DNA of 57,265 nt, taken from the NCBI GenBank assembly GCA_963796795.1, contig CAWCNA010000003.1, forward strand, positions 1-57,265, given 5' to 3'. Both the position numbers and the translations under genes were made by a program. The notes under the pieces are model-generated. The model saw nothing but the letters and a program-made list of their open reading frames with translations. It was not told the DNA's origin and ran no database searches. Positions 1 through 57,265 of this stretch are shown here, piece by piece (the first letter of the stretch is position 1; each line of letters starts with the position of its first letter). Origin of the DNA: Candidatus Adlerbacteria bacterium. Lineage in GTDB: Bacteria > Patescibacteriota > Minisyncoccia > Phycocordibacterales > SBAW01.

Positions 1-302
1 ACCAGCAGCACGAACTTCTTTTGCTGCACACCGAGGATGCCCCACAGGGCATAGGAGAAGGTTACGAGGGTGGACTTACCGCTGCCACGGAAAGCGACAA
101 TGCAGGCCAGTCTGTTTGTTTGGTCCTCGGTGATGCGGAAAATATCTTTTTGGAATTCAGCGATGGCGTACTTTACGTAATGGGAGAAGTACACATGGAA
201 AAACATCAGGTGGCTTTCGCGCGTAATGTGCTGGCGCACGCTGCGGTTGCTCACAATGGCTTGCAATGTTTCCTCATCGAAGAGGGTGGCGCTAGATTCC
301 AT
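1..302 (-). CDS. phage terminase large subunit, N-terminal fragment (gene runs off the left edge)
   Basis: Minus-strand ATG at 302-300. The translation MESSATLFDEETLQ...CIVAFRGSGKSTLVTFSYALWG contains a Walker A motif (GSGKST) as in TerL ATPase domains. The start overlaps the stop of the upstream gene. Confidence 0.65.
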   Translation of the reverse strand, partial: MESSATLFDEETLQAIVSNRSVRQHITRESHLMFFHVYFSHYVKYAIAEFQKDIFRITEDQTNRLACIVAFRGSGKSTLVTFSYALWGILGVQQKKFVLL

Positions 303-687
303 GTTCGTTCAAAGTTAAATCTGCTAGTGCCAGTGCTTTTCGCACCAGCTCTTTTTGTGCTGGCGTTAATTCTTCGATCACATTTACACGCCCCTCAATT
401 TCGACCTTGGTCTTGTAGCTTGGGTGATTGTGTTTGAGCCACGCGACAATGGCAGTGATGTTGCGATCCTTAACCGCATTAATGAGCTGGCTTTCCGCGA
501 GGTCGTTTACCAACGAACGTCCATCGAGAAGCGCATCATCTACTTGCTTGGAGAACTCCTTGTCTTTCTTTTTCCAGTTGTAGAAAGACACGCGGCTAAG
601 CCCCACTTTATCGCACGCGATCTGTACTATTGGCGTCTTTTTGAGTTGTTCCAGCAACAACTCTTTGGCGCGTTTACTCTCCCTCAT
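292..687 (-). CDS. terminase small subunit-like HTH DNA-binding protein
   Basis: 131-aa ORF with an HTH-like N-terminus (KTPIVQIACDKVGLSRVSFYNWKKKD). It lies immediately upstream of the TerL start and overlaps it. Confidence 0.5.
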   Translation of the reverse strand: MRESKRAKELLLEQLKKTPIVQIACDKVGLSRVSFYNWKKKDKEFSKQVDDALLDGRSLVNDLAESQLINAVKDRNITAIVAWLKHNHPSYKTKVEIEGRVNVIEELTPAQKELVRKALALADLTLNEHGI

Positions 688-1457
688 AGGCGTTTAGCTT
701 TAAGGCCGGTAAGTTGCTCCCAGCGACGTATTGCGGTTAGGCAGTACTCCTCGTCGACTTCGATTGCAAAGCATTTGCGCTTTGTTTGCTCGCACGCAAG
801 GAGTGCGGTGCCGCTGCCGAGAAAACCGTCGTACACTGTTCCACCTATTTGTGTGGAGTTGAGAATGAGGCGGCGGATAAGGCCGACCGGCTTGGTGGTC
901 GGATGCAGCTTGCTCTTGGCAGGGCGCGGATAGAATAGGATCGATTTATCCTTGGAGCGGCGGAAGTGATGCGTGCCGTACCATGCGTAGAGGATGAGTT
1001 CGTGCTGCGGGGCGTAGTCTAGCCTGCCGATGACCGACTGCGATTTCATCCATATCAGCAACTGCGCGAACTTAAACCCCGAATCAATAATTCCGTCGTG
1101 CAAAGGCCAAATCATTTTGTCAGCATTGAAGATGTAGGCCGCGTTCTTTTTTGAGAGGAATGGTTTGATAGCATCGAGCCATGCTTGGCTAAACGCGGAG
1201 TACTCAGCGTTTGACTGCAACTGATCGTTTTGAATAATTTTGTCTTTCGAGAGTTTTTGGAAGTTGCGTTTGGATTCCACGACGCCTACGCCATATGGAG
1301 GATCAACGCAGATAAGGTCAATCTTTACGCTGCCTATGAGGTGTTGCAGCAAATCTCGATCGCGACAGTCGCCGTAAGCAAGGCGGTGGTCGCCGAGCTG
1401 CCAGATAGTGCCGGGCTTAATTGAGCTTGCGGGCTTTTTCTCCAGTTGCGTGTTCAT
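684..1457 (-). CDS. DNA methyltransferase (N4/N6 family, DPPY type)
   Basis: 257-aa ORF with the catalytic motif CVDPPYGVG and the SAM-binding motif DGFLGSGTALLA. Confidence 0.85.
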   Translation of the reverse strand: MNTQLEKKPASSIKPGTIWQLGDHRLAYGDCRDRDLLQHLIGSVKIDLICVDPPYGVGVVESKRNFQKLSKDKIIQNDQLQSNAEYSAFSQAWLDAIKPFLSKKNAAYIFNADKMIWPLHDGIIDSGFKFAQLLIWMKSQSVIGRLDYAPQHELILYAWYGTHHFRRSKDKSILFYPRPAKSKLHPTTKPVGLIRRLILNSTQIGGTVYDGFLGSGTALLACEQTKRKCFAIEVDEEYCLTAIRRWEQLTGLKAKRL

Positions 1458-2698
1458 ATCGCGCGATGATTAGGTCAATAAAGATGGGTTCTATTTCAGC
1501 CATAAAGCACACACGCTTCATGGCGTTTGCGGCTATGAGCGTCGACCCACTCCCGCCAAAAAGGTCTAATATCGTGCCGCCTGGCTTCGTACAGCGCTTT
1601 ATAGGGCGTTCATGCAGGGTCACGGGCTTCTGAGTGGGGTGCTGGTATTCCGAGCCTGATATGCGCTTAGCGAGCCATATATCCATGAGGTCCATAACGT
1701 CATCTAGCAGCTTGTTGCCAGAGGGTCCAAGTTCCTTGTTAAGCACCTCGGCAAAGTTGAGGGCTACCGGCGAGAGATAGGGTTTGCCGCGTAGGGCATA
1801 AACGCAAGGCTCATAACACTTATTCCATGCCACACCGGGGGTCGGGTTGGCCGCCCCTTTTATCCACAGACAGGTGCGCTTGTTCTCAAGTCCGAGTTCT
1901 GCAAACAAGTCCTGTACCATGCCCGTGTATTTTTGGTCGCACCAGTAGTAGGCATGCACATCGGGTTTGGCGACCGAGAGTGCGTTCTCCATCGTGCGCT
2001 TGAGAAAAGTGCGGTAGTCGGCATCTTTTTTGAAGTCTTGCACGGTACCACCGTAGTTGGCTTTGCCTCCAATGCCGCCGTTGTAGTCGAGCGAAATATT
2101 ATAGATTGGGTCACAATAAATTAAATCTATCTGCGTCTTGCCGACCAACTTCTTTACCGTTTCCGGGTCGAGCGAGTCGCTGCAAATAAGGCGATGCGGC
2201 CCAAGTGCATAAATGTCCCCGAGCTTTGCTTTGGCCTTTTTGATTTTCTTTATCTCCTTATCAACATCAAACTGGTCATCGGTTACTTCCAGCGAGTCGG
2301 CAAAGATAACCGAAAGGTCGCTGTCGTCGAAGCCGGAGATGAGCATGGTATCTAGCTCGAAGTACTCCGAGAGCATCTCGTAATCCCAAGATCCTTGCAC
2401 GCGGTTGCTGGTCAGCAGATACTGCTCGTACTCTGCTTTGGAGAGCTTGCGGTTCGGCACACGCACGTCGATTTTCTTGTCGCCATGACCGAGCAGTTGC
2501 ATTACCGCGATACGCTGATGTCCAGCAACGATTTTGTTGTCGGTATCGATGGCCGGTATCTCTACTAGCCCAAACTTTTCTAAACTTTGAGTCGAGATCA
2601 GCGATTTGCTTCTCCGACATCTTGCGAGGGTTCTTTTTAAAGGGGAGCAAATCCTTGACCCTGCGCTGCTCAGTAGACCAAACCAGTTGCTTTGCCAT
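1417..2698 (-). pseudogene. ParB-like nuclease domain / DNA methyltransferase fusion, frame-disrupted as sequenced
   Basis: Frame 1 (2698 down to about 2600) gives MAKQLVWSTEQRRVKDLLPFKKNPRKMSEKQIADL. The +1 frame continues SLEKFGLVEIPAIDTDNKIVAGHQRIAVMQLLGHG (ParB motif), then the methylase motifs CDPIYN and DLFGGSGST. One extra base near 2585-2605 (A-run) separates the frames. Confidence 0.75.
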
Positions 2699-2810
2699 AT
2701 GTATAAGTGAGAAGAGGGGTTTTACAAGCCTCCTCTCTTAGCTACTGCTGAGATTTCGGCAGAGGCCGAATATATGGCTAGGAATATGCAGATTTGTTTT
2801 TCAGATAGAC

Positions 2811-2839
2811 GAAAACACCCGCCGATATTTCGGTGGGTG
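2811..2839 (-). terminator. rho-independent terminator candidate downstream of the 2854-3837 gene
   Basis: 10-bp stem cacccgccga/tcggtgggtg (one G-T pair) with a 4-nt loop. On the minus strand it is followed by TTTTC. Confidence 0.5.
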
Positions 2840-2853
2840 TGATGATGAATTAT

Positions 2854-3837
2854 TTAATCGAGGAAGTTTTGGGGGTCGTCCTCTTCTTTGTAGCTATCCT
2901 CATGGAACTTTTTGCCGGAGGAGTGCAGCTCGCCTTTGCCGCGCAAGAGAGCCTCGGGTTTGAGTGTAAATTTTGGGCGGTACCCTTCGACAGGGTCATA
3001 CTTCAAGAAAGGGTCGCTGCTAATCCCAAAAGCTTCTTGTAGTTTTTCGGATAAGTTCTGTTTCAATTTTTCACACGCGCCCGGAGTGATGCCAAGGTGG
3101 AGGGACAAACTCTTTATTGTCGGTTTAAACTTTTTTGTTTCTACTATCACTGCCATCTGTAAGAGAAGCCCCCATTGTTTGTCGGGAGTGCGATCCTTCG
3201 TATTCTTTCTGTCGAAATTGAGCGCTGCGTAGTCGTACGGTCCTATCAACTTTCTTTTGTAAAAGACGCGTAGAGTGTGTGCATCTGCTAATCGCAACTC
3301 CGTATCATCCCACGTTGCTCCGACGGGCATCGGCACAATTGAAATTGGGGCGACAGGAGTCTGTAGCACGTCTCTTTGGAGGAGTGCCGCTACTTTATCC
3401 ACGATAGTATCCATCGTGGATTCGTCTAGTCTCACTATCATAGGGCCAGCAGATCGGAGTCGGGGTACGTATTCAATCGGTTCCTCTATGCGGTAAGAAG
3501 TGAGTATAGGAGCCATCGTTGGCAATACGGGCAGTGAAATACTCTGTACCATTTCCTGCAAACGCACCCAGTCGTCAATGAACGGCTGCGTAGCGCGGGC
3601 GATCTCCTCTGCCGCACGCGTCATAGGTGCAAGTGCTTCGGTGATGCGTCGGTGCATCTCGGCCTGTTGCTCGATGAAAAGAGCGAAGGGTTTGTATGCC
3701 TGTGCCACCGACTCACTCATTTCTTTGTGTGTACGCCAGACATCCTCCAAGTCGCGCATCACGCCCGGTCCAAACATCTCCACAATATCGATTTCGCGTT
3801 CCTCTGCCATACCTTCAATTATATCCCAATTTGACAC
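2854..3837 (-). CDS. hypothetical protein (327 aa)
   Basis: Long ORF with a terminator downstream. No motif was recognised. It lies between the phage block and the IS element. Confidence 0.6.
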   Translation of the reverse strand: MSNWDIIEGMAEEREIDIVEMFGPGVMRDLEDVWRTHKEMSESVAQAYKPFALFIEQQAEMHRRITEALAPMTRAAEEIARATQPFIDDWVRLQEMVQSISLPVLPTMAPILTSYRIEEPIEYVPRLRSAGPMIVRLDESTMDTIVDKVAALLQRDVLQTPVAPISIVPMPVGATWDDTELRLADAHTLRVFYKRKLIGPYDYAALNFDRKNTKDRTPDKQWGLLLQMAVIVETKKFKPTIKSLSLHLGITPGACEKLKQNLSEKLQEAFGISSDPFLKYDPVEGYRPKFTLKPEALLRGKGELHSSGKKFHEDSYKEEDDPQNFLD

Positions 3838-3859
3838 TTTTTTAGTGTATTTTCTTGTG

Positions 3860-5118
3860 GGGTATCGGCAGCTTGCCTGGGATGCCAGCCAGCAATAAAC
3901 CCAATAAATTAAGTATGAAAACCAATGTACTCTCGTATGCCGATTACCAAAAGAAGCTTCAGCACCTTAACAGTCCTGAGGAGATAGCCGCCTTTGCCCA
4001 AGAGCTTATCGCTCCTGCACTGGTTCGGTTAGGCCAATCCTCAGCAACAGAAACTGACGAAGTGGAGGAAGAAGATATCGCTACTCCGGCGCGAAAAATC
4101 CCTAAACTCAAGATGAGTCGCAAGACAGTCATGACAAATCCGTGGCACGACCTTGTCGGCAACGAAAACGACGCGATGGTCATAGATCTTTACGCCAAAG
4201 GACTCACGACCCGCGACATCGCCAACTACATGAGAAATAATCATGGGGTTGAAATGTCGCAGCCATCGGTATCAGCAATTACCGACAAAGTGTTTCCCTT
4301 AGTCAAAGAGTGGCAGGCGCGTCCGCTCTCGCCATGCTATCCGATTATCTATCTCGACGGCATGCACTTCAAAGTGAGGGAGGCCGGGAAGATTGCGTCA
4401 AAGTGCGCGTACATCGCGCTCGGCGTAACACCGTTCGGGCAAAAAGAAATCCTCGGTATTTGGATTAGCGAAACCGAGGGCGCAAAGTTTTGGCTTAGCG
4501 TTTTGAGTGACATCAAAAATCGTGGTGTCGACGACGTGCTCATTGTCTGTGTCGACGGCCTCAAAGGATTTCCTGATGCCATCAAAACCATCTACCCGAA
4601 GGCTGAAGTGCAGAGCTGCATCGTGCATCAAATTCGTCACACGGTGATGTTCATTCCGCACAAAGACAAGGAGCAGTTCTGTATTGATCTTAAAAAAGTC
4701 TACACCGCTCACAACGAGGAAGCGGGGCGCGAGGCACTTCACGAAGTCATGGATCGTTGGCCGCAATATCGCTCGTACCTCAAATCGTGGGAAGACCGAT
4801 GGGCAGACTTGGCTCCGTTCTTTAGCTATCCGGAGCCAGTCCGCAAAACCATCTACACCACTAACACGATTGAAAACCTCAATCGCCAGTTTAGAAAAGT
4901 GACCAAGACAACCGTCGTGTTTCCGCACGATGATTCTCTCTTGAAATTGCTTTGGCTCGCTCAAACAGACCTCTCTAATAAGTGGACCATGCCGGTCAGG
5001 AACTGGGGAGAGGCCATGGCTCAGCTTACCATTCTGTTCCCGGATCGCGTGCAGTTCTAGCTCATTAATGACCATTAACTAACCGCTCGGCTGGCGTTTA
5101 CAGCGTGACACGGTACCC
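3860..5118 (+). mobile_element. IS256-family insertion sequence (boundaries tentative)
   Basis: Single mutator-type transposase gene. Candidate imperfect terminal inverted repeats are GGGTATCG...GCCAGCCAGC (3860-) and the reverse complement of 5118 (GGGTACCG...GCCAGCCGAGC). No clear target-site duplication was seen. Confidence 0.55.
3882..5060 (+). CDS. IS256 family (mutator-type) transposase
   Basis: Full-length similarity by eye to IS256 transposases (YLDGMHFKVRE..., CVDGLKGFPDAI, CIVHQIRH, TTNTIENLNRQFRKVTK). The start could be ATG 3882 or ATG 3915. Confidence 0.9.
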   Translation: MPASNKPNKLSMKTNVLSYADYQKKLQHLNSPEEIAAFAQELIAPALVRLGQSSATETDEVEEEDIATPARKIPKLKMSRKTVMTNPWHDLVGNENDAMVIDLYAKGLTTRDIANYMRNNHGVEMSQPSVSAITDKVFPLVKEWQARPLSPCYPIIYLDGMHFKVREAGKIASKCAYIALGVTPFGQKEILGIWISETEGAKFWLSVLSDIKNRGVDDVLIVCVDGLKGFPDAIKTIYPKAEVQSCIVHQIRHTVMFIPHKDKEQFCIDLKKVYTAHNEEAGREALHEVMDRWPQYRSYLKSWEDRWADLAPFFSYPEPVRKTIYTTNTIENLNRQFRKVTKTTVVFPHDDSLLKLLWLAQTDLSNKWTMPVRNWGEAMAQLTILFPDRVQF

Positions 5119-5127
5119 GGCAAAAAA

Positions 5128-5152
5128 GCACAGCATACTGCTGCGCTTTTTT
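5128..5152 (+). terminator. terminator-like hairpin with T6 tail (A-run upstream, possibly bidirectional)
   Basis: Stem gcacagc / gctgcgc (6 of 7 paired), loop atact, then tttttt. Confidence 0.4.
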
Positions 5153-5398
5153 GTTGTGTGGCCTCACATTCTGCCCAAAAGTTTACAGGCCACGTTACTG
5201 CTGGAAGTCCAGAAAAAATGTAAACTTTGTAAAGTAGACCCAGACCGAGCGGCCTCGCTCTGCTATACTGAAATTCCCCAAAGAAGCCTTACGGGGTCTC
5301 ACACAGGGCGGTCTGAGACCGAGCGGGGGCACCAGAGTTTGACCCAGTATTTTTTTGCTGTATACCTAACACAGAGCTAACAACCACAGGAGGATGAA

Positions 5399-5740
5399 AT
5401 GAAGGGAGCTGGTGTTTTACTGCTGCTCGCTTTCCTGATTCCTTCTGTTGCGTTGGCACAAGGGATTCCTATAAGGAGCGAGGTAACTATTTACGTTCCA
5501 CTAGAAGTGGAGATGTGGAATGATCCTCCAAAAAAGAACTCCACACACGCTTTCAAATACAAAGAGGCGTGCAAGATACAACAAGGAGGCTCTATTCGTG
5601 TGGAGAGATACCATATAGATACGGACGATTACACCGTCCGATATTATGTCCAAGGTTTACAAGAGGGTATTTCGTGCCCGGACGGGACCATCTTCTTTAT
5701 GGAGGAAAAGCAATTGAAAGAGTTGCTCAAGCAAAAGTAG
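5399..5740 (+). CDS. small secreted protein (113 aa), unknown function
   Basis: Good SD (aggagg) 7 nt upstream. N-terminal signal peptide MKGAGVLLLLAFLIPSVALAQG. Confidence 0.6.
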   Translation: MKGAGVLLLLAFLIPSVALAQGIPIRSEVTIYVPLEVEMWNDPPKKNSTHAFKYKEACKIQQGGSIRVERYHIDTDDYTVRYYVQGLQEGISCPDGTIFFMEEKQLKELLKQK

Positions 5741-5788
5741 GGTGCATGGGGAATCGTGCGCCTTTTTCTTATCTTATATAGTTAGAAG

Positions 5789-6871
5789 GTGAAGAAAAAA
5801 TATTTTATATGGGCAGGGGCGCTGCTTTTACTTACCGCAGTTGGTGTTGCAAATTCAGGTGATTTTATTTCGCACTACGGACATGTGGTGCAAAAAACTG
5901 CTGCGGGAGATTCTGGAATTTCTATATCACCGCTGGAAATTAATACGGTATCGCCAGATTATTTTTCTCTTGTTACAGAACCCGCGGATGGAACGCCACC
6001 AATATTATCGCGAATTGAAAATGCGAAGACCTCTGTTGATTTAGTAATGTACGCGCTCGACGACACGCAAGTAGAGCAAGCGCTTGGTGCGGCAGTTGCG
6101 CGCGGTGTAAAAGTTCGGGTCTTGTTGAACGGCGGATATTACGACACAAAGGAGCCGGCGAATGATGCATCATATGCAGCGTTGCAAAAAGTAGGCGTGC
6201 CGGTTGAATGGACGCCAACAAGTTTTGCACTGACGCATCAAAAGACACTTGTGCTTGATGGTAACGATGCACTTATCATGACGTTTAACTTACAAACAAA
6301 ATATTACACAACAGGCCGCGACTTTGCAGTTGATGATACCGACTCGAACGATGTCGCGGCTATTGAAAAAACATTTGATGCCGATTGGGAGGGAACCCCA
6401 CAAAATGAGGGTATCGCAGGGCAGGGCGATGATTTAGTTTGGAGCCCGGGCTCGGAAGACGAAATGTTGTATCTTATAAATTCTGCAACATCGACATTAA
6501 AAATTTATAACGAAGAGATGGATGACACGGATATTACAAACGCGCTTGTTGCAGCAGCAAAACGTGGCGTACAGGTGCAGGTAGACATGACGTATGCCAC
6601 CGACTGGAGGCCCGCGTTTACACAATTAGAAAACGGGGGAGTGGAGGTGCGTACGTTCGCATCTTCATCAAAAATCATCTACATACACGCCAAGATGATT
6701 TTGGCCGACGGCGCGCGTGTATTTCTGGGTTCTGAAAATTTCTCCGACTCATCACTCAATAAAAATAGAGAATTGGGCTTGGTACTCACGTCGCCTATGA
6801 TTATCGGGCAATTAAACGCTACATTCGATTCCGATTGGGTAAGGGCTCGGCCTTTTGTAATCCCGAAATAA
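5789..6871 (+). CDS. phospholipase D / Nuc-like (two HKD motifs) protein with N-terminal signal/anchor
   Basis: HKD motifs HQKTLVLDG and HAKMILADG...GSENFS. Hydrophobic N-terminus KKKYFIWAGALLLLTAVGVA. GTG start. Confidence 0.85.
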   Translation: MKKKYFIWAGALLLLTAVGVANSGDFISHYGHVVQKTAAGDSGISISPLEINTVSPDYFSLVTEPADGTPPILSRIENAKTSVDLVMYALDDTQVEQALGAAVARGVKVRVLLNGGYYDTKEPANDASYAALQKVGVPVEWTPTSFALTHQKTLVLDGNDALIMTFNLQTKYYTTGRDFAVDDTDSNDVAAIEKTFDADWEGTPQNEGIAGQGDDLVWSPGSEDEMLYLINSATSTLKIYNEEMDDTDITNALVAAAKRGVQVQVDMTYATDWRPAFTQLENGGVEVRTFASSSKIIYIHAKMILADGARVFLGSENFSDSSLNKNRELGLVLTSPMIIGQLNATFDSDWVRARPFVIPK

Positions 6872-6902
6872 ATAAGGTATCGTGAAGTCGTTAGGGTAGT
6901 GA

Positions 6903-6975
6903 GGGCGATTAGCTCAGTTGGTAGAGCAACTCATTTACACTGAGAAGGTCACAGGTTCGAGTCCTGTATCGCCCA
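6903..6975 (+). tRNA. tRNA-Val (anticodon TAC)
   Basis: Manual cloverleaf: acceptor GGGCGAT/ATCGCCC, D arm GCTC/GAGC, anticodon stem ACTCA/TGAGA with loop TTTACAC, T arm ACAGG-TTCGAGT-CCTGT. CCA is not encoded. Confidence 0.93.
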
Positions 6976-6978
6976 CTA

Positions 6979-8310
6979 ATGACGCATCGTAACCTCTTGC
7001 AGGCCAAGGGCTGGGGAGCCCCAGAAGACGACGGGAAGGAGTCTCATCGTTCTATTCCTATTCCCAAAAGCGGCTCATGGCTGTGGAAGCTGCTCGCATT
7101 TTCGGGGCCTGGGTATTTAGTGGCGGTCGGTTATATGGACCCGGGCAACTGGGCAACCGACTTGGTCGGAGGTTCCTCCTTTGGGTACAAACTTTTGTCT
7201 ATTGTGCTGCTGTCGAGTTTGGCGGCAATTTTGTTGCAGTACTTGTCTGCAAAGCTTGGTATTGCGACGGGCCGTGATTTGGCCGAACTAACCCGTGAAA
7301 GTGTGTCCAAACCCGTCGCCATATTTTTGTGGCTGATGGCCGAAATTATGATTATCGCCTGTGACTTGGCGGAGGTGATAGGTACAGCCGTTGCACTTGA
7401 ATTGTTGTTTGGGATCCCGATTGTGTGGGGTGTCATTATCACCGCGCTCGACGTGTTCCTCCTTTTATATTTACAGAAAAAAGGTTTGCGATTGCTCGAG
7501 GCGCTTGTCGTGTGCCTTATTGCAATCATCGCTGTGTCGCTTGGTATCGACGTTATACTTTCGCATCCGCACTTCCTCGGTGTACTTTCTGGGTTTGTAC
7601 CGGCACGCGCGATATTTACTAACAAGGATATGCTGTATGTAGCCATTGGTATCATTGGGGCGACCGTGATGCCCCATAACTTATATTTGCACTCGGCACT
7701 TTCCCAAACACGGAAATATGAAGAGACAGGAGAGGGCAAAAAACAGGCGATTTTTTACACAGGTGTTGATTCAGCTATTGCACTGTCTTTTGCTTTTGTT
7801 ATTAACGCCGCAATACTTGTGCTCGCAGCATCTGCATTCAATGCGCATGGTCTTACAGAAGTCTCTGATATTTCACATGCGTACACTCTGCTCGCGCCGC
7901 TTTTGGGCGCGAGCGGGGCATCGATATTATTTGCGGTAGCGCTCTTGGCGGCGGGGCAGAACTCGACAGTGACAGGCACCATGGCCGGGCAGATAATAAT
8001 GGAAGGATTTTTACAGTTGCGCATCCAGCCGTGGTTTCGGCGTGTTATTACCCGCGGGCTCGCGATTGTCCCGGCTATTTTGTTTATCGTATATTTTGGC
8101 GCAAACAACGTAACGGAGCTGTTGGTATTTTCGCAGGTGATACTTTCGATACAGCTGCCGTTTGCAATGATTCCCCTTGTGTTATTTACCGGCAATGCAA
8201 AACGTATGGGGAGTTTCGTAAATGCCCGCTGGCTCCAGATACTTGCCGTATTTGTTGCGGTTGCTATAACGGGTTTAAACGTCTGGCTTGTGTGGAGCGT
8301 CTTCGCGTAA
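6979..8310 (+). CDS. mntH: Nramp-family divalent metal (Mn2+/Fe2+) transporter
   Basis: 443 aa, polytopic, with the DPGNWATDL signature and the MPHNLYLHS motif. The annotated ATG lies only 3 nt after tRNA-Val, so the true start may be slightly downstream. Confidence 0.9.
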   Translation: MTHRNLLQAKGWGAPEDDGKESHRSIPIPKSGSWLWKLLAFSGPGYLVAVGYMDPGNWATDLVGGSSFGYKLLSIVLLSSLAAILLQYLSAKLGIATGRDLAELTRESVSKPVAIFLWLMAEIMIIACDLAEVIGTAVALELLFGIPIVWGVIITALDVFLLLYLQKKGLRLLEALVVCLIAIIAVSLGIDVILSHPHFLGVLSGFVPARAIFTNKDMLYVAIGIIGATVMPHNLYLHSALSQTRKYEETGEGKKQAIFYTGVDSAIALSFAFVINAAILVLAASAFNAHGLTEVSDISHAYTLLAPLLGASGASILFAVALLAAGQNSTVTGTMAGQIIMEGFLQLRIQPWFRRVITRGLAIVPAILFIVYFGANNVTELLVFSQVILSIQLPFAMIPLVLFTGNAKRMGSFVNARWLQILAVFVAVAITGLNVWLVWSVFA

Positions 8311-8315
8311 GATAG

Positions 8316-9044
8316 ATGAACACCGTTATGAATGAACCAACAATACTTTTTGAAGATGCAGATATTATTGTCGTTGATAAACCGTCTGGGATGATCGTGT
8401 ACCCAGACGGCAAGCACGATTATCCGGCTCTCGATGCATGGCTTACCGAGAAATATGGCGCGGGGAATTTTCATTTCGTGCATCGGCTCGATAGGGAAAC
8501 ATCGGGGGTACTCTTGCTCGCGCGGAGCGAAAAAGTGTACGAGTTTATGAAAGAGCAATTTCAAGAGCGCGAAGTGAGGAAGATCTATCGCGCGTTTGTG
8601 CACGGCGTTATACAAGACGAGCGCGGCATTATCGACAAGCCGATAGGTAACTCGCGCGGAGGTAAGGGGCCCCGCTCTACAAAGAAACCTCACGGTATTT
8701 TGCGCGACGCACTCACCGCGTACCGTGTTATTGGGCGCTCCTCGACTTCGCTCGGAATAAACGGGGCAACGTATGTTGAAGTGTTCCCAAAAACTGGCCG
8801 CACGCACCAAATTCGCGTGCATTTTTCATCAATCCAGCATCCAATAGTCTGCGACCAACTCTACGCTCCCAGCCGCCCCAAAATTCTCGGGTTCGACCGC
8901 CTCGCGCTTCACGCCCTTTCGCTCACTATCACGATGCCGCCGGGAAAAGCCTCGCCGGTGGACGGTCTACGGCCGAGGGAGATGACATTTACCGCACCGC
9001 TACCCCCCGAATTCATTGCAGCAGAGGCAGAATTGCGCCAGTAA
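8316..9044 (+). CDS. RluA-family pseudouridine synthase
   Basis: HRLDRETSGVLLLA catalytic-Asp motif and the GRTHQIRVH motif. No S4 domain. Confidence 0.85.
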   Translation: MNTVMNEPTILFEDADIIVVDKPSGMIVYPDGKHDYPALDAWLTEKYGAGNFHFVHRLDRETSGVLLLARSEKVYEFMKEQFQEREVRKIYRAFVHGVIQDERGIIDKPIGNSRGGKGPRSTKKPHGILRDALTAYRVIGRSSTSLGINGATYVEVFPKTGRTHQIRVHFSSIQHPIVCDQLYAPSRPKILGFDRLALHALSLTITMPPGKASPVDGLRPREMTFTAPLPPEFIAAEAELRQ

Positions 9045-9069
9045 GCGCAATGTGGTACAGTCTCTTCAC

Positions 9070-9540
9070 ATGAAATCGGCAGTTAAAACATCCACAGTAA
9101 ATATGGCAGAGCGCGCAGCTCTCGGGATCCGCTCGGGCGACACTGTGCGTGTCTGGCAGAACATCGTCGAACTCAAAAAAGGCAAGGCTGCCAACAAAAA
9201 AGAGATAACAACCAAAAACCTCCGCCGCCAGGCGTTTGAAGGCTTGGTGCTTGCGGTCAAGCACGGTACCGAGTCTGGTGCGATGTTTACCGTCCGCAAA
9301 GTCTCTTCGGGTGTGGGTGTTGAAAAAATCTTCCCGCTCTACTCGCCTATGATCGACGAAGTCGAAGTACTCCGCCGCGCACGCACTCGCCGCGCAAAAC
9401 TTTACTTCATCCGCCGCAAGGCAGCTTCGGAAGTGAAGCGTGCAATGCGCAAATCTATCCGCATCGACGCGCCTGTTAAAGGGGTGGTCGCAGATGAGCC
9501 TGAAACGGAAGCTTCTGAAGAAGTTGCAGCAGCAGAATAA
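9070..9540 (+). CDS. rplS: 50S ribosomal protein L19 with acidic C-terminal extension
   Basis: GDTVRVWQ...FEGLVLAVKHGTESGAMFTVRKV...GVEKIFPLYSPMIDEVEV matches bL19. The start was chosen at ATG 9070 inside the longer ORF. Confidence 0.85.
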   Translation: MKSAVKTSTVNMAERAALGIRSGDTVRVWQNIVELKKGKAANKKEITTKNLRRQAFEGLVLAVKHGTESGAMFTVRKVSSGVGVEKIFPLYSPMIDEVEVLRRARTRRAKLYFIRRKAASEVKRAMRKSIRIDAPVKGVVADEPETEASEEVAAAE

Positions 9541-9560
9541 TTTAAAAAATATTAAAAGAA

Positions 9561-9586
9561 AAAACCGGATGTTCTCCGGTTTTTTC
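9561..9586. terminator. bidirectional rho-independent terminator between rplS and tRNA-Leu
   Basis: Stem aaccgga/tccggtt with loop tgttc. It is flanked by an A-run and a T-run. Confidence 0.65.
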
Positions 9587-9598
9587 TTTACCTACGTG

Positions 9599-9682
9599 TG
9601 CCCAGGAGAGGACTCGAACCTCCAACCCCTTGCGGGGGCTACCACCTCAAGGTAGTGCGTCTACCAATTTCGCCACCTGGGC
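9599..9682 (-). tRNA. tRNA-Leu (anticodon GAG), long variable arm
   Basis: The reverse complement GCCCAGGTGGCGAAATTGGTAGACGCACTACCTTGAGGTGGTAG...GGTTCGAGTCCTCTCCTGGGCA folds as a class II tRNA. The anticodon loop is TTGAGGT. Confidence 0.93.
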
Positions 9683-9739
9683 ATATGCACTCGTGCACTA
9701 TAGCGGACAGCAACACTTTTTTCAATCATCCGTTACAAT

Positions 9740-10792
9740 ATGTCCATGGAAGCACTTTTTTTAATCCTACTCGGGTTTGTGCCGGCGACGCTTATTGCAC
9801 ATTTTTATGGATACTCACCGGTGTTTGTATTCTTTTTGTCAGCAGTTGCCATTATCCCACTCGCAAAATTTATTGGAGAGGGGACCGAAGAGCTTTCAGC
9901 CAGGACGAGCCCTGCGTGGGGCGGCTTGCTTGGTGCGACGTTTGGCAACGCAGTCGAACTCATTATCGGCATCTTCGCGCTCCGCGCAGGATTGTTTGAA
10001 GTAGTAAAAGCATCTATCACAGGTTCCATTATTGGAAATATTTTACTAGTGCTTGGCACCGCAATGTTGCTTGGCGGTGCGCGTCGCGAAAAGCAGGTCT
10101 TTAACAAAACGGGTGCTTTGGCTGGAGCCTCAACACTTTTTTTGGCGACTATCGCGCTTGTGATGCCTGCGATATTTTTAGAAACCGCACCGAACGTGAG
10201 TGCTTCGGTTGTTGAAAATTTAAGTATTCTCGTGTCAGTAGGCCTTGTTGTTATGTATGCGGCAGGGCTCTTCTTTTCACTCCGCACCCACAAACATTTG
10301 TTTACTGAAAACTTGGGTGAGTACAAACCTCACTGGAGCAAAACTCAAAGCATTCTCGTGCTTTTTTGTGCGACCGTCGCCACAGCGCTGATGAGCGATA
10401 TATTAGTTGGCGCTATCACTCCGCTTACACAAGAGCTACACTGGAGCCAACTCTTTATCGGCGTTATTGTCATTGCACTTATTGGAAACATTGCCGAACA
10501 CTATTCGGCCGTGATGCTCGCAGTCAAAAATAGAATGGACACCGTGCTGCAAATTTCTATCGGCTCGGCAACGCAAATTGCAATGCTCGTCGCGCCATTC
10601 TTGGTGCTCGTCTCCATACTGATACATAAACCAATGAACCTTGTGTTCAATATCTTCGAGCTTGTTTCAATTGTATTGGCTGTACTTATCGTCAACGTTA
10701 TGGTCGCCGATGGCGAGAGCAACTGGCTTGAAGGCGCACAACTTGTCGTTGCATACCTCATCGTCGCGGTCGCGTTTTTCTTCCACCCGTAG
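9740..10792 (+). CDS. Ca2+/H+ antiporter (CaCA family)
   Basis: 350 aa, polytopic, with paired alpha-repeat motifs GNAVELIIG and GNIAEH. Confidence 0.88.
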   Translation: MSMEALFLILLGFVPATLIAHFYGYSPVFVFFLSAVAIIPLAKFIGEGTEELSARTSPAWGGLLGATFGNAVELIIGIFALRAGLFEVVKASITGSIIGNILLVLGTAMLLGGARREKQVFNKTGALAGASTLFLATIALVMPAIFLETAPNVSASVVENLSILVSVGLVVMYAAGLFFSLRTHKHLFTENLGEYKPHWSKTQSILVLFCATVATALMSDILVGAITPLTQELHWSQLFIGVIVIALIGNIAEHYSAVMLAVKNRMDTVLQISIGSATQIAMLVAPFLVLVSILIHKPMNLVFNIFELVSIVLAVLIVNVMVADGESNWLEGAQLVVAYLIVAVAFFFHP

Positions 10793-10889
10793 CCTGCGAG
10801 GGTTCCATCCATAAGTTGTCCTATTGGTTTCTGCTTTTATCCACAAACCAAAGTATTTACTTTTATATTGAACAGCACATACTACATGT

Positions 10890-11378
10890 ATGGCCTTAGT
10901 ACGCTCGTGCATAATTTGTAAAAAGAAATTTAATACAAAACCGTATTTTGTAGAACGCGGTGCGGGGAAATATTGCTCCGCGACCTGTCATCATCAGGGG
11001 TTACGGAAAGGAAAGTTGTTAGCATGTTTTATTTGCAAGAAAGAAACATATAAATCCCTTAAAGCGTTGAAGAGCTCCAAAAGTAAAAAGTTTTTTTGTA
11101 GCAAGTCGTGCCAAACTACTTGGAGGAACTCTGAATTTATTGGCTCAAAACACGCAAATTGGGTAGAAGGTTTGTATGCTTATAGAAGTGTTCTCACCAG
11201 GCATGGGGTTCCTGCGATATGCAGGCGGTGCAAAATTACTGATAAAAGAATGTTGGCAGTTCATCATATAGATCAAAATCGAAAGAATAATAAGGTTGAA
11301 AATCTTACCTGGCTTTGTCATAACTGCCACCATCTAATCCACAGACATCCGGAAGAGAGAAAGAAGATACACGTTTAG
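10890..11378 (+). CDS. HNH endonuclease with N-terminal Cys-rich zinc-ribbon repeats
   Basis: HHIDQNRKNNKVENLTWLCHNCHHLIH, plus two CxxC...CxxxCH units. AT-rich codon usage. Confidence 0.8.
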   Translation: MALVRSCIICKKKFNTKPYFVERGAGKYCSATCHHQGLRKGKLLACFICKKETYKSLKALKSSKSKKFFCSKSCQTTWRNSEFIGSKHANWVEGLYAYRSVLTRHGVPAICRRCKITDKRMLAVHHIDQNRKNNKVENLTWLCHNCHHLIHRHPEERKKIHV

Positions 11379-11414
11379 CTAAATGTGTGCTATAAAAACA
11401 GCGTTCGCTTATAT

Positions 11415-11487
11415 GGTGCCCATGGTGTAACGGTTAACACTCAAGTTTGTGGAACTTGCAATGAGAGTTCGATTCTCTCTGGGCACC
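11415..11487 (+). tRNA. tRNA-His (anticodon GTG) with encoded G-1
   Basis: G(-1)+GTGCCCA pairs with TGGGCAC+C73. Anticodon stem CAAGT/ACTTG with loop TTGTGGA. T arm GAGAG-TTCGATT-CTCTC. Confidence 0.93.
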
Positions 11488-11513
11488 CACGGTTTTCAGT
11501 CCTATTTAGGCTT

Positions 11514-11654
11514 GTGAGCAAGGCATCCGTATTCAGAGATGAAGCAAATAATAACACTCACTCTCTTTTTCACATCGCTACAAAAAAAGAGCTTGAAGAC
11601 GCAGATGTGTCTTTAATCTCGGCGCTCATCAATAGTATCAACGAGTCAATCTAG
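11514..11654 (+). CDS. possible small ORF (46 aa, GTG start) coupled to the next gene
   Basis: The open frame after the tRNA ends 3 nt before the next ATG. The C-terminal text KKELEDADVSLISALINSINESI looks protein-like. There is no homology support. Confidence 0.2.
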   Translation: MSKASVFRDEANNNTHSLFHIATKKELEDADVSLISALINSINESI

Positions 11655-11657
11655 GTT

Positions 11658-12194
11658 ATGAACAGGGAACAATTCAAAATTTGGGAAAAGCAAAAAAGAC
11701 GTGAATATGAACTAGAACTTGAAAAATTACAAGAAAACTTTGCTGCGCGTGGTCTAGCATATTCTGGTATACGTAATAGAGCCGAAGCTGATCTAAAAAC
11801 AAAATATGAAGATGAAATTGAATTTAAACGGTTAAGTATTGAAAATAATATGGCGGATGACTTTGAAAAAATGAGTGAAGATGAACTTAATGCAATCGTT
11901 AGAAGGAATGAAAACTCATATGTACCAACGAGCAGATTTAATCACGCGAAGAATGAGCTCGAGATCCGTCATAGGAAAAAAATGGAAGAAATAGCCTCAA
12001 GAGGTTCAGGTTTCAGTCTTGTGGCAGGCGATATTAAAAACAGCACTATAAGTGGCAATACGGTAAATGCTTTTAATACCCATGTAAATGCAGAAAAAGA
12101 AAGTGTTTGGAGTAAATTTTTCTGGATATTTATAATTGGAATAGTTGTTATAGTTGTCGGAGGATTGTTGTTGAAATATGTATTTGGTGTTTAA
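11658..12194 (+). CDS. tail-anchored coiled-coil protein, unknown function
   Basis: 178 aa. Charged helical N-terminal region and a single C-terminal TM segment (FFWIFIIGIVVIVVGGLLL). Confidence 0.6.
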   Translation: MNREQFKIWEKQKRREYELELEKLQENFAARGLAYSGIRNRAEADLKTKYEDEIEFKRLSIENNMADDFEKMSEDELNAIVRRNENSYVPTSRFNHAKNELEIRHRKKMEEIASRGSGFSLVAGDIKNSTISGNTVNAFNTHVNAEKESVWSKFFWIFIIGIVVIVVGGLLLKYVFGV

Positions 12195-12241
12195 AATTTT
12201 TAGATTAAAAAGATTCAAGTCTGCAACATCCCAACAACACA

Positions 12242-12838
12242 ATGAAAAATCTAATTCCAAAAGACAGTCGTTATCTCCCGATGGTTCAGCAACAATGGTG
12301 CTGTGCACCTGCGTGTATCTCCATGGTTATGTATAAGCACAAACTCCCGCTTCTGCCTCAAGAAGTGCTTGGGTATCACTTTGGTCTAACTGTCCCACCT
12401 AAAGCTCAAAATCTGTTTTGGGCACCTCGAAAAGGGAAAATGCCAAAGTCCGGCTGGGGCACGCAGATTGGTTTAGGCAAAAAAGAATTTGATACTACCG
12501 CAGTGTTTAAGAAACTGAAGATTCAACTTCAGATGACGTATCACTGCAGCAAAGATTTTACACAAGAAAGCTTGCTTGATTTTTTACAAAAGATTGAGAA
12601 AAAGAATGGCGACGCACTTTTGTGTTTTGATGCAGGAGTGTTGGCTGGTACGAAGTATCGAGGTGGCCATGTCTGTGTATTTGACCGAGTGGATTCAAAG
12701 AAACAAACTGTCCGTCTTATAGACCCATCACAAAATCAACCAAAATGGAGAGAAGTAAAACTGTCTGCTTTGTATAAGGCAATGATGTACCACTGGGACA
12801 AAAGCGGAGGAGTATGGGAGTTTTCTAAACTTAAATAA
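12242..12838 (+). CDS. papain-fold cysteine peptidase-like protein (C39-like)
   Basis: Candidate catalytic Cys in QQQWCCAPACISMVMY, and His/Asp in YRGGHVCVFDRVD...VRLIDP. The pattern resembles the Peptidase_C39-like family. Assignment is from motifs only. Confidence 0.5.
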   Translation: MKNLIPKDSRYLPMVQQQWCCAPACISMVMYKHKLPLLPQEVLGYHFGLTVPPKAQNLFWAPRKGKMPKSGWGTQIGLGKKEFDTTAVFKKLKIQLQMTYHCSKDFTQESLLDFLQKIEKKNGDALLCFDAGVLAGTKYRGGHVCVFDRVDSKKQTVRLIDPSQNQPKWREVKLSALYKAMMYHWDKSGGVWEFSKLK

Positions 12839-12841
12839 CTT

Positions 12842-13327
12842 ATGGATACACAAAAAACACCAGAAGAATATTATAAGTCTCTCCCAAAAAAGTATATGGG
12901 CGCTGGAGCGCTTTTGTTTAATGAAGAGAGTAAATTTCTGATAGTAAAACCGACCTACAAACCTGGATGGGAAATTCCAGGAGGCATAGTTGAAGCGGAA
13001 GAAGCACCTGCCGACGCCGCAGTTCGAGAGATACAGGAAGAGATAGGACTTGAACTAAAGAATCCTACGCTGCTTTCCCTTCAGTATGTGCCCAATATAG
13101 ACAGCAAAGGAGATCGCCTTTTGTTTATATTTGATGGGGGAACTCTCAGCCAAGAACAAATAGACTTAATACATCTGCCTGTTACAGAACTTAGTGAATA
13201 TAAATTTATTTCAGAAACCGAAGTGCCGAGCTTCTTTGAAGACAAGAAGAACTTTCAAGATAGAATTTTAGCAGCGGTACAAGCTAAAAAACAGAACACG
13301 TTCTTTTATTTAGAGGCTAAAGAATAA
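12842..13327 (+). CDS. Nudix hydrolase
   Basis: Nudix box GGIVEAEEAPADAAVREIQEEIGLE. Confidence 0.85.
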   Translation: MDTQKTPEEYYKSLPKKYMGAGALLFNEESKFLIVKPTYKPGWEIPGGIVEAEEAPADAAVREIQEEIGLELKNPTLLSLQYVPNIDSKGDRLLFIFDGGTLSQEQIDLIHLPVTELSEYKFISETEVPSFFEDKKNFQDRILAAVQAKKQNTFFYLEAKE

Positions 13328-13347
13328 AGGTTTAACTCTAAATAAAT

Positions 13348-13806
13348 ATGAGAACCGTAAAGAAAGACATAGTATCGGCAGTTATTTACTCCAAAGAGGG
13401 GAAAATCTTTCAGGGGATGAAAGCATCCGATCCACATAATATTTATCACGACTGTTGGCATATACCTGGCGGAGGAGTTGAGCCTGGAGAAGAGTATCTT
13501 CACGCTCTTACTAGAGAATGCGAAGAAGAAATTGGTTTAGATATTAGTATCTATCCCATTGAATTGCTGGATGATAAGGGCTTTGGCAAAGGGGAGAAAA
13601 CCTTGCGTGATACAGGAGAGAGGGTTATCCAAGACATGCATTTTATTACCTACAAAATCACCATAGACAAATCTGCCACAGAAGTACCCATTCATCTTGC
13701 TGATAATGAATTTGTAAAATATGAATGGACTGAGCCAAAAGAACTAAAGAATAGAAAATTGACACCTCCGTCGGTAGAGCTATTTACCCGATTAGGTTAT
13801 CTTTAA
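13348..13806 (+). CDS. Nudix hydrolase
   Basis: Nudix box GGGVEPGEEYLHALTRECEEEIGLD. Confidence 0.85.
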   Translation: MRTVKKDIVSAVIYSKEGKIFQGMKASDPHNIYHDCWHIPGGGVEPGEEYLHALTRECEEEIGLDISIYPIELLDDKGFGKGEKTLRDTGERVIQDMHFITYKITIDKSATEVPIHLADNEFVKYEWTEPKELKNRKLTPPSVELFTRLGYL

Positions 13807-13809
13807 GAT

Positions 13810-14463
13810 ATGAAACTTCTGCTCACGTCAGGTGGCCTGACAAACAAATCAATAGAAAAGGCGCTTTTTGATTTGGTTGGTAAAAAAGCAGAAGACACTT
13901 CCTTAGTTTTCATTCCTACGGCCTCGAATGTTGAGACGGAGGATAAAGATTGGCTTATCAATGACCTTATCAATATTCGTAAACAAGGTTTTAAGGCAGT
14001 TCATATTACGGATATTTCTGCAGTTCCAGAAGATATTTGGCGACCACAGATGGAAGCAGCGGATGTTTTGTTTTTTGAAGGTGGAAACACATATCACCTT
14101 ATGCATTGGATAACTAAGTCTGGTTTAATAAATATCCTGCCTGAACTCTTGAAGACAAAGGTATATGTCGGACTAAGCGCTGGAAGTATGGTAACTAGTC
14201 CAGACTTGGCATTACGACTATCCCAATTGATATATGGTGATGAAATTGAAAAAGAGAATATGGTTGGATTGAACTACACCGATTTTTATTTCCTGCCTCA
14301 TCTCTACTCTCCCTATTTCCCAATACGTAATGCGGACAGACTTGAAGAAGTTGCCAAAACATTTTCTAAGAAGATTTATGCACTAGACGACCAGTCTGCA
14401 CTGAAGATTGTCGATGGGAAGGTTGAGATGGTCAGTGAGGGGAAGTATCTGGAATTCAACTAA
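13810..14463 (+). CDS. peptidase S51 (dipeptidase E-like) family protein
   Basis: FFEGGNTYHLMHW and VYVGLSAGSMV (nucleophile Ser) are typical of PepE/S51. Confidence 0.8.
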   Translation: MKLLLTSGGLTNKSIEKALFDLVGKKAEDTSLVFIPTASNVETEDKDWLINDLINIRKQGFKAVHITDISAVPEDIWRPQMEAADVLFFEGGNTYHLMHWITKSGLINILPELLKTKVYVGLSAGSMVTSPDLALRLSQLIYGDEIEKENMVGLNYTDFYFLPHLYSPYFPIRNADRLEEVAKTFSKKIYALDDQSALKIVDGKVEMVSEGKYLEFN

Positions 14464-14615
14464 GGAGATTCTCCATTAGGGAAGTAGCCCCTGCGGTTGC
14501 TTGTGTCCAGAAATAAGCTTATCCTGAAAGCTCCGTAGCTTAGAAGCAACAGAACTCAAGTCTTGTAGAAAATCCACTATTGGTTTTGAGTTTTGAACCG
14601 TCAGGCACCCAGAGG

Positions 14616-15077
14616 TTACGCTAAAAACTGTACGAGCTTATCGAGCTGCTGATTCCAGCCCTGCTCCATGCCGCCAATCATTTGTTCGGTGCCAGGAGCA
14701 GTACCTTCGGCGCTTGTCGTGACAGTGAGATATGTGCCGTTGTCCGCGGCTTCCAATGTGACAGATGTTGTGCCAGTGAGTAATACATTGCCTGCCTCGT
14801 CTACCGCGTTATTGCTAAAAACTAATTTCTCCGGCTTGATAATTTCTTCGAACATCCCCTTCATTGGCCATCGTGCTCCCGCAAGTGGGCCTAATGTGTC
14901 ACCTGCGAGCATGACAATATACAAGGCTCCGCCGACTTTAAGTTCAATATCGCATTCAGGAATGGTAACGCCATCAGGGCCCCACCATTGTTTTACCTCG
15001 TCGGCATCAGTGAATGCTCGCCAAACGCGTTCAGGAGCAACGTCAAGCACGCGGTTTAATGTAATTTCTTTTTTCAT
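14616..15077 (-). CDS. SRPBCC / AHSA1-like domain protein
   Basis: MKKEITLNRVLDVAPERVWRAFTDADEVKQWWGP is a typical AHSA1/START-like N-terminus. The start was trimmed to ATG 15077 because the longer ORF overlaps the divergent gene. Confidence 0.8.
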   Translation of the reverse strand: MKKEITLNRVLDVAPERVWRAFTDADEVKQWWGPDGVTIPECDIELKVGGALYIVMLAGDTLGPLAGARWPMKGMFEEIIKPEKLVFSNNAVDEAGNVLLTGTTSVTLEAADNGTYLTVTTSAEGTAPGTEQMIGGMEQGWNQQLDKLVQFLA

Positions 15078-15110
15078 ATATCTAGAATACACTAACAACC
15101 AAAAGAGAAT

Positions 15111-15872
15111 ATGAAAAAGAAAGAAACTACATCTTGGGGGCCGGTTGCGGACTGGTATAGCTCCTATTTGGAAGACACTGAAGACTCCTATCAACGGCAG
15201 GTTATTTTGCCGAACTTGTTGCGGGTACTGGATGTAAAAGAGGGAACACGGGTGTTAGATATTGCCTGCGGGCAGGGATTTTTTACGCGCGAAATGGCTT
15301 CGGCTGGGGCTGAGGTTGTGGGTGCTGACATCGCTCAAAGTTTAATTACCGAAGCAAAAAAACTTTCACCAAAAGAGATTCAGTATTATGTCGCACCTGC
15401 TGATAATTTAAATTTCACCAAGAGCGCCCAGTTTGATATTGCAACTATTATTTTGGCGATACAAAATATTAAAAATATTGATGGCGCATTTGCTGAAGCG
15501 AAGCGAGTACTTAAACCCAATGGGAGGTTAGTGCTCGTGATGATGCATCCGGCATTTCGCATACCTGGCTGTTCGAGTTGGGGTTTTGATGATGCTACGA
15601 ACATACAGTATCGTCGTATCGATGTGTATTTGTCGGCACAAAGCAAAGAAATACTTGTGCATCCGGGTAAAGAAAACAGCCCAACAACAATTTCGTACCA
15701 TCGCTCACTCCAGGATTTTTCAAAAGCACTTTTTAAAGCAGGTTTTTCAATCACACGCCTTGAAGAATGGATTTCCCACAAACAAAGCCAAAAAGGTCCG
15801 CGGGGGAACGCAGAAGATACAGCACGTAAAGAAATCCCGATGTTTTTAATGATCGAAGCTCGCACAATCTAG
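15111..15872 (+). CDS. class I SAM-dependent methyltransferase
   Basis: Motif I VLDIACGQGFF and post-I VVGADI. Confidence 0.85.
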   Translation: MKKKETTSWGPVADWYSSYLEDTEDSYQRQVILPNLLRVLDVKEGTRVLDIACGQGFFTREMASAGAEVVGADIAQSLITEAKKLSPKEIQYYVAPADNLNFTKSAQFDIATIILAIQNIKNIDGAFAEAKRVLKPNGRLVLVMMHPAFRIPGCSSWGFDDATNIQYRRIDVYLSAQSKEILVHPGKENSPTTISYHRSLQDFSKALFKAGFSITRLEEWISHKQSQKGPRGNAEDTARKEIPMFLMIEARTI

Positions 15873-15889
15873 GTGTAGTATTCAAACGT

Positions 15890-16360
15890 ATGTCCAAGAA
15901 ACCAAAAGAAAAAATGCAGAAGGTGGCGCTTGGTGTGACGCGCTGGATAGGCTCACCACAGTCCATCTTTCTCCACACGGCTGTTTTCGTAATGGGTATG
16001 GTCATCGTGTCCCTCCAGATATTTTCTTTCAACGCAGTACTTTTAGTTTTTAATACAATGGTGTCGCTTGAGGCAATTTATCTAGCGCTGTTTATCCAAA
16101 TGACAGTTAACTACACATCAGCTTCGATAGAAGAAGTCGAACAGGACATTGATGAGATCCAGGAAGACATCGACGAGATTCAGGAAGATGTGGACGAAAT
16201 CCAAGAGGATGTTGATGAAATTCAGGAAGACGTTGAAGAGATGACCGAGGACGAAAAAGAGGAAGAGGCGCTCCATGCCGGGCAGACAAAGACGCTTGAG
16301 GAAATACAAATAGGTTTGAAAAAGCTTATTATCGACATCGAGCGTTTGCAAAATAAATAA
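15890..16360 (+). CDS. DUF1003-like membrane protein with acidic heptad-repeat tail
   Basis: Two TM segments are followed by (D[IV]DEIQE) x4-5. The N-terminal part resembles the DUF1003 family. Confidence 0.65.
   Translation: MSKKPKEKMQKVALGVTRWIGSPQSIFLHTAVFVMGMVIVSLQIFSFNAVLLVFNTMVSLEAIYLALFIQMTVNYTSASIEEVEQDIDEIQEDIDEIQEDVDEIQEDVDEIQEDVEEMTEDEKEEEALHAGQTKTLEEIQIGLKKLIIDIERLQNK
16145..16249 (+). repeat. five tandem 21-bp coding repeats (DIDEIQE units)
   Basis: Units run 16145-16165, 16166-16186, 16187-16207, 16208-16228 and 16229-16249 (the last is degenerate). The peptide is conserved while third positions differ. Confidence 0.9.
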
Positions 16361-16380
16361 TACTTTTCTAGAGTAGATAT

Positions 16381-16770
16381 ATGAAAGGATTTAGAGATTT
16401 TATATTGCGCGGCAATGTCGTCGACTTGGCAGTCGGTGTTATGGTTGGTTCGGCCTTCAGTGCCGTCGTCACATCACTCGTAAAAGATTTGCTCACGCCA
16501 TTTATTGCGGCCTTGGTGCACGAGCCGGACTTTTCAAAAATGACATTCACTATCCACGGGAGCCAGTTCTTGTATGGGGACTTCATTAACGCGTTTGTAT
16601 CCTTCCTTATTATTGCAAGCACCATTTATTTCTTTATAGTGCTGCCAGTCAACAAATTACTTACACGCTTCCAGGGCGCACCCGAGTCTCCTAAAAAGTC
16701 GAACGAGGAAAAGCTGCTTGAAGAAATCCGCGACTTGCTCAAAAACCCTCCTGGAGAGAAGCCCGAGTAA
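16381..16770 (+). CDS. mscL: large-conductance mechanosensitive channel
   Basis: MKGFRDFILRGNVVDLAVGVMVGSAFSAVVTSLV is the canonical MscL N-terminus. Confidence 0.9.
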   Translation: MKGFRDFILRGNVVDLAVGVMVGSAFSAVVTSLVKDLLTPFIAALVHEPDFSKMTFTIHGSQFLYGDFINAFVSFLIIASTIYFFIVLPVNKLLTRFQGAPESPKKSNEEKLLEEIRDLLKNPPGEKPE

Positions 16771-16785
16771 TGGTATACTTTTGAA

Positions 16786-17478
16786 ATGTCTGAGCACAAA
16801 AAAGTAGAAATTTCCCCTTCGGTCGCCATTATCATCGCTGGTATTATCATCGCCGGAGCTATTGTATTTACAAACAATCATGCACCCGCTGCAGCTGTCG
16901 CTGCGGGCACCGGTGTGGCACCTACTATTTCTGCCGCGAGCATCCGTCCGCCGACCTCGGGGGACCATATCATAGGTTCGCCGACGGCACCCATTGTTCT
17001 TATTGAATACTCGGACTTCCAATGCCCCTACTGCCAGATGATTTATCCGACCCTGCAAAAAATTGTGAGCGAGTCGAATGGACAAATCGCGTGGGTCTAC
17101 CGCGAATTTCCACTGACAAGCATCCACCCGCAAGCTGGGCCGGCTGCAAATGCAGCAGAGTGTATCTCGGCACAGCTCGGAAACACTGGCTTCTGGAAAT
17201 ATGCGGACACGGTGTTTACCAATCAAGCGTCGCTCAACCCAGCATACTCTGCACAATTAGCGCAGCAGTTTGGTGCCGATATGACCAAGTACAGCCAATG
17301 CATCACGGCCTCGACCTATCAAAAAAATATTGATGCCGACACCGCCGAGGCAGAAGCCGCAGGTGGTACCGGCACGCCGTTTACCATTGTCCTTAATACC
17401 AAAACAGGGAAAGCGGCTCCTATTTCAGGCGCGCTTCCGTACGCGCAGATTATGTCGGTAATAAAGAGCGTACAGTAA
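16786..17478 (+). CDS. membrane-anchored DsbA-family thiol:disulfide oxidoreductase
   Basis: N-terminal TM segment and the thioredoxin-fold active site FQCPYC. Confidence 0.8.
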   Translation: MSEHKKVEISPSVAIIIAGIIIAGAIVFTNNHAPAAAVAAGTGVAPTISAASIRPPTSGDHIIGSPTAPIVLIEYSDFQCPYCQMIYPTLQKIVSESNGQIAWVYREFPLTSIHPQAGPAANAAECISAQLGNTGFWKYADTVFTNQASLNPAYSAQLAQQFGADMTKYSQCITASTYQKNIDADTAEAEAAGGTGTPFTIVLNTKTGKAAPISGALPYAQIMSVIKSVQ

Positions 17479-17492
17479 CGTCTAAAGAGTGT

Positions 17493-18294
17493 ATGAACGG
17501 ATTATTTGAAGGTCACGCAGGAGAGAATTTGCGTAAGGCATTATTTGTAACCGTCGTTGTGTTTGCAGTCTTTTTAGCCGTTGAAGTAACAACCGGCCTT
17601 TTGCAAATGCGCTACATTGGCGCGGGGATTGCAGCAGCTAACACAATTACGGTAAGCGGACATGGCCAAGCTCTTGGCGTGCCGAATATCGCGACGTTTA
17701 CATTTTCTGTTGTGTCCGACAGATCAACCGTTGCTGCGGCACAAGCAGATGCGACAACAAAAGCAAATGCAACGACTGCGTACCTGACAGGTGCGGGTGT
17801 TGCCGCGGCAGATATTCAAACGAGTAATTATTCCATCGAACCCCAATACAGCTATAACAGCCCGGTCTGCACGAACGGCTTCTGCCCTCCGTCTAATCAG
17901 AACATTAACCGGCTATGAAGTAAGCCAAACCACAACGGTGAAAGTCCGTGATACATCTAAGGCGGGCACATTGCTTGCCGGAGTTGGAAGTACAGGTGCG
18001 ACACAGGTCAGTGGCCTCACCTTTACCTTCGATGACCCGACATCAGTACAGACAGACGCGCGTAACAAAGCAATTGCTGATGCAAAAACAAAAGCGCAGG
18101 CGCTCGCACAGCAACTCGGTGTCTCGCTTGTGCGTGTCACTGCGTTCAACGAAAATACTGGCGGCACGAGCCCCATGCCCATGGTCTACAACATGGCTAC
18201 AGCTTCGGGCGGGGCAGCAGCAAGTGCTCCAAATATCTCCGTTGGCCAAAATAATGTTACTGACGATGTTTCTGTGACCTACGAAATTCGATAA
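17493..18294 (+). pseudogene. SIMPL (DUF541) domain protein, frame-disrupted as sequenced
   Basis: ORF 17493-17918 ends ...PPSNQNINRL*. The +1 frame continues (I)TGYEVSQTTTVKVRDTSKAG...ARNKAIADAKTKAQALAQQLG, the conserved SIMPL core. The shift is probably at ttaacc near 17900-17912. Confidence 0.75.
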
Positions 18295-18304
18295 TTCCTA
18301 CTAC

Positions 18305-18333
18305 TTGACTCGGGCGTTTAAAACCCCTACTAT
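18305..18333 (+). promoter_or_regulatory. sigma70-like promoter candidate upstream of secE-nusG
   Basis: TTGACT (18305-18310), 17-nt spacer, TACTAT (18328-18333). Confidence 0.35.
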
Positions 18334-18418
18334 GTGGCTATATAAGCCCCGGGAGGGGTTTTAAAATTGGCAAATTTAACCAAGAAAGAGCGCCGCGTCC
18401 AAAGGACGATTACGCGGC

Positions 18419-18607
18419 ATGATTTCGACAAAATCAATGTTTAATTACTTTAAAGACGTTCGCGCAGAAATGAGACACGTATCGTGGCCGACTCGCCGCC
18501 AAGCTATTGTATATACAGTGGTGGTTATTGCTGTATCGCTCGTAACTGCCGTTTACCTCGGGCTGCTGGACTACTTCTTTTCTTTCATCATCCAGAAGGT
18601 TATCTAG
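18419..18607 (+). CDS. secE: preprotein translocase subunit SecE
   Basis: 62 aa. EMRHVSWPTRRQ followed by a single TM segment. It lies directly upstream of nusG. Confidence 0.85.
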   Translation: MISTKSMFNYFKDVRAEMRHVSWPTRRQAIVYTVVVIAVSLVTAVYLGLLDYFFSFIIQKVI

Positions 18608-18633
18608 TTCTTTATCCACCCAATTTTTTATCT

Positions 18634-19185
18634 ATGGCAAAACAAGACACAAGCGTTGGGCGAGCATGGTACGCGATCCATACATACGCGGGCTACGAGA
18701 ACGCCGTTGCGCGCAACCTAAAGCAGCGTATCGAATCACTCGGCCTCACTGACAAAATTTTTAATGTTGTTGTCCCAACCGAGCGCACCGTCAAAATTAA
18801 AGGCGGCCGCCGTGTTGAGGAGGAAGAAAAGGTGTACCCAGGTTACGTGCTCGTCGACATGATAGTGGACGACCAGTCGTGGTTTGTTGTACGCAACACC
18901 CCTCGCGTTACTGGTTTCGTTGGCTCAGGAGTCAACCCCGTACCGCTTGCACAGTCGGAAGTCGACACCCTACTTGGCCGCATGCAGGAGAAGGAAGGCT
19001 CGGTCAAACATGCTATTGATGTTGTCGTTGGCGACTCGGTCGTCATTGTTGATGGTCCGTTTAAGGAACTTGATGGCAAGGTGGGCGAGGTGGACGAAAG
19101 CCGTGGCAAAATTAAAGTGCTTGTCTCGATGTTCGGCCGCGAAACTCCTGTCGAGCTGGACTTTTTGCAAGTAAAGCGTATATAA
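18634..19185 (+). CDS. nusG: transcription termination/antitermination factor NusG
   Basis: WYAIHTYAGYENAV (NGN domain) and the KOW motif GDSVVIVDGPFKELDGKV. The start was trimmed to ATG 18634. Confidence 0.92.
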   Translation: MAKQDTSVGRAWYAIHTYAGYENAVARNLKQRIESLGLTDKIFNVVVPTERTVKIKGGRRVEEEEKVYPGYVLVDMIVDDQSWFVVRNTPRVTGFVGSGVNPVPLAQSEVDTLLGRMQEKEGSVKHAIDVVVGDSVVIVDGPFKELDGKVGEVDESRGKIKVLVSMFGRETPVELDFLQVKRI

Positions 19186-19282
19186 GGTAGTATCCTAAGG
19201 CTTATCAATCGCGACGAAGGCAAACCGGCCTCGTCCTGCGAAGTAGGATCGAGAGGGTTGCCGCAGAAGCAGAGTAAATATC

Positions 19283-19705
19283 ATGGCAAAGAAAATAACT
19301 AAAAAACTGAAAATCATCGCACCGGCAGGCAAGGCAACGCCGGCGCCTCCCTTGGGTACGACACTCGGCCCCGCCGGTATCAATATCGGCGAGTTCGTAA
19401 AGCGCTTTAACGATGCTACCAAGGACATGATCGGCGACATGGTGCCGTGCGAGATCACCATCTACGAAGACCGCTCATATGATTTTGTATTAAAGACTGC
19501 CCTTGCATCGGGCCTTATCCTCAAGATGCTCAAGGCAGAAAAGGGTTCGGGCAAGCCTAATACAGCCAAAATTGGCACTATAACAAAAGACCAGCTCCGC
19601 CAGATTGCAGAGCTTAAAATGCCAGACCTCAATGCCAACACCATTGATGCCGCAATGAACATCATTGCAGGCACTGCTCGAAGCATGGGCGTAGACGTTA
19701 AATAA
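19283..19705 (+). CDS. rplK: 50S ribosomal protein L11
   Basis: KLKIIAPAGKATPAPPLGTTLGPAGINIGEFVKRFN is the canonical uL11 sequence. Confidence 0.95.
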   Translation: MAKKITKKLKIIAPAGKATPAPPLGTTLGPAGINIGEFVKRFNDATKDMIGDMVPCEITIYEDRSYDFVLKTALASGLILKMLKAEKGSGKPNTAKIGTITKDQLRQIAELKMPDLNANTIDAAMNIIAGTARSMGVDVK

Positions 19706-19716
19706 TTAACGTCTAC
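19691..19716. repeat. perfect 11-bp inverted repeat spanning the rplK stop codon
   Basis: gtagacgttaa-ataa-ttaacgtctac. A third copy of gacgttaaataat occurs at 19784-19796. Confidence 0.9.
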
Positions 19717-19796
19717 GAGCCGCAGACGCGACGGCGTCGAGGCGGGCCCGCGCAATTTTCCAGCTGGAAAATATGTGTGGGTGGACGTTAAATAAT

Positions 19797-20294
19797 CTAT
19801 CTTTCTAACGTAACCCAGGAATATGCGAGCCCGTTGTGCTCGCGTTTTTCTTTTGAAATTTCTTTAGTAAATTCTTGTTCGTATTCAGGGAAAAATGTAT
19901 CCGCTTCTCTTGTATCGTCAATAAGGGTGAGATAGAGGCGGTCAACAAAGGGAAGTGCTTGTTTATATAAGTCAGCACCGCCGCCGATATGTATTTCTTC
20001 TTGATCTAATTCGCGAGCTTTTTCTAATCCTTCTTCAAGGGAATGAACAACTGAAACTCCTTCATATTTCCAATCTGCATCACGAGTTACAACAATATTA
20101 GTACGGCCAGGGAGTGGTTTGCCCAATATTGAAATAATAGATTCGAATGTTTTACGGCCCATGATTATTGGGTGTCCAAGTGTGAGTGCCTTAAAGCGCT
20201 TCATGTCTTCTGGAATATGCCACAAAAGCTCGTTGTTTTTCCCGAGCTCGCCGTTTTTGCCAATGGCTACAACTATAGCAACGCGTGCTGCCAT
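19797..20294 (-). CDS. folA: dihydrofolate reductase
   Basis: VAIVVAIGKNGELGKNNELLWHIPEDMKRFKALTLGHPIIMGRKTFESI. Confidence 0.9.
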   Translation of the reverse strand: MAARVAIVVAIGKNGELGKNNELLWHIPEDMKRFKALTLGHPIIMGRKTFESIISILGKPLPGRTNIVVTRDADWKYEGVSVVHSLEEGLEKARELDQEEIHIGGGADLYKQALPFVDRLYLTLIDDTREADTFFPEYEQEFTKEISKEKREHNGLAYSWVTLER

Positions 20295-20295
20295 A

Positions 20296-20931
20296 TTATT
20301 GTTCGGCAGGAAAATCTTTTTTAAGCTTTTTTATATCCCCGTTGAAAATGAACTTCATTTCGGATGCTTTTTCTTTTTTGCCTTTCTCGACAACATCCTT
20401 TTGATGCCAGCGGCTTTTTCGTGGAGTCACTTTATGAGCAAGCTCTTCAAATACAATCTGGCAGAAGCGCTCACCCGGGTGGAGTTGGATAACTTGGGAG
20501 CGAGTGTTGTTACGGATAGGCAGTGTAAGAGGGCCCTCGTATCCGGAGTCGATAATGCCAGTCAAATCTACCGACAACCCTTTTCTGTTTACTGACGAGC
20601 GGGGATAGAGCACGGCCATCAGGTCATCAGGCACTTTTATTGTTTCAAACGTCGAGACTAATACATATTCTTCAGGGAGAAGGTCAAAATGCTGTCCCTG
20701 CTCAAGCTCGACAATGTCGAAATATTCCGGCCCATGGTCGCGGAGAGGGTCGATAGCTATAGCTTCGCGGCCGCGGTCGGTCAAACGCCATGCTTTTGGC
20801 ACAAGGAAAGTGAACCCGAGTCGGAGATCAACGGCATGCGCCTGCAATTGAAAACTATCGAGGCTCGGCGAAAATACGATGTTTTTTTCTCGAACGCGCT
20901 TTAAAATTTCTTCTTTCGTAAGTACTGACAT
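20296..20931 (-). CDS. dcd: dCTP deaminase family protein (dCTP deaminase/dUTPase fold)
   Basis: AVDLRLG..., YPRSSVNRKGLSVDLTGIIDSGYEGPLTLPIRNN, and FCQIVF. Confidence 0.85.
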   Translation of the reverse strand: MSVLTKEEILKRVREKNIVFSPSLDSFQLQAHAVDLRLGFTFLVPKAWRLTDRGREAIAIDPLRDHGPEYFDIVELEQGQHFDLLPEEYVLVSTFETIKVPDDLMAVLYPRSSVNRKGLSVDLTGIIDSGYEGPLTLPIRNNTRSQVIQLHPGERFCQIVFEELAHKVTPRKSRWHQKDVVEKGKKEKASEMKFIFNGDIKKLKKDFPAEQ

Positions 20932-20935
20932 GTTT

Positions 20936-21772
20936 TTATAAGACTACCTGCAAACCTTTAATTGCTTCAAGTGGATTGTACTGTGACATTATATTTTCGA
21001 CGATCTCATCGAGCAGTTTTTTGTCTTTTTTCTCTGCACGATCAAATGCATTTTTTGGAAGGGTTACATGAATGGCCGGATGTTTGTCATGGCGTCCTAG
21101 TATCTCTTTTGCCGCTTCGTACTGATTGTCGTATATATGTGCGTTTGAAACGGAGTGAGAATATATTCCGGGTTTTACTCCAAGTTTCTGTGCAAGGATT
21201 ATCTGTAACAACGCGAACCCTGCAACGTCCGCCGGGAGTCCCAATATAACGTCATTTGACCGCACTATATTGTGCAAGTGCAACCTTCCTCCAATGATGT
21301 TTACAGTAAATGTATATGGGCAGGGAACATTCTTTTTCTTAAACAAACTTAACCCGTCGGTTGCCGGGTCCCAGGTCACGACAACGCCGTGGCGTGAACT
21401 CGGTTCTTTTTTGAGAAGATCAACAAGAAGCCCGAGCTGGTCGCGGCCGAAATGTTTTCTCCATCGATATCCGTAGGCAACCGTAACTACATCGGCAGGA
21501 TTCGTAAAATTATCCCAAATTTTTGTGTAGTCCCGCAAAAAATCTGCTGGCTTGCGCACGCCTGCAATAAACCAAATCTGTTCAGCGACGAACATTTTTA
21601 TAGGAATTTTGCGTAATGTGAGAATGGGAAATCCTTCTTTTTCTATATCTATAGAGAAGTGCATGCCGGGAATCGCGGCAGTCTCGTGCTTTGTCCGCTC
21701 CGACATTTCCCGGATACCTTTGTCGACGATAGTGCCCAATAATTCCTGGTAGATAGAGTCGAATCGGGCCAT
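20936..21772 (-). CDS. thyA: thymidylate synthase (ThyA) family enzyme with Asp at the uracil-selecting Asn position
   Basis: Ungapped match to E. coli ThyA across the active site: PC(151)PYTF..., R171-S-N-D174, LGLPAD(182)V, and AH(212)IY. Asp182 is codon GAC at 21229-21227. Confidence 0.85.
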   Translation of the reverse strand: MARFDSIYQELLGTIVDKGIREMSERTKHETAAIPGMHFSIDIEKEGFPILTLRKIPIKMFVAEQIWFIAGVRKPADFLRDYTKIWDNFTNPADVVTVAYGYRWRKHFGRDQLGLLVDLLKKEPSSRHGVVVTWDPATDGLSLFKKKNVPCPYTFTVNIIGGRLHLHNIVRSNDVILGLPADVAGFALLQIILAQKLGVKPGIYSHSVSNAHIYDNQYEAAKEILGRHDKHPAIHVTLPKNAFDRAEKKDKKLLDEIVENIMSQYNPLEAIKGLQVVL

Positions 21773-21843
21773 GGCGCAATTATAGGGGCGGGGGAGGTAA
21801 GCAGCAAATAGGCATCTTTTGTCTCGGGTGGTATAAATTTAGG

Positions 21844-22332
21844 GTGACTGAAATCACCTATCCCTACCTACCGAAAGGCCGCACTATTAAGTACGTGCCG
21901 GAAAACAATCCCTTCATACAAGAAGCAAAAGAATATTCGCGAACTCATTCGCTTGACCGCTCTGTTCCGACAGGTTCTGTCATAGTAAAAGACGGTGTTG
22001 TGATTGGCCGTGGCGCCAACGGCAGCGACTATCACAAAACTCACGAGTGTGAGCGCGTAAAACAAAAAATCCCGACGGGTCAAGGGTATGAGCTGTGCGA
22101 AGGATGCCACCCAAAGAATCACAGCGAACCTAATGCGATTGCCGATGCACAGGCGCATGGGCATGATACGACAGGTGCGGGTCTTTATTTATATGGACAT
22201 TGGTGGGCATGCGAGCCGTGCTGGAATGCGATTATTGCTGCAGGAATTAAAAATGTCTTTCTTATGGAAGGAAGCGAGCGCATCTACAATCGAGAGCATC
22301 CAGACAACAGGGTCGGAAAGGATTTTGCATGA
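21844..22332 (+). CDS. dCMP deaminase (ComEB/cytidylate deaminase zinc-binding family)
   Basis: HSEPNAI (the HxE motif) and ACEPCWNAI (PCxxC). GTG start. Confidence 0.85.
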   Translation: MTEITYPYLPKGRTIKYVPENNPFIQEAKEYSRTHSLDRSVPTGSVIVKDGVVIGRGANGSDYHKTHECERVKQKIPTGQGYELCEGCHPKNHSEPNAIADAQAHGHDTTGAGLYLYGHWWACEPCWNAIIAAGIKNVFLMEGSERIYNREHPDNRVGKDFA

Positions 22333-23024
22333 TGAAAGGAAGACTCATAGTTATTGACGGCTCGGACGGTACGGGGAAGGCAACCCAGACCAAGCTTTTA
22401 GTTGATCGTTTGCGGAAAGAAAATATCCCCGTCGAGACGCTCGATTTCCCGCAGTATGAGAGCAACCTGTTCGGTAAACTTATAGGCGAATGTTTGTCGG
22501 GCCTGCACGGTGATTTTATAGGCCTCGATCCAAAGATTGCCTCGGTACTGTATGCCGCTGACCGATTTGAGTCGAAGCAAAAAATTGAAAAATGGTTAGC
22601 TGCGGGGAAAGTGGTGGTGCTCGACCGCTATGTGAGTGCGAACCAAATGCATCAAGGAGGAAAGATTCGCGGCACCAAAGAGCGCAAGCAATTTTTACAA
22701 TGGCTCGACCAGATGGAGCACGGCGTGTTTGGCTTGCCGCGTCCCGACATTATTTTGTATCTGGCGCTGCCTGTTGAAATAACCCTCAAACTACTTCAAG
22801 AAAAACAGCTGGCCGCGAAGAAAAAATATCTAACAAAGGGAACGCGCGACCAGGCCGAAAGCAACACTAAACATCTGTTCGACTCCCAACAGAGTGCCCT
22901 AAAACTCATTCAAGCTTCAAATGCCTGGAAAAAGATCATCTGCTCGAATAAGAAGGGTATCCTTCCTCGCGAGGATATACACGAGAAAATATGGTCAATT
23001 GTGGAGCCTCTGGCATCGCGGTAA
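22329..23024 (+). CDS. tmk: thymidylate (dTMP) kinase
   Basis: P-loop VIDGSDGTGKATQ and the DRY motif LDRYVSANQ. The start overlaps the upstream stop (ATGA). Confidence 0.9.
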   Translation: MMKGRLIVIDGSDGTGKATQTKLLVDRLRKENIPVETLDFPQYESNLFGKLIGECLSGLHGDFIGLDPKIASVLYAADRFESKQKIEKWLAAGKVVVLDRYVSANQMHQGGKIRGTKERKQFLQWLDQMEHGVFGLPRPDIILYLALPVEITLKLLQEKQLAAKKKYLTKGTRDQAESNTKHLFDSQQSALKLIQASNAWKKIICSNKKGILPREDIHEKIWSIVEPLASR

Positions 23025-23033
23025 TATTTATAT

Positions 23034-23369
23034 ATGGATTTTGACGAGTACCAGAAACAGGCTTCCCAAACAGCCACCTTTAATAAGGACGATGCGGACT
23101 ATATCCGGATGTACTTATCGATGGGGCTCGCAGGAGAGAGCGGCGAAGTGGTTGAAAAAGTTAAGCATGTCATAAGAGATGTAAACGGGGTTCTTACTGA
23201 TGAAAAACGTGAAGAGATAAAAAAAGAAATCGGCGATGTATTATGGTACTTGTCGCAGCTTTCGAGAGTGCTCGGCATTTCGTTTCAAGAAGCGGCTGAG
23301 TTAAATATCACAAAAATCTTGGACCGCCAGAAACGGGGCGTTCTCAAAAGCGAAGGAGATAATCGATAA
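23034..23369 (+). CDS. MazG-like all-alpha nucleoside triphosphate pyrophosphohydrolase
   Basis: 111 aa. GLAGESGEVVEK and EIGDVLWYLSQL (the EExxE/D metal motifs of the MazG family). Confidence 0.8.
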   Translation: MDFDEYQKQASQTATFNKDDADYIRMYLSMGLAGESGEVVEKVKHVIRDVNGVLTDEKREEIKKEIGDVLWYLSQLSRVLGISFQEAAELNITKILDRQKRGVLKSEGDNR

Positions 23370-23426
23370 CTTTTTATGATCTAAGTTTCCAGACATTACT
23401 GATTTACTAACCTCACAGTATTTACT

Positions 23427-24695
23427 ATGGATTCTTACGATCACATCAAAAAACAAGACGCAGAATTATACGACGTCATTCAGGGCGAAGAGACACGCGA
23501 GAGGGAAGGGCTCGAACTCATTCCGTCCGAAAACTATGTTTCAAAAGCAGTGCGCGAAGCTCAAGGGTCAATTCTTACTAACAAATATTCGGAAGGCTAC
23601 CCGGGCAAGCGATACTACGGCGGGCAGGAGTTTACTGATAAAGCTGAGATACTTGCGATTGAACGCGCGAAGCAACTCTTCGGTGCAAAATTTGCAAACG
23701 TACAACCGCACTCAGGGGCCTCGGCAAACATGGGGTTGTATTTTGCATTGCTCCAGCCGGGTGACACGGTGCTTGGCATGGACCTCAGTCACGGCGGCCA
23801 CTTAACGCACGGACATCCGGTTACCTACATCACAAAGTTCTTCAACTTCGTCCGTTATAAAATGAAGAACACCGATACTGGTGAAATTGATTACGAAGAC
23901 ATGCGCCGTGTTGCGCTTGAGACAAAGCCGAAGATTGTACTTGGTGGATATTCTGCCTACTCGCGCGAGCTTGATTACGCAAAAATGGCAGACATTGCCA
24001 AAGAGGTTGGAGCATATTCAGTAATGGATGCCGCACACATCGCGGGGCTTATTGCGGGCGGCGCCTGCAAAAATCCATTCGACTATGGCTTTGATGTTAT
24101 TACTTCAACAACGCACAAAACATTACGCGGTCCGCGCGGAGGGCTTATTCTCACGCGCGACAGCGAAGAAATTGCAAAGAAAATAGACAAGGCAGTATTC
24201 CCCGGCATGCAGGGCGGTCCATTGATGCACGTGATTGCAGGAAAAGCAGTCGCATTCGGCGAAGCATTGCACCCGTCATTTAAAACCTATACTGCGCAGA
24301 TATTGAGAAACGCGAAAGCAATGGAAGAAGTCTTCCGCGCAAGAAATATCCGTATGCTCGGTGGTGGTACTAGTAATCACTTGATACTCGCAGATGTATT
24401 CGGCTCGCTCGACATCCCCGGCAAAGAAGCAGAGGCAGTACTCGACACAGTTGGCATCACTCTTAACAAAAATGTTATAGCAGATGATACCCGCTCGCCC
24501 ATGGACCCTTCCGGTATCCGTTTTGGTACGCCAGCAATCACTACACGCAAATTGATGGAGAAGGAAAGTGCGCGCGTTGCTGAGCTGATGATAGACGCCC
24601 TTCAAAATCGCGCCGACCAAACAAAGTTAAACAATATTCACCAAGAGATTAAAGACCTCTGCGCGAAATTCCCCATACCGGATTCGTTCGTGTAA
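23427..24695 (+). CDS. glyA: serine hydroxymethyltransferase
   Basis: LIPSENYVS, GYPGKRYYGG, and TSTTHKTLRGPRGG (the PLP lysine). Confidence 0.95.
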   Translation: MDSYDHIKKQDAELYDVIQGEETREREGLELIPSENYVSKAVREAQGSILTNKYSEGYPGKRYYGGQEFTDKAEILAIERAKQLFGAKFANVQPHSGASANMGLYFALLQPGDTVLGMDLSHGGHLTHGHPVTYITKFFNFVRYKMKNTDTGEIDYEDMRRVALETKPKIVLGGYSAYSRELDYAKMADIAKEVGAYSVMDAAHIAGLIAGGACKNPFDYGFDVITSTTHKTLRGPRGGLILTRDSEEIAKKIDKAVFPGMQGGPLMHVIAGKAVAFGEALHPSFKTYTAQILRNAKAMEEVFRARNIRMLGGGTSNHLILADVFGSLDIPGKEAEAVLDTVGITLNKNVIADDTRSPMDPSGIRFGTPAITTRKLMEKESARVAELMIDALQNRADQTKLNNIHQEIKDLCAKFPIPDSFV

Positions 24696-24704
24696 AGTAG
24701 AGGC

Positions 24705-25802
24705 ATGAGTGCACGCTTTAATCGCTTCCTACAGCTCTGGAACAAGTACGAGCGGCCTCTTGCTGTTTTTACAGTCATTTGCGGCTTTAGCTTTGACCTC
24801 GTGCTCGCAAAACGCCCTGACAGCATCCCCGACAACTTGCTGATGCTGTTTTATCTAACCGTTTCGGCGGTGATTATCGTCGTACTCAATATGCGTTCAA
24901 AACGTGAGCAGGAAGGCCGGCAACCTATTGAACCCCTCGCGTTGCTGCTCGTACTGCAGTTTTGTTTCGGCGGCCTGGCAAGCAATTTACTTATCTTGTA
25001 TGGAAAGAGCGGCTCGATAAGCGGCAGCCTGCTCTTCATTGCACTACTGATTGGGTTGCTGGTGGGAAATGAATTGCTTAAAAGTCGCTATGCACAATTG
25101 CGATTTAATATCGTGGTGTATTACATCCTGTTGCTGACGTATCTCACTATCGCTATTCCGACGTTTATTCTCCACACCATAGGTACGCGGACATTCTTGA
25201 TAAGCGGAGCGGCAAGTTTGGGTGTAATGGTTGTGTTTTTGTTTGTAATATTTCGCCTCGTATTTCGCGGGAAGAACCGGAAACAAGGATTCCAAATGGC
25301 AGGGCTTATAGTTGGTATCTTTGTCGTCTTTAACATATTGTATTTCTTTAACATCATCCCGCCCGTGCCGCTATCGCTCAAAAGTGCGGGTATTTATCAT
25401 TCGATAGAAAAAGACAGCGCGGGAAATTATACCGGTACGTACGAACAAAAGGCGTGGTACGAATTTTGGCGCGATACATCCGACACATACACGGTAGCGA
25501 CAGGCCAGCCGGCATATTGTTTTAGTGCCGTGTTTGCGCCGGGCGACCTTTCAACGCCGATTTTGCATAAGTGGCAATATAAAGACCCTTCGACTGGGAA
25601 GTGGCTCGACGAAGGGGAAGTTATTTTTCCGATAACTGGCGGCCGAGCAGAAGGATATCGCGGCTACAGCATCGAGGACATTTCTGCAGCTGGTCACTGG
25701 CGCTGTGTTGTCGAAACGTCCCGCGGACAAGTCATCGGGCTTATCACCTTTACCGCACAAATCTCCAGCAGCACGGCGGTGCTTTCCACAACCACTCTCT
25801 AG
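24705..25802 (+). CDS. polytopic membrane protein with C-terminal soluble beta-rich domain (DUF2914-like)
   Basis: About 7 TM segments, then a domain ending ...GHWRCVVETSRGQVIGLITF. The family assignment is tentative. Confidence 0.65.
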   Translation: MSARFNRFLQLWNKYERPLAVFTVICGFSFDLVLAKRPDSIPDNLLMLFYLTVSAVIIVVLNMRSKREQEGRQPIEPLALLLVLQFCFGGLASNLLILYGKSGSISGSLLFIALLIGLLVGNELLKSRYAQLRFNIVVYYILLLTYLTIAIPTFILHTIGTRTFLISGAASLGVMVVFLFVIFRLVFRGKNRKQGFQMAGLIVGIFVVFNILYFFNIIPPVPLSLKSAGIYHSIEKDSAGNYTGTYEQKAWYEFWRDTSDTYTVATGQPAYCFSAVFAPGDLSTPILHKWQYKDPSTGKWLDEGEVIFPITGGRAEGYRGYSIEDISAAGHWRCVVETSRGQVIGLITFTAQISSSTAVLSTTTL

Positions 25803-25819
25803 CTGCTACTGTAATTACT

Positions 25820-27421
25820 ATGATCCGGCAGACTATTGAAAAATCTATCAGAGATGCACTTGCACAAAGTGGGGCAGGTGGTGTGAATTTTATTGTTGAA
25901 AGGCCGGGGCAAATGGACCACGGTGACTACTCAACAAATGCCGCGCTCGTTGCGAAACTAAATCCGCAGGAACTTGCTGACAAAATTAATATTGACAGAG
26001 TTGAAGTGAAAGTTGCAGGAAGATTTATAAACTTCTATCTCTCGCCAAAAATACTTGCCACGATTGTAGAAGAAGCAACTTCGAAAGAGTGGGGAAAGAA
26101 CACGTTGTATGAAGGCCAAAAAGTGATGGTTGAATACACCGACCCTAATCCATTTAAAGAATTCCATATTGGACACCTCATGAGCAATGCAATTGGCGAA
26201 AGTATTGCGCGCCTTTTTGAAACAGGTGGGGCTGAAGTTATGCGAGCAAATTATCAAGGTGATGTGGGCGTGCATGTTGCCAAGGCACTATGGGGCAAGC
26301 AGCAAAAACCCGAAGTTTCGTGGGGTGAAGCGTATGTATATGGTTCGGCCGAATATGAAGGACATAAAGAAGAAATAGATCAGCTCAATAAAGTTATTTA
26401 CGACAAAAACGATCCAATCGTAAACAAGCTCTATGACGATGGACGTGAAGAATCACTCGCCCATTTTGAAGAGGTCTACAAAATTCTTGGCACAAAGTTT
26501 GATTATTATTTTTTTGAAAGCGAAACCGGACCGTTGGGCTTGCAACTTGTTGAACAGCATCCGGAAGTTTTTATACAAAGTGAAGGAGCTATTATTTTCC
26601 GAGGTGAAGATGTTGGCCTCCATACTCGTGTATTTATAAACAGCAAAGGCATCCCCACGTATGAGGCAAAAGAACTTGGACTTGTTGTTGCAAAAAAGAA
26701 GCGAGGGCAGTTTGATCTCTCCCTCACTGTTACGGCGAATGAGACGCGGGATTATTTCAAGGTTGTACGTGCAGCTGCAGAAAAAATCTTCCCAGACTTG
26801 GAAGACAAGATGTTGACCCGTTTCCATGGTTTTATGAAACTCACGACAGGAAAAATGTCGTCACGATTGGGAAATATCATCACCGGGGAATCATTGATTA
26901 GCAGTTTGACAGAAGAAGCCCGCAGTAGGGAAGATGTGGCAGTTGGTGCCATTAAATACATGGTGTTACGGCAGGGCACTGGGAAAGATATTGTGTTTGA
27001 TCCAGAGAAATCCCTTTCACTCGAAGGCGACTCGGGGCCATACGTGCAGTATGCACTTGTACGCACACGCTCGTTATTAAAAGCAGCTGGTGTCGCTGAA
27101 GTGAAAGCGACGGAGCCGCTAGCGGAGGGTGAAGCTTGGCCTAGCGGCCTCGAGCGCCCTCCGTCTGCGGCTTTGGCGCTGAAACGGCTGCTCCCACATT
27201 TCCCCGATGCAATTTTGCGTGCTGCCGCAGATCTGGAACCTCATCATGTTGTGACATACATCACCGAACTCGCCGCGGCATTTAATAGTTGGTATGCAAA
27301 CGAGCGTTTGATTGTTGACGGAAAAGTTTCTGCCGACGCACTTGCACTTGTGCAGGCAGTTGAACATACGCTCCATAAAGGTTTGGAAATTTTGGGAATA
27401 CCCGCACCTGAGGAAATGTAA
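25820..27421 (+). CDS. argS: arginine--tRNA ligase
   Basis: EYTDPNPFKEFHIGHLMSNAIGE (HIGH motif) and the C-terminal DALR anticodon-binding region. The start was trimmed to ATG 25820. Confidence 0.93.
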   Translation: MIRQTIEKSIRDALAQSGAGGVNFIVERPGQMDHGDYSTNAALVAKLNPQELADKINIDRVEVKVAGRFINFYLSPKILATIVEEATSKEWGKNTLYEGQKVMVEYTDPNPFKEFHIGHLMSNAIGESIARLFETGGAEVMRANYQGDVGVHVAKALWGKQQKPEVSWGEAYVYGSAEYEGHKEEIDQLNKVIYDKNDPIVNKLYDDGREESLAHFEEVYKILGTKFDYYFFESETGPLGLQLVEQHPEVFIQSEGAIIFRGEDVGLHTRVFINSKGIPTYEAKELGLVVAKKKRGQFDLSLTVTANETRDYFKVVRAAAEKIFPDLEDKMLTRFHGFMKLTTGKMSSRLGNIITGESLISSLTEEARSREDVAVGAIKYMVLRQGTGKDIVFDPEKSLSLEGDSGPYVQYALVRTRSLLKAAGVAEVKATEPLAEGEAWPSGLERPPSAALALKRLLPHFPDAILRAAADLEPHHVVTYITELAAAFNSWYANERLIVDGKVSADALALVQAVEHTLHKGLEILGIPAPEEM

Positions 27422-27958
27422 TTAGAATCCTTTGTGCGTTTTTAAAAACTCTACTTCCTCTGGGGTCGAGGTACGGCCAAGTATATGGTTGCGATGCGGA
27501 AATCGACCAAACTGATCAATGATTTCCTTGTGCATCTTTTCATATCGTAATGCTTTTTCGTCACCGAGTGCTTCAAATAATGCGAACCCTTGTATGTGTA
27601 TGTCAGAAGACTCGCTGTGCATGTAGGGGAGATATGCAAACCCGCGTTCCTGCTGTGAGAGGTGAATGTCTTCACCTGCTTCGACCATCTTCTGTGCGCG
27701 CCCGAGTGCAAGCGCGTCATAGGCAAATGCGCGTGGTGTGTCGCGGAACATATTACGAGAAAACTGATCAAGCACTATAATTTCGGCCAAGCGGCCTTGC
27801 GGGGACCCCTGCCAACTTCTAGTTTCGCCAGCAGCAATCGCAGTATGTACTGGCAGAAAACGTCTACGGATATCTTCATCGAAAGCCTCGTTCTTTTTGT
27901 ACCAGTCTTTTGGAGTACATTCTGTGAACCAAAATTGTAGTATCTGGGTATAATCCAT
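27422..27958 (-). CDS. DUF924 family protein
   Basis: ILQFWF...LDQFSRNMFR...RFPHRNHILGRTSTPEE is characteristic of DUF924. Confidence 0.8.
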   Translation of the reverse strand: MDYTQILQFWFTECTPKDWYKKNEAFDEDIRRRFLPVHTAIAAGETRSWQGSPQGRLAEIIVLDQFSRNMFRDTPRAFAYDALALGRAQKMVEAGEDIHLSQQERGFAYLPYMHSESSDIHIQGFALFEALGDEKALRYEKMHKEIIDQFGRFPHRNHILGRTSTPEEVEFLKTHKGF

Positions 27959-27996
27959 ATCTGTACTATATATCGCACTCGCGATACGCTCTAGGT

Positions 27997-28656
27997 ATGC
28001 CAGTTAGGAATGAAGAAAGGCTCGCGGCACTTGAGCAGTGGATCACTGCTAATACCCCTGATCTGCCAATTTTGATACCGATAAGCGGAGGTACTGATAG
28101 TGCACTATGTTTCTGGTTATACAACAAAATTTTTGGGACGCGAGTCATCGGTGTATATATTGGCACTACATTGCGTGCCCGAGAATGGTTTGAGAGCATT
28201 GGTACAGTACGAGTTATTGAAGCACCGCCCGACATGTTCCACGATCCAGAGCTTGTGCGTTGGGCACAACTGCTCAAAATTGCGCTCGATGACAAACGTT
28301 TGCTCGTAGGCGCGCGTAATAAGACTGAGCATATACTAGGCACATTTAGTTTGGCGAGCAGGGTCGCGTCGCACCTGCCACTTACTGGACTCTGGAAAAG
28401 TGAGGTGCTCGCGTTATGTGAGCACATCGGTGTTCCTGCGGAAGTAATCGAATCGAGCCGAAAGGCGGATGTCGCGTGTGGCAGGCCTGACGAGCTGGTA
28501 CAAATTAGCGTTGAGTTGGTCGATGATTTTTTACGGACAAAAATTGGAGAACTTCCTATACACGACAAGGTTCCTACTTTAGAAGATGTTGCGTATCTAG
28601 AGCGCCTGTATCAACAACAGGGTTTTAAGCGAACCCTGCCTCTTCTGCCTCAATAG
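27997..28656 (+). CDS. PP-loop ATP pyrophosphatase, NAD+ synthetase (NadE)-like
   Basis: PP-loop PISGGTDSAL. NadE-like GARNKTEHILGTF...LPLTGLWKSEV. Confidence 0.6.
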   Translation: MPVRNEERLAALEQWITANTPDLPILIPISGGTDSALCFWLYNKIFGTRVIGVYIGTTLRAREWFESIGTVRVIEAPPDMFHDPELVRWAQLLKIALDDKRLLVGARNKTEHILGTFSLASRVASHLPLTGLWKSEVLALCEHIGVPAEVIESSRKADVACGRPDELVQISVELVDDFLRTKIGELPIHDKVPTLEDVAYLERLYQQQGFKRTLPLLPQ

Positions 28657-28684
28657 GCAAAAAATTCATTGAATCAGCTTTTGA

Positions 28685-29317
28685 TTATTTACGGAAAATT
28701 TTTTCAGGGTCGAACTGCTCGGTCGCATTAACAATATCTCGAACTATTTTCTTTCTTTTTTCTATCATATCCAGCCTGTTTCTAGAAAAAGCTGGTGTGG
28801 ACTCAAAAAAACTTCTGATGCTATACTCGGCGTTTTCCAAAGTGTCGATGTGCGCTTTAATATCATAACGGTAAAGTGAATTCAAATTTTCTCTCTCGTC
28901 TTGAGACGGGGCTTTGTTGTTCAAAGTTTTTATTTCCTTCTCAAAATCGCTAACGCCCTTGGAAAGTCCTATTAGAGCATTTTGTTGGGCCGCCTCTGCC
29001 TTAAGGATTTTTTCGATAGATTCATCAATCATCTTTTTGCGTATTTGTGGACTTGAAATTGAATCCTTATTGCCCTCACCTTGAAGTTGTCGCGTTGCAG
29101 CATCCACAATCAAACCCTCTTTCGAGGTATCAACTTTTTTTAATTCAGCACTCAAAGCCAATTGCGAAAGTTCTTTGGCTTTTGTTTCGATATTTTTTAC
29201 TTTTGACTCCAATGGCGCTTGCCCAAAAGCTTCTTTTCCTCCAGTGGCAGTGGCAATTGTGACAGCGGTGGCGCCTTTTAAGAAATTACGACGGGAAATA
29301 TTTTCAGGTCCTGACAT
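28685..29317 (-). CDS. Tat-signal secreted coiled-coil protein
   Basis: Twin-arginine motif SRRNFLKGATAVTIATA. The start was trimmed to ATG 29317 because the longer ORF overlaps the ileS start. Confidence 0.6.
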   Translation of the reverse strand: MSGPENISRRNFLKGATAVTIATATGGKEAFGQAPLESKVKNIETKAKELSQLALSAELKKVDTSKEGLIVDAATRQLQGEGNKDSISSPQIRKKMIDESIEKILKAEAAQQNALIGLSKGVSDFEKEIKTLNNKAPSQDERENLNSLYRYDIKAHIDTLENAEYSIRSFFESTPAFSRNRLDMIEKRKKIVRDIVNATEQFDPEKIFRK

Positions 29318-29405
29318 AAAAATGTTTATATGAGCTAATACCAAAAGTATATCTCTATTTTTTAGGGCCTGTAAATGAACCTCAAATCTGCTATAGTTTT
29401 TTGAT

Positions 29406-32400
29406 ATGGACGATTTGAAGCAGGGTGGCGAAGAGCTGCACCCGGAGATAGTGAATAAGCCCAAAAGTGCCTTTGCTGTTAGAGAGGAAAAGACCTTGGC
29501 ATTTTGGCAGGACAAAGAAATTTTTCAAAAATCACTGGATAAACACGCTCCGAAGGGGGATTTTGTGTTTTATGATGGTCCACCGTTTGCGAACGGTCTC
29601 CCGCACTACGGGCACTTACTGCAAAGCTCCATTAAGGATGCAATTCCGCGCTACCGCACTATGCAGGGCTACCGCGTGCCTCGCCGCTGGGGATGGGATT
29701 GTCATGGCCTGCCGGTTGAAAACCTTGTTGAAAAAGAAATGGGTTTTAAAGGCAAACGCGACATCGAAGACTTTGGCATTGCGAATTTCAACAAGGCTGC
29801 GCGCACGAGCATCATGAAGGACGTTGCCGACTGGAAACGCATCATCCCGCGCATCGGCCGCTGGGCCGACATGGAGAACGACTACAAGACCATGGACGGC
29901 ACGTACACCGAGTCGGTCTGGTGGGCGTTTAAGAATTTGCACAGCCGCGGCCTTATTTACGAAGGTTTCAAGGGTATGCATTTTTGCCCGCGCTGCGGCA
30001 CGACGCTTTCAAATAATGAAGTGGCGCAAGGTTACATGGATATTGATGATATCGCCGTCACCGTAAAATTTCCGCTTGTCGATGAGCCAGAAACTTCTAT
30101 TCTTATTTGGACCACCACACCGTGGACACTGCCGGGGAACACCGCTGCCGCGGTAAATGCAGATGCAACGTATGTTAAAGTCCGTACCAATGAGGGGTTT
30201 GTAATCGTTCTAAAAGAATTAGCAACAAAAGTATTGGGAGAAGATATAAAAGTTTTTAGCGAGATGCTCGGTAAAGATTTGGTTGGTAAGCGATACGAGC
30301 CACCCTTTTCGTATTTTAAAGATACGCTCCATAAACATAAAACTCATGCATATAAAATCTATGCAGCGCCGTACGTAACACTTGAGGATGGTACGGGCAT
30401 CGTGCATTTGGCACCTGGGTACGGTGCAGAAGATTTGATCTTCGCGCAGAAAGAAAAAATTCCGCTTATCCAGCACGTCACTGACGAGGGTAAATTTATT
30501 TCAACCGTCGTAGATTTTGCCGGCTTGCCTGTGAAGCCAAAAGGCCGCCATATGGAGACGGATGCAAAAATTGTTGAGCATCTGCAGAATCGGGGGTTGC
30601 TGTTCCATCAGGAAAAAATAAATCACTCCTATCCTCATTGCTGGCGCTGCGACACGCCACTTTTAAACTGGGCGTCGAACTCATGGTTTGTAAGCGTTGC
30701 AAAAGTAAAAAAAGATTTGCTTGCACAAAATAAAAAAGTTTCCTGGGTGCCAAAGAGCACGGGGGAGGGTCGATTCCAGAAAGGCCTTGAAACTGCACCG
30801 GATTGGGCGATTTCGCGCAGCCGTTATTGGGGCGCACCATTGCCCGTGTGGCGCCACAGCAAAACCAAAGAAATAAAAGTCGTGGGCTCAGTCGACGAAC
30901 TCCTTACAATGGTGCGCCGCTCGGGCAACACATATTTTGTTATGCGTCATGGTGAATCGAATTCAAATGTCATCGACACAGAAGATGTTGCTGGCGACCC
31001 TGACAATCATCTAACTGAAAAAGGTAAAAAGGAGGTCATGGTTGCAGCGCGAGCGCTTTCATCAAAAAAAATAGATTTGATTGTTACTTCGCCGTTTTTG
31101 CGCACTAAAGAAACGGCACAGCTGCTGGCGCAAGAGTTTGGCCTGTCGGATTCTGCAATTATGACAGACACCCGTTTGGGTGAGGTCGAGCATGTAACGC
31201 CCGACCTATGCCGTGCCGTGGGAGAATTTATTTTTGAAATAGAACGTCGTTACAGTGGTAAAAATGTACTCGTTGTTTCTCATGGAGGAACTATGTGGGC
31301 ATTGCAACAAGTAGCGGCTCGCCAGTCGAGGCTTGGATTTAATCGCACCGCCATGCTTGGTAATGCGGAGTGGGCAGAATTACCTTTTGTTCCGTATCCG
31401 CACAACGACGACTACGAACTCGATCTGCATCGCCCATATATAGATGATATTCCACTAGGAGATTCGCTCGCGGGGGAGTGGAAGCGTGTGCCGGATGTGT
31501 TTGACTGCTGGTTTGAGTCGGGCTCGATGCCGTACGCGTCGAACCATTATCCGTTCAAGAAAAATAATTTCAATCCAAAAAAGGTATTTGGATTTATGCC
31601 TAAAGGCTACCCAGCCGACTTTATTGCCGAGGCCGTCGACCAAACTCGCGGTTGGTTTTATTCGCTGATTGTTTTGGGAACGGCGCTCTTTGGAAAGTCG
31701 CCATATAAGAATGTCATTACGACCGGGTTTATTAATGCAAGCGATGGTAAAAAAATGAGCAAGCGGCTCAAAAACTATCCCGACCCCTTGGAGTTAATAG
31801 ACAAATACGGCGTCGATTCCTTGAGGTATTACATGCTGTCGTCGCAATTGGTGCGTGGCGAAGACTTGAGCTTTAAGGAACAAGGTGTTGAAGAGGTTTC
31901 AAAAAAACTTTTGATGCGCCTCGACAACGTTGTGTCGTTTTATGAACTGTATGCAAACAGCACGCCACGTTCAAACGAAAGCACGGCTGCGCTTGACCGA
32001 TGGATCGTTTCGCGTCTTGCAGAGCTAGTACAGCAAACGACCGAAGGCTTTGAGAAATACGAACTTGATGTTGCAACCCGGCCACTTGCTGCGTTTATTG
32101 ACGACCTTTCAACGTGGTATCTGCGCCGCTCGCGTGATAGGTTTAAAAGTGATACTCAAGATAAAAAAGACGCCCTTGCCACGTTGCGTTTTACGCTGTA
32201 CATAGTTTCGCACGTCATGGCTCCAGTTATGCCATTTTTCGCAGACGAACTATTTGGCCGTATAAAAGAAGAAGGCGATGCCGAAAGCGTGCATCTTTCG
32301 AGCTGGCCTGAAGCTGGAAGTGTTGATATAGATCTAATTTCCGGGATGTCTTTTGTTCGCAGCCTTTCCACTATTGCTCTTAAACAACGAGAAGAAGCTA

Positions 32401-32760
32401 ACCTCAAAGTCCGTCAACCACTTCGAGAAATTTACTGTTATCTCTGCCGTCGGTTTGCCTTCAGATTTGCATGAGATTCTTTCAGAGGAAATCAATGTTA
32501 AAGAAATTATATTCACATTGGGTGAACAGGGGAAAGCCTCGTACGTACTCGATACAGAATTAACTTCCGAACTTAAAGAAGAGGGAATTGTGCGTGATAT
32601 TGTGCGCAAAATCCAAGGCTGGCGTAAAGAACAGAATCTCCAGATTACTGACAGAGCTTCATACGTGCTGACCGCAACAGAAGAAGAAAAGGCAGCGGTA
32701 GAAAAAAATCGCACAAAAATTATGGAACTGACAGGGTTGAATGCTTTACACATCGAATAA
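29406..32760 (+). pseudogene. ileS: isoleucine--tRNA ligase carrying an inserted histidine-phosphatase domain; one frame disruption near the 3' end as sequenced
   Basis: HIGH (PHYGH), KMSKR, CP1 editing region. The main ORF ends at 32474 (..VRQPLREIYCY..). The +1 frame continues (E)KFTVISAVGLPSDLHEILSEEINVKEI...EGIVRDIVRKIQGWRK, the IleRS C-terminus. The shift is near 32424-32433 (gagaaattt). Confidence 0.9.
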
Positions 32761-33341
32761 TGCACGACATTTTTGTTACTGATGGCATCGTGCTCGGCAA
32801 GCGTCTTTTTGGTGAGGCAAACATATCCGTTGCGGTGCTGACCCGCGACTTCGGTGTCATCCGCGTTGGCGCCCGCTCGGCAAGGCTTGAGCGTTCGAAA
32901 CTTCGATACGGTTTGGAAAGTCTAACACACGGTACATTTTCCTTGGTGCGGGGAAGATACGAATGGAAATTGACTGGCGCGCAGGATCTTTCTCGCACCT
33001 ACGTTGGGGCATCGCTTGCACAGCGCCGCTCGGCCGGCCGTATCGCGCGATTACTGCTCCGGCTTATCCACGGCGAAGAGGAGGTGTCCGAACTCTACGA
33101 AACAGTCGCGAACGGTTTGGAATATTTGGCAGGGCAGGCGAGTGAAGAAGACATTGAACACGTAGAGTGTGTGCTGGTGTTACGTATACTGTTCCATTTA
33201 GGGTATGTCGAGGAAGGTGAAGCGGTGCGGCCTTTTATTGAAAGTGCACAGATGTCTCCCGAATTAGTAACGGATGCACGAGCCTTGCGGCCCACTTTGA
33301 TACGCACCGTCAACGAATCACTCGGGGCGACGGGCCTCTAA
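32760..33341 (+). CDS. recO: DNA repair protein RecO
   Basis: N-terminal OB-fold text DGIVLGKRLFGEANISVAVLTRDFGVIRVGARSAR. The start overlaps the ileS stop (TAATG). Confidence 0.75.
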   Translation: MHDIFVTDGIVLGKRLFGEANISVAVLTRDFGVIRVGARSARLERSKLRYGLESLTHGTFSLVRGRYEWKLTGAQDLSRTYVGASLAQRRSAGRIARLLLRLIHGEEEVSELYETVANGLEYLAGQASEEDIEHVECVLVLRILFHLGYVEEGEAVRPFIESAQMSPELVTDARALRPTLIRTVNESLGATGL

Positions 33342-33357
33342 ATGGTATACTTCTCTG

Positions 33358-35313
33358 ATGGCGCGCGAGAAAAAGGGCTCCGTAGACGGCCTTAAAGACA
33401 GGCTCTATTCACGAAAAGAAGAGATGCTTGTCGACCCGCAGGAGCGCACGCCGCTTTCGACGAACGATATTCGCCCACCTGTAGGTTGGAAGAGCGTCGA
33501 ACCTGAACCTGAATTTAAACCTGCAGCCGCCACTGCCGCACCTTTTACCTTGGCACCACGACGTAAAAAATCCCGCATATCGCTTCCGGTGAAATTTTTC
33601 ATCGGGTCGCTTTTGTTTTTCTTCTTCGCTGCGGGAGTTGCTGCGTATCTATTCTTTACGGGCGGCAATAGCATCTCGCCGGCAAATATTGACCTCTCTG
33701 TTGTGATGCCGTCTGTTATCGACGGGGGCAAAACAAGCAGCGTGCAAATTCTTATCGACAATCGCAACCAAGCAAATCTAAAATTGGTCGACTTAGTGAT
33801 TAATTATCCAACCGGCACTCGCGACCCAGCATCACCATCCGATGCCCTTACGCATGAGCGCCAGTCCATTGGTGACATAAACGCCGGGCAGCAGATGACA
33901 CGCACGAGCCAAGCAATTTTTTATGGGCAAGAGGGTCAATCACAGCAAGTTTCAGTGCAATTGGAATACAGCGTTGCTGGTTCGAACGCCGTGTTTGAAA
34001 AAGATGCATCAGCAACGTTTACAGTTGGCTCGTCACCAATCTCAATTTCCGTCTCAGCGCCGACTGAAGCAATTTCCGACCAGCAATTTGCCATGGACAT
34101 CACCGTGCAAAGCAACGCACTCGCACCGATACAAGATGTTGTAATACAGGGGCAGTATCCTTTTGGTTTTACGGTGAATAATTCGACCCCAACAGCGCTT
34201 GCGGGTGGAACGCTGTGGCGGCTCGGCACCATGCAGCCGGGTGATTCACAAGTGATACATCTCACAGGTACGCTCGAGGGTCAGGATGGCGATGCCCGGG
34301 TCTTCTACTTCCTTGCTGGTTCTGACTCCGACCAGACTGATACAAAAATCCCTGTGCCATTCCTTTCTGTTCCACAAACACTGACGGTACGGCAGGCATT
34401 TATCAGCGGCCAAATTGCAGTAGGGGGCCAGACTGGCAAAACTGTAAGCGTGCCCGCGGGCTCAAATGTGCAAGGTGTTATCACTTGGACCAACAATTTG
34501 CCCGACCCCGTGTCCGATGTGCAACTCAGCCTTTCACTCAAAGGTCCGACACTCGACACAACATCGGTCGCATCGCCGACCGGCTTCTATCAATCATCAA
34601 ACTCAACAATTACCTGGTCGAAAGATCAAGACGCAGAGCTGCAAACTGTACCGCCCGGAGGTACGGGCACGTTGCCGTTTAGTTTTTCAACAGTGCCTCC
34701 TGGTGGGAGCAGTACGCTGTATTCCAATCCAACCATTGACCTAAATTTGACTATCTCGGGGACCAGACAAGGAGAGGCGGGAGTGCCGGAACAAGTTTCG
34801 TCTGCTGCATCGGCAGAAGTACAACTCTCATCGCTCATGACGTTGAGTGCACAAGCGCTCCACTTTAGCGGCCCGTTTGCAAACACCGGCCCCATGCCGC
34901 CTACTCCAGGACAACCGACTACATACTCTGTTGTCTGGACGGCCACGAACACGTCGAATATCATTGCCAATGCGACTACTGTAACGACACTGCCTTCGTA
35001 TGTGACGTTCGTATCTGCGGTGCCGGGCAGCGGCATAGTCTACGACCCGGCAAGCCGCACAGTTACGTGGACAATGGGCGATATAAAAGCGGGCGCTGGG
35101 TTCACAGCAGCAGCTCCCTCGGCAGCATTTCAGGTGTCGTTGCTGCCAAGTTCAAGCCAGAGCGGGCAGGTTGTATCTCTCACGGGCGCCACAACGGTTG
35201 CGGGCCAGGACAGATTTACACAAACCCAAGTAACAGCGAAGGCTATCGGCCCAACAACACTGCTTGTAAACGATGCGGGCTATACCGCGAATATGGGCAC
35301 TGTCTCACAATAA
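33358..35313 (+). CDS. membrane-anchored extracytoplasmic protein with repeated Ig-like/CARDB-like beta domains
   Basis: 651 aa. Single TM segment (FFIGSLLFFFFAAGVAAYLFF), then Thr/Ser/Val-rich beta repeats. No enzymatic motif. Confidence 0.7.
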   Translation: MAREKKGSVDGLKDRLYSRKEEMLVDPQERTPLSTNDIRPPVGWKSVEPEPEFKPAAATAAPFTLAPRRKKSRISLPVKFFIGSLLFFFFAAGVAAYLFFTGGNSISPANIDLSVVMPSVIDGGKTSSVQILIDNRNQANLKLVDLVINYPTGTRDPASPSDALTHERQSIGDINAGQQMTRTSQAIFYGQEGQSQQVSVQLEYSVAGSNAVFEKDASATFTVGSSPISISVSAPTEAISDQQFAMDITVQSNALAPIQDVVIQGQYPFGFTVNNSTPTALAGGTLWRLGTMQPGDSQVIHLTGTLEGQDGDARVFYFLAGSDSDQTDTKIPVPFLSVPQTLTVRQAFISGQIAVGGQTGKTVSVPAGSNVQGVITWTNNLPDPVSDVQLSLSLKGPTLDTTSVASPTGFYQSSNSTITWSKDQDAELQTVPPGGTGTLPFSFSTVPPGGSSTLYSNPTIDLNLTISGTRQGEAGVPEQVSSAASAEVQLSSLMTLSAQALHFSGPFANTGPMPPTPGQPTTYSVVWTATNTSNIIANATTVTTLPSYVTFVSAVPGSGIVYDPASRTVTWTMGDIKAGAGFTAAAPSAAFQVSLLPSSSQSGQVVSLTGATTVAGQDRFTQTQVTAKAIGPTTLLVNDAGYTANMGTVSQ

Positions 35314-35323
35314 AATATTCTCT

Positions 35324-36712
35324 ATGTCTGAAAAAGAAAATAACCTGATGGAAAAAATAGTTTCGCTCTGCAAGCGCCGCGGCTTCGTATTCCAAGGCTC
35401 TGAAATCTACGGTGGCTTGGCAGGCACATGGGATTACGGCCCTCTTGGCGTCGCGCTCAAGAAAAATATTGAAAATCTGTGGTGGCGTTTTTTTGTTGAG
35501 TCGCGCGATGATATGTATGGCATCGATTCAGCGATTTTGATGAACTCAAAAGTGTGGGAAGCAAGCGGCCACGTGGGTGGTTTTAATGACCCGTTGGTAG
35601 AAGATAAAAAAACAAAAAAACGCTATCGTCTCGATCATTTGCTTGAAGACGCTGGTATTGACCCGACCGGTATGAGTTTGGAAGAAATGGGCCACGTCTT
35701 GGCAGAGAAAAAAATAAAAAGTCCCGATGGAAACGATTTTGCTCCGCCTCAGCAGTTCAATATGATGTTTAAAACATTCGTCGGTTCGGTCGACGGTTCA
35801 GATACGACTGTATACCTGCGCCCCGAAACTGCACAAGGTATGTTTGTTAACTTCAAAAATATAATAGATTCGTATCATCCCAAACTCCCGTTTGGTATTG
35901 CACAAATTGGTCGCAACTTCCGTAATGAAATTGCACCACGTGATTTTATATTCCGTGTGCGAGAGCTCGAAATAATGGAGTTTGAATATTTTATTGAAGA
36001 AAAAACATGGGAAGAAAAATTCGAATATTGGCTCGCGCAAATGCACGAGTGGTTTGTGCTTTTAGGCTTTACTGAAAGCGACATTAAAGAAGTAGAGATA
36101 CAAGATGGCGAACGCGCGCACTATTCTAAACGCACGGTCGACTTCCACTTTAAGTATCCAAGCAAATTCGATGAAATTGGAGGGTTGGCATACCGAACGG
36201 ATTTTGATCTAAAAAATCATATTACACACAGTGGCGCAGACCTTCAATACATGGACGGCACAACAAATGAAAAATTTGTACCACACGTGCTTGAACCGAC
36301 GTTTGGGTTGGGCCGCCATCTGCTCGCAGTTATTGCAAAAGCATATACAGAGGATGAATTGGGTGGGGAAACGCGAACGTTCCTTAAATTCTCTCCGCAC
36401 CTAGCCCCAGTCAAGGCCGCAGTATTTCCATTACTCAAAAACAAACCAGAATTGGTAGTAAAAGCTCGCGAAGTGTATGTGGCGCTCAAAAAAGAAATTC
36501 CTCAAATTATGTGGGACGACAACGGGAATATTGGCAAGCGTTACCGCAGGCAGGATGAAATCGGCACGCCGTGGTGCATCACCATAGACTTCGATACGTT
36601 GGGTGAGAATAAAGACTTGGAAGGCACGGTTACCGTACGCGACAGGGATTCGGGCGAGCAAACACGCATGGCAATTTCGGAACTCGCTGGTTTTATCAAA
36701 AAAGCCCTATAA
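35324..36712 (+). CDS. glyQS: glycine--tRNA ligase (class II, dimeric type)
   Basis: RRGFVFQGSEIYGGLAGTWDYGPLG, FRNEIAPRDFIFRVREL, and IGKRYRRQDEIGTPW. Confidence 0.93.
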   Translation: MSEKENNLMEKIVSLCKRRGFVFQGSEIYGGLAGTWDYGPLGVALKKNIENLWWRFFVESRDDMYGIDSAILMNSKVWEASGHVGGFNDPLVEDKKTKKRYRLDHLLEDAGIDPTGMSLEEMGHVLAEKKIKSPDGNDFAPPQQFNMMFKTFVGSVDGSDTTVYLRPETAQGMFVNFKNIIDSYHPKLPFGIAQIGRNFRNEIAPRDFIFRVRELEIMEFEYFIEEKTWEEKFEYWLAQMHEWFVLLGFTESDIKEVEIQDGERAHYSKRTVDFHFKYPSKFDEIGGLAYRTDFDLKNHITHSGADLQYMDGTTNEKFVPHVLEPTFGLGRHLLAVIAKAYTEDELGGETRTFLKFSPHLAPVKAAVFPLLKNKPELVVKAREVYVALKKEIPQIMWDDNGNIGKRYRRQDEIGTPWCITIDFDTLGENKDLEGTVTVRDRDSGEQTRMAISELAGFIKKAL

Positions 36713-36728
36713 GTGTTATAGTGGGCGC

Positions 36729-37790
36729 ATGAACGAGCGGGAAGTGAACGTCCACATCACGTCGGGGACTATAATCAAGACAATACTATTTCTTATTTTA
36801 GTGTCACTGCTGTGGTTTTTGCGCGATATCGTCCTTATTGTGCTTTCCGCAGTAGTCATTGCTTCAGCTATAGAGCCGGGTGTGCACGGGTTGATGCGCC
36901 ACAAGTTTCCTCGCCTCCTCGCCGTTGTCAGTGTGTACGTACTGGTGATAGGAATATTTTTTGGCATACTCTTCTTCTTCATCCCGCCGATTTTGAATGA
37001 TGCGGCCGGCTTTCTTACGCAACTTCCCACGACGCTTTCGAATCTAAACATCACTGATGCTACGCACGGGCTGCTACCGTGGGGCAACGTGGGAGATACA
37101 CTTTCGTCGGCGAATATCCTTCAGAATCTTTCAAATTCGCTCCACGACTCAACAGGCGGCGCCTTCAGTGCACTGTCGGCGTTCTTTGGTGGTGTAACAT
37201 CTTTCGTGCTTATTGTTGTCTTTTCGTTTTACTTTTCCGTGCAGGAAACAGGCGTTGATGATTTTTTGCGCGTTGTAACCCCAATACAGGAACAGGCGTA
37301 CGTGCTTAACCTCTGGCGCCGTTCGCAAAATAAAATAGGGAAGTGGATGCAGGGGCAGCTCGTCCTCGCGCTTATTGTTGGTATTTTGCTGTACCTCGGG
37401 CTTTTGATTCTCGATGTGCAACACGCATTGCTGCTTGCGATTTTGGCCGGCGTGTTCGAATTGATCCCTGTCTTCGGCCAAATTTTGGCAATGATTCCTG
37501 CGGTAGCCATTGGCCTCGTAACCGGCGGCGTCACGGAAGCGTTCTTAATCGCGGGACTCTATATAATTGTGCAGCAATTTGAAGCGCATCTTATCTATCC
37601 GGTTGTTGTCAAAAAAGTCGTTGGCGTGCCACCCCTGTTGGTTATTCTCGCACTGCTTATCGGGTTTAAGCTAGTTGGATTTTTGGGCGTACTTCTCTCG
37701 GTTCCTATTGCTGGTGCTATTCAGGAATATGTTGCCGACATCGATCGCGATAAAAAACGTGCACTCGCCAAGCAACTTGCGAAAGAGTAA
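36729..37790 (+). CDS. AI-2E family transporter (PerM-like permease)
   Basis: Polytopic, with a conserved C-terminal segment (ELIPVFGQILAMIPAVAIG...GFLGVLLSVPIAGAI). Confidence 0.85.
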   Translation: MNEREVNVHITSGTIIKTILFLILVSLLWFLRDIVLIVLSAVVIASAIEPGVHGLMRHKFPRLLAVVSVYVLVIGIFFGILFFFIPPILNDAAGFLTQLPTTLSNLNITDATHGLLPWGNVGDTLSSANILQNLSNSLHDSTGGAFSALSAFFGGVTSFVLIVVFSFYFSVQETGVDDFLRVVTPIQEQAYVLNLWRRSQNKIGKWMQGQLVLALIVGILLYLGLLILDVQHALLLAILAGVFELIPVFGQILAMIPAVAIGLVTGGVTEAFLIAGLYIIVQQFEAHLIYPVVVKKVVGVPPLLVILALLIGFKLVGFLGVLLSVPIAGAIQEYVADIDRDKKRALAKQLAKE

Positions 37791-39227
37791 TGAAGAAAAC
37801 GTTTTACCTCACTACACCAATTTTTTATCCAAATGCGAAACTGCATTTGGGCCACGCGTATATCACAACCTTAAGTGATGTCATAGCCCGTTACCACCGA
37901 CTAATCGGAGACAAAACTTATTTTTTAACTGGTTCGGACGAAAATACTCAAAAAATGGTTGACGCTGCCGTAAAGGAAGGCAAGGAGCCTTTGGAATTTC
38001 TTGATGGCATAGTCACAAGTTTTAAAGGGCTATTCCAAGAACTCAATATTTCGTACGACCAATTTATTCGAACAACGGACCAAAAGGCCCATTGGCCTGG
38101 AGCTCAGGTGCTGTGGCAAAAACTTGTAGATGCTGGAGATATATATAAAAAAGAATACGAAGGTCTCTACTGCGTTGGCCATGAATCGTTTATTACTGAA
38201 AAAGAATTGGTTGATGGAAAATGCCCAGATCATGGCACAGTTCCGGAATTCTTGAAAGAAGAAAATTATTTTTTCCGTCTTTCGAAATATACGTTTGAAA
38301 TTCAGCGCCTCATTTCTTTGCGACGAACTGCATGTCGTGCCAGAAACACGCAAGCACGAAATGTTGTCATTTATAGAAAATGAAGGTCTTGAAGACGTGA
38401 GTTTTTCACGTCCGCGCAAAGCGCATTGGCCTCAAGGGCTTGGAGTTCCTGTACCAGGTGATGACTCGCAGATCATGTATGTCTGGTGTGATGCGCTTGC
38501 GAACTACATCACCGCCCTTGGGTATGGGCGCGATGATAGATTGTATAAAGAATTCTGGCCGGCAGACGTCCACATCCTTGGTAAGGACATTCTGCGCTTT
38601 CATGCCGCCATTTGGCCTGGAATGCTGTTGTCAGCCCAACTGCCCCTGCCGAAGAGTATTCTCGTCCATGGAATGATCTTGTCTGGAGGGAAAAAAATGA
38701 GTAAGACGCTTGGTAATATCATTGACCCCGCAGAACTCTTGCAAGAATATGGCACTGATGCGGTGCGTTATTTTCTAGCGCGGCACATCTCTCCCTTTGA
38801 AGACGGCGATATCACGCGCGAAAGTTTTAAGGAAATTTACAATGCCAATTTAGCAAACGGCCTAGGTAACCTCACTGCGCGCATTATGCAGCTTGCAGAA
38901 ACAAATTTGCCTGAGCCGGTGAAAGTAGAATTCACTGGCTACCCAAAAGAATTTACCGACCTGCTTGATGCCTTCAAAATAAACCAAGCGTTCGACTATA
39001 TCTTTATGCGCATCCAGGCGCTTGACCAAGCTATTACCCAGACTGCGCCATTTAAGGTAGTTAAAACTGACCCTGAAAAGGGAAAGGAACTGATTACCGA
39101 TTTAGTTAAAGAGCTCGCTGCAATTGATTTATTACTCGAACCCTTTATGCCGGAAACTTCCAAAAAAATAATCGAGGCCATAATGGCAAACAAAAAACCG
39201 GAAAATCTATTTGTTCGCAAAGACTAA
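37790..39227 (+). pseudogene. metG: methionine--tRNA ligase, one frame disruption as sequenced
   Basis: TTPIFYPNAKLHLGHAY (HIGH) in ORF 37790-38383. The +1 frame continues DELHVVPETRKHEMLSFI...KMSKTLGN (KMSKS). The shift is near 38312-38322 (T-run in catttctttg). Confidence 0.9.
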
Positions 39228-39230
39228 GAC

Positions 39231-39695
39231 ATGGCCCACCTCCACGAAAAAATAGATTTCACTGCAAGTGTATATCTTGTTCAAGACAATAACGTATTGC
39301 TCCACAAACATAAAAAGTTGGGCATCTGGCTGCAACCGGGTGGACATATAGAGTTGGATGAAGATCCAACCCAAGCAGCCCTTCGCGAAGCAAAAGAAGA
39401 AACAGGGTTCGATGTCGAATTAGTGGGTATACAGAGTCCAGAAACACAGCAGTTTAATCGTTCACGCACATTGCTTTTGCCGATGTTTCTTAACAGGCAT
39501 AATTTTGACGCAACGCATGAGCATATAGATTTTTCGTATTTTGGCCGTATTGTTGGGGGCACCTTAGTGCCGGAAGATGGTGTGGAGATGCGCTGGTTCA
39601 CCCGCGATGAAATTGAAAAGAACGAAATACATCTTCTTGAAGACACCCGAAGTTATGCTTTGGCAGCGCTCGATTATTTTGCAAAGGCTCAATGA
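39231..39695 (+). CDS. Nudix hydrolase
   Basis: Nudix box GGHIELDEDPTQAALREAKEETGFD. Confidence 0.85.
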   Translation: MAHLHEKIDFTASVYLVQDNNVLLHKHKKLGIWLQPGGHIELDEDPTQAALREAKEETGFDVELVGIQSPETQQFNRSRTLLLPMFLNRHNFDATHEHIDFSYFGRIVGGTLVPEDGVEMRWFTRDEIEKNEIHLLEDTRSYALAALDYFAKAQ

Positions 39696-40528
39696 AATAT
39701 TTTGATGCACATACGCATATACAGTTTGCTGCATATGATGCAGATAGAGATGAAGTGCTGGCACGTAGCAAAGAGGCAGGTGTTGGGATGAACTTGGTCG
39801 GTACACAACTCGATACGTCGCGCGCGGCAGTTGAACTTGCCGAAAAACACGAGGAAGTGTATGCGAGCGTGGCGCTGCATCCGGTACATACGTCCAAGTC
39901 GTATCACGATACACAAGAGTTAGGAGGTGAAGGTAAGGCGTTCACATCAAGGGGAGAGAAGTTTGATTTTGCTGCGTACGAACAACTTGCACTTTCAAAG
40001 AAAGTAATTGCAATAGGGGAATGCGGCTTGGATTACTATCGGCTCGAAGAAGATACCAAACAAGTTTAGAAAGATGTATTTATTCAACACATAGAGCTGG
40101 CAAATAAATTAAATAAACCCCTGATGTTGCATATCAGAAATGCATATGAAGATGCGTTGGAGATTTTAAAGACACACCTGCCTGCCGGCAAGGCAGGCGC
40201 AAAAGTAAAGGGCGACGTTCACTTTTTTGCAGGGAATTGGGATATAGCGAAGCAATTTTTGGACCTAGGTTTCACACTTTCGTTTACCGGTGTTATAACT
40301 TTCACACACGACTATGACGAAGTTGTCCGAAACACTCCTGCTGACATGCTCCTTTCCGAAACCGACGCGCCCTACATTACCCCTGTTCCATTCCGTGGCC
40401 AGCGCAATGAACCCATGCACGTCAAGGAAGTAGTAAGAGCCCTCGCCACCATCAAAAACCTCTCCGAAGAAGCCATGGCTGACCAAATACTCCTTAATTC
40501 TAGGCGTTTTATAGGCATTGACAAATAG
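39692..40528 (+). pseudogene. tatD: TatD-family metal-dependent DNase/hydrolase interrupted by an in-frame TAG
   Basis: FDAHTHIQ...GECGLDYYR...KQV-TAG(40067-40069)-KDVFIQHIELANKLNKPLMLHIRNA...DVHFF...ETDAPY. Both halves are in the same frame. Confidence 0.85.
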
Positions 40529-40548
40529 CACTATATAGTGCTATAATA

Positions 40549-40902
40549 ATGAAGGCTATGTTAGCAGGAGTTTTTATGGGAGCCATTTCGGCCCGACTCA
40601 TTGCTGGGAGACATCACATGCGTCGTTTTGCCATGATCGCTAGCCTTGTTGGGGCTGTTGCTCTGCTGGGTGTCGCCGCCTATACCGAAGTCCAAGCGTC
40701 ACCCGGCCGCTGCCAGCTGCTTCCCAGCGGCATGAACCTGGATCAATACGGCCAGAAACTCGCCAGCGAAAATCCCGGCAAGCACGTCTGGCTCCAGAAG
40801 GTTCAAGCAACCAAGTTCGGTTGGGAACGACACACGGGTTCGGTCCCGTGCGGCGACAACCAGTACGCCGCGGTCTTCTTCAAGGAGAGCGTCGCGCAGT
40901 AA
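40549..40902 (+). CDS. small secreted/membrane protein, G+C-rich codon usage
   Basis: A signal-like segment MRRFAMIASLVGAVALLGVAAYTEVQA suggests an alternative start at 40618. Function unknown. Confidence 0.5.
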   Translation: MKAMLAGVFMGAISARLIAGRHHMRRFAMIASLVGAVALLGVAAYTEVQASPGRCQLLPSGMNLDQYGQKLASENPGKHVWLQKVQATKFGWERHTGSVPCGDNQYAAVFFKESVAQ

Positions 40903-40926
40903 CAATCGGCCCCGGCCGATGAAGGG

Positions 40927-40966
40927 TAGCCCCAGGCACCCGACATCGTCTGGGGCTATCTTTTTT
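40927..40966 (+). terminator. rho-independent terminator candidate
   Basis: 9-bp stem tagccccag/ctggggcta followed by tctttttt. Confidence 0.55.
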
Positions 40967-41008
40967 GCCCAATTTGCCAATTTTTATATATCTGGTAGTC
41001 TCACGTGT

Positions 41009-41524
41009 ATGGCAGAAACATCGCAGACCGCCGAGGTCTCATCCCAAGCGAAAGTCTCCGGAGGCCGCCCCGTATACGAGGTGGGTTTTCATGTCGCCCC
41101 GACAGTGGGCGACGAAGGCGTCGCTGCGGTTGTAGATTCTATCAAAACAGCGCTTGGCGACGCTGAAATTATTAGTGAGCAGTTCCCACAGAAAATGAAG
41201 CTCGCCTACACCATTGTCCGTTCGGAAACGGGCAAACGTGAAAAGTCGGACGATGCGTATTTTGGTTTTATCAAGTTTGCCCTCGACCGCGAGGCGGTTA
41301 ATGCATTTCAAGATGCACTCCGCGCAGACAGGAAGGTTCTTCGCTTCTTGCTTATCGAAACGGTGCGCGAAGATATCGCGGCAGCACCTCGCCGCGCAGT
41401 GTTCTCATCCGACCGTTTGGAAGGTGCGACTATAAGCAAGCCGGTGGAGGACGTAGTAGAAAAGTCCGCCGAAGTCTCACAGGAAGAGCTCGATAAATCT
41501 ATCGACGCACTTGTCGCCGAGTAG
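41009..41524 (+). CDS. rpsF: 30S ribosomal protein S6 with N- and C-terminal extensions
   Basis: YEVGFHVAP...KLAYTI...AYFGFIKFALDREAVNAFQDALRADRKVLRFLLIE. It leads the rpsF-ssb-rpsR order. Confidence 0.88.
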   Translation: MAETSQTAEVSSQAKVSGGRPVYEVGFHVAPTVGDEGVAAVVDSIKTALGDAEIISEQFPQKMKLAYTIVRSETGKREKSDDAYFGFIKFALDREAVNAFQDALRADRKVLRFLLIETVREDIAAAPRRAVFSSDRLEGATISKPVEDVVEKSAEVSQEELDKSIDALVAE

Positions 41525-41563
41525 GAGGGCATGCCTGCGCAGGCAGGGTTATAATTGATCCAT

Positions 41564-42013
41564 ATGAATAAAGTCATTCTCTACGGAAATCTAACCCGCG
41601 ACCCAGAGCTGAAAACGCTCCCAGGCGGCGGCCAAGTTGCAACGTTTAGCGTCGCTACCAACCGTCGCGTTAAAAAGGATGAGCAGTGGGTTGATGTGGC
41701 AGAGTTCCACAACGTTGTGGTCTTTGGCCGCCAAGCGGAAACGAGCGCTCAGTACTTGAAAAAAGGCAGCTCCGCACTCATTGAAGGCCGCATGCAGACC
41801 CGCAGCTGGGAGACTCCTGAAAAGGGGAAACAGTATCGGACTGAAGTTGTTGCCGAGCGCGTACAGTTTGGCTCCCGCGCATCAGGCGGCGGAAGTGGTA
41901 CGGGCGGCGGAGTAAGTAGCGCTCCATCAAATATGGATGAGCAGAAGGCCCCGAAAGATGATGCAATAGATTACCCACAAGAAGATATAAATCCAGACGA
42001 CATTCCCTTCTAA
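41564..42013 (+). CDS. ssb: single-stranded DNA-binding protein
   Basis: MNKVILYGNLTRDPELK...FHNVVVFGRQAE...GRMQTRSWE and the acidic tail DDIPF. Confidence 0.92.
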   Translation: MNKVILYGNLTRDPELKTLPGGGQVATFSVATNRRVKKDEQWVDVAEFHNVVVFGRQAETSAQYLKKGSSALIEGRMQTRSWETPEKGKQYRTEVVAERVQFGSRASGGGSGTGGGVSSAPSNMDEQKAPKDDAIDYPQEDINPDDIPF

Positions 42014-42059
42014 TTCAAAACAGGAACACTAAAAAAGAAATCAAATAAATTACAAATAT

Positions 42060-42263
42060 ATGGCAACTCAAACTGATAATTACGTCGCACACTTCCAACG
42101 CATCGACTACAAAGATGTGGAAGTATTGCGCAAATTCTTGAACCCGCACGGCAAGATTATGCCGCGCCGCCGCACCGGCCTTTCGGCAGCAAACCAGCGC
42201 GCCTTGGCCGAAGCAGTAAAGCGCGCGCGCTTTATGGCACTCCTTCCGTTTATCGTTCGTTAA
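42060..42263 (+). CDS. rpsR: 30S ribosomal protein S18
   Basis: [50 protein letters not shown]. Confidence 0.93.
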
Positions 42264-42281
42264 ATTTTCCACAAACAAAAC

Positions 42282-42310
42282 AAAAAAGCCCCCGAATTGG
42301 GGGCTTTTTT
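42282..42310. terminator. bidirectional rho-independent terminator between rpsR and efp
   Basis: aaaaaa-GCCCCC-gaatt-GGGGGC-tttttt. Confidence 0.8.
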
Positions 42311-42316
42311 GTTTTG

Positions 42317-42892
42317 TTACTTCTTATCGACGCGCTCGACGTAGTCGCCGGTTTCGGTGTTTACGAGAACTCGGTCGCCTTCGTTGATGAAGAGGGGGGC
42401 GTTTACCGTAGCGCCGGTTTCGAGTGTGATGATTTTATTGCCGCCTTGCGAGGTGTTACCGCGCACCGCAGGAGGTGCGTCTTTAACCACAAGCTCGACT
42501 TTAATAGGAATACGAACCGAAATTATTTTTTCATCAAAGACTACTGCTTCAATAATAGAATTCAGTTTCATAAACTGTGCACCTGCGCCCACGGTGTCGG
42601 CACTCAAGGCAAAACGATCTGCAGGATTGTTTTCTGCACAGAACCAGTATTCGCCCTTTGCGCTGTAGAGATACTTTACGCTTTTGAGCGAAAGATCCGC
42701 TTCTTCGGCCTTTTCTAAAACATGGAATGCATGCTCGGTAACTTTGCCGGTAATAAGGTGGCGAAGCTTGGTTTGATTCACAGGCTTTCGCTGTTGTTTG
42801 CGGAAGACGTGCGCGTCCAATACTTCGTACGGCGCGCCGTCGAGCAAAATTACCTTCTTGTTTAAAATTTCGTTATATTCAAGCATTGCCAT
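42317..42892 (-). CDS. efp: elongation factor P
   Basis: VILLDGAPYEVLDAHVFRKQQRKPVNQTKLRHLITGKV and the three-domain length (191 aa). Confidence 0.93.
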   Translation of the reverse strand: MAMLEYNEILNKKVILLDGAPYEVLDAHVFRKQQRKPVNQTKLRHLITGKVTEHAFHVLEKAEEADLSLKSVKYLYSAKGEYWFCAENNPADRFALSADTVGAGAQFMKLNSIIEAVVFDEKIISVRIPIKVELVVKDAPPAVRGNTSQGGNKIITLETGATVNAPLFINEGDRVLVNTETGDYVERVDKK

Positions 42893-42993
42893 AAGTACGC
42901 ATTGTAGCCAAAAAAAGCCTATTGTCCAACACGAAACTTTTTAAAGGTACGAGGGTTATAGAAAATGCACCGTCTATGATATACAGTGTAGTC

Positions 42994-43587
42994 ATGAAAG
43001 GTGAGTATCTAACTCTCGAAGAAGCGGAAAAAGAGTATTCCGACGAGGAACTCTTGGCCGCTTCTATTTCGCATCCCTCGCTCTATGCTCTTTTGGTACG
43101 CAAATACGAGGAGCCGTTTATGCGAAAGGCGATGAACATCATCCACTCCAAAGAGGAGGCCGAAGATATCGTGCAAGAAGCGTTCACAAAGATTTACATG
43201 AACGCGGCAAAGTTCAAAAAACAAGACGGTGCGCAGTTTTCATCGTGGGGGTATCGTATCCTCATCAACACCGCGCTGACGCATTACCAAAAGCAAAAGC
43301 GCAAAGGCGAAAGGCAAACAGAGTTGGATGAAGAGGTTTGGGCCCTTATCCCCGACAGAAATCTGCGGCAGTTCGAAAAGAAAGAATTCGTGGATGAAGT
43401 TGCGTCGGTGTTGTCGAGGATGCCAACGCCATTTGCAAAAGCATTATCGAGTTTCTTTTTAGAAGGGAAGTCGCAGGAAGAGATGGCGAATGAAGAGGGG
43501 GTCAGCGTGGGTGCAATAAAAACCCGAGTACACCGCGCAAAAAAAGAGTTTCAAAAAATCCATGAAACTATTAGCACTAAAGTCTAG
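42994..43587 (+). CDS. ECF-type RNA polymerase sigma factor
   Basis: Region 2 (AEDIVQEAFTKIY...FSSWGYRILINT) and region 4 (EGKSQEEMANEEGVSVGAIKTRVHRAKKEF). The start is uncertain (42976 or 42994). Confidence 0.8.
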   Translation: MKGEYLTLEEAEKEYSDEELLAASISHPSLYALLVRKYEEPFMRKAMNIIHSKEEAEDIVQEAFTKIYMNAAKFKKQDGAQFSSWGYRILINTALTHYQKQKRKGERQTELDEEVWALIPDRNLRQFEKKEFVDEVASVLSRMPTPFAKALSSFFLEGKSQEEMANEEGVSVGAIKTRVHRAKKEFQKIHETISTKV

Positions 43588-43598
43588 TTTTAATTTAT

Positions 43599-43922
43599 AT
43601 GGAAAGCAAAATCGAACAGCAGGTAATGGCAAGTGTCGCGGTGGTGTATGCCGTACGCAAACTCACGAGCCGTTTTGCACTTGAATGCTACGCACTGGCC
43701 CTTTCCTTTGCGGGAGCCGCCTTCTTTGTTTCGCTTCCACACGTTGCAGCAAATTTGATAAACGTCGCAAGCGGCGGAGCACCACGTATTGGAACGTTCC
43801 TTATTTCCGCAATTTTGGGCACTAAACTTATCGTCCAGCTCGCGGTCTTAATTGGCATCTGCGCCATTGTGGCCATTGGTGTTGATATGGCTCGAAAACC
43901 GGCCCTATTGACTTCTCTGTAG
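43599..43922 (+). CDS. small three-TM membrane protein, possible anti-sigma partner
   Basis: 107 aa, hydrophobic, starting 11 nt after the sigma gene. The function is assigned by position only. Confidence 0.45.
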   Translation: MESKIEQQVMASVAVVYAVRKLTSRFALECYALALSFAGAAFFVSLPHVAANLINVASGGAPRIGTFLISAILGTKLIVQLAVLIGICAIVAIGVDMARKPALLTSL

Positions 43923-43993
43923 GATAATGTATCTTGCTTTGGTCTCCGTACGCGGAGGCAAATGTCCATAACGTCAAGAAATACGAGGTAGTC

Positions 43994-44456
43994 ATGAAGA
44001 AGCTTTTTAGTGAGCGCGCCGCCGTTCTCAATGGCAGCTATTCCGGCAAGGACAAGCTGCCGATCAACATGAGCTGGGTCGACGGCGTCTGCACTGCGAT
44101 CGCAAACGGGATGACGTTGCCCAACCACAACAAGGCGGCGCGGCATGACCTTCAAGGTCGGCCTCACCACCTTGTCGGTCGCTGTGATCCCGATCACTCC
44201 CTCCATCAAGGGCCTCGCCGATCAGTTGAAGCTGCGCGCCAAGTTCCGCGAAGGCCTCGTCCACTCGATGGGCGGTGACGAGAAGAAGGCGAAGCAGCAG
44301 GGCCTCGAAGAACATCCGATCCTGATCGCTCTCGACAAGGCGTTCGGCGCCAACGAGGACGGTGAGCTCGGCAAGGTCCCGGCGGAGTTCGGCGACCAGG
44401 TGATCGCGCTCGCCAAGAAGACCGTCGCCGAAGGCATCGCCTCGACGCACAAGTAG
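43994..44456 (+). pseudogene. G+C-rich hypothetical gene, apparently split between two frames (43994-44278 and 44145-44456)
   Basis: The N-terminal frame gives MKKLFSERAAVLNGSYSGKDKLPINMSWVDGVCTAIANG, then degenerates into Arg/Pro-rich text. The +1 frame from 44145 gives a protein-like sequence with nearly all codons ending in G or C. It could also be two genes. Confidence 0.4.
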
Positions 44457-44475
44457 AACGCCGGCAACGGCACAA

Positions 44476-44511
44476 GCGCCAGGATCCCAAAAGGGTTCTG
44501 GCGTTCTTTTT
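44476..44511. terminator. terminator hairpin between the G+C-rich ORF and recA (convergent)
   Basis: gcgccaggatccc-aaaa-gggttctggcg followed by ttcttttt. Confidence 0.65.
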
Positions 44512-44520
44512 ATTTAAATT

Positions 44521-45611
44521 TTATTCGTCAGAGTCTCCACCACCGGCAGGGGATTTGCCCGGTGCGTTTGTTTCAAGTGCGGTACGGATTTGTTTCAGGA
44601 GGGTATTTGCTATCGGTTTGTTTTCACGCAAGAAAGTGCGCGATGCATCATAGCCGCGGCCGAGCTTTTCTTCGCCAAACGAGTACGAGCTGCCGCTTTT
44701 TGAAACAACGCCGAGGCTTTCGCCAAGGGCCAATAATTCGCCTTCGCGTGAGATGCCTTCGTTATACAAGAGGTCAAACTCAGTTTTGCGGAATGGTGCC
44801 GCAATTTTATTTTTTACTACTTTTACGCGGTGCCGGCCACCTACAACCTCTTCGCCTTTTTTAATCTGTGCGATGCGGCGAATATCGAGGCGTACCGATG
44901 TATAAAACTTGAGCGCCTTGCCGCCGGTGTTGTTTCGGGGTTGCCAAACATCATGCCTATTTGCATGCGGATCTGGTTGATAAAGATAACAATCGTTTTT
45001 GATTTTGCAGTAATGGCCGTGAGCTTGCGCAACGCCTGTGACATCAAGCGCGCCTGTTTGCCGACATGGTATGCGCCCATGTCGCCCTCGATTTCGTCTT
45101 TTGGTGTAAGCGCTGCAACAGAGTCGATGACGATAATATCGATTTTGCCCGAGCGCACGAGCGACTCAACAATCTCAAGCGCCTGCTCGCCTGTGTCGGG
45201 TTGGAAACAAGCAACTCATCGAGCTTAACGCCAATCTTTTTTGCATACTCAGGGTCGAGCGCATGTTCGGCATCTATAAATGCGCAGATGCCGCCTTTTT
45301 TTTGTGCTTCGGCAATTGCATGCAAACAGAGCGTTGTTTTGCCGGAAGATTCGGGGCCAAAGATTTCCAAAATGCGGCCGCGCGGATACCCGCCAATGCC
45401 GAGCGCCCAGTCGAGGCCGATGGAACCCGAGGGGATAGCATCGACATCAACTTTCGCCGTCTCGCCCAGCTTCATTATTGCTTCGTCGCCGAATTTGGTT
45501 TTAATGTCGCGGATTGCCGCATCGATTGCCGACTGTATCTCGTACCTTGCCTTTCCGCCGGTAGGCTGGATCCGCCTTTGGCGGATTTTTCTTTTATTTC
45601 TTTCATATTAA
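44521..45611 (-). pseudogene. recA: recombinase RecA, three frame disruptions as sequenced
   Basis: All RecA segments are present in order: the N-terminal helix ([21 protein letters not shown]) has no in-frame start, then Walker [14 protein letters not shown]|[52 protein letters not shown]|GGKALKFY..., and the C-terminus [12 protein letters not shown]. Each junction needs a 1-nt deletion repaired (about 45530-45611, about 45205, about 44925). Confidence 0.9.
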
Positions 45612-45857
45612 CCTTATGATTGGTCATTAGCCATAACTAAAGTTATCGAGATAAGGATAATGTACTAACTAACATCGAGACATTTTTGCCAAATTCAGGT
45701 GCATCTGAATGGGCATAGTGAGCACATTTATAACCGACTTGGATGTGCGGCGGCCGAACCTGTCGACCCCTGCAACCGTAAAGACAGTAAACCCCGAGGG
45801 TGGTGACAAAATGAGAGCTAAAATTGCCCCGACTCGTCGGTGTAGGCGGGAGCGTCG

Positions 45858-46070
45858 TTAATCGTCAGGAAGGAAATGTTTTGCTGCCAGCCCCGAAATA
45901 AGCACCGCGGCAGAGGAGGTCGCGCTGCCGTTTATGGAGTCTCTAATCGTAATTTGAGGTCCTTCTATGAGCTTCCGCCCCTCAAAAAGGCCGTATCCCA
46001 GCAAAACAAGGACGCACGCAGCTATTGTTAGGAAGAGTGTGGTACGGCGGGCAGAGTATCCGTAGCTCAT
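45858..46070 (-). CDS. small membrane protein (70 aa)
   Basis: The start overlaps the ftsK stop (ATGA). One TM segment (TLFLTIAACVLVLLGYGLF). Confidence 0.45.
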   Translation of the reverse strand: MSYGYSARRTTLFLTIAACVLVLLGYGLFEGRKLIEGPQITIRDSINGSATSSAAVLISGLAAKHFLPDD

Positions 46071-48321
46071 ACCTCCGCCGATTCCCCAGGCCGTTCAGAT
46101 GCAGAGCGACCGAGCACTTCACGCGGCTTGGCACCGTCGCCAGGGCCAATGACGCCGCGTTCCTCAAGCGTGTCTATTAGGCGTGCCGCGCGCGCGTATC
46201 CGACACCCAGCTTCCGTTGCAGGTATGAGGTCGATGCCTTACCAGCTTCCATCACGGCTTCTTTTGCTGCTTCGTACATATCGTCATCAACATCTTCGTC
46301 GAGGCCGCCTCTGCCGCCCGAGCCGCTGTCGTTCAATGAAATAGTACTGACACCCGGCGCTGGTGCTGCGATATCAATCGGGATTTCTACATCATTATTT
46401 TTGGCAGATAAAGTCGGTTACTTTCTTTACTTCGTTTTCGCTGATGAATGCACTTTGCAAACGCACAGGTTTGCCCATATCACCACCTAAATACAGCATG
46501 TCACCTGCGCCAAGGAGTTTTTCGGCGCCGCCTTGGTCTAAAATAGTCCGCGAGTCAATTTGTGATGCAACCTGCAGAGCCAAGCGCGACGGCACGTTTG
46601 CCTTGATGAGGCCGGTAATGACATTTACCGACGGTCGCTGGGTCGAAAGCAACAAATGGATACCAACAGCGCGGCTCATCTGTGCCAAGCGCACGATGGC
46701 TGCTTCCAATTCGCGTGGATAGGTCTGCATAATGTCGGCCAGCTCGTCGATGACAACAACAATATAGGGCATCGCTTCAGGCACTGGTACGCCTTCCTCC
46801 GGTTCGCCGTTTTTACGGAGTTTTTCGAGTGCTGGTGTTAGGACGTTCTGGTGGTACGAATCAATGTCGCGGACACGATTTTCCTCCAGGATGTTGTACC
46901 GGCGTTCCATTTCGCGGCCCGCCCAGCGGAGTGCCATGATTGCTTTCTTCGGGTCGGTAATAACCGGCGAAAGAAGGTGGGGGAGTTTGTTATACAAGGT
47001 AAGTTCGACGCGCTTGGGGTCGATCATCAAAAAGCGCAATTGTTGCGGGCCGGCGCGGTACAAAAGCGAGGTGATGATGGCGTGGATAGTTACCGACTTG
47101 CCCGAACCTGTGGCTCCCGCAATAAGCATGTGAGGCATCTTTGCGATGTTGCCAAAATGCGAACCGCCGGCAATGTCGCGGCCGAGTGCTACGAGCAGAG
47201 GTTTGGGTGAGTCGGCGAATTCGTGTGCCTCAAGCAAAGTGCCCAACCCGACGGTTACTTTTGTCGAGTTCGGCACTTCAATACCAACGAGTGATTTGCC
47301 GGGGATTGGAGCTTCAATACGGACTGGGTGCGCGGCGAGTGCCAGCTCCAAGTTTTGTTGGAGCGTCATAATTTTTTGCAGCCGCACGCCCTCGGCGGGT
47401 TTTATTGCGTAGCGGGTCACCGACGGGCCGATTGAAATTTCATCAAGTTCGACAACAATGCCAAAGTTTGCAAGGGTGCGTTTAATGATGTTGGCGTTCC
47501 CTTTTATATCGCCCACTCCAGGACGACCCTTGTCACGCTCAAGCAGCGACAGTGGCGGGGGAGTGTATTGGCCGAGGAGTGATTTTAAGTTGGCTGCGGC
47601 CACGCGCGCCTGAGCTTCCTTAGAAGATGCAGCTCGTGAGGCCTGTGCAAAACCCTTCTGACGCGGCCACAGGCCGCGCAACCGGGTTCTGCTGCGGCTC
47701 ATCGTCTTCCTCGTCATCTAGACTTGCGTAGGTTGGCGCTAGCTCGTCATCTTCAGGGAGTCCTTTAATGTCTGGCTCGCCATCAACATTCTTTTTTCCA
47801 AACAGGCGTTTGAAGAGCGCGATAATTCCTCGCCCCACCGATGCAATCATTGCAGGCGAGATACGACCCTCAAGAAGTATTAATAGAGAGATGAGCGAGA
47901 GTCCTCCCAATATAATGAGTGCAGCATAGATATCAAAAAATTGCACTGCGGGGTGGGCGATTGCCGCACCCACAAGTCCTCCTCTTCCCGAAAGAGCGTC
48001 GACAAATCCAAGCCCTGCAAAAATAAAAATAGCGCTCGCGAGAAGTTTAAGTGGATGGAACCCAGCCGACTCTTCGCGCAAGGCACTCCACGCCAAAATA
48101 AAAAAGAGCAATGGGAGTAGAAAATATCCGACACCAAGAAGATAGTTAAACAACCAGTAGACATCTGTGCCGCCATTACCCGCAGCGCCAAAGTAGGCGA
48201 GGGTAAATATGATGCCGAGAATGATAAGAAAAATGGCGATTATTGCCCGCTTTGTTTCTGCCGGAATGCCGCGCAGCGGATGTGAGCTTTCAGCTTTTTG
48301 TTTGCCTGATTTCCGCGCCAT
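46067..48321 (-). pseudogene. ftsK: DNA translocase FtsK/SpoIIIE, two frame disruptions as sequenced
   Basis: N-terminal 4-5 TM part (48321-47620), motor domain with Walker A AGATGSGKS (47717-46395), and gamma winged-helix domain TSYLQRKLGVGYARAARLIDTLEERGVIG (46336-46067). The parts lie in three different frames. Confidence 0.88.
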
Positions 48322-48387
48322 AGTATGCGCACATGATAGCACGCGCATACACGGATTTCCGCGTATTTCCTTATGTGGAAAGCTTTT

Positions 48388-48415
48388 TTGCTTTCTTTCC
48401 GGAGAACGGTATACT
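48388..48415 (+). promoter_or_regulatory. sigma70-like promoter candidate
   Basis: TTGCTT (48388-48393), 16-nt spacer, TATACT (48410-48415). Confidence 0.35.
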
Positions 48416-48436
48416 CAAAGACGTAAAGAGTCTTTG
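48416..48436. promoter_or_regulatory. operator-like palindrome immediately after the -10 element
   Basis: CAAAGAC-n7-GTCTTTG. Related TAAAGGAC/TAAAGAC boxes follow at 48464, 48475 and 48543. Confidence 0.35.
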
Positions 48437-48573
48437 ACAGTCTTTTAGAAAATTAAAAGACAATAAAGGACTTTTTAAAGACAAAATCGTGTCTCGATAT
48501 ACACAAGAAATTTCACGAGTTTGCTTTAAAATCAATCCTTTTTAAAGGACGTACTGATTGGTATTTTTGTTAT

Positions 48574-49212
48574 TTGAAATCAGAAAAAATCGCGCATGTA
48601 TTGTCTGTTCTGGCACAACAATCGGAGGTAAAAGAGCGCGAGTTGGCCTATAAACTGAGTATTGCGGCAAGCGAGCTTCCACAAACTATTGCACATTTTG
48701 CTGCGGGCGAAGTCGATGCATCAGTCGTTGTTGCAGATATTTTCTCGCTCCTTTCGCGTGTGCGGCTTGGCACTACAAGCGGCCTGTTGGGTAAGGAAAA
48801 CAGCGCTATATTGCTCGGCGAATATGAAGCGCTCGCCGAGCGTTTTTCTTTGAGTTTGCATCCGTCGCCGTTTACATCAATTCAAGATTTTTCTGTGCCC
48901 GAAATTGATACGGAGGAGGGTGCTTCGCAGGCGGGACAAAAACTTCTTGGAGGACAGCAATTTTCAGGGACAGAAAAGAATAAAGGACAAATTAAAGGAC
49001 ATTTTGACCCAGAGTATAAGGGACAAAGTGATAGGCTCGAAAAAATACTCCAATTTGTGCGTGCAAATGCACAGTCTTCCATAAAAGATATAGCCGCGGT
49101 TATACGCAATTGCAGCGAAAAGACCATCCAGCGCGAGCTTGGTGTCCTTATATCAAAAGGGTTGGTTAAAAAGATAGGCGAACGTCGCTGGAGCGTCTAC
49201 GTTGCTATATAG
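48574..49212 (+). CDS. transcriptional regulator with C-terminal winged-HTH (DeoR-like HTH)
   Basis: C-terminal SIKDIAAVIRNCSEKTIQRELGVLISKGLVKKIGERRWSVY. TTG start. Confidence 0.6.
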   Translation: MKSEKIAHVLSVLAQQSEVKERELAYKLSIAASELPQTIAHFAAGEVDASVVVADIFSLLSRVRLGTTSGLLGKENSAILLGEYEALAERFSLSLHPSPFTSIQDFSVPEIDTEEGASQAGQKLLGGQQFSGTEKNKGQIKGHFDPEYKGQSDRLEKILQFVRANAQSSIKDIAAVIRNCSEKTIQRELGVLISKGLVKKIGERRWSVYVAI

Positions 49213-49233
49213 CCCTACAAACAGGGCTATTTT
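49210..49233 (+). terminator. rho-independent terminator of the regulator gene
   Basis: tagccct-acaaac-agggcta-tttt, overlapping the stop codon. Confidence 0.6.
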
Positions 49234-49470
49234 GACCATACCTTATATATAGAGGTTTTCGATTGACTGCGGAACCCACCAGTGGTAGTTTTATGACACC
49301 CACAGACATGTGAACTCGGGCCCCTTGCGGGGCTCATTTGCGCGTTGTCCACAGGGTATTTTTGAGTTCTGCACCTCCGAGCCCTATACTTGAGTGTAGC
49401 GACTGAAAGTCGGCATACGGGGCATATATCGGAAGTACAGAATCGGCTCGCTCGTTGACAACAGAATAGC

Positions 49471-49497
49471 AAAACAAAAACGCGGTAAGTACCGCGT
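49471..49497 (-). terminator. minus-strand rho-independent terminator with no annotated gene upstream of it
   Basis: Read on the minus strand: acgcgg-tactta-ccgcgt followed by TTTTTGTTTT. Confidence 0.5.
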
Positions 49498-49769
49498 AAC
49501 GAGTGCGTCTCCACTACAAGTAGAGAATGTGCTCTTCCCGAATTCCTTATCCCTTCATGGTTGCTATGGTTGACAGTCCCATTCCCATTCTGGCTACCAA
49601 TCGCGTGGCTCACTGTTCAAGGTTTCGCGCATCTCTTCCTTCTTTATAAGAGGGAACAAAGAGATGACGATATCTTGGCAATTCGAGACAGCGGGTAGAT
49701 GTTTTTACGCAGGTTCATTTTTATCGGCACGATTACAAGTAATTATTAGTTTGTTCGATTAGTTACATT

Positions 49770-52700
49770 ATGACTATTACTCAGAGTTCAACACGTTTCG
49801 TCGCTACCGTCGGCGGCGCAGTAGTTGCTCTCGGACTTTTGTTCGGAGCAGTTGCAGCACCAGTCCACGCGTCAGCACTGACCTCTTCTCAGGTCAGCGC
49901 GATTGTCTCTCTCCTCCAGTCCTTCGGGGCTGATGCGGGAACCATCGCAAACGTACAGGCATCGCTCACTGGCGGTACCGTTACTACCACAACTGGTAGC
50001 ACAACGACCACCTCATCAGGCGGTTCTTGCACGACAACCTTTACTACCGACATGACTGTCGGTTCAACCGGTTCGAGCGTCATGGCACTTCAGAAGTTCC
50101 TCAACATGAGCGCGGCAACTATGGTTGCTTCCTCAGGTGCAGGTTCTCCTGGCATGGAAACTTCAACCTTCGGTCCTGCTACAAAGGCAGCCGTTATGAA
50201 GTTCCAGACTGCCAATGGCATCTCACCGGTTTCTGGATACGTCGGTCCGTTAACTCGCGCAAAGCTTAATTCGCTCTGCACTTCGTCAACAACCACGACC
50301 ACCACAACCACGGGCGGTACGACAACTACCACCACGGGTACTGGCACTGCAACGATCTCGGCAGCGGCACAGCCTGCAAACGGCATCGCTCCGAACAATG
50401 CAGCTCGCATTCCGTTCACTAAGTTCACTGTTTCCGCTTCAGGCGGCAATGTAACACTTAACAGTGTCACAGTTGAACGCGATGGTATCGCGTCCGACCA
50501 GGCCTTCACTGGCGTAATGCTCTTGGACCAGAATGGTAACCAGATTGGTATCTCGAAGACTTTGAACAGCAATCACCAGGCGGTGGTTGGTTCAGCAGTT
50601 GTTATTCCGAGCGGCACGTCGATGACCTTTACGGTTGCGGCAAACCGTGGTAACACCACCACCTTCGCAGGTCAGATCGCTACCTTCTCTGTCGTTACGG
50701 TTAACACCAACGCGGCAGTAACAAACGGTTCGCTCCCAATTAGCGGTGCAAGCCAGACAATCAACGAGGCTTCAAACCTCATTGGTTCAATCACAGCTTC
50801 AAAGGGTACAAATGACCCAGGTGCTGCTAACAGTGAAAACGTAGGTCAGAACTTCGTACATCTTCTCTTCGATCCGCCTTACGGCAGGTTCATCTGAAGA
50901 CACATACTTGAAGTCAATCCGCTTCCACCAGGTTGGCTCCGCTTCGCAGTCATACCTTGCAAACGTTGTGGTCGTAGTTGATGGCACTTCATACCCGACA
51001 ACGGTATCAAGCGACAATTACTACACTGCAAACTTCCCAGGTCAGGGCCTTCTTCTCCAGAAGGGCTTCTCCAAGGATGTTGCAATCCAGGGTGACATCG
51101 CTAACGGCTCTAACACGACAGTTGAGTTCGATGTCCAAAAGGCATCTGACATCAACGTCGTCGGCGCACAGTATGGCTACGGCATCTTGCCATCATTCTC
51201 AGCTGACAGCAGTGTCTGTGTCGCAGCCGGCACAAACTGCGGTGCAGTTAAGGCAAGTGATGATCCTTACTACGCTAGCTTCACGACAACCATCTCGGCA
51301 GGTATCATAACTGTTTCGACTTCGAACGCAGTTACCTCCGGCAACGTCGCAATCAACCAGCAAAACCAGATCATCGGCGGTTACACCGTCCAGGATCAGG
51401 GTGAGGCGGTTACTGTCGGCAAGATGGTCTTCCAGGTTACTGAAGGCAGCTCGGCCGCAACCTACGCTGACTTGACGAGCGTTTCGCTCGTTGACCAGAA
51501 TGGTCACGTCCTTGCAGGCCCGGTTGATGCTACGAACGGTACCCAGTCGGATGCAATCGTAACCTTTACGGATACGGTGACTCTTCCGGTTGGCACCACG
51601 CAGCTCATGCTTGAAGGCAAGCTCGGCACGAACTTCAAGACCAATGACACTATCCAAGCTTCGACAACTCCGTCGTCTCAGTGGACAACTGTCACTGGCC
51701 AGACAACTGGCCGCAGCCTCACGATCTCTCCGGCAAGCTCTCTCACGAGCGCTTCTCGAACAGTCAAGGCAGCAAGCTTGAATGTTTCGGTCTCGTCGAC
51801 ACCTATCGCGCAGACGGTTATCGCTGGTTCAAACCAGTTCACCTTCGCAAACATCATCCTTGATGCAACTGCGTCTGGTGAAGATCTCCGCCTCACGACT
51901 CTCCCGATCCGCTACAGCTTCACTGGTACGTCAAACAACTTGACGAACTGCCAGCTGTACAACGGCACAACGATGGTCTCTGACCAGCATGTGTACAATC
52001 CGGCTTCAGGTCTTACTACTAATACACTCGTTGGGTTCTCGCTCGACAGCGGTGGTGTCGTTATTCCAAAAGGAACAACGGTTACTCTCTCGCTTGACTG
52101 CGATGTACGCAGCGGTGCAACAGGTACGTACAACTTCGGTCTCGCCTCAGGCGACGTTGTTGGTGCTTCAGGTGTAACCAGCGGCTCGACTGTCAACGGT
52201 GTGTTGACAACGAACGCAGGTAACGTCATGAACGTATCTTCAGGTGGCACTATATCGGTCGCACTTGACTCTTCAACCCCGACCTTCGGCGTTGTGTCTG
52301 CAGGCTCAACAGGTGTTGACCTTGGCCACATCCGTCTTGCCGGTACGAACGAGGCAATTGACCTCCGTCAGGTTGCCCTTGTTCTCTCAGGCGGCACCCG
52401 CACTGACCTCGTAAATAACTCGGTCACTCTGTGGGATGCTACGACGAACACGCAGGTTGGTACGGCGGTATTCCCGTCAGGCAACAATGCAACTTCGTCA
52501 CAAATTGCGTCGGGTGCATTCCGCATCCCGGTCAACGGTTCACGTGTCCTCATCATCAAGGGTGACATTGCTGCAATCAGCACCAATGGTCCTTTGACAG
52601 CATCGGGCGACACGCTCAAGGTCAACTACGACGGTGCTAACGTCACTGGTACCAACGGTACCTACGGCGTCGGTGTCTCATCTGGCCAGAACCGCCAGCC

Positions 52701-53346
52701 GTCAAGCGCAACAACTGCTGTAAACGGCGTAACGATCTACAAGTCGTTCCCAACCTTCACTTACAGCACAGCGGGTGGCGCAGCATTCAGCGGCAACCAA
52801 ACTCTCTTGAGCCTCACCGTCGGTGCAGACTCAAAGGGTGACGTATCGTTGAACAAGCTCACCTTCTCGGTTGCAACTTCAACTGCTAACCTTTCCAGCG
52901 TAACCTTCACAGGTCCTAACGGAAACGTAGCAAGCTCATCGACCTTCCTCTTGAACCCAGCTGGTACGCTCATCACGGTATTCTTCGACAGCGTGTCGAA
53001 CACATCTGATGCAGTTGTCCCTGCAGGTACGACTAAGACCTACACCCTCCGCGGCACTCTTGCCCTCACAGGCAACAACAGCAGCTCGGGTTCAGTCGCA
53101 GTCGCTCTCAAGGCTGATGCCGCTCTCCCACTCATCACCTCAAACGGTAATGGTTTGGCGACGACAACAGTTGCAGGTGTTGGAGGTGCTCTCGCATCCA
53201 GCAACATTATCTGGTCTCCGGAATCGACCTCAACGGTCCTTACCCCAGGCACGAACAATGACTGGACAAACGGCTATGGTCTCGGCGGATGCTTCGCATC
53301 TTCTGGCCTTGCTCAGGACTGCTTCGCAAACGTTATCTCTCACTAA
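49770..53346 (+). pseudogene. giant cell-surface protein (signal peptide, peptidoglycan-binding domain, poly-Thr linker, many Ig-like repeats), split by one frame disruption
   Basis: Signal/anchor FVATVGGAVVALGLLFGAVAAPVHA. PG_binding_1-like GSSVMALQKFLN...GPATKAAVMKFQTANGISPVSGYVGPLTRAKL. ORF 1 ends at 50897. The +1 frame is open from 50845 and reads ...SYIFSSIRLTAGSSEDTYLKSIRFHQVGSAS, continuing into ORF 2. Confidence 0.8.
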
Positions 53347-53382
53347 TCTAGTGAAAGTAGCGCTAGCGTAAGTTAGCTCAGC

Positions 53383-53410
53383 AAAAGCCCCCTCTCACGA
53401 GGGGGCTTTT
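53383..53410 (+). terminator. rho-independent terminator after the surface-protein gene
   Basis: aaaa-gccccctc-tcac-gagggggc-tttt. Confidence 0.8.
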
Positions 53411-53491
53411 GTGTTATGTGGGGAGAGGTTTTTATCAAAAATGAATTTGTATTTTAAAGAAATTTCACTGGCTGATTTGTATACATAAAGG

Positions 53492-54103
53492 GTGAAATCT
53501 TTGCTTGTAAAAATAGTCCCCGTTGTCCGCTGGCCGCTTCTTGTGATCGTAATTCTTTATAGTGTGCTTGTTATATATAGAATCCCAGCAGTAGATGAAG
53601 AACGGAGAACTGTTGAGGCCGTGGCACATATAGACACCCAAAAAATAACTATGAGTGATGTGATGGGGAGCAACGTGCCACCCGTCCCTGACCCTGGCTT
53701 AAATGACAGAACAGTTGCTGGCATTGATGCCAACCATAACGATATCCGTGACGATGTTGAATTGGCACTTTTCAAAAAGTATCCAGACTCCATAAAGATT
53801 CGCGCTGCGGAATTACAGTATGCACGTGCGCTTCAAGTAGAAATGACGGAAGTTTTTAATTCTGATACGTGGGTCGCCGCAGTACAAGAGGAAGATAGGG
53901 GGTATCAATGCATTGGAGAAACATATCCGCGCACCAACCTACAGCAATTTTTAGATGTCACCGACGCCCGTTCAAATGAAGTTGAGAACTTGGTTTTCAA
54001 CACACAGATAAGGAAAGATGCACGTGGCACATCTTCTCGCTTCACAACAAGTTTTGGCTTGAAGGATATTAATGTATGCGACATAGATTTAGCTACACTG
54101 TAG
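53492..54103 (+). CDS. membrane-anchored hypothetical protein
   Basis: 203 aa, GTG start, N-terminal TM segment (WPLLVIVILYSVLVIY). Confidence 0.55.
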   Translation: MKSLLVKIVPVVRWPLLVIVILYSVLVIYRIPAVDEERRTVEAVAHIDTQKITMSDVMGSNVPPVPDPGLNDRTVAGIDANHNDIRDDVELALFKKYPDSIKIRAAELQYARALQVEMTEVFNSDTWVAAVQEEDRGYQCIGETYPRTNLQQFLDVTDARSNEVENLVFNTQIRKDARGTSSRFTTSFGLKDINVCDIDLATL

Positions 54104-56313
54104 CGCTGCTTTGTATTGTTTTTATGCCACAGCTGGTATTTGCCAGCACATGCTCTTCGACTGGTTTTACTGTTGAATATATAAATGGAGTTTCTGACAC
54201 ACTGCAAGAGTCAAAAGCGAACCTTATATTACTCCAAAAAATCTTAGGGCTTGAATATAAAGGCCAGCCGCTATCAATAAATCTTGCATATAATGCAGAC
54301 CATGTTGGAGGGGTGGGGAGTGTGGCGGAATTGATTTCGCAAATGCTGCTGAGTCCTATTTCTGACTACGATTTTCATACGGTGCTCGCGCAAATGGCGG
54401 TTGATGATACGACACGCAAGCTCGTACTTTTTGGCCATTCGCAGGGGGCACTGTATGCCAACTCTATGTATGGCTATGTTACGTCAAACGGTGAACCAGC
54501 TCGGTCAGTAGATGTATACGCCATGGCAACGCCTGCAAGTTATGTTGCAGGTGGAGGAAAATATATTACCTCTGCACAAGATGCGGTTATATACGCGACC
54601 AGGGCGTTGGCACAAAAGTTGGGAATCCCTGCACCTTTGCCCGCGAACGTTTCTATATCTGGCAACCTAGCCCCTGCCGACTTACCCCAAACACATTTCT
54701 TCCCGACATATATAGATGGCGCCGGAGACAGGATAGTACGAGACATTGATACCCAGCTTGATGAGCTGCAGAGCCAACCTACTTCAAGTACTACTGGCTG
54801 CTTTACGCCTCCTGCAGAAACTACTGCCGATCGCGTACAACAGGTGGCTTTTGCTGTTGCCGACCCAGTTGCAGATCTGGCACGAGGGGGGATCGAGGTT
54901 ATATATCAAACTACAGCAGCAATTATAAGTAGTGTCGTTGAGGTTGCACAGGCAAGCTATTCTGCAATTGCATCAGCCACGCAATTTGTGTCAGCCTCCA
55001 ATACAAACCCAGCAGGACCCGAAACACAAGAAAAGAATTTTGTTATTACGAAAAAATTGTACGGCTCAAGTATCGACCAGCAAGAATATGCCGAATTAAA
55101 TACTCAAGGAAGTGCAGTAATTACAGCAGTTGCTTCAGAGGAAACAGAGCCAGCCTCTGGATATATTTCCACAAGTAGTGCGGCGACCACTTCGATATTT
55201 GTTGCAAGCGCCACGTCGACGTCATCTGTGTGGGGTGCCGTAGTTACTACAGCAACAAGCACAGCACCAGTTCTATTTTTGGGAGGTAGCGCGTTGCCAC
55301 CCCCGTCACCTATAAGTATAGTGGTCATCGCGACGAGCACTGGCAGTACTACGCCGCCGGCAAGCCCACCCATTGCATCAACAACCCCGCCAATCGCTTC
55401 ATCTACACCTTCCACAGCACCCACAAATATTTTTACTGCTTCAACAACCCCACCCTCACTTACTGTTGCTGAATGTGCAAATTCTCTTAGTTCCCACGAG
55501 TGCCTTATAGGCACCACAACCGCAACACTTTCTTGGACTGCGACACAATATGCGGTGCAATACGGGATTATTGTTGATGGTATACAAACAGCGACGACAA
55601 GCGCCTTGCAAGCGACTACGACACTTACTGACCAGACTACTGCGGAAATTTCTATCATTGCGTACGATATGCAAAACGCATCAGCAACGTCCAGCGTGCA
55701 GTCGGTAGCAGTTGCGGTGCCGGTGCCTCACCCCATACTCGCGTTGAGCGATACGTTTGATAATTTTAAGACAGATACTATAGAGTGGCAGACATTTGGT
55801 CATAATGAAAAAATATTTGATTTCGATGACAACACTGATGGCGAATGTTTTAAGAACGGATGTATTGTTGGTATGGGAGGCAATATATTTTCGACACTTA
55901 TTCCGCGGGTGTATGTCGAGACGCAGCCAGCGTTGTTCAACGGCGCTTTTAGTATCTACGCAAAAGCACGGAGTGGTTTTAATAACCCGGACCCGACAAT
56001 TTCAATCTGCCAAGCTGGTTCGAACGGATGCCTCGATCAGGCAGGGGTAAATGTCCAAGGCATAACTTTTCTGCACGCAATACCCCTTGATGACACGTGG
56101 CATCAGTATTATTTTGCCTGGCAGCAAGGAAGCCCGTATGTGCAAAGTTGCATTATGGAAGACGATATTCGCCCTGCCGATTGCGTGTGGGTCGACACTA
56201 CCATTATGTCAGGTACCAAATTTGACGGTGTGGCATTCTGGTCGGGGAATAGCTATCGTTCCGACGTAGCCCCGAACGCGAACCTCTGGTTTGATGAGCT
56301 GCAGGCGCAGTAG
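54076..56313 (+). CDS. secreted multidomain protein: alpha/beta-hydrolase-like N-domain (GHSQG), Ser/Thr/Pro linker, C-terminal lectin/LamG-like region
   Basis: Signal peptide ALLCIVFMPQLVFAS and nucleophile elbow LVLFGHSQGALYANSMY. The low-complexity TSTxxP linker spans 55.1-55.5 kb. Confidence 0.65.
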   Translation: MRHRFSYTVALLCIVFMPQLVFASTCSSTGFTVEYINGVSDTLQESKANLILLQKILGLEYKGQPLSINLAYNADHVGGVGSVAELISQMLLSPISDYDFHTVLAQMAVDDTTRKLVLFGHSQGALYANSMYGYVTSNGEPARSVDVYAMATPASYVAGGGKYITSAQDAVIYATRALAQKLGIPAPLPANVSISGNLAPADLPQTHFFPTYIDGAGDRIVRDIDTQLDELQSQPTSSTTGCFTPPAETTADRVQQVAFAVADPVADLARGGIEVIYQTTAAIISSVVEVAQASYSAIASATQFVSASNTNPAGPETQEKNFVITKKLYGSSIDQQEYAELNTQGSAVITAVASEETEPASGYISTSSAATTSIFVASATSTSSVWGAVVTTATSTAPVLFLGGSALPPPSPISIVVIATSTGSTTPPASPPIASTTPPIASSTPSTAPTNIFTASTTPPSLTVAECANSLSSHECLIGTTTATLSWTATQYAVQYGIIVDGIQTATTSALQATTTLTDQTTAEISIIAYDMQNASATSSVQSVAVAVPVPHPILALSDTFDNFKTDTIEWQTFGHNEKIFDFDDNTDGECFKNGCIVGMGGNIFSTLIPRVYVETQPALFNGAFSIYAKARSGFNNPDPTISICQAGSNGCLDQAGVNVQGITFLHAIPLDDTWHQYYFAWQQGSPYVQSCIMEDDIRPADCVWVDTTIMSGTKFDGVAFWSGNSYRSDVAPNANLWFDELQAQ

Positions 56314-56325
56314 TACAATAGAGGT

Positions 56326-56997
56326 ATGAACCAGAATACACAAAGAACATATGCCTTTTTGGGCGCAGCTGTCGTCATATTGATTGCAGCAGCGTGGTAT
56401 TTTACGTCGCATGAAAAAGCCCTAGCTCCAAGCACGGGCGGGAATACAATTACTCTGGCCACGACTACGGCAAACGGCACTGGTGGTACTACCGGGACAG
56501 TTTCTGTGGGTAGCGTCACGAGTATTTCTAACGAACCAGATTTGAGCCGCCCATACACGCCACCATCTAACTTGCCAGCGAGCGTACAAGCAGGAGACAA
56601 ACAAGCTGTGGCGACTGCAATAGTGCAACTCAAAATTGACCCGTCACACGAGGCGTATTGGCTGCAGCTTGCGGAATATCGCAAAGATTCGAATGATTTT
56701 ACCGGCGCAGAAACGGTGTGGGTATTTTGCACGCAGGCGTTTCCGGCCGACCCTATCGCGTATAATAATCTTGCAGATTTGTACGAAAATTATCTGCACG
56801 ACTACACCAAGGCAACAACATATTGGAACGACTTGATCAAACTTTCGCCAACAAATGTCTCTGCGTACTTGAATCTAGCGACGATGCAAAGCATAAATTT
56901 AAAGGACACGGCTGACGCAAAAGTAACCTTGCAAGCTGGTCTTAAAGCAAACCCAGGTAATACTGATTTGCAAAACGCACTGAACGCACTGCAATAA
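56326..56997 (+). CDS. membrane-anchored TPR-repeat protein
   Basis: N-terminal TM segment, then TPR-like helices (AYWLQLAEYRKDSNDFTGAETVW..., YNNLADLYENYLHDYTKATTYWNDLIKLSP). Confidence 0.75.
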   Translation: MNQNTQRTYAFLGAAVVILIAAAWYFTSHEKALAPSTGGNTITLATTTANGTGGTTGTVSVGSVTSISNEPDLSRPYTPPSNLPASVQAGDKQAVATAIVQLKIDPSHEAYWLQLAEYRKDSNDFTGAETVWVFCTQAFPADPIAYNNLADLYENYLHDYTKATTYWNDLIKLSPTNVSAYLNLATMQSINLKDTADAKVTLQAGLKANPGNTDLQNALNALQ

Positions 56998-57001
56998 CAA
57001 C

Positions 57002-57139
57002 ATGAAGCGTTACATCACCGGCACCTTCTTCAAATTCCTTTTTGGATTTTTGATTATTATTGCGATGGCGTTTGTGGGCATCTTCCTTATCTCTAGCAAC
57101 ACTCCAAAACCTGTTGACAACGTGGCATTGCCACAGTAA
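57002..57139 (+). CDS. possible small membrane protein (45 aa)
   Basis: ATG 57002 to TAA 57139, translated by hand as MKRYITGTFFKFLFGFLIIIAMAFVGIFLISSNTPKPVDNVALPQ. It falls below the length cut-off of the ORF track. Confidence 0.3.
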   Translation: MKRYITGTFFKFLFGFLIIIAMAFVGIFLISSNTPKPVDNVALPQ

Positions 57140-57147
57140 TCTGTTTG

Positions 57148-57234
57148 CAAGGGCCGCGAAGACAGCAGGTAGTCCCGCATGCGGGACGTTAATGCCGAAA
57201 GGCTCCTGCCGAGAGGTCGAACTCCAAGCCCTTG
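57148..57234. other. compact multi-helix structured element of unknown class (possible ncRNA, leader or terminator cluster)
   Basis: Closing helix caagggc/gcccttg encloses cagcagg/cctgccg, the 16-nt palindrome gtcccgcatgcgggac, and gcc-gaaa-ggc. A further 9-bp hairpin lies at 57243-57264. Confidence 0.2.
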
Positions 57235-57265
57235 AACACAAAATTCGTAAGAATTTTGTACATAT

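Follow-up and report, generated by a model that had tools for sequence, protein, structure and literature searches.

Is the gene cluster at 19797-24695 of a Candidatus Adlerbacteria chromosome, which is annotated as ordinary thymidine-nucleotide synthesis, what its labels say, given that residues of its core enzymes disagree with them? The window (the whole stretch of DNA that was analysed, 57,265 nt from Candidatus Adlerbacteria bacterium, GCA_963796795.1 CAWCNA010000003.1:1-57265) contains all seven ORFs in this region, and each family was confirmed with Pfam and NCBIfam (Table 1). The answer that we favour, to which we give about an even chance, is that the cluster is a chromosomal Parcubacteria (Paceibacteria) housekeeping set that produces thymidylate by taking the usual steps in exchanged order.

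Table 1. Features of the cluster, with positions counted from the first letter of the window.
Feature	Position	Strand	Family match or length
Dihydrofolate reductase (DHFR), folA	19797..20294	-	PF00186, 176 bits, full length
Dcd-family protein without the catalytic Glu (Dcd-like), inferred dCTP (or dUTP) diphosphatase	20296..20931	-	TIGR02274, 111 bits (cutoff 92.8)
TS-family enzyme, predicted dCMP C5-methyltransferase (5-methyl-dCMP synthase, yielding dihydrofolate)	20936..21772	-	PF00303, 173 bits
Divergent intergenic region between TS operon and deaminase operon	21773..21843	.	71 nt
Divergent zinc deaminase, CDA/dCMP-deaminase superfamily	21844..22332	+	PF00383, 42 bits (cutoff 25)
dTMP kinase, tmk, accessory	22329..23024	+	PF02223, 77 bits; TIGR00041, 82.8 bits, just below cutoff
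Small MazG-type NTP pyrophosphohydrolase, accessory	23034..23369	+	PF03819, 48 bits; phrog_229 MazG-like, 113 bits
Serine hydroxymethyltransferase (SHMT), glyA, supplies 5,10-methylene-THF	23427..24695	+	PF00464, 499 bits; NF000586, 564 bits

An earlier note on this DNA had listed the seven genes with these coordinates and strands and had described them as tightly packed, and the analysis bore out both claims: the Dcd-like gene starts 4 nt past the TS stop and is followed by folA after 1 nt, whereas the deaminase and tmk genes overlap by 4 nt and are followed by gaps of 9 nt (tmk/MazG) and 57 nt (MazG/glyA). A promoter scan of the divergent intergenic region, the counterpart of which has a median length of 62 nt in 78 loci, gave no excess of sites over chance. 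The cluster is flanked by secE/nusG/rplK on one side and by argS on the other, and the same window also holds tRNA synthetases, L19 and EF-P; a location in a phage genome was rejected because of this chromosomal, housekeeping setting. A search of IMG/VR did not reveal close relatives.

The neighbourhood conservation that the earlier note had proposed as a check was found in about 80 species-level genomes for a core triad of TS, deaminase and Dcd-like genes: the deaminase gene is divergent from that of the TS, followed by the Dcd-like gene and usually by folA, with glyA nearby. The deaminase and TS genes were divergent and less than 600 nt apart in 77 of 78 related loci, and the Dcd-like gene lay directly downstream of the TS gene in 72/76; therefore, this arrangement is not due to chance. 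Among 80 loci, folA was part of the cluster in 52 and glyA in 62-64, compared to 28 for tmk and 16 for MazG, both of which are accessory. The median identity of the TS across loci (74%) was similar to that of NusG (73%) and above that of ArgS (43%), and this level, together with the conserved housekeeping synteny, suggests that the cluster behaves as essential genes do. All 80 related clusters carried an Asp-type TS, and none the Asn-type ThyA that would have spoken for ordinary thymidylate metabolism. No second TS (ThyX or Asn-type ThyA) was detected in 1.26 Mb of related loci plus the window; a second TS or thymidine salvage may exist elsewhere in the genomes.

When the TS homologue was aligned to solved ThyA structures, its sequence LGLPADVA matched LG(L/V)PFNIA, with Asp at N177 and Pro at H147 (E. 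coli numbering), in agreement with the Asp variant described before. Asn177, His147, Trp83 and Leu143 of ThyA are all replaced (by D177, P147, F83 and N143), F176 is changed to A/S/H and R127 to H, whereas the catalytic Cys146, Glu58, Tyr94, Arg166 and Asp169 are conserved and R21 is also intact. Asp177, Asn143, Asp169 and Phe83 were present in 80/80 loci and Pro147 in 78/80. Scores against NCBIfam equivalogs were far under the cutoffs (e.g. 140 vs 327), TIGR03284 being the only one passed. In published work, N177D makes these enzymes dCMP-specific, L143D/E defines hydroxymethylases and D169N 5-hydroxylases (PMC13326640; PMC8670742). By this code the TS homologue is predicted to be a dCMP methylase, giving 5-methyl-dCMP and dihydrofolate, because it combines D177 with a non-acidic N143 and D169.

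Three other identities do not fit the residues of this enzyme: ThyA (EC 2.1.1.45, dUMP to dTMP), as Asp, Pro and Phe occupy the positions of Asn177, His147 and Trp83; a T4 gp42-type dCMP hydroxymethylase, as Asn143 and a full-length tail contrast with Asp143 and the 246 aa of gp42; and a 5-hydroxy-dCMP synthase of the RB69/DLP3 type, which needs Asn169, whereas all 80 loci have Asp169. In contrast, the sequence features of an Xp12-type dCMP methyltransferase were found (Asp177, non-acidic 143, Asp169, shared indels and tree placement). The homologue is 34% identical to the TSs of phages Xp12 and PaMx74, with the same signature (N143, P147, D169, D177, F83) and common indels and motifs (YGYRWRxHFGRDQ and WDPAxDGL...KNVPCP), and in a neighbour-joining tree, calculated without support values, it was nested in an Asp-type clade that is apart from the His/Asn/Trp-type ThyA. 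Its nearest relatives beyond Parcubacteria are on phage-like contigs. In vivo, 5-methyl-dC was formed by the Xp12 enzyme and by five of seven Asp-type TSs linked to a deaminase (bioRxiv 10.1101/2024.12.05.627091). The full-length, ThyA-like C-terminal tail and the presence of DHFR and SHMT in the cluster argue for methyl rather than hydroxymethyl transfer, which supports the earlier proposal, based on these two linked genes, of a methyl transfer yielding dihydrofolate.

The second misfit concerns the gene previously labelled dcd, for which the HMM match upheld the family and the missing catalytic glutamate did not uphold the dCTP deaminase function (EC 3.5.4.13). Where solved dCTP deaminases have TLE, this protein reads TLP, its Pro being aligned to the Glu of 4xjc and 2qlp. 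This Pro, at the position of E. coli E138, recurs in 75/75 relatives, which maintain R115 and D128 (75/75) and S111 (74/75). Therefore, the two deaminases that had been regarded as redundant are not so. The protein also lacks the C-terminal motif V (RGxxGFGS/HTG), so identity as a trimeric dUTPase (Dut) was rejected as well; a genuine Dut accompanies it in 20 Parcubacteria loci, and a true Dut with motif V was seen on contig L155. It shares the fold and the RSS...R and IDxGY motifs of the Dcd/Dut-superfamily pyrophosphatases, the best solved relative being 4xjc, a bifunctional dCTP deaminase-dUTPase that has Glu instead of Pro, while the short solved Dcd-like proteins without Glu (9ln0, 8y1w) show TLM at this point. 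Unlike the solved members, it bears a 45-residue lysine-rich C-terminal extension, which is conserved up to the homologue on the phage-like contig L149, where the same triad occurs, including a Pro-type Dcd-like gene. Hogrefe et al. 2002 are said to have found that archaeal Dcd-like proteins without this Glu are dUTPases with weak dCTPase activity. We infer that the protein is a dCTP diphosphatase that would feed dCMP to the TS homologue.

The deaminase has invariant zinc ligands (H93-x-E95 and C123-x-x-C126) plus H64, C85 and C88. Its AF2 model (pLDDT 90.9) had T4 dCMP deaminase as top Foldseek match, at TM-scores of 0.4-0.5, with RibD, TadA and guanine deaminases scoring about as well as dCMP deaminases; against the ComEB model TIGR02571 it scored 30 bits (cutoff 219), and it is not close to the deaminases of Xp12 or PaMx74. 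Members of its family adjoin Asp-type TS genes on the phage-like contigs L146, L147, L149 and L151, and fusions of a deaminase (P0141) or a PRA-PH pyrophosphatase (P0162) to an Asp-type TS were also found. Among phage TS-linked deaminases, 34 of the 56 active ones preferred 5mC. The phage 5mC-selective enzymes (mSCD-B5 and relatives) are likewise annotated as dCMP deaminases, encoded beside an Asp-177 TS and proposed to convert 5-methyl-dC nucleotides into thymidine nucleotides. The likeness to our deaminase drawn here is one of annotation and gene context; mSCD-B5 needs triphosphates, and the family studied here differs by an extra invariant His/Cys cluster. By analogy, the deaminase could make dTMP (or dTTP) from a 5-methyl-dC nucleotide.

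Regarding the remaining genes, folA genes from CPR bacteria complemented an E. coli ΔfolA strain (PMC11974145). The best solved relative of Tmk is M. tuberculosis TMPK, whose thymine contacts F70, R74 and N100 align with Y, R and N. The MazG protein, which is small and YpjD-like, gave only weak matches to solved YpjD-like proteins, and a DCTPP1 type was not sustained, as no affinity to DCTPP1 could be demonstrated; dCTP, 5-methyl-dCTP or, for house-cleaning, dUTP are candidate substrates.

As residues misfit in two of the three core enzymes, dCMP is therefore probably methylated first and deaminated after, which was one of the options in the earlier note and is the best-supported reading. The Dcd-like protein, without the deaminase Glu, would split dCTP into dCMP and PPi, and the Asp-177 TS, judging by its signature and homology to Xp12, would convert dCMP and 5,10-methylene-THF into 5-methyl-dCMP and dihydrofolate. 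Gene linkage, fusion proteins and phage precedent suggest that the deaminase could then turn 5-methyl-dCMP into dTMP, or 5-methyl-dCTP into dTTP. Tmk would phosphorylate dTMP to dTDP, DHFR and SHMT would close the folate cycle, as their family assignments indicate, and MazG in the window and Dut in other genomes may clean the pools. Several points speak against this order of steps: Dut, where present (20 clusters), would provide dUMP just as it does in conventional synthesis; F176 and R127 of ThyA are replaced in the TS homologue; a second TS or thymidine salvage may exist elsewhere in the genomes; the deaminase is not close to those of Xp12 and PaMx74, and its fold match to dCMP deaminases is generic at the TM-scores given above; and the exclusion of 5-methyl-dCMP from DNA is left without explanation.

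The idea of a phage-style toolkit thus stood, with the 5-methylcytosine module found in Xanthomonas phage Xp12 and in Pseudomonas phage PaMx74 closer than the hydroxymethylcytosine kit of T-even phages to which the earlier note had referred. That module comprises a MazG/PRA-PH-like pyrophosphatase, a dCMP methylase, a deaminase and a DHFR, the last two adjoining the TS as in the Parcubacteria cluster, and thymidine formation via deamination of 5-methyl-dC nucleotides has been proposed for it (bioRxiv 10.1101/2024.12.05.627091). The Parcubacteria cluster differs in being on a bacterial chromosome in about 80 species, in having a deaminase of a different, divergent family and usually a Dcd-fold protein instead of MazG as pyrophosphatase candidate, and in the addition of SHMT and Tmk. 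The T-even kit (gp56 dCTPase, gp42 dCMP hydroxymethylase, gp1 kinase, cd, td and frd) follows a common logic of dCTP depletion, modification of dCMP by a TS homologue, and then deaminase and DHFR. T4 gp42 has Asp at position 177 like our enzyme, but Asp143, Thr147 and no C-terminal tail, and T4 carries a separate true TS, whereas the Parcubacteria cluster lacks a glucosyltransferase and a gp1-type kinase. The canonical bacterial cycle (ThyA, FolA, GlyA, and Dcd/Dut or dCMP deaminase) shares the families, the folate logic and the thyA-folA adjacency, and is set apart by the replaced TS residues and the Glu to Pro change in Dcd.

If dTMP were made conventionally by an unusual ThyA, with dUMP supplied by dCMP deaminase plus Dut or the Dcd-like protein, the Asp, Pro and Phe changes would have to be lineage drift compensated elsewhere; we consider this unlikely. 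The gene list is a textbook one (dcd, dCMP deaminase, thyA, folA, glyA, tmk, with dut in 20 loci), thyA-folA synteny is common among bacteria (PMC11974145) and the six catalytic residues of the TS are intact; however, the signature does not vary among 80 species and coincides with that of Xp12, the enzyme branches within the Asp-type clade apart from ThyA, and a Dcd-like protein without the catalytic Glu could not make dUTP. Moreover, each characterised Asp-177 enzyme of the family that is mentioned in the papers cited here acts on a cytosine nucleotide, and ThyA becomes a dCMP methylase through N177D or N229D (PMC8670742; PMC13326640).

In a genome-wide replacement, 5-methyl-dCMP would be phosphorylated and incorporated, so that, as in phage Xp12, the DNA would contain 5-methylcytosine in place of cytosine or in addition to it, and the deaminase would divert part of the pool to thymidine. 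Such a replacement seems quite improbable, as no cellular organism with full cytosine replacement is known, a dedicated 5-methyl-dCMP kinase is missing from the cluster, with Tmk keeping its thymine-binding residues, and related genomes reach up to 54-58% GC (according to record names), unlike what we would expect from elevated 5mC-to-T decay. It draws on the match to the Xp12/PaMx74 gene set (pyrophosphatase, Asp-177 TS, deaminase, DHFR), on dCTP-depleting candidates (MazG and the Dcd-like protein that lacks Glu) that parallel T4 gp56 in cytosine-replacing phages, on the TS relatives on phage-like contigs and on the invisibility of 5mC to short-read metagenomics. New C5 chemistries have arisen repeatedly in the TS superfamily (PMC13326640), so the product could also be 5-hydroxymethyl- or 5-hydroxy-dCMP, or 5-methyl-dCMP unrelated to dTMP, with the deaminase and Dcd-like protein as separate salvage. 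This is very improbable: a non-acidic 143 with Asp169 is the opposite of what marks hydroxymethylases and hydroxylases, the DHFR linkage implies folate oxidation, and the conservation of core genes in genomes of very small size points to an essential role.

If thymidylate is made by methylation before deamination, no enzyme of the cluster would be redundant and dUMP would not be an intermediate. The methylation of dCMP followed by deamination, a route so far described in phages only, would then probably operate in ultra-small Parcubacteria.

The seven open reading frames (ORFs) of the cluster lie exactly where the earlier note had placed them, and each matches its family: DHFR (folA, 176 bits), the Dcd-like protein annotated as dCTP deaminase (PF22769, 120 bits; TIGR02274, 111 bits against a cutoff of 92.8) and the thymidylate synthase (TS) homologue (173 bits) on the minus strand, and a CDA-type deaminase (42 bits), Tmk (77 bits), MazG (48 bits) and SHMT (glyA, 499 bits) on the plus strand. 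The genes of the minus-strand operon are spaced by 1 and 4 nt, the divergent gap measures 71 nt, and the plus-strand operon has a 4-nt overlap followed by spacings of 9 and 57 nt. The number of promoter-like sites (6, against 7.5 expected) was no higher than by chance, and none of the 15 terminator-like sites (5.8 expected) convincingly marked an operon boundary. The window belongs to a Parcubacteria (Paceibacteria) chromosome, the nearest TS relatives (73-95% identity) being those of Adlerbacteria, Kaiserbacteria and "Paceibacterota" genomes, and genes elsewhere in it encode ribosomal proteins, tRNA synthetases, EF-P, a sigma factor and FtsK.

When one genome per species was scanned, 235 stretches with a TS relative were obtained, and the best 80 of these loci were kept. 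The deaminase gene was divergent from the TS gene and less than 600 nt away in 77 of 78 loci, and the Dcd-like gene was the immediate downstream neighbour of TS in 72 of 76. Among the best 80 loci, folA was present in 52, glyA in 62-64, tmk in 28 and MazG in 16. Therefore, the core of the cluster consists of the deaminase, TS, the Dcd-like protein and folA, plus glyA. The genes nusG/rplK and argS border the cluster in 30-40 of the 80 loci, and median identities across loci were 74% for TS, 73% for nusG, 65% for rplK and 43% for argS. The cluster is a housekeeping locus and not a prophage, synteny ruling out a prophage or island origin.

Coordinates of the cluster and of other features in the window and in fetched loci
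Feature	Sequence	Position	Strand	Observation
N6/N4 DNA methyltransferase genes, adjacent	window	684-1457; 1417-2502	minus	
ORF, 327 aa	window	2854-3837	minus	no Pfam match
Mutator-family transposase	window	3855-5060	plus	
Low-GC segment	window	10000-14000		39-42% GC vs 45-53% elsewhere; several ORFs without Pfam match
tRNA-His	window	11416-11488		inside low-GC segment
NUDIX hydrolases, tandem	window	12842-13327; 13348-13806		inside low-GC segment
Pyrimidine/folate cluster	window	19797-24695	both	
Dcd-like gene	window	20296-20931	minus	
TS gene	window	20936-21772	minus	
NAD synthase-like ORF	window	27997-28656		only C-terminal half of profile covered
Class I tRNA synthetase	window	29406-32474		1022 aa; His_Phos_1 domain inserted at residues 511-595
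Methionyl-tRNA synthetase gene	window	37790-39227		two overlapping ORFs in different frames: 37790-38383 (HLGH motif) and 38295-39227 (KMSKT)
Two large ORFs, 812 and 745 aa	window	50908-56313		no Pfam match
Dut gene	L038	9068-9481		directly after deaminase gene
Two tandem glyA-like genes	L052	5654-8322		39% and 75% identical to window's SHMT
MazG, dATP/dGTP pyrophosphohydrolase type	L149 (phage-like)	6674-6991		dGTP_diPhyd_N, phrog_801; alongside Asp-type TS, deaminase and Pro-type Dcd-like genes

Alignment to solved ThyA structures revealed Asp at E. coli position N177 and Pro at H147 of the window TS. In the TS alignment, E58, F83, Y94, N143, C146, D169 and D177 were present in all 80 loci, and P147 in 78. 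The change N177D switches ThyA to dCMP, and positions 177 and 147 are the best separators of TSs on modified-cytosine contigs from others (PMC8670742). An acidic residue at 143 is the mark of hydroxymethylases, and Asn at 169 that of 5-hydroxy-dCMP synthases (PMC13326640). Because of its signature of D177, N143 and D169, the window TS is, by the published residue code, a dCMP methylase, and the same code rules out a hydroxymethylase or a 5-hydroxylase. Of the nearest cluster representatives (50% identity) that were aligned with this TS, 118 carry Asp and 18 Asn at position 177, and the Asp types form a single group, with the Parcubacteria clade nested within it, in a neighbour-joining tree without support values.

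The window TS also retains a ThyA-like C-terminal tail (IKGLQVVL vs IKAPVAI), which, together with the adjoining DHFR and SHMT, favours a reductive methylation yielding dihydrofolate; CPR folA genes complement an E. coli ΔfolA strain (PMC11974145). A tblastn search of the window and of Parcubacteria loci totalling 1.26 Mb, with some 20 kb for each genome, gave no match to ThyX, to a second TS or to a C5 DNA methyltransferase. The reference sequences comprised E. coli ThyA, Dcd and Dut, T. maritima ThyX, M.HhaI and human DCTD; in those of ThyA and Dcd, the catalytic residues fell at the correct numbers, and HMMER alignments to solved structures were independently concordant.

The earlier note had described the cluster as having redundant deaminases, a puzzle that disappears on alignment of the Dcd-like protein with solved dCTP deaminases, where its "TLP" occupies the site of "TLE". 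At the catalytic position, E. coli E138, 75/75 Parcubacteria relatives have Pro instead of Glu, and S111, R115 and D128 are invariant apart from one S111 changed to Ala. Therefore, the Dcd-like protein cannot be a second deaminase by the known mechanism. Nor is it just the dUTPase of the cell, as a genuine trimeric Dut is also encoded in 20 of the 80 loci, often directly after the deaminase (L007, L008, L014, L019, L022, L023, L029, L037, L038, L054, L059, L060, L063, L064, L067, L072-L074, L076 and L077). No dUTPase gene was found in the 57 kb of the window, where tmk and MazG fill that place. The Dcd-like protein might instead be a dCTP (or dUTP) diphosphatase supplying dCMP. Its AF2 model from a 30-sequence alignment was unusable (pLDDT 38.6), and a literature search with the PDB codes 9LN0 and 8Y1W yielded nothing but articles on materials science.

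Besides its zinc ligands, HxE and CxxC, the deaminase has an additional His/Cys cluster that is invariant. Its AF2 model was confident (pLDDT 90.9), and the top fold match was the T4 dCMP deaminase, with a low TM-score and with other CDA-fold enzymes scoring nearly alike. The link between this deaminase and the Asp-type TS is strong, being based on adjacency, phage-like neighbours and fusions. Homologues with 30-38% identity adjoin Asp-type TS genes on four phage-like contigs (L146, L147, L149 and L151), of which L149 also has a Dcd-like gene of the Pro type whose product ends in the same tail as that of the window, and the TS-related proteins P0141 and P0162 are fusions of an Asp-type TS with a CDA deaminase and with a PRA-PH/MazG-like pyrophosphatase, respectively. 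In the phage deaminase work, 34 of 56 active TS-linked deaminases were 5-methylcytosine (5mC)-selective. A role in thymidine nucleotide supply has been proposed for them (bioRxiv 10.1101/2024.12.05.627091). The MazG of L149 is a hint at additional editing of purine pools. Two further Asp-type TS homologues are P0155, fused to an HNH endonuclease, and P0125, which is extended at its N-terminus by 190 residues rich in Arg and Ala and is encoded on L148, a contig also bearing murD.

The phages Xp12 and PaMx74, described as replacing all cytosine by 5mC (bioRxiv 10.1101/2024.12.05.627091), encode TS homologues with a signature identical to that of the window TS and share with it indels missing from ThyA. 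According to the same preprint, 5-methyl-dC was formed in vivo by the Xp12 enzyme and by five of seven Asp-type TSs linked to a deaminase. In both phages, the step putatively assigned here to the Dcd-like protein is carried out by a MazG/PRA-PH-like gene upstream of TS. The Xp12 deaminase is not close to that of the window. In T4, gp56 performs the step proposed for the Dcd-like protein (dCTP to dCMP); T4 gp42 (246 aa), in contrast to the window TS, has D143 and T147, lacks the ThyA-like tail and falls elsewhere within the Asp-type group of the tree without support values. In IMG/VR, neither the Dcd-like protein nor the deaminase family had a match, TS relatives were at most 40% identical to the window TS and had no window-type deaminase or Dcd-like gene in their loci, and close relatives of the three core proteins were not found.

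For the accessory genes, Tmk aligned best with M. tuberculosis TMPK, with F70 changed to Tyr and R74 and N100 kept, residues that we take to be thymine contacts; the enzyme resembles an ordinary dTMP kinase. The MazG protein is small and YpjD-like.

Beside the directly observed family assignments, residue signatures, conservation, linkage, fusions and homology to the Xp12-type enzyme, the most economical reading, to which we give about an even chance, is a cytosine-first thymidylate pathway, with a distinct job for every core enzyme. The substrates, all of which we infer, would pass from dCTP to dCMP, 5-methyl-dCMP, dTMP and dTDP, and DHFR and SHMT would complete the folate cycle. The rival reading, in which an odd ThyA works in a conventional pathway, would be consistent with the gene list and with Dut but is at odds with the Asp rule and the Glu-less Dcd, and we consider it unlikely. 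The same set of enzymes would serve to make genomic 5mC, a product of the cluster that we regard as quite unlikely, and it is a long shot that 5mC takes the place of much of the genomic cytosine of Parcubacteria, or of all of it, through a chromosomal, vertically inherited Xp12-type pathway. That the TS makes another C5 product is very improbable.

Elsewhere in the window, the methyltransferase genes, the 327-aa ORF and the transposase could form a restriction-modification island (684-5060), and nucleotide pools are a possible target of the tandem NUDIX hydrolases too. The class I tRNA synthetase is probably IleRS, by its length and its editing and anticodon-binding domains, and the split of the methionyl-tRNA synthetase gene is due to a frameshift or else to an error of assembly around 38300-38380.

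A route with deamination after methylation is known or proposed in phages (bioRxiv 10.1101/2024.12.05.627091). In our literature search, neither this route nor an Asp-type TS was found described for cellular lineages, and no earlier account of an Asp-type TS or of 5mC in DNA was found for CPR bacteria. What is apparently new here is a chromosomal, lineage-wide version of the phage-type route, essential in appearance. The cluster is also relevant to the origin of phage base-modification modules, which could derive from cellular pathways or could themselves have given rise to these. If the large-scale replacement of cytosine by 5mC were true, Parcubacteria, a lineage of very great size and abundance, would be the first cells known with a wholesale non-canonical DNA base. 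If the cytosine-first reading is true, thousands of "thymidylate synthase" and "dCTP deaminase" database entries would be mis-annotated (about 2400 and 1300 clusters at 90% identity, respectively, residues being verified only in the 75-80 fetched relatives), predictions of antifolate or fluoropyrimidine sensitivity would be altered, and the deaminase family would be a large new source of the 5mC-selective deaminases sought for methylome sequencing. Methylation of dCMP followed by deamination, without a dUMP intermediate, would then be a third thymidylate route beside ThyA and ThyX, so far unrecognised in cells and extending across a whole bacterial class.

Follow-up and report, generated by a model that had tools for sequence, protein, structure and literature searches.

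The thymidylate synthase gene and its neighbours

The stretch of DNA analysed here (57 kb, referred to below as the window) contains a complete, ATG-initiated open reading frame for a protein of the thymidylate synthase (TS) family. The protein matches PF00303 over residues 7-253 (E=1.1e-50) and aligns with 124 TS sequences in the PDB. In phmmer searches of the window, E. coli ThyA detected this single ORF, in agreement with an earlier sequence-only reading that had described it as the sole TS homolog. The 57-kb window yielded neither ThyX or Tdk nor a second ThyA (queries: E. coli ThyA, T. maritima ThyX and E. coli Tdk), and 84 related loci gave the same result.

The TS gene is followed, 4 bp downstream, by a gene of the dCTP deaminase family (Dcd-like), and the string ends with a dihydrofolate reductase (DHFR) gene. 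On the other side, a short divergent intergenic region separates it from a gene for a zinc-dependent deaminase, whose stop codon is overlapped by 4 bp by the dTMP kinase gene (tmk); genes for a MazG-type pyrophosphohydrolase and for serine hydroxymethyltransferase (SHMT) lie further along (Table 1). No promoter consensus was found in the intergenic region, and a scan of the operon returned no more sites than shuffled sequence.

Table 1. Features of the TS gene cluster (positions in the window)
Feature	Coordinates	Strand	Basis
TS-family gene, Asp177 type, 278 aa; predicted dCMP C5-methyltransferase (5-methyl-dCMP synthase)	20936..21772	-	PF00303
GAC codon, Asp182 (E. coli Asn177 position)	21227..21229	-	read directly
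dCTP-deaminase-family (dUTPase-fold) gene without deamination Glu, 211 aa; predicted nucleotide pyrophosphatase	20296..20931	-	TIGR02274
Dihydrofolate reductase	19797..20294	-	PF00186, 5.9e-52
Divergent intergenic region, TS gene/deaminase gene, 71 bp	21773..21843	.	ORF coordinates
Divergent dCMP-deaminase-family zinc deaminase, 162 aa	21844..22332	+	PF00383 7.4e-11, PF14437
dTMP kinase (Tmk)	22329..23024	+	PF02223 2.2e-21; NF005923 117 bits
Small MazG-type all-alpha nucleotide pyrophosphohydrolase, 111 aa	23034..23369	+	PF03819 2e-12
Serine hydroxymethyltransferase (SHMT), methylene-THF supply	23427..24695	+	PF00464 9.6e-150

The Dcd-like protein scores above the TIGR02274 cutoff (111 bits versus 92.8) and, like Dcd and DCD-DUT enzymes, has S111, R115 and D128; it also keeps the Asp equivalent to the general base of dUTPases. 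Unlike them, it carries a proline (Pro138, codon 20520-20518) in place of the catalytic E138 of E. coli Dcd, so that its motif LTLPIRN aligns with ITLELxN of the solved Dcd enzymes. This proline is present at the deamination Glu position in 75/75 orthologs, which also keep S111, R115 and D128. Two further departures are an acidic residue in the motif GY(E/D)G and a unique Lys-rich C-terminal tail. We predict that the protein is a nucleotide pyrophosphatase and tentatively propose that it converts dCTP to dCMP; weighing against this base specificity, the family also includes SIRV1 dUTPase, although that enzyme retains the Glu.

The 162-residue deaminase has the HSE and CxxC motifs but falls far below the cutoff of the ComEB equivalog model (30 bits versus 219). 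Its AlphaFold model (pLDDT 88.9) best matches the dCMP deaminases of T4, PBCV-1, S. mutans and human, with TM scores of about 0.5, and PDB searches by sequence and by fold place it only loosely among these enzymes. No significant similarity to the deaminase of phage Xp12 was detected (E=0.02), and for this reason no homology between the two can be claimed.

The substrate pocket and the relatives of the TS protein

A gap-free HMMER alignment with solved thymidylate synthases pairs the segment rsndvilglpadvagfall of the TS protein with rsadiflgvpfniasyall. Mapping onto E. coli ThyA with MAFFT gave the correspondences C151=C146, R171=R166, S172=S167, D174=D169, D182=N177, H212=H207 and Y214=Y209. 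The map upholds the spacings of 20, 11 and 30 residues on which the sequence-only reading had relied, as well as its statement that the nucleophilic Cys, the phosphate-binding Arg/Ser and the His/Tyr are kept. Its central observation, an Asp at the position of Asn177, was confirmed by reading the GAC codon (21229-21227, minus strand) directly from the sequence. Asp occurs in 118/120 homologs with at least 73% identity, the remaining two giving no match to the search pattern, and in all members of a set of 81 Parcubacteria orthologs made up of the window protein and those from 80 species-level genomes. Because of this strict conservation, Asp182 cannot be put down to chance or sequencing error, and a pseudogene is likewise ruled out. 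The same 81 orthologs invariably have Cys146, Arg166, Ser167, Asp169, Glu58, Tyr94, His207, R21 and R126 (E. coli numbering); Tyr209, present in the window protein, is Trp in five of them.

Position 177 decides between dUMP and dCMP, and position 147 is the second most strongly associated with modification (PMC8670742). A hydrophobic or non-acidic residue at position 143 goes with a methyl product and Asp or Glu with a hydroxymethyl product, while D169N typifies the hydroxylases (PMC13326640). At E. coli positions 143/147/165/169/177, the window protein reads N/P/V/D/D (N148/P152/V170/D174/D182), compared with N/P/L/D/D in the enzymes of phages Xp12, PaMx74 and RcSimone, L/H/Q/D/N in ThyA and D/T/M/D/D in T4 gp42. 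Within its clade, L143N, H147P and Q165V/I co-vary with Asp177, as does the replacement of R127 by His or Gln. Among 20 Asn-type representatives, all have His147 and 19 have Leu143; here Pro and Asn take these places, and Val replaces Gln165. In ThyA these three residues surround the site of the pyrimidine and the methylene group. The protein also lacks the Asn177 through which canonical, dUMP-specific ThyA hydrogen-bonds O4/N3 of uracil and keeps out dCMP, and combines Asp177 with a non-acidic residue at 143 and with Asp169 (D182, N148 and D174), as Xp12-type enzymes do. It is separated from the RB69 type, defined by D169N, by Asp174 (kept in 81/81 orthologs) and from the gp42 type, which is acidic at 143 (Asp145 in gp42), by Asn148.

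The protein has the fold, the full catalytic apparatus and the linkage to DHFR in common with canonical ThyA (EC 2.1.1.45; E. coli, human). The curated equivalog models give a divided picture: the cutoff of the TIGR03284 thymidylate synthase model is passed (120.9 versus 108.35), and scores for the NF0024xx/PRK01827 models lie far under the cutoffs, e.g., 140 versus 327. It differs from canonical ThyA by N177D, H147P, Q165V, L143N, R127H, W83F and F176A/S. In BLASTP comparisons its best-scoring characterised relatives are the Xp12-type enzymes (164-180 bits, 34-36% identity), ahead of E. coli ThyA (102 bits, 28% identity) and the human enzyme (98 bits); the best Asn-type representatives reach 150 bits and are nearly as similar as the Xp12 type. 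Sixty-eight Asp-type cluster representatives, in a collection of 1.84 billion, rank above the best Asn-type one. When seven pocket residues of the query were masked, the Asp-type profile still scored 284±8 bits versus 221 for the Asn-type profile, a gap of 63 bits, so that the profile comparison suggested by the sequence-only reading came out on the side of the Asp type. A neighbour-joining tree (numpy, 100 bootstraps) groups the protein in an all-Asp clade, with bootstrap values of at most 55% and a backbone too weak to place that clade. The PHROGs families do not separate Asp-type from Asn-type TS.

The likeness to T4 gp42 that had been drawn from a shared local motif proved to be superficial. 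The gp42 motif had been quoted correctly (RSNDVVFGFRNDY, a 100% match to PDB 1b49), and the two proteins share RSND, the Asp at 177 and a hydrophobic residue at 165; however, they are very distant (35 bits, versus 164-180 for Xp12-type enzymes) and RSND occurs in the genuine ThyA of B. subtilis as well. In gp42, moreover, an Asp at 143 is tied to water attack, where the window protein has Asn, and gp42 makes no dihydrofolate (DHF), whereas the window gene is linked to DHFR.

Phage modules and conservation of the cluster in Parcubacteria

Xp12 and PaMx74, whose DNA has 5-methylcytosine in place of cytosine, and RcSimone-Hastad carry modules composed of a pyrophosphatase or HAD hydrolase, an Asp-type TS, a deaminase and DHFR. 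In IMG/VR, a deaminase gene lies near 17/21 Asp-type TS genes versus 1/59 Asn-type genes (p=1e-12), and deaminase-TS(Asp) and PRA-PH-TS(Asp) fusion proteins exist. The family of the 162-residue deaminase is also found divergent to Asp-type TS genes on phage-like contigs. The Xp12 TS and five of seven metagenomic Asp-type TS make 5-methyl-dC in vivo, and in-cis deaminases of the tested enzymes turn nucleotides of 5-methyl-dC into those of dT (10.1101/2024.12.05.627091). By their description, these deaminases (mSCD) resemble the one in the window, with PF00383 and PF14437 domains and a position in cis to an Asp-type TS. A like role is proposed for the latter, namely conversion of 5-methyl-dCMP (or a 5-methyl-dC nucleotide) to a thymidine nucleotide; its preference for the methylated base is conjectured by analogy.

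The window has the neighbours expected of an Xp12-type enzyme, a deaminase, DHFR, a Dcd-like protein and MazG all being present, and its TS protein has the N143, P147, hydrophobic 165, D169 and D177 of the Xp12 and PaMx74 pockets. It departs from the phage systems in several respects. Identity is about 35%; R127 is replaced by His or Gln; the deaminase is of another lineage; a Glu-less Dcd-family protein occupies the pyrophosphatase slot; Tmk and SHMT are added. Furthermore, the gene resides in a cellular core chromosome, near L11, NusG and aminoacyl-tRNA synthetases, and the predicted purpose of the cluster is thymidylate supply rather than DNA hypermodification.

Neighbourhoods were compared at 80 Parcubacteria loci, one per genome, with flanks of up to 10 kb. 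A deaminase gene is found near the TS gene in 79/80, a Dcd-like gene in 77/80, DHFR in 67/80 and SHMT in 64/80; the divergent TS/deaminase layout is kept in 79/80 genomes. MazG (16/80 loci) and canonical Dut (21/80) never occur together (Fisher p=0.008). In 37/80 loci the Dcd-like protein is accompanied by a Dut or MazG of its own standing and, for this reason, is not simply the dUTPase. The flanks of the cluster (L11, NusG, SIMPL, ArgRS, IleRS) are syntenic with those in other Parcubacteria, leading us to reject a prophage or mobile island. Recent acquisition from a phage is also unsupported, as IMG/VR holds no viral relative of the TS protein above 41% identity. The cluster is part of the core chromosome and is vertically conserved across Parcubacteria (CPR).

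The order of methylation and deamination

The pocket signature and the tested homologs suggest that the TS gene, on balance, probably encodes an Xp12-type, cytosine-specific dCMP C5-methyltransferase that feeds a pathway from dCMP through 5-methyl-dCMP to dTMP. The enzyme would use methylene-THF and release DHF; its gene is a fixed part of the core Parcubacteria chromosome, within a conserved thymidylate operon. In such a pathway, the Dcd-family protein, having lost the deamination Glu and kept the hydrolysis residues, may hydrolyse dCTP to dCMP and PPi. The TS protein is predicted to convert dCMP and CH2-THF to 5-methyl-dCMP and DHF, with DHFR and SHMT, as judged by homology, recycling the folate. 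The divergent deaminase, in analogy with the 5mC-selective phage enzymes, may then convert 5-methyl-dCMP to dTMP and NH3; Tmk would phosphorylate dTMP to dTDP, while MazG or Dut might clear dUTP or other unwanted dNTPs. The net reaction would be that of the classical route, except that methylation would precede deamination and dUMP would never be an intermediate. As to the earlier suggestion that the enzyme makes 5-methyl- or 5-hydroxymethyl-dCMP, the choice of dCMP as substrate is supported by the co-variation of N143, P147 and hydrophobic 165, by the profiles and by the neighbourhood, dCMP specificity being a prediction; the hydroxymethyl product is disfavoured by the Asn at 143 and the adjacent DHFR gene.

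The operon covers just as fully the classical route, in which a dCMP deaminase or a dUTPase yields dUMP for conversion to dTMP, and the gene fusions and adjacency are compatible with either reaction order. We consider it possible, if rather doubtful, that the protein is a working dUMP-methylating TS, or one that accepts both dUMP and dCMP, with the Asp being tolerated, for example as a protonated residue in a hydrophobic pocket. The dUMP would come from dCMP through the deaminase and from dUTP through the Dcd-like protein, Dut or MazG. Every gene needed is there (deaminase, dUTPase-fold proteins, DHFR, SHMT, Tmk), the TIGR03284 cutoff is passed, and published work on CPR bacteria handles thyA as an ordinary gene (PMC12455944, PMC11974145). 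The lack of ThyX, Tdk and a second ThyA in the window and the 84 related loci means that the Asp-type TS must ultimately account for dTMP. Canonical Dut, found within the operon in about one quarter of the related genomes, also speaks for this reading, since in the route proposed above the dUMP that it forms could go no further. Against a dUMP enzyme, the Asn-to-Asp change turns the E. coli and L. casei enzymes towards dCMP (summarised in PMC8670742 and PMC13326640). Four pocket positions have shifted jointly to the Xp12 pattern and are strictly conserved, and the Dcd homolog specifically lacks the residue required for dU nucleotides. Furthermore, we know of no natural Asp-type enzyme with dUMP specificity, and the classical route would imply three redundant sources of dUMP in a streamlined genome.

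If dCMP is methylated, the product might also be used as in the phages: 5-methyl-dCMP would be raised to 5-methyl-dCTP and incorporated at replication, genomic C would partly or wholly be 5-methylcytosine set at the pool level, and the deaminase would convert 5-methyl-dCTP to dTTP, as the phage enzyme mSCD-B5 does. We deem this improbable. The module is the same as in phages with complete 5mC substitution, it is always accompanied by a kinase gene (tmk, or in one case a dNK-like gene), and pyrophosphatases that might deplete dCTP are present. The requirement of mSCD-B5 for triphosphates, monophosphates not being used (10.1101/2024.12.05.627091), fits as well. However, a cell needs dCTP, and nothing points to its exclusion from DNA; the kinase resembles an ordinary dTMP kinase; and base composition is not odd (GC 48%, CpG observed/expected 1.16), although this is a weak and uninformative test. 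Nor do we know of any cellular organism with replicative 5mC substitution; if the scheme were true, this would be the first one to have a canonical base replaced at the pool level, with dTTP made via 5-methyl-dCTP. A different C5 product (from a T4 gp42-like dCMP hydroxymethylase, an RB69-like 5-hydroxy-dCMP synthase or a MilA-like CMP hydroxymethylase) is suggested by the Asp177 common to these types but seems very unlikely, given the Asn in place of the hydroxymethylase Asp/Glu at 143, the retained D169, the 35 bits to gp42, an adjacent DHFR implying that DHF is made and hence reductive methylation, and the Tmk and SHMT genes that suggest thymidylate supply.

A literature search found no CPR or cellular Asp-type TS and no bacterial 5-methyl-dCMP route. 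To our knowledge, ThyA- or ThyX-dependent synthesis of dTMP from dUMP is regarded as universal in cells, and the order in which methylation comes before deamination has been described only in phages whose DNA contains 5-methylcytosine. Were the proposed dCMP route correct, a large and widespread bacterial lineage would make dTMP in reverse order, by methylation of dCMP followed by deamination. The names "thymidylate synthase", "dCTP deaminase" and "dCMP deaminase" would then need revision in hundreds of genomes, as would the CPR metabolic models built on them. In the divergent deaminases, a new and conserved family of candidate enzymes with 5mC selectivity would become available, with possible use in methylation sequencing. 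The cluster also suggests that cellular and phage modules for nucleotide modification are linked in evolution.

The thymidylate synthase-family protein and its pocket

The sequence-only reading had placed Asp at the E. coli ThyA Asn177 position in the window's thymidylate synthase-family protein, TS(Asp). The active-site block aligns without gaps to solved thymidylate synthases (HMMER), and a MAFFT map equates C151, R171, S172, D174, D182, H212 and Y214 with ThyA C146, R166, S167, D169, N177, H207 and Y209; both bear out the assignment. The codon reads GAC as claimed, and the T4 gp42 (dCMP hydroxymethylase) motif had been cited correctly. That this is the only thymidylate synthase homolog holds, as a statement about the window: phmmer searches with E. 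coli ThyA, T. maritima ThyX and E. coli Tdk found no other thymidylate-forming enzyme there or in 84 related loci; for thyX and a second thyA, this negative result covers the window and ~12-kb flanks in 80 genomes.

Coordinates of features in the window
Feature	Position	Strand	Detail
N6/N4 DNA methylase	684-1457	minus	adjacent pair
N6/N4 DNA methylase	1417-2502	minus	adjacent pair
Unannotated ORF	2854-3837		327 aa
Mutator-family transposase	3855-5060
NUDIX hydrolase	12842-13327	plus
NUDIX hydrolase	13348-13806	plus
Terminator-like hairpin	19729-19709	minus	just 3' of DHFR gene
Dcd-like gene	20296-20931	minus	dCTP-deaminase family
Pro138 codon	20520-20518	minus	in Dcd-like gene
TS(Asp)	20936-21772	minus	278 aa; Pfam Thymidylat_synt 1.1e-50 over nearly full length
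Asp182 codon	21229-21227	minus	GAC
Deaminase	21844-22332	plus	dCMP-deaminase family
MazG	23034-23369	plus	small pyrophosphatase
Isoleucyl-type class I tRNA synthetase	29406-32474	plus	1022 aa; His_Phos_1 at residues 511-595
Methionyl-tRNA synthetase, N-terminal ORF	37790-38383	plus	197 aa
Methionyl-tRNA synthetase, C-terminal ORF	38295-39227	plus	310 aa
NUDIX hydrolase	39231-39695	plus
Large ORF	50908-53346	plus	812 aa; zero Pfam matches
Large ORF	54076-56313	plus	745 aa; zero Pfam matches

Asp177 is accompanied by changes at other diagnostic positions. At E. coli positions 143/147/165/169/177 the window protein and its clade read N/P/V or I/D/D, whereas E. coli and human enzymes have L/H/Q/D/N. 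Phages Xp12 and PaMx74, whose DNA contains 5-methylcytosine, and RcSimone-Hastad (N/P/L/D/D) differ from the window protein only at 165; T4 gp42 (D/T/M/D/D) shares 169 and 177 but departs at 143 and 147. Asn at 177 selects dUMP and Asp dCMP, and in viromes position 147 ranks second for association with modification (PMC8670742). At 143, methyl products are associated with a bulky or non-acidic residue and hydroxymethyl products with Asp/Glu, while D169N marks 5-hydroxylases (PMC13326640). Production of 5mdC has been shown experimentally for the enzyme of Xp12 and for five out of seven Asp-type enzymes from metagenomes (10.1101/2024.12.05.627091). The main rival to dCMP methylation, that TS(Asp) still acts on dUMP, alone or alongside dCMP, within a classical pathway, is possible but rather unlikely; the concerted pocket changes speak against it.

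Similarity scores agree with the pocket signature. When 1.84 billion cluster representatives were searched exhaustively with HMMER, 127 of the 150 best matches were Asp-type proteins, and 68 Asp-type clusters preceded the first Asn-type one. BLASTP gave 180, 171 and 164 bits to the RcSimone, PaMx74 and Xp12 enzymes, and 102, 98 and 35 bits to those of E. coli, human and gp42. With seven pocket residues masked in the query against circularity, the window protein scored 284±8 bits with an Asp-type profile and 221 bits with a size-matched Asn-type profile. The neighbor-joining tree puts the clade within an all-Asp group, with bootstrap support (≤55%) that does not fix its exact position.

Two other patterns were seen. 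An Asp-type subgroup (cluster representatives P0124, P0170, P0222, P0269) has Thr for catalytic Tyr94, keeps Gln165 and may be a further functional variant. Separately, 56 viral homologs (L110-L170, IMG/VR) share D143/N147/N165/D169/N177 and lack deaminase, DHFR and MazG neighbors; dUMP hydroxymethylases would be expected to combine an acidic 143 with Asn177.

Conservation and chromosomal setting

Named homologs belong to Candidatus Kaiserbacteria, Paceibacterota and Parcubacteria. When GTDB was scanned with one genome per species, relatives turned up in 348 genomes; the 80 top-ranked ones all come from CPR bacteria of the Parcubacteria type, and the closest among them (95%) is a Ca. Adlerbacteria MAG. 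Asp occupies the 177 position in 118 of 120 close homologs and in all 81 orthologs. This conservation, together with intact catalytic residues throughout, points to a functional gene whose Asp is under selection.

The window is ordinary core chromosome, syntenic with other Parcubacteria, and encodes ribosomal proteins L11, L19 and S6, NusG, EF-P, FtsK, RecO and Arg-, Ile-, Met- and class II tRNA synthetases. The isoleucyl-type enzyme carries a histidine-phosphatase domain in the middle of its catalytic domain, an architecture repeated in an ortholog (L002). The two overlapping methionyl-tRNA synthetase ORFs could be the halves of a truly split gene, or the result of a frameshift or of a sequencing error. 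The methylase genes, followed along the window by the unannotated ORF and the transposase, may form a restriction-modification island (684-5060). Three NUDIX hydrolase genes lie within the 57 kb, two as a tandem pair, and modified dNTPs could also be among the substrates of some of them.

The operon and its partner enzymes

TS(Asp) is followed after 4 bp by the Dcd-like gene and then DHFR; divergently, across 71 bp, run the deaminase, Tmk (4-bp overlap), MazG and SHMT. Within ≤6 kb in 80 GTDB loci, neighbors were the deaminase (79), Dcd-like gene (77), DHFR (67), SHMT (64), Tmk (30), canonical Dut (21) and MazG (16, the type including the window gene); where the deaminase or the Dcd-like gene is missing, a contig end truncates the locus. 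Terminator-like hairpins were commoner at 19600-24900 than in shuffled sequence (15 versus 5.8±2.4), and promoter-like sites showed no enrichment there.

The Dcd-like protein scores above the dCTP-deaminase equivalog cutoff, yet its deamination Glu (E. coli E138, "TLE") is replaced by Pro, as in 75/75 orthologs; the Glu is still present in viral and archaeal relatives, SIRV1 dUTPase among them. S111, R115 and D128, the last of these equivalent to the general base of dUTPase, are retained. The protein should thus hydrolyze a pyrimidine dNTP without deaminating it, and the missing Glu also counts against a classical dUMP pathway. Canonical trimeric Dut never co-occurs with MazG (Fisher p=0.008; L006-L085), which suggests that they fill one functional slot and looks like non-orthologous displacement. 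Dut in a quarter of operons favors the dUMP rival, and the Dcd-like protein may itself be a dUTPase. Its universality in the operon and coexistence with a separate Dut or MazG (37 loci) lead us to infer instead an entry step from dCTP to dCMP.

The deaminase retains H(A/S)E and CxxC zinc motifs but scores 30 bits against canonical dCMP deaminases (cutoff 219; best PDB E-value 1e-3) and forms its own family of ~1,200 proteins. Its confident model (pLDDT 88.9) resembles the dCMP deaminases of T4, PBCV-1, S. mutans and human at TM ~0.5 only. By phage precedent it would prefer 5-methyl-dC nucleotides, a trait polyphyletic in phages (10.1101/2024.12.05.627091).

Phage modules and a candidate route to thymidylate

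Phage modules parallel the operon, a further point against the dUMP rival. In Xp12, TS, deaminase and DHFR are grouped with a HAD hydrolase; in PaMx74 and RcSimone-Hastad the same three come with a MazG-like pyrophosphatase. Among 80 IMG/VR relatives, the 21 Asp-type genes neighbor deaminase (17), DHFR (14) and MazG (18), against 1, 0 and 0 for the 59 Asn-type genes (p=1e-12 for the deaminase). Asp-type TS is also fused to a dCMP-deaminase domain (P0141) or a PRA-PH/MazG-like pyrophosphatase (P0162). Outside the clade, the closest two Asp-type relatives (52-54% identity) come from short contigs of phage-like character, and both are paired with a divergent deaminase of the window's family (E=2e-27, 5e-21). 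Another Asp-type TS is fused to an HNH endonuclease domain (P0155). On a terminase-encoding phage contig (L176), Asp-type TS precedes a dUTPase-fold gene and a dCMP-deaminase-family gene (2890-3303 and 3254-3694), a viral counterpart of the window trio.

On balance, we lean towards the operon being a dCMP-methylating route to thymidylate. The Dcd-like protein would convert dCTP to dCMP, which TS(Asp), judging from its signature and tested homologs, is predicted to convert with CH2-THF to 5-methyl-dCMP and DHF. DHFR and SHMT, by homology, would regenerate CH2-THF through THF; the deaminase would yield dTMP, Tmk (by homology) dTDP, and MazG or Dut would clean the pool.

CPR papers take thyA as an ordinary thymidylate synthase (PMC12455944, PMC11974145), and literature on a cellular dCMP methylase or a bacterial route from 5-methyl-dCMP to thymidylate yielded phage work only. 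Phages supply precedents for both the enzyme type and the module. What seems not to have been described before is a cellular lineage in which they, partnered by a Dcd that lacks the Glu, have become fixed as the housekeeping operon for thymidylate.

Follow-up and report, generated by a model that had tools for sequence, protein, structure and literature searches.

The window (the whole stretch of DNA analysed, 57,265 nucleotides from a Candidatus Adlerbacteria bacterium, one of the Parcubacteria of the candidate phyla radiation, CPR) contains a gene for isoleucyl-tRNA synthetase (IleRS), in whose reading frame a second, predicted enzymatic domain is nested. The features of the host gene are:

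29406–32474 (+): IleRS open reading frame, a single continuous frame of 1022 aa, with the final ~14 residues out of frame past a frameshift
29601–29615 (+): HIGH signature P66-H-Y-G-H70; P66, H67 and G69 invariant, Y68 and H70 conserved in at least 90% of 120 homologues
30828–30908 (+): N-terminal half of CP3 (WGAPLPVW ... VGSVDELLT), aligning to yeast residues up to 490 and abutting the insert upstream
31422–32429 (+): C-terminal half of CP3 (DLHRPYID...), second Rossmann half and anticodon-binding domain, from Pfam and PDB alignment
31752–31766 (+): KMSKS signature K783-M-S-K-R787; K783, M784, S785 and K786 invariant in the alignment
32427–32433 (+): frameshift site GAAATTT, with one surplus base
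32431–32760 (+): C-terminal DUF5915 domain of IleRS, in the shifted frame (Pfam E=2.5e-17)

The open reading frame scores 891.9 bits with the TIGR00392 ileS model (cut-off 621.4). Pfam recognises tRNA-synt_1 in two pieces, with the best stretch at residues 30–501, and Anticodon_1 at residues 864–1008, while the editing-domain motif WTTTPWTLP (residues 235–243) is invariant or nearly so in the alignment. The AlphaFold2 model of the host superimposes on T. thermophilus IleRS (1ILE) with a TMt of 0.89, its fold being intact. The host is thus a normal type-2 (eukaryote-like) IleRS with intact HIGH and KMSKS signatures and editing domain. Mupirocin-resistance models for MupA and MupB (NF000257/NF000258) reached 630.9 and 680.9 bits against 1900, and the ileS_w_GNAT model (NF040702) 341.6 bits against 1999, with no Pfam GNAT match in the protein. 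The C-terminal tRNA-binding domain is not complete in one frame, DUF5915 being cut off by the one-base frameshift. Removal of one base restores ...RQPLRE-FTVISAVGLP..., colinear with the homologues. Since these homologues (~1116 aa) have an intact C-terminus, the frameshift probably stems from an indel introduced in sequencing or assembly.

The nested domain and its parts are located as follows:

30909–31421 (+): nested His_Phos_1 domain, short cap-less form (aa 502–672, 171 aa)
30921–30935 (+): entry junction S506-G-N-T-Y510 (S506 in 117, G507 in 118, N508 and Y510 in all of 120 homologues)
30945–30953 (+): RHG motif, with H515 as the predicted phospho-acceptor nucleophile (R514 and H515 each in 120/120)
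30953–31397 (+): swapped cassette; nucleotide similarity to the gene of homologue P0124 (locus L083), which is ~80% identical elsewhere, is undetectable here
31101–31103 (+): R566, predicted second phosphate-binding Arg, in SPFLRTKET (31089–31115); 120/120
31182–31184 (+): E593, predicted general acid/base (116 E and 4 D among 120); a cap-hairpin gap follows directly in the alignment
31281–31283 (+): H626, second catalytic His (SHGG), codon CAT; 119/120
31386–31406 (+): exit junction F661-V-P-Y-P-H-N667 (F661 and P665 in 120/120, H666 in 119, N667 in 117)

A Pfam scan thus finds both tRNA-synt_1 and His_Phos_1 in the same protein. PF00300 (cut-off 21.7 bits) matches the insert alone with 83.5 bits (E=2.1e-23) and the whole protein with 76.1 bits (E=3.9e-21), the latter match beginning at residue 511. 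In a phmmer comparison with the PDB, query residues 22–501 and 673–1009 align to residues 9–490 and 499–852 of yeast IleRS, so that the 171 residues occupy the place of a loop of about eight residues at the CP3 tip and both CP3 halves flank the insert exactly. CP3 comprises residues 459–526 in the yeast enzyme (PMC7955072). GC content is flat (0.45–0.49) over both junctions, and no further His_Phos gene is present in the window. A sequence-only reading of this DNA had described an in-frame domain of about 170 extra residues rather than a neighbouring gene, physically coupled to an otherwise intact synthetase, and the continuous frame, the PDB alignment and the host model bear this out. Its start at 30910 was one base out of frame, the codon-aligned start being 30909, and its ~205 residues between the flanking conserved segments were somewhat too many, since W482 to D673 amounts to 190. 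The gene encodes a predicted bifunctional protein, with a complete branch-1 histidine phosphatase domain at the CP3 tip of a type-2 IleRS.

The superfamily residues (RHG, second Arg, acidic donor and second His) are present in the insert and in 116–120 of the 120 homologues, and N521 is kept in 118. The codons CGT CAT GGT GAA (30945–30956) encode R514, H515, G516 and E517, and this motif, SP-x-x-R-x-x-E-T and the second His codon all lie where the earlier reading had placed them. R514 and H515 are retained in every one of the ~134 domain copies from 50%-identity representatives; the remainder of the catalytic set is likewise preserved in these divergent copies, including tandem and second-site ones. 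When modelled alone by AlphaFold2, the insert yields a pLDDT of 94.2 and a pTM of 0.90, and Foldseek with this model returned 285 PDB matches at E<=0.001, of which the top 50 listed are all His_Phos proteins (TM 0.62–0.74), with GpgP, RosC, PspA, PhoE and CobC-like enzymes at TM ~0.7. The branch-1 assignment made from the motifs is consequently shared by Pfam, catalytic residues and fold. Conservation extends to SGN-Y and F-P-PHN at the two junctions, which are also confidently modelled, with a pLDDT of ~91 at the entry junction in the full-length model. The models thus predict that the nested domain folds independently and is joined to its host by two invariant junctions.

None of the more specific family models claims the insert. 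The top NCBIfam match of the insert alone is NF005567 (RNase H/acid phosphatase; 4e-13, 49 bits against a cut-off of 326). The CobC alpha-ribazole phosphatase model TIGR03162 gives 48.9 against 162.9 bits, and 94 bits with P0360, a relative carrying the long form of the domain. SixA (TIGR00249) aligns over residues 10–125 with E=2e-12, below its cut-off (47.2 vs 74.5 bits). A mutase activity, one of the options in the sequence-only reading, is disfavoured, as every NCBIfam model for phosphoglycerate mutase (dPGM) remains far below its cut-off: 48.7 vs 225 bits for NF038349, 30.7 vs 81.7 bits for TIGR01258, and 16–41 bits vs cut-offs of 261–409 for the PRK models. The length of the domain is 165–205 aa; that of dPGM is about 230–250 aa.

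The combination of PF00133 and PF00300 was found in all 120 of the top full-length homologues, which share 60–85% identity and come from independent assemblies. The best 80 of at least 600 matches among GTDB species representatives all span the insert and include Adler-, Nomura-, Zambryski-, Kaiser-, Vogel- and Wolfebacteria. Among the best 150 representatives of 50%-identity clusters, about 94 carry the domain inside IleRS or ValRS. Relatives also contain tandem His_Phos copies in IleRS and a second insertion site at the boundary to the anticodon-binding domain. A few ValRS have the same domain, one of them in four copies, and GNAT and alpha/beta-hydrolase domains are nested in other CPR IleRS. 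The architecture is therefore inherited throughout Parcubacteria/Paceibacteria. The impression that it had not been described holds insofar as full-text literature searches found no description of an IleRS/His_Phos architecture; it is not rare, however, being lineage-wide, present in hundreds of related species and visible in automatic database annotations.

Two lines of comparison were set aside. A short, apparently free-standing protein (P0007) was considered as a naturally split IleRS, but its contig has IleRS in four gapped reading frames and is most likely an error-prone assembly. A neighbour-joining tree of 136 domain copies from the 50%-identity representatives was star-like and uninformative as to the origin of the insert. 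Fragments bear automatic names, one being called "broad specificity phosphatase PhoE" and others "histidine phosphatase family protein".

The window insert lacks a cap hairpin of ~30 aa found in long-form relatives. The cap is absent from 45 of the 120 sequences; the long form is ancestral and the window copy a derived, cap-less one, whose subclade also lacks R604 and P629, conserved elsewhere. Compared with P0124, the window protein is 88% identical in the host part and only ~50% in the insert, with sharp breakpoints at the insert borders. At the nucleotide level, blastn aligns 29373–30952 (81%) and 31398–32309 (78%) with nothing in between, and third-codon-position identity falls from ~0.5–0.6 to 0.23–0.43 inside the insert. 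Homologues P0122 and P0125 present the opposite picture, their inserts being more similar than their hosts in both protein and DNA. Rapid amino-acid divergence alone is disfavoured as the cause of such discordance, because synonymous-site and nucleotide similarity collapse within the insert as well, and because of the P0122/P0125 pair. Short and long forms are scattered over the host tree, while in the insert tree the short ones fall into four clades that contain almost nothing else; the sequences provide 18 independent contrasts between closely related short and long forms. These patterns indicate that the insert behaves as a modular cassette, divergent long and short alleles of which have been exchanged between IleRS backbones by crossover in the conserved junctions.

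Host positions 63, 779 and 782, near HIGH and KMSKS, are associated with insert type over all 120 sequences (Cramér's V 0.49–0.56), but differ in only 1–4 of the 18 independent contrasts, like same-class controls, and their co-variation was rejected as phylogenetic confounding. Mean identity of the insert is 50%, against 71–77% for the host core. Relative to the P0122 gene, its dN/dS is ~0.08 with dS saturated, and its dN is intermediate between those of the catalytic core and the anticodon domain. The sequence comparisons show the nested domain to be under purifying selection.

In comparison with known type-2 IleRS (T. thermophilus 1ILE, Priestia megaterium IleRS2 8C8V and yeast 7D5C), the window protein shares all motifs and domains from HIGH to DUF5915, including CP1, CP2 and CP3, and differs in having a 171-aa enzyme domain instead of the ~8-residue CP3-tip loop. 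CobC, PhoE/YhfR, GpmB, PspA and GpgP (Rv2419c) are the best sequence and structure matches, with the same fold and catalytic residues; the window domain, unlike them, is nested, lacks the cap hairpin and scores below every equivalog cut-off. Fusion of His_Phos to an enzyme handling nucleic acids or nucleotides is likewise seen in the RNase H/acid phosphatase of the Rv2228c type (NF005567) and in 6-phosphofructo-2-kinase/fructose-2,6-bisphosphatase (PFKFB), but these are end-to-end fusions rather than nested insertions. A precedent for IleRS with an extra enzymatic domain is NF040702 ileS_w_GNAT, with GNAT in place of His_Phos; the literature search found no paper on this family. The CP1 editing domain of IleRS, ValRS and LeuRS, members of one enzyme class, is likewise a hydrolytic domain set within the Rossmann fold. 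CP1 is, however, universal and acts on aminoacyl esters, whereas the His_Phos insert is lineage-specific, lies in CP3 and probably acts on phosphate esters.

Judging from its conserved residues, the insert is, on balance, probably a selected, catalytically active phosphomonoesterase with IleRS as its carrier. A phospho-histidine intermediate would arise from attack of H515 on the phosphate, which R514, R566, N521 and H626 would hold, with E593 serving as acid/base. Being carried by IleRS would guarantee expression of the phosphatase and keep it close to the tRNA-charging machinery. Such a carrier role is the most likely one for IleRS; since tandem and other-site copies in IleRS and ValRS all keep their active sites intact, precise channelling to a partner reaction is less likely. 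CobC, PhoE, GpmB, PspA and GpgP, the nearest relatives to have been characterised, have small phosphomonoesters as substrates, ribose-5'-phosphate compounds among them, and by analogy the predicted substrate class is most likely a nucleotide or other small phosphate ester.

Some observations sit less easily with a mere carrier. That the junctions are invariant suggests that the domain is held in one orientation relative to the host, which fits a role in cis better. The cap-less form has spread repeatedly, which speaks against a need for the small-molecule specificity that the cap confers, and a housekeeping metabolic enzyme would not usually diverge so strongly on near-identical hosts. The insert is located between the CP2-CP3 linker and the WFESG motif, part of the amino-acid pocket in the T. 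thermophilus structure, a position that makes coupling in cis or by allostery structurally plausible. The linker itself lines the tRNA CCA pocket (PMC7955072).

A phosphatase working in cis, on a nucleic-acid or nucleotide ligand bound to IleRS, is accordingly possible, if unlikely. Where the CCA end of a tRNA is damaged or modified by a toxin, it might take off a 3'-phosphate or 3'-pyrophosphate and so enable charging; alternatively, it might hydrolyse the AMP product. Besides anchoring among active-site elements by invariant, confidently modelled junctions, this role is favoured by the spread of the open cap-less form, by the specific association with class Ia enzymes (IleRS and some ValRS) and by the closest NCBIfam models, among them those for CobC-type ribose-5'-phosphate phosphatases and for the fusion of RNase H with acid phosphatase. 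Contact between CP3 and tRNA is, however, not described in the IleRS structure literature compared (including PMC7955072). Moreover, a single active-site geometry is impossible for tandem arrays and for copies at two or three sites, and no host residue co-varies with insert type in the independent contrasts.

The toxSAS toxins pyrophosphorylate the tRNA CCA end. That the insert is an in-cis repair or defence module, stripping a toxin-placed phosphate or pyrophosphate from the CCA end or from the synthetase, seems quite unlikely. If it were true, the hypervariable surface, the cassette exchange and the nesting of GNAT and alpha/beta-hydrolase domains would represent an arms race on an essential translation enzyme. 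A search for a link to defence or phages yielded no PADLOC match and a single PHROG, of unknown function.

Kinase toxins HipA and HipT phosphorylate GluRS and TrpRS, and by analogy the insert might be a protective or regulatory protein phosphatase that strips inhibitory phosphates from IleRS itself or from another protein, its hypervariability again reflecting an arms race. This is improbable. A hypervariable surface around an invariant catalytic core and the exchange of cassettes would be consistent with it, and the superfamily does include the protein phosphatases SixA, PGAM5 and Sts-1; the cap-less form is SixA-like in size and is aligned by the sixA model. That alignment is, however, below the cut-off, the ancestral long form bears the cap typical of small-molecule enzymes, no PADLOC defence model matches and no kinase toxin was seen nearby.

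A non-catalytic module, whether a structural, tRNA-binding or ligand-sensing appendage or a remnant persisting since an essential gene is hardly ever freed of it by precise excision, appears very improbable. The faster evolution of the insert than of the host core, the loss of the cap and, in the window subclade, of R604 and P629 are in line with it. A passive passenger would, however, not have kept the catalytic residues, all five or six of which are invariant or nearly so across the 120 homologues and ~134 divergent copies, and the low dN/dS points the same way; since these residues are intact, the degenerate module that the sequence-only reading had allowed for is disfavoured. The chance that a neighbouring phosphatase gene was misassembled into IleRS is practically negligible: despite one probable indel error elsewhere in the gene, a chimera is ruled out by the continuous frame, the flat GC content, the exact flanking by CP3 halves and the identical architecture in all 120 homologues from independent assemblies and in 80 GTDB genomes from many studies.

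Few enzymes are as highly conserved as the aminoacyl-tRNA synthetases, whose cores, to our knowledge, rarely acquire new catalytic domains. Parcubacteria, a whole class with tiny symbiotic genomes, nevertheless retain an apparently active phosphatase within IleRS, have duplicated it, moved copies to other sites and to ValRS, and swap its alleles between lineages. In class Ia synthetases, the tip of CP3 emerges as a site that naturally tolerates inserted domains. Automatic pipelines can call the domain "phosphoglycerate mutase/PhoE" or split IleRS, which may distort inferences on glycolysis in CPR bacteria. The finding points to a predicted, so far unrecognised activity linked to tRNA charging in these bacteria.

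A complete histidine phosphatase domain is nested in-frame in the isoleucyl-tRNA synthetase (IleRS) of the window, the gene comprising the following features:

29406–32474, plus strand: IleRS open reading frame, a single unbroken frame of 1022 aa
30945–30956, plus strand: RHGE motif, read from the sequence
31089–31115, plus strand: SPFLRTKET motif, read from the sequence
31281–31283, plus strand: codon of H626, read from the sequence
32427–32433, plus strand: frameshift, one extra base in GAAATTT, located by colinearity with homologues
32431–32760, plus strand: DUF5915 C-terminal domain, in the next frame and continuing to 32760

Pfam assigns to this protein a class I tRNA-synthetase catalytic domain in two pieces, an anticodon-binding domain and, from residue 511, a His_Phos_1 domain (E=3.9e-21; 76 bits, the gathering score being 21.7). 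The domain search thus recovered the histidine phosphatase proposed in the sequence-only reading, whose placement of the three motifs and of one unbroken frame through the insert also agrees with the present coordinates. Its interval of 30910–31421 does contain the domain (E=2.1e-23 for the 171-aa insert by itself, Pfam), but the start is one base out of frame, the correct position being 30909. GC content is flat across both junctions. The host is isoleucine--tRNA ligase (TIGR00392, 891.9 bits against an NCBIfam cut-off of 621.4) and retains the HIGH (PHYGH, 66–70), KMSKS (KMSKR, 783–787) and editing-domain (WTTTPWTLP) motifs; its AlphaFold2 model matches the solved type-2 IleRS structures 1ILE and 8C8V with TMt of 0.89 and 0.72. 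Since the frameshift lies in an A3T3 run and the homologues are intact, it probably reflects an indel error of sequencing or assembly; with the frame repaired the protein would have about 1117 aa, the homologue P0122 having 1116. If real, the frameshift would remove the C-terminal tRNA-binding domain.

In yeast IleRS, the CP3 subdomain of the catalytic core comprises residues 459–526, and the linker between CP2 and CP3 (453–465) forms part of the wall of the tRNA CCA pocket, the binding site of reveromycin A (PMC7955072). In a phmmer comparison with the PDB, residues 22–501 and 673–1009 of the window protein align with yeast residues 9–490 and 499–852; the 171 residues therefore replace about eight of the yeast enzyme, and the phosphatase is located at the tip of CP3. 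The half of CP3 that follows the insert leads directly into the VFDCWFESG motif, whose Trp would, as in the T. thermophilus structure, contribute to the isoleucine pocket. In the half that precedes the insert, a basic K-T-K motif (30861–30869, aa 486–488) is conserved in 114–119 of 120 homologues, the aligned yeast segment being acidic (DDFEE); this motif may belong to a surface that contacts the insert or tRNA.

All 120 best full-length homologues (60–85% identity, 969–1240 aa) carry both PF00133 and PF00300, the named ones being labelled Candidatus Adlerbacteria, Paceibacterota, Nomurabacteria, Minisyncoccia or Patescibacteria. With one genome per GTDB species, the insert is spanned in the best 80 of at least 600 matches; these 80 loci belong to Adler-, Nomura-, Zambryski-, Kaiser-, Vogel- and Wolfebacteria and to the early OD1 genome RAAC4_OD1_1. 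When the insert was searched exhaustively with HMMER against 1.84 billion 50%-identity representatives, class Ia synthetase sequence, almost always IleRS, flanked some 94 of the 150 top matches. The taxonomy of metagenome-assembled genomes (MAGs) is that of the deposited records, in which "uncultured Candidatus Saccharibacteria" is in many cases probably a generic label. The nested phosphatase is a real, lineage-wide bifunctional architecture of IleRS, and an artefact is ruled out for practical purposes.

Parcubacteria-type IleRS also occurs in MAGs of unrelated phyla, namely L045 (labelled Nitrosotenuis, 3.3-kb contig), L074 (Azotimanducaceae, 19.2 kb) and P0024 (Methylomirabilis, 1.3 kb), probably through bin contamination. 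Locus L082 (3496–6869 of a 26-kb contig) has this IleRS fragmented into ORFs of 225, 186, 99 and 308 aa, which yields the apparently free-standing 186-aa phosphatase P0007; a naturally split enzyme was rejected here, error-prone assembly being most likely. Other free-standing proteins of 185–205 aa are 35–48% identical to the insert (P0256, P0275, P0291, P0308, P0315, P0330, P0343, P0352 and others), several of them clustering in small clades. The closest genome (L081) shares the order ArgRS, IleRS, RecO, DUF11/CLIPPER protein and class II synthetase. The ArgRS–IleRS interval is a variable spot, containing DUF924, an NAD-synthase-like gene and a TAT-signal protein in the window (27422–29400), no genes in L081 (2351–4001), an IS605 OrfB-like gene and Cas1 in L082 (937–3022) and a GcrA-like gene in L084 (289–876), where a serine recombinase follows RecO.

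The phosphatase active site is conserved almost without exception. Among the 120 homologues, R514, H515, S562, R566 and R590 are invariant, D588 and H626 are present in 119 and N521 in 118, and position 593 is Glu in 116 and Asp in four. The R-H...R...E/D...H set is kept in essentially all of about 134 domain copies from divergent representatives, including every copy in proteins with two to four phosphatase domains. Divergence is faster in the insert than in the catalytic core (mean identity to the window protein 50% versus 71–77%); relative to the P0122 gene the insert has a dN of 0.14, versus 0.05–0.07 for the core and 0.26 for the anticodon domain. Its dN/dS of about 0.08, with dS saturated, suggests that it is still constrained. 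Folded alone with AlphaFold2, it reaches pLDDT 94.2 and pTM 0.90, and the top structural matches of the model (TM about 0.7) are small-molecule histidine phosphatases: GpgP Rv2419c, RosC, PspA, PhoE and a CobC-like protein. The junctions S506-G-N-x-Y510 and F661-x-P-x-P-H-N667 are conserved in 117–120 of 120 homologues and confidently modelled. No specific NCBIfam subfamily model scored above its cut-off, so assignment as a dPGM, SixA or CobC equivalog was rejected. The nested domain is an autonomous unit under constraint and has its full catalytic set, and we infer that it is an active phosphomonoesterase with the standard phospho-histidine mechanism. By analogy with the nearest characterised relatives, its substrate may be a small phosphate ester, perhaps a nucleotide.

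Insert lengths fall into two classes, long (201–209 aa, n=75) and short (170–175 aa, n=45, including the window). Long inserts have the usual cap hairpin G..DGK...EW....F....GGE after the catalytic Glu; short ones lack this hairpin of about 30 aa, and the subclade of the window also lacks R604 and P629, conserved elsewhere.

Host and insert histories disagree, their pairwise distances showing a Spearman correlation of only 0.245. Between the window protein and P0124, identity is 88% in the host (90–100% in most 30-aa windows) versus about 50% in the insert (55% over insert-core columns), the drop extending from near residue 500 to near residue 665. Between the two genes blastn aligns 29373–30952 (81%) and 31398–32309 (78%) with no alignment between, and third-codon-position identity falls from about 0.5–0.6 to 0.23–0.43 in the insert; this collapse speaks for an old, divergent allele having replaced the insert rather than for fast amino-acid change alone. 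Conversely, P0122 and P0125 have hosts 74% and inserts 82–84% identical, with nucleotide identities of 0.69 and 0.76. In neighbour-joining trees, built without support values, short and long forms are interleaved throughout the host tree, and short inserts form four near-exclusive clades (35, 4, 4 and 2) in the insert tree. There are 18 independent close short/long pairs, and 35 pairs, some long/long, combine host identity of at least 84% with insert identity of at most 62%. The crossovers fall at the invariant junction motifs. That the insert recombines as a module, an unexpected result, is judged mainly from four genes compared in sliding windows and at the DNA level.

Variant architectures were found among the representatives matched in the HMMER search:

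IleRS P0356, P0284 and P0370: two tandem phosphatase domains at the CP3 site
IleRS P0268, P0317 and P0299: second phosphatase between the catalytic and anticodon-binding domains (equivalent to about 851–862 in the window protein)
IleRS P0366: second-site phosphatase copy only, plus an alpha/beta-hydrolase (Ser_hydrolase) nested after the HYPF motif (aa 562–734 and 872–1017)
IleRS P0360: RAYT/IS200-like Y1 transposase domain in the editing domain, phosphatase and GNAT acetyltransferase (aa 340–461, 680–854 and 935–1063)
ValRS P0242: four phosphatase copies (aa 425–617, 693–884, 883–1058 and 1067–1157)

In P0242 one copy precedes CP2 and three follow WGHRIPVW, which is again the CP3 site. PF00300 also occurs in a few further ValRS fragments (P0384–P0388), such cases being much rarer than in IleRS. 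The IleRS of CPR bacteria seems to be a hotspot of in-frame domain insertion.

The synthetase may serve as a carrier or tether for the phosphatase. Because relatives have tandem copies as well as copies elsewhere in the protein, each with an intact active site, we tentatively consider a geometry that imposes strict channelling with the aminoacylation site less likely than such a role. The rigid junctions, the anchoring of the insert between active-site elements, the spread of the open cap-less form and the hypervariability of the insert would fit action in cis on tRNA or nucleotides, which we consider rather unlikely, and also a protective protein-phosphatase role, which appears improbable. 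A purely structural role is very unlikely because the catalytic residues are conserved.

In full-text literature we found no description of a histidine phosphatase inside IleRS or in synthetases of CPR bacteria, in line with the sequence-only reading, which did not recognise the architecture as described. In databases it appears only under automatic labels ("class I tRNA ligase family protein", "histidine phosphatase family protein, partial", "broad specificity phosphatase PhoE"). The NCBIfam model ileS_w_GNAT indicates that curators are aware of another decorated IleRS. We therefore regard the phosphatase insert as a variation on a recognised theme, that of synthetases bearing an additional catalytic domain, to which the cassette behaviour of the nested phosphatase adds a further feature.
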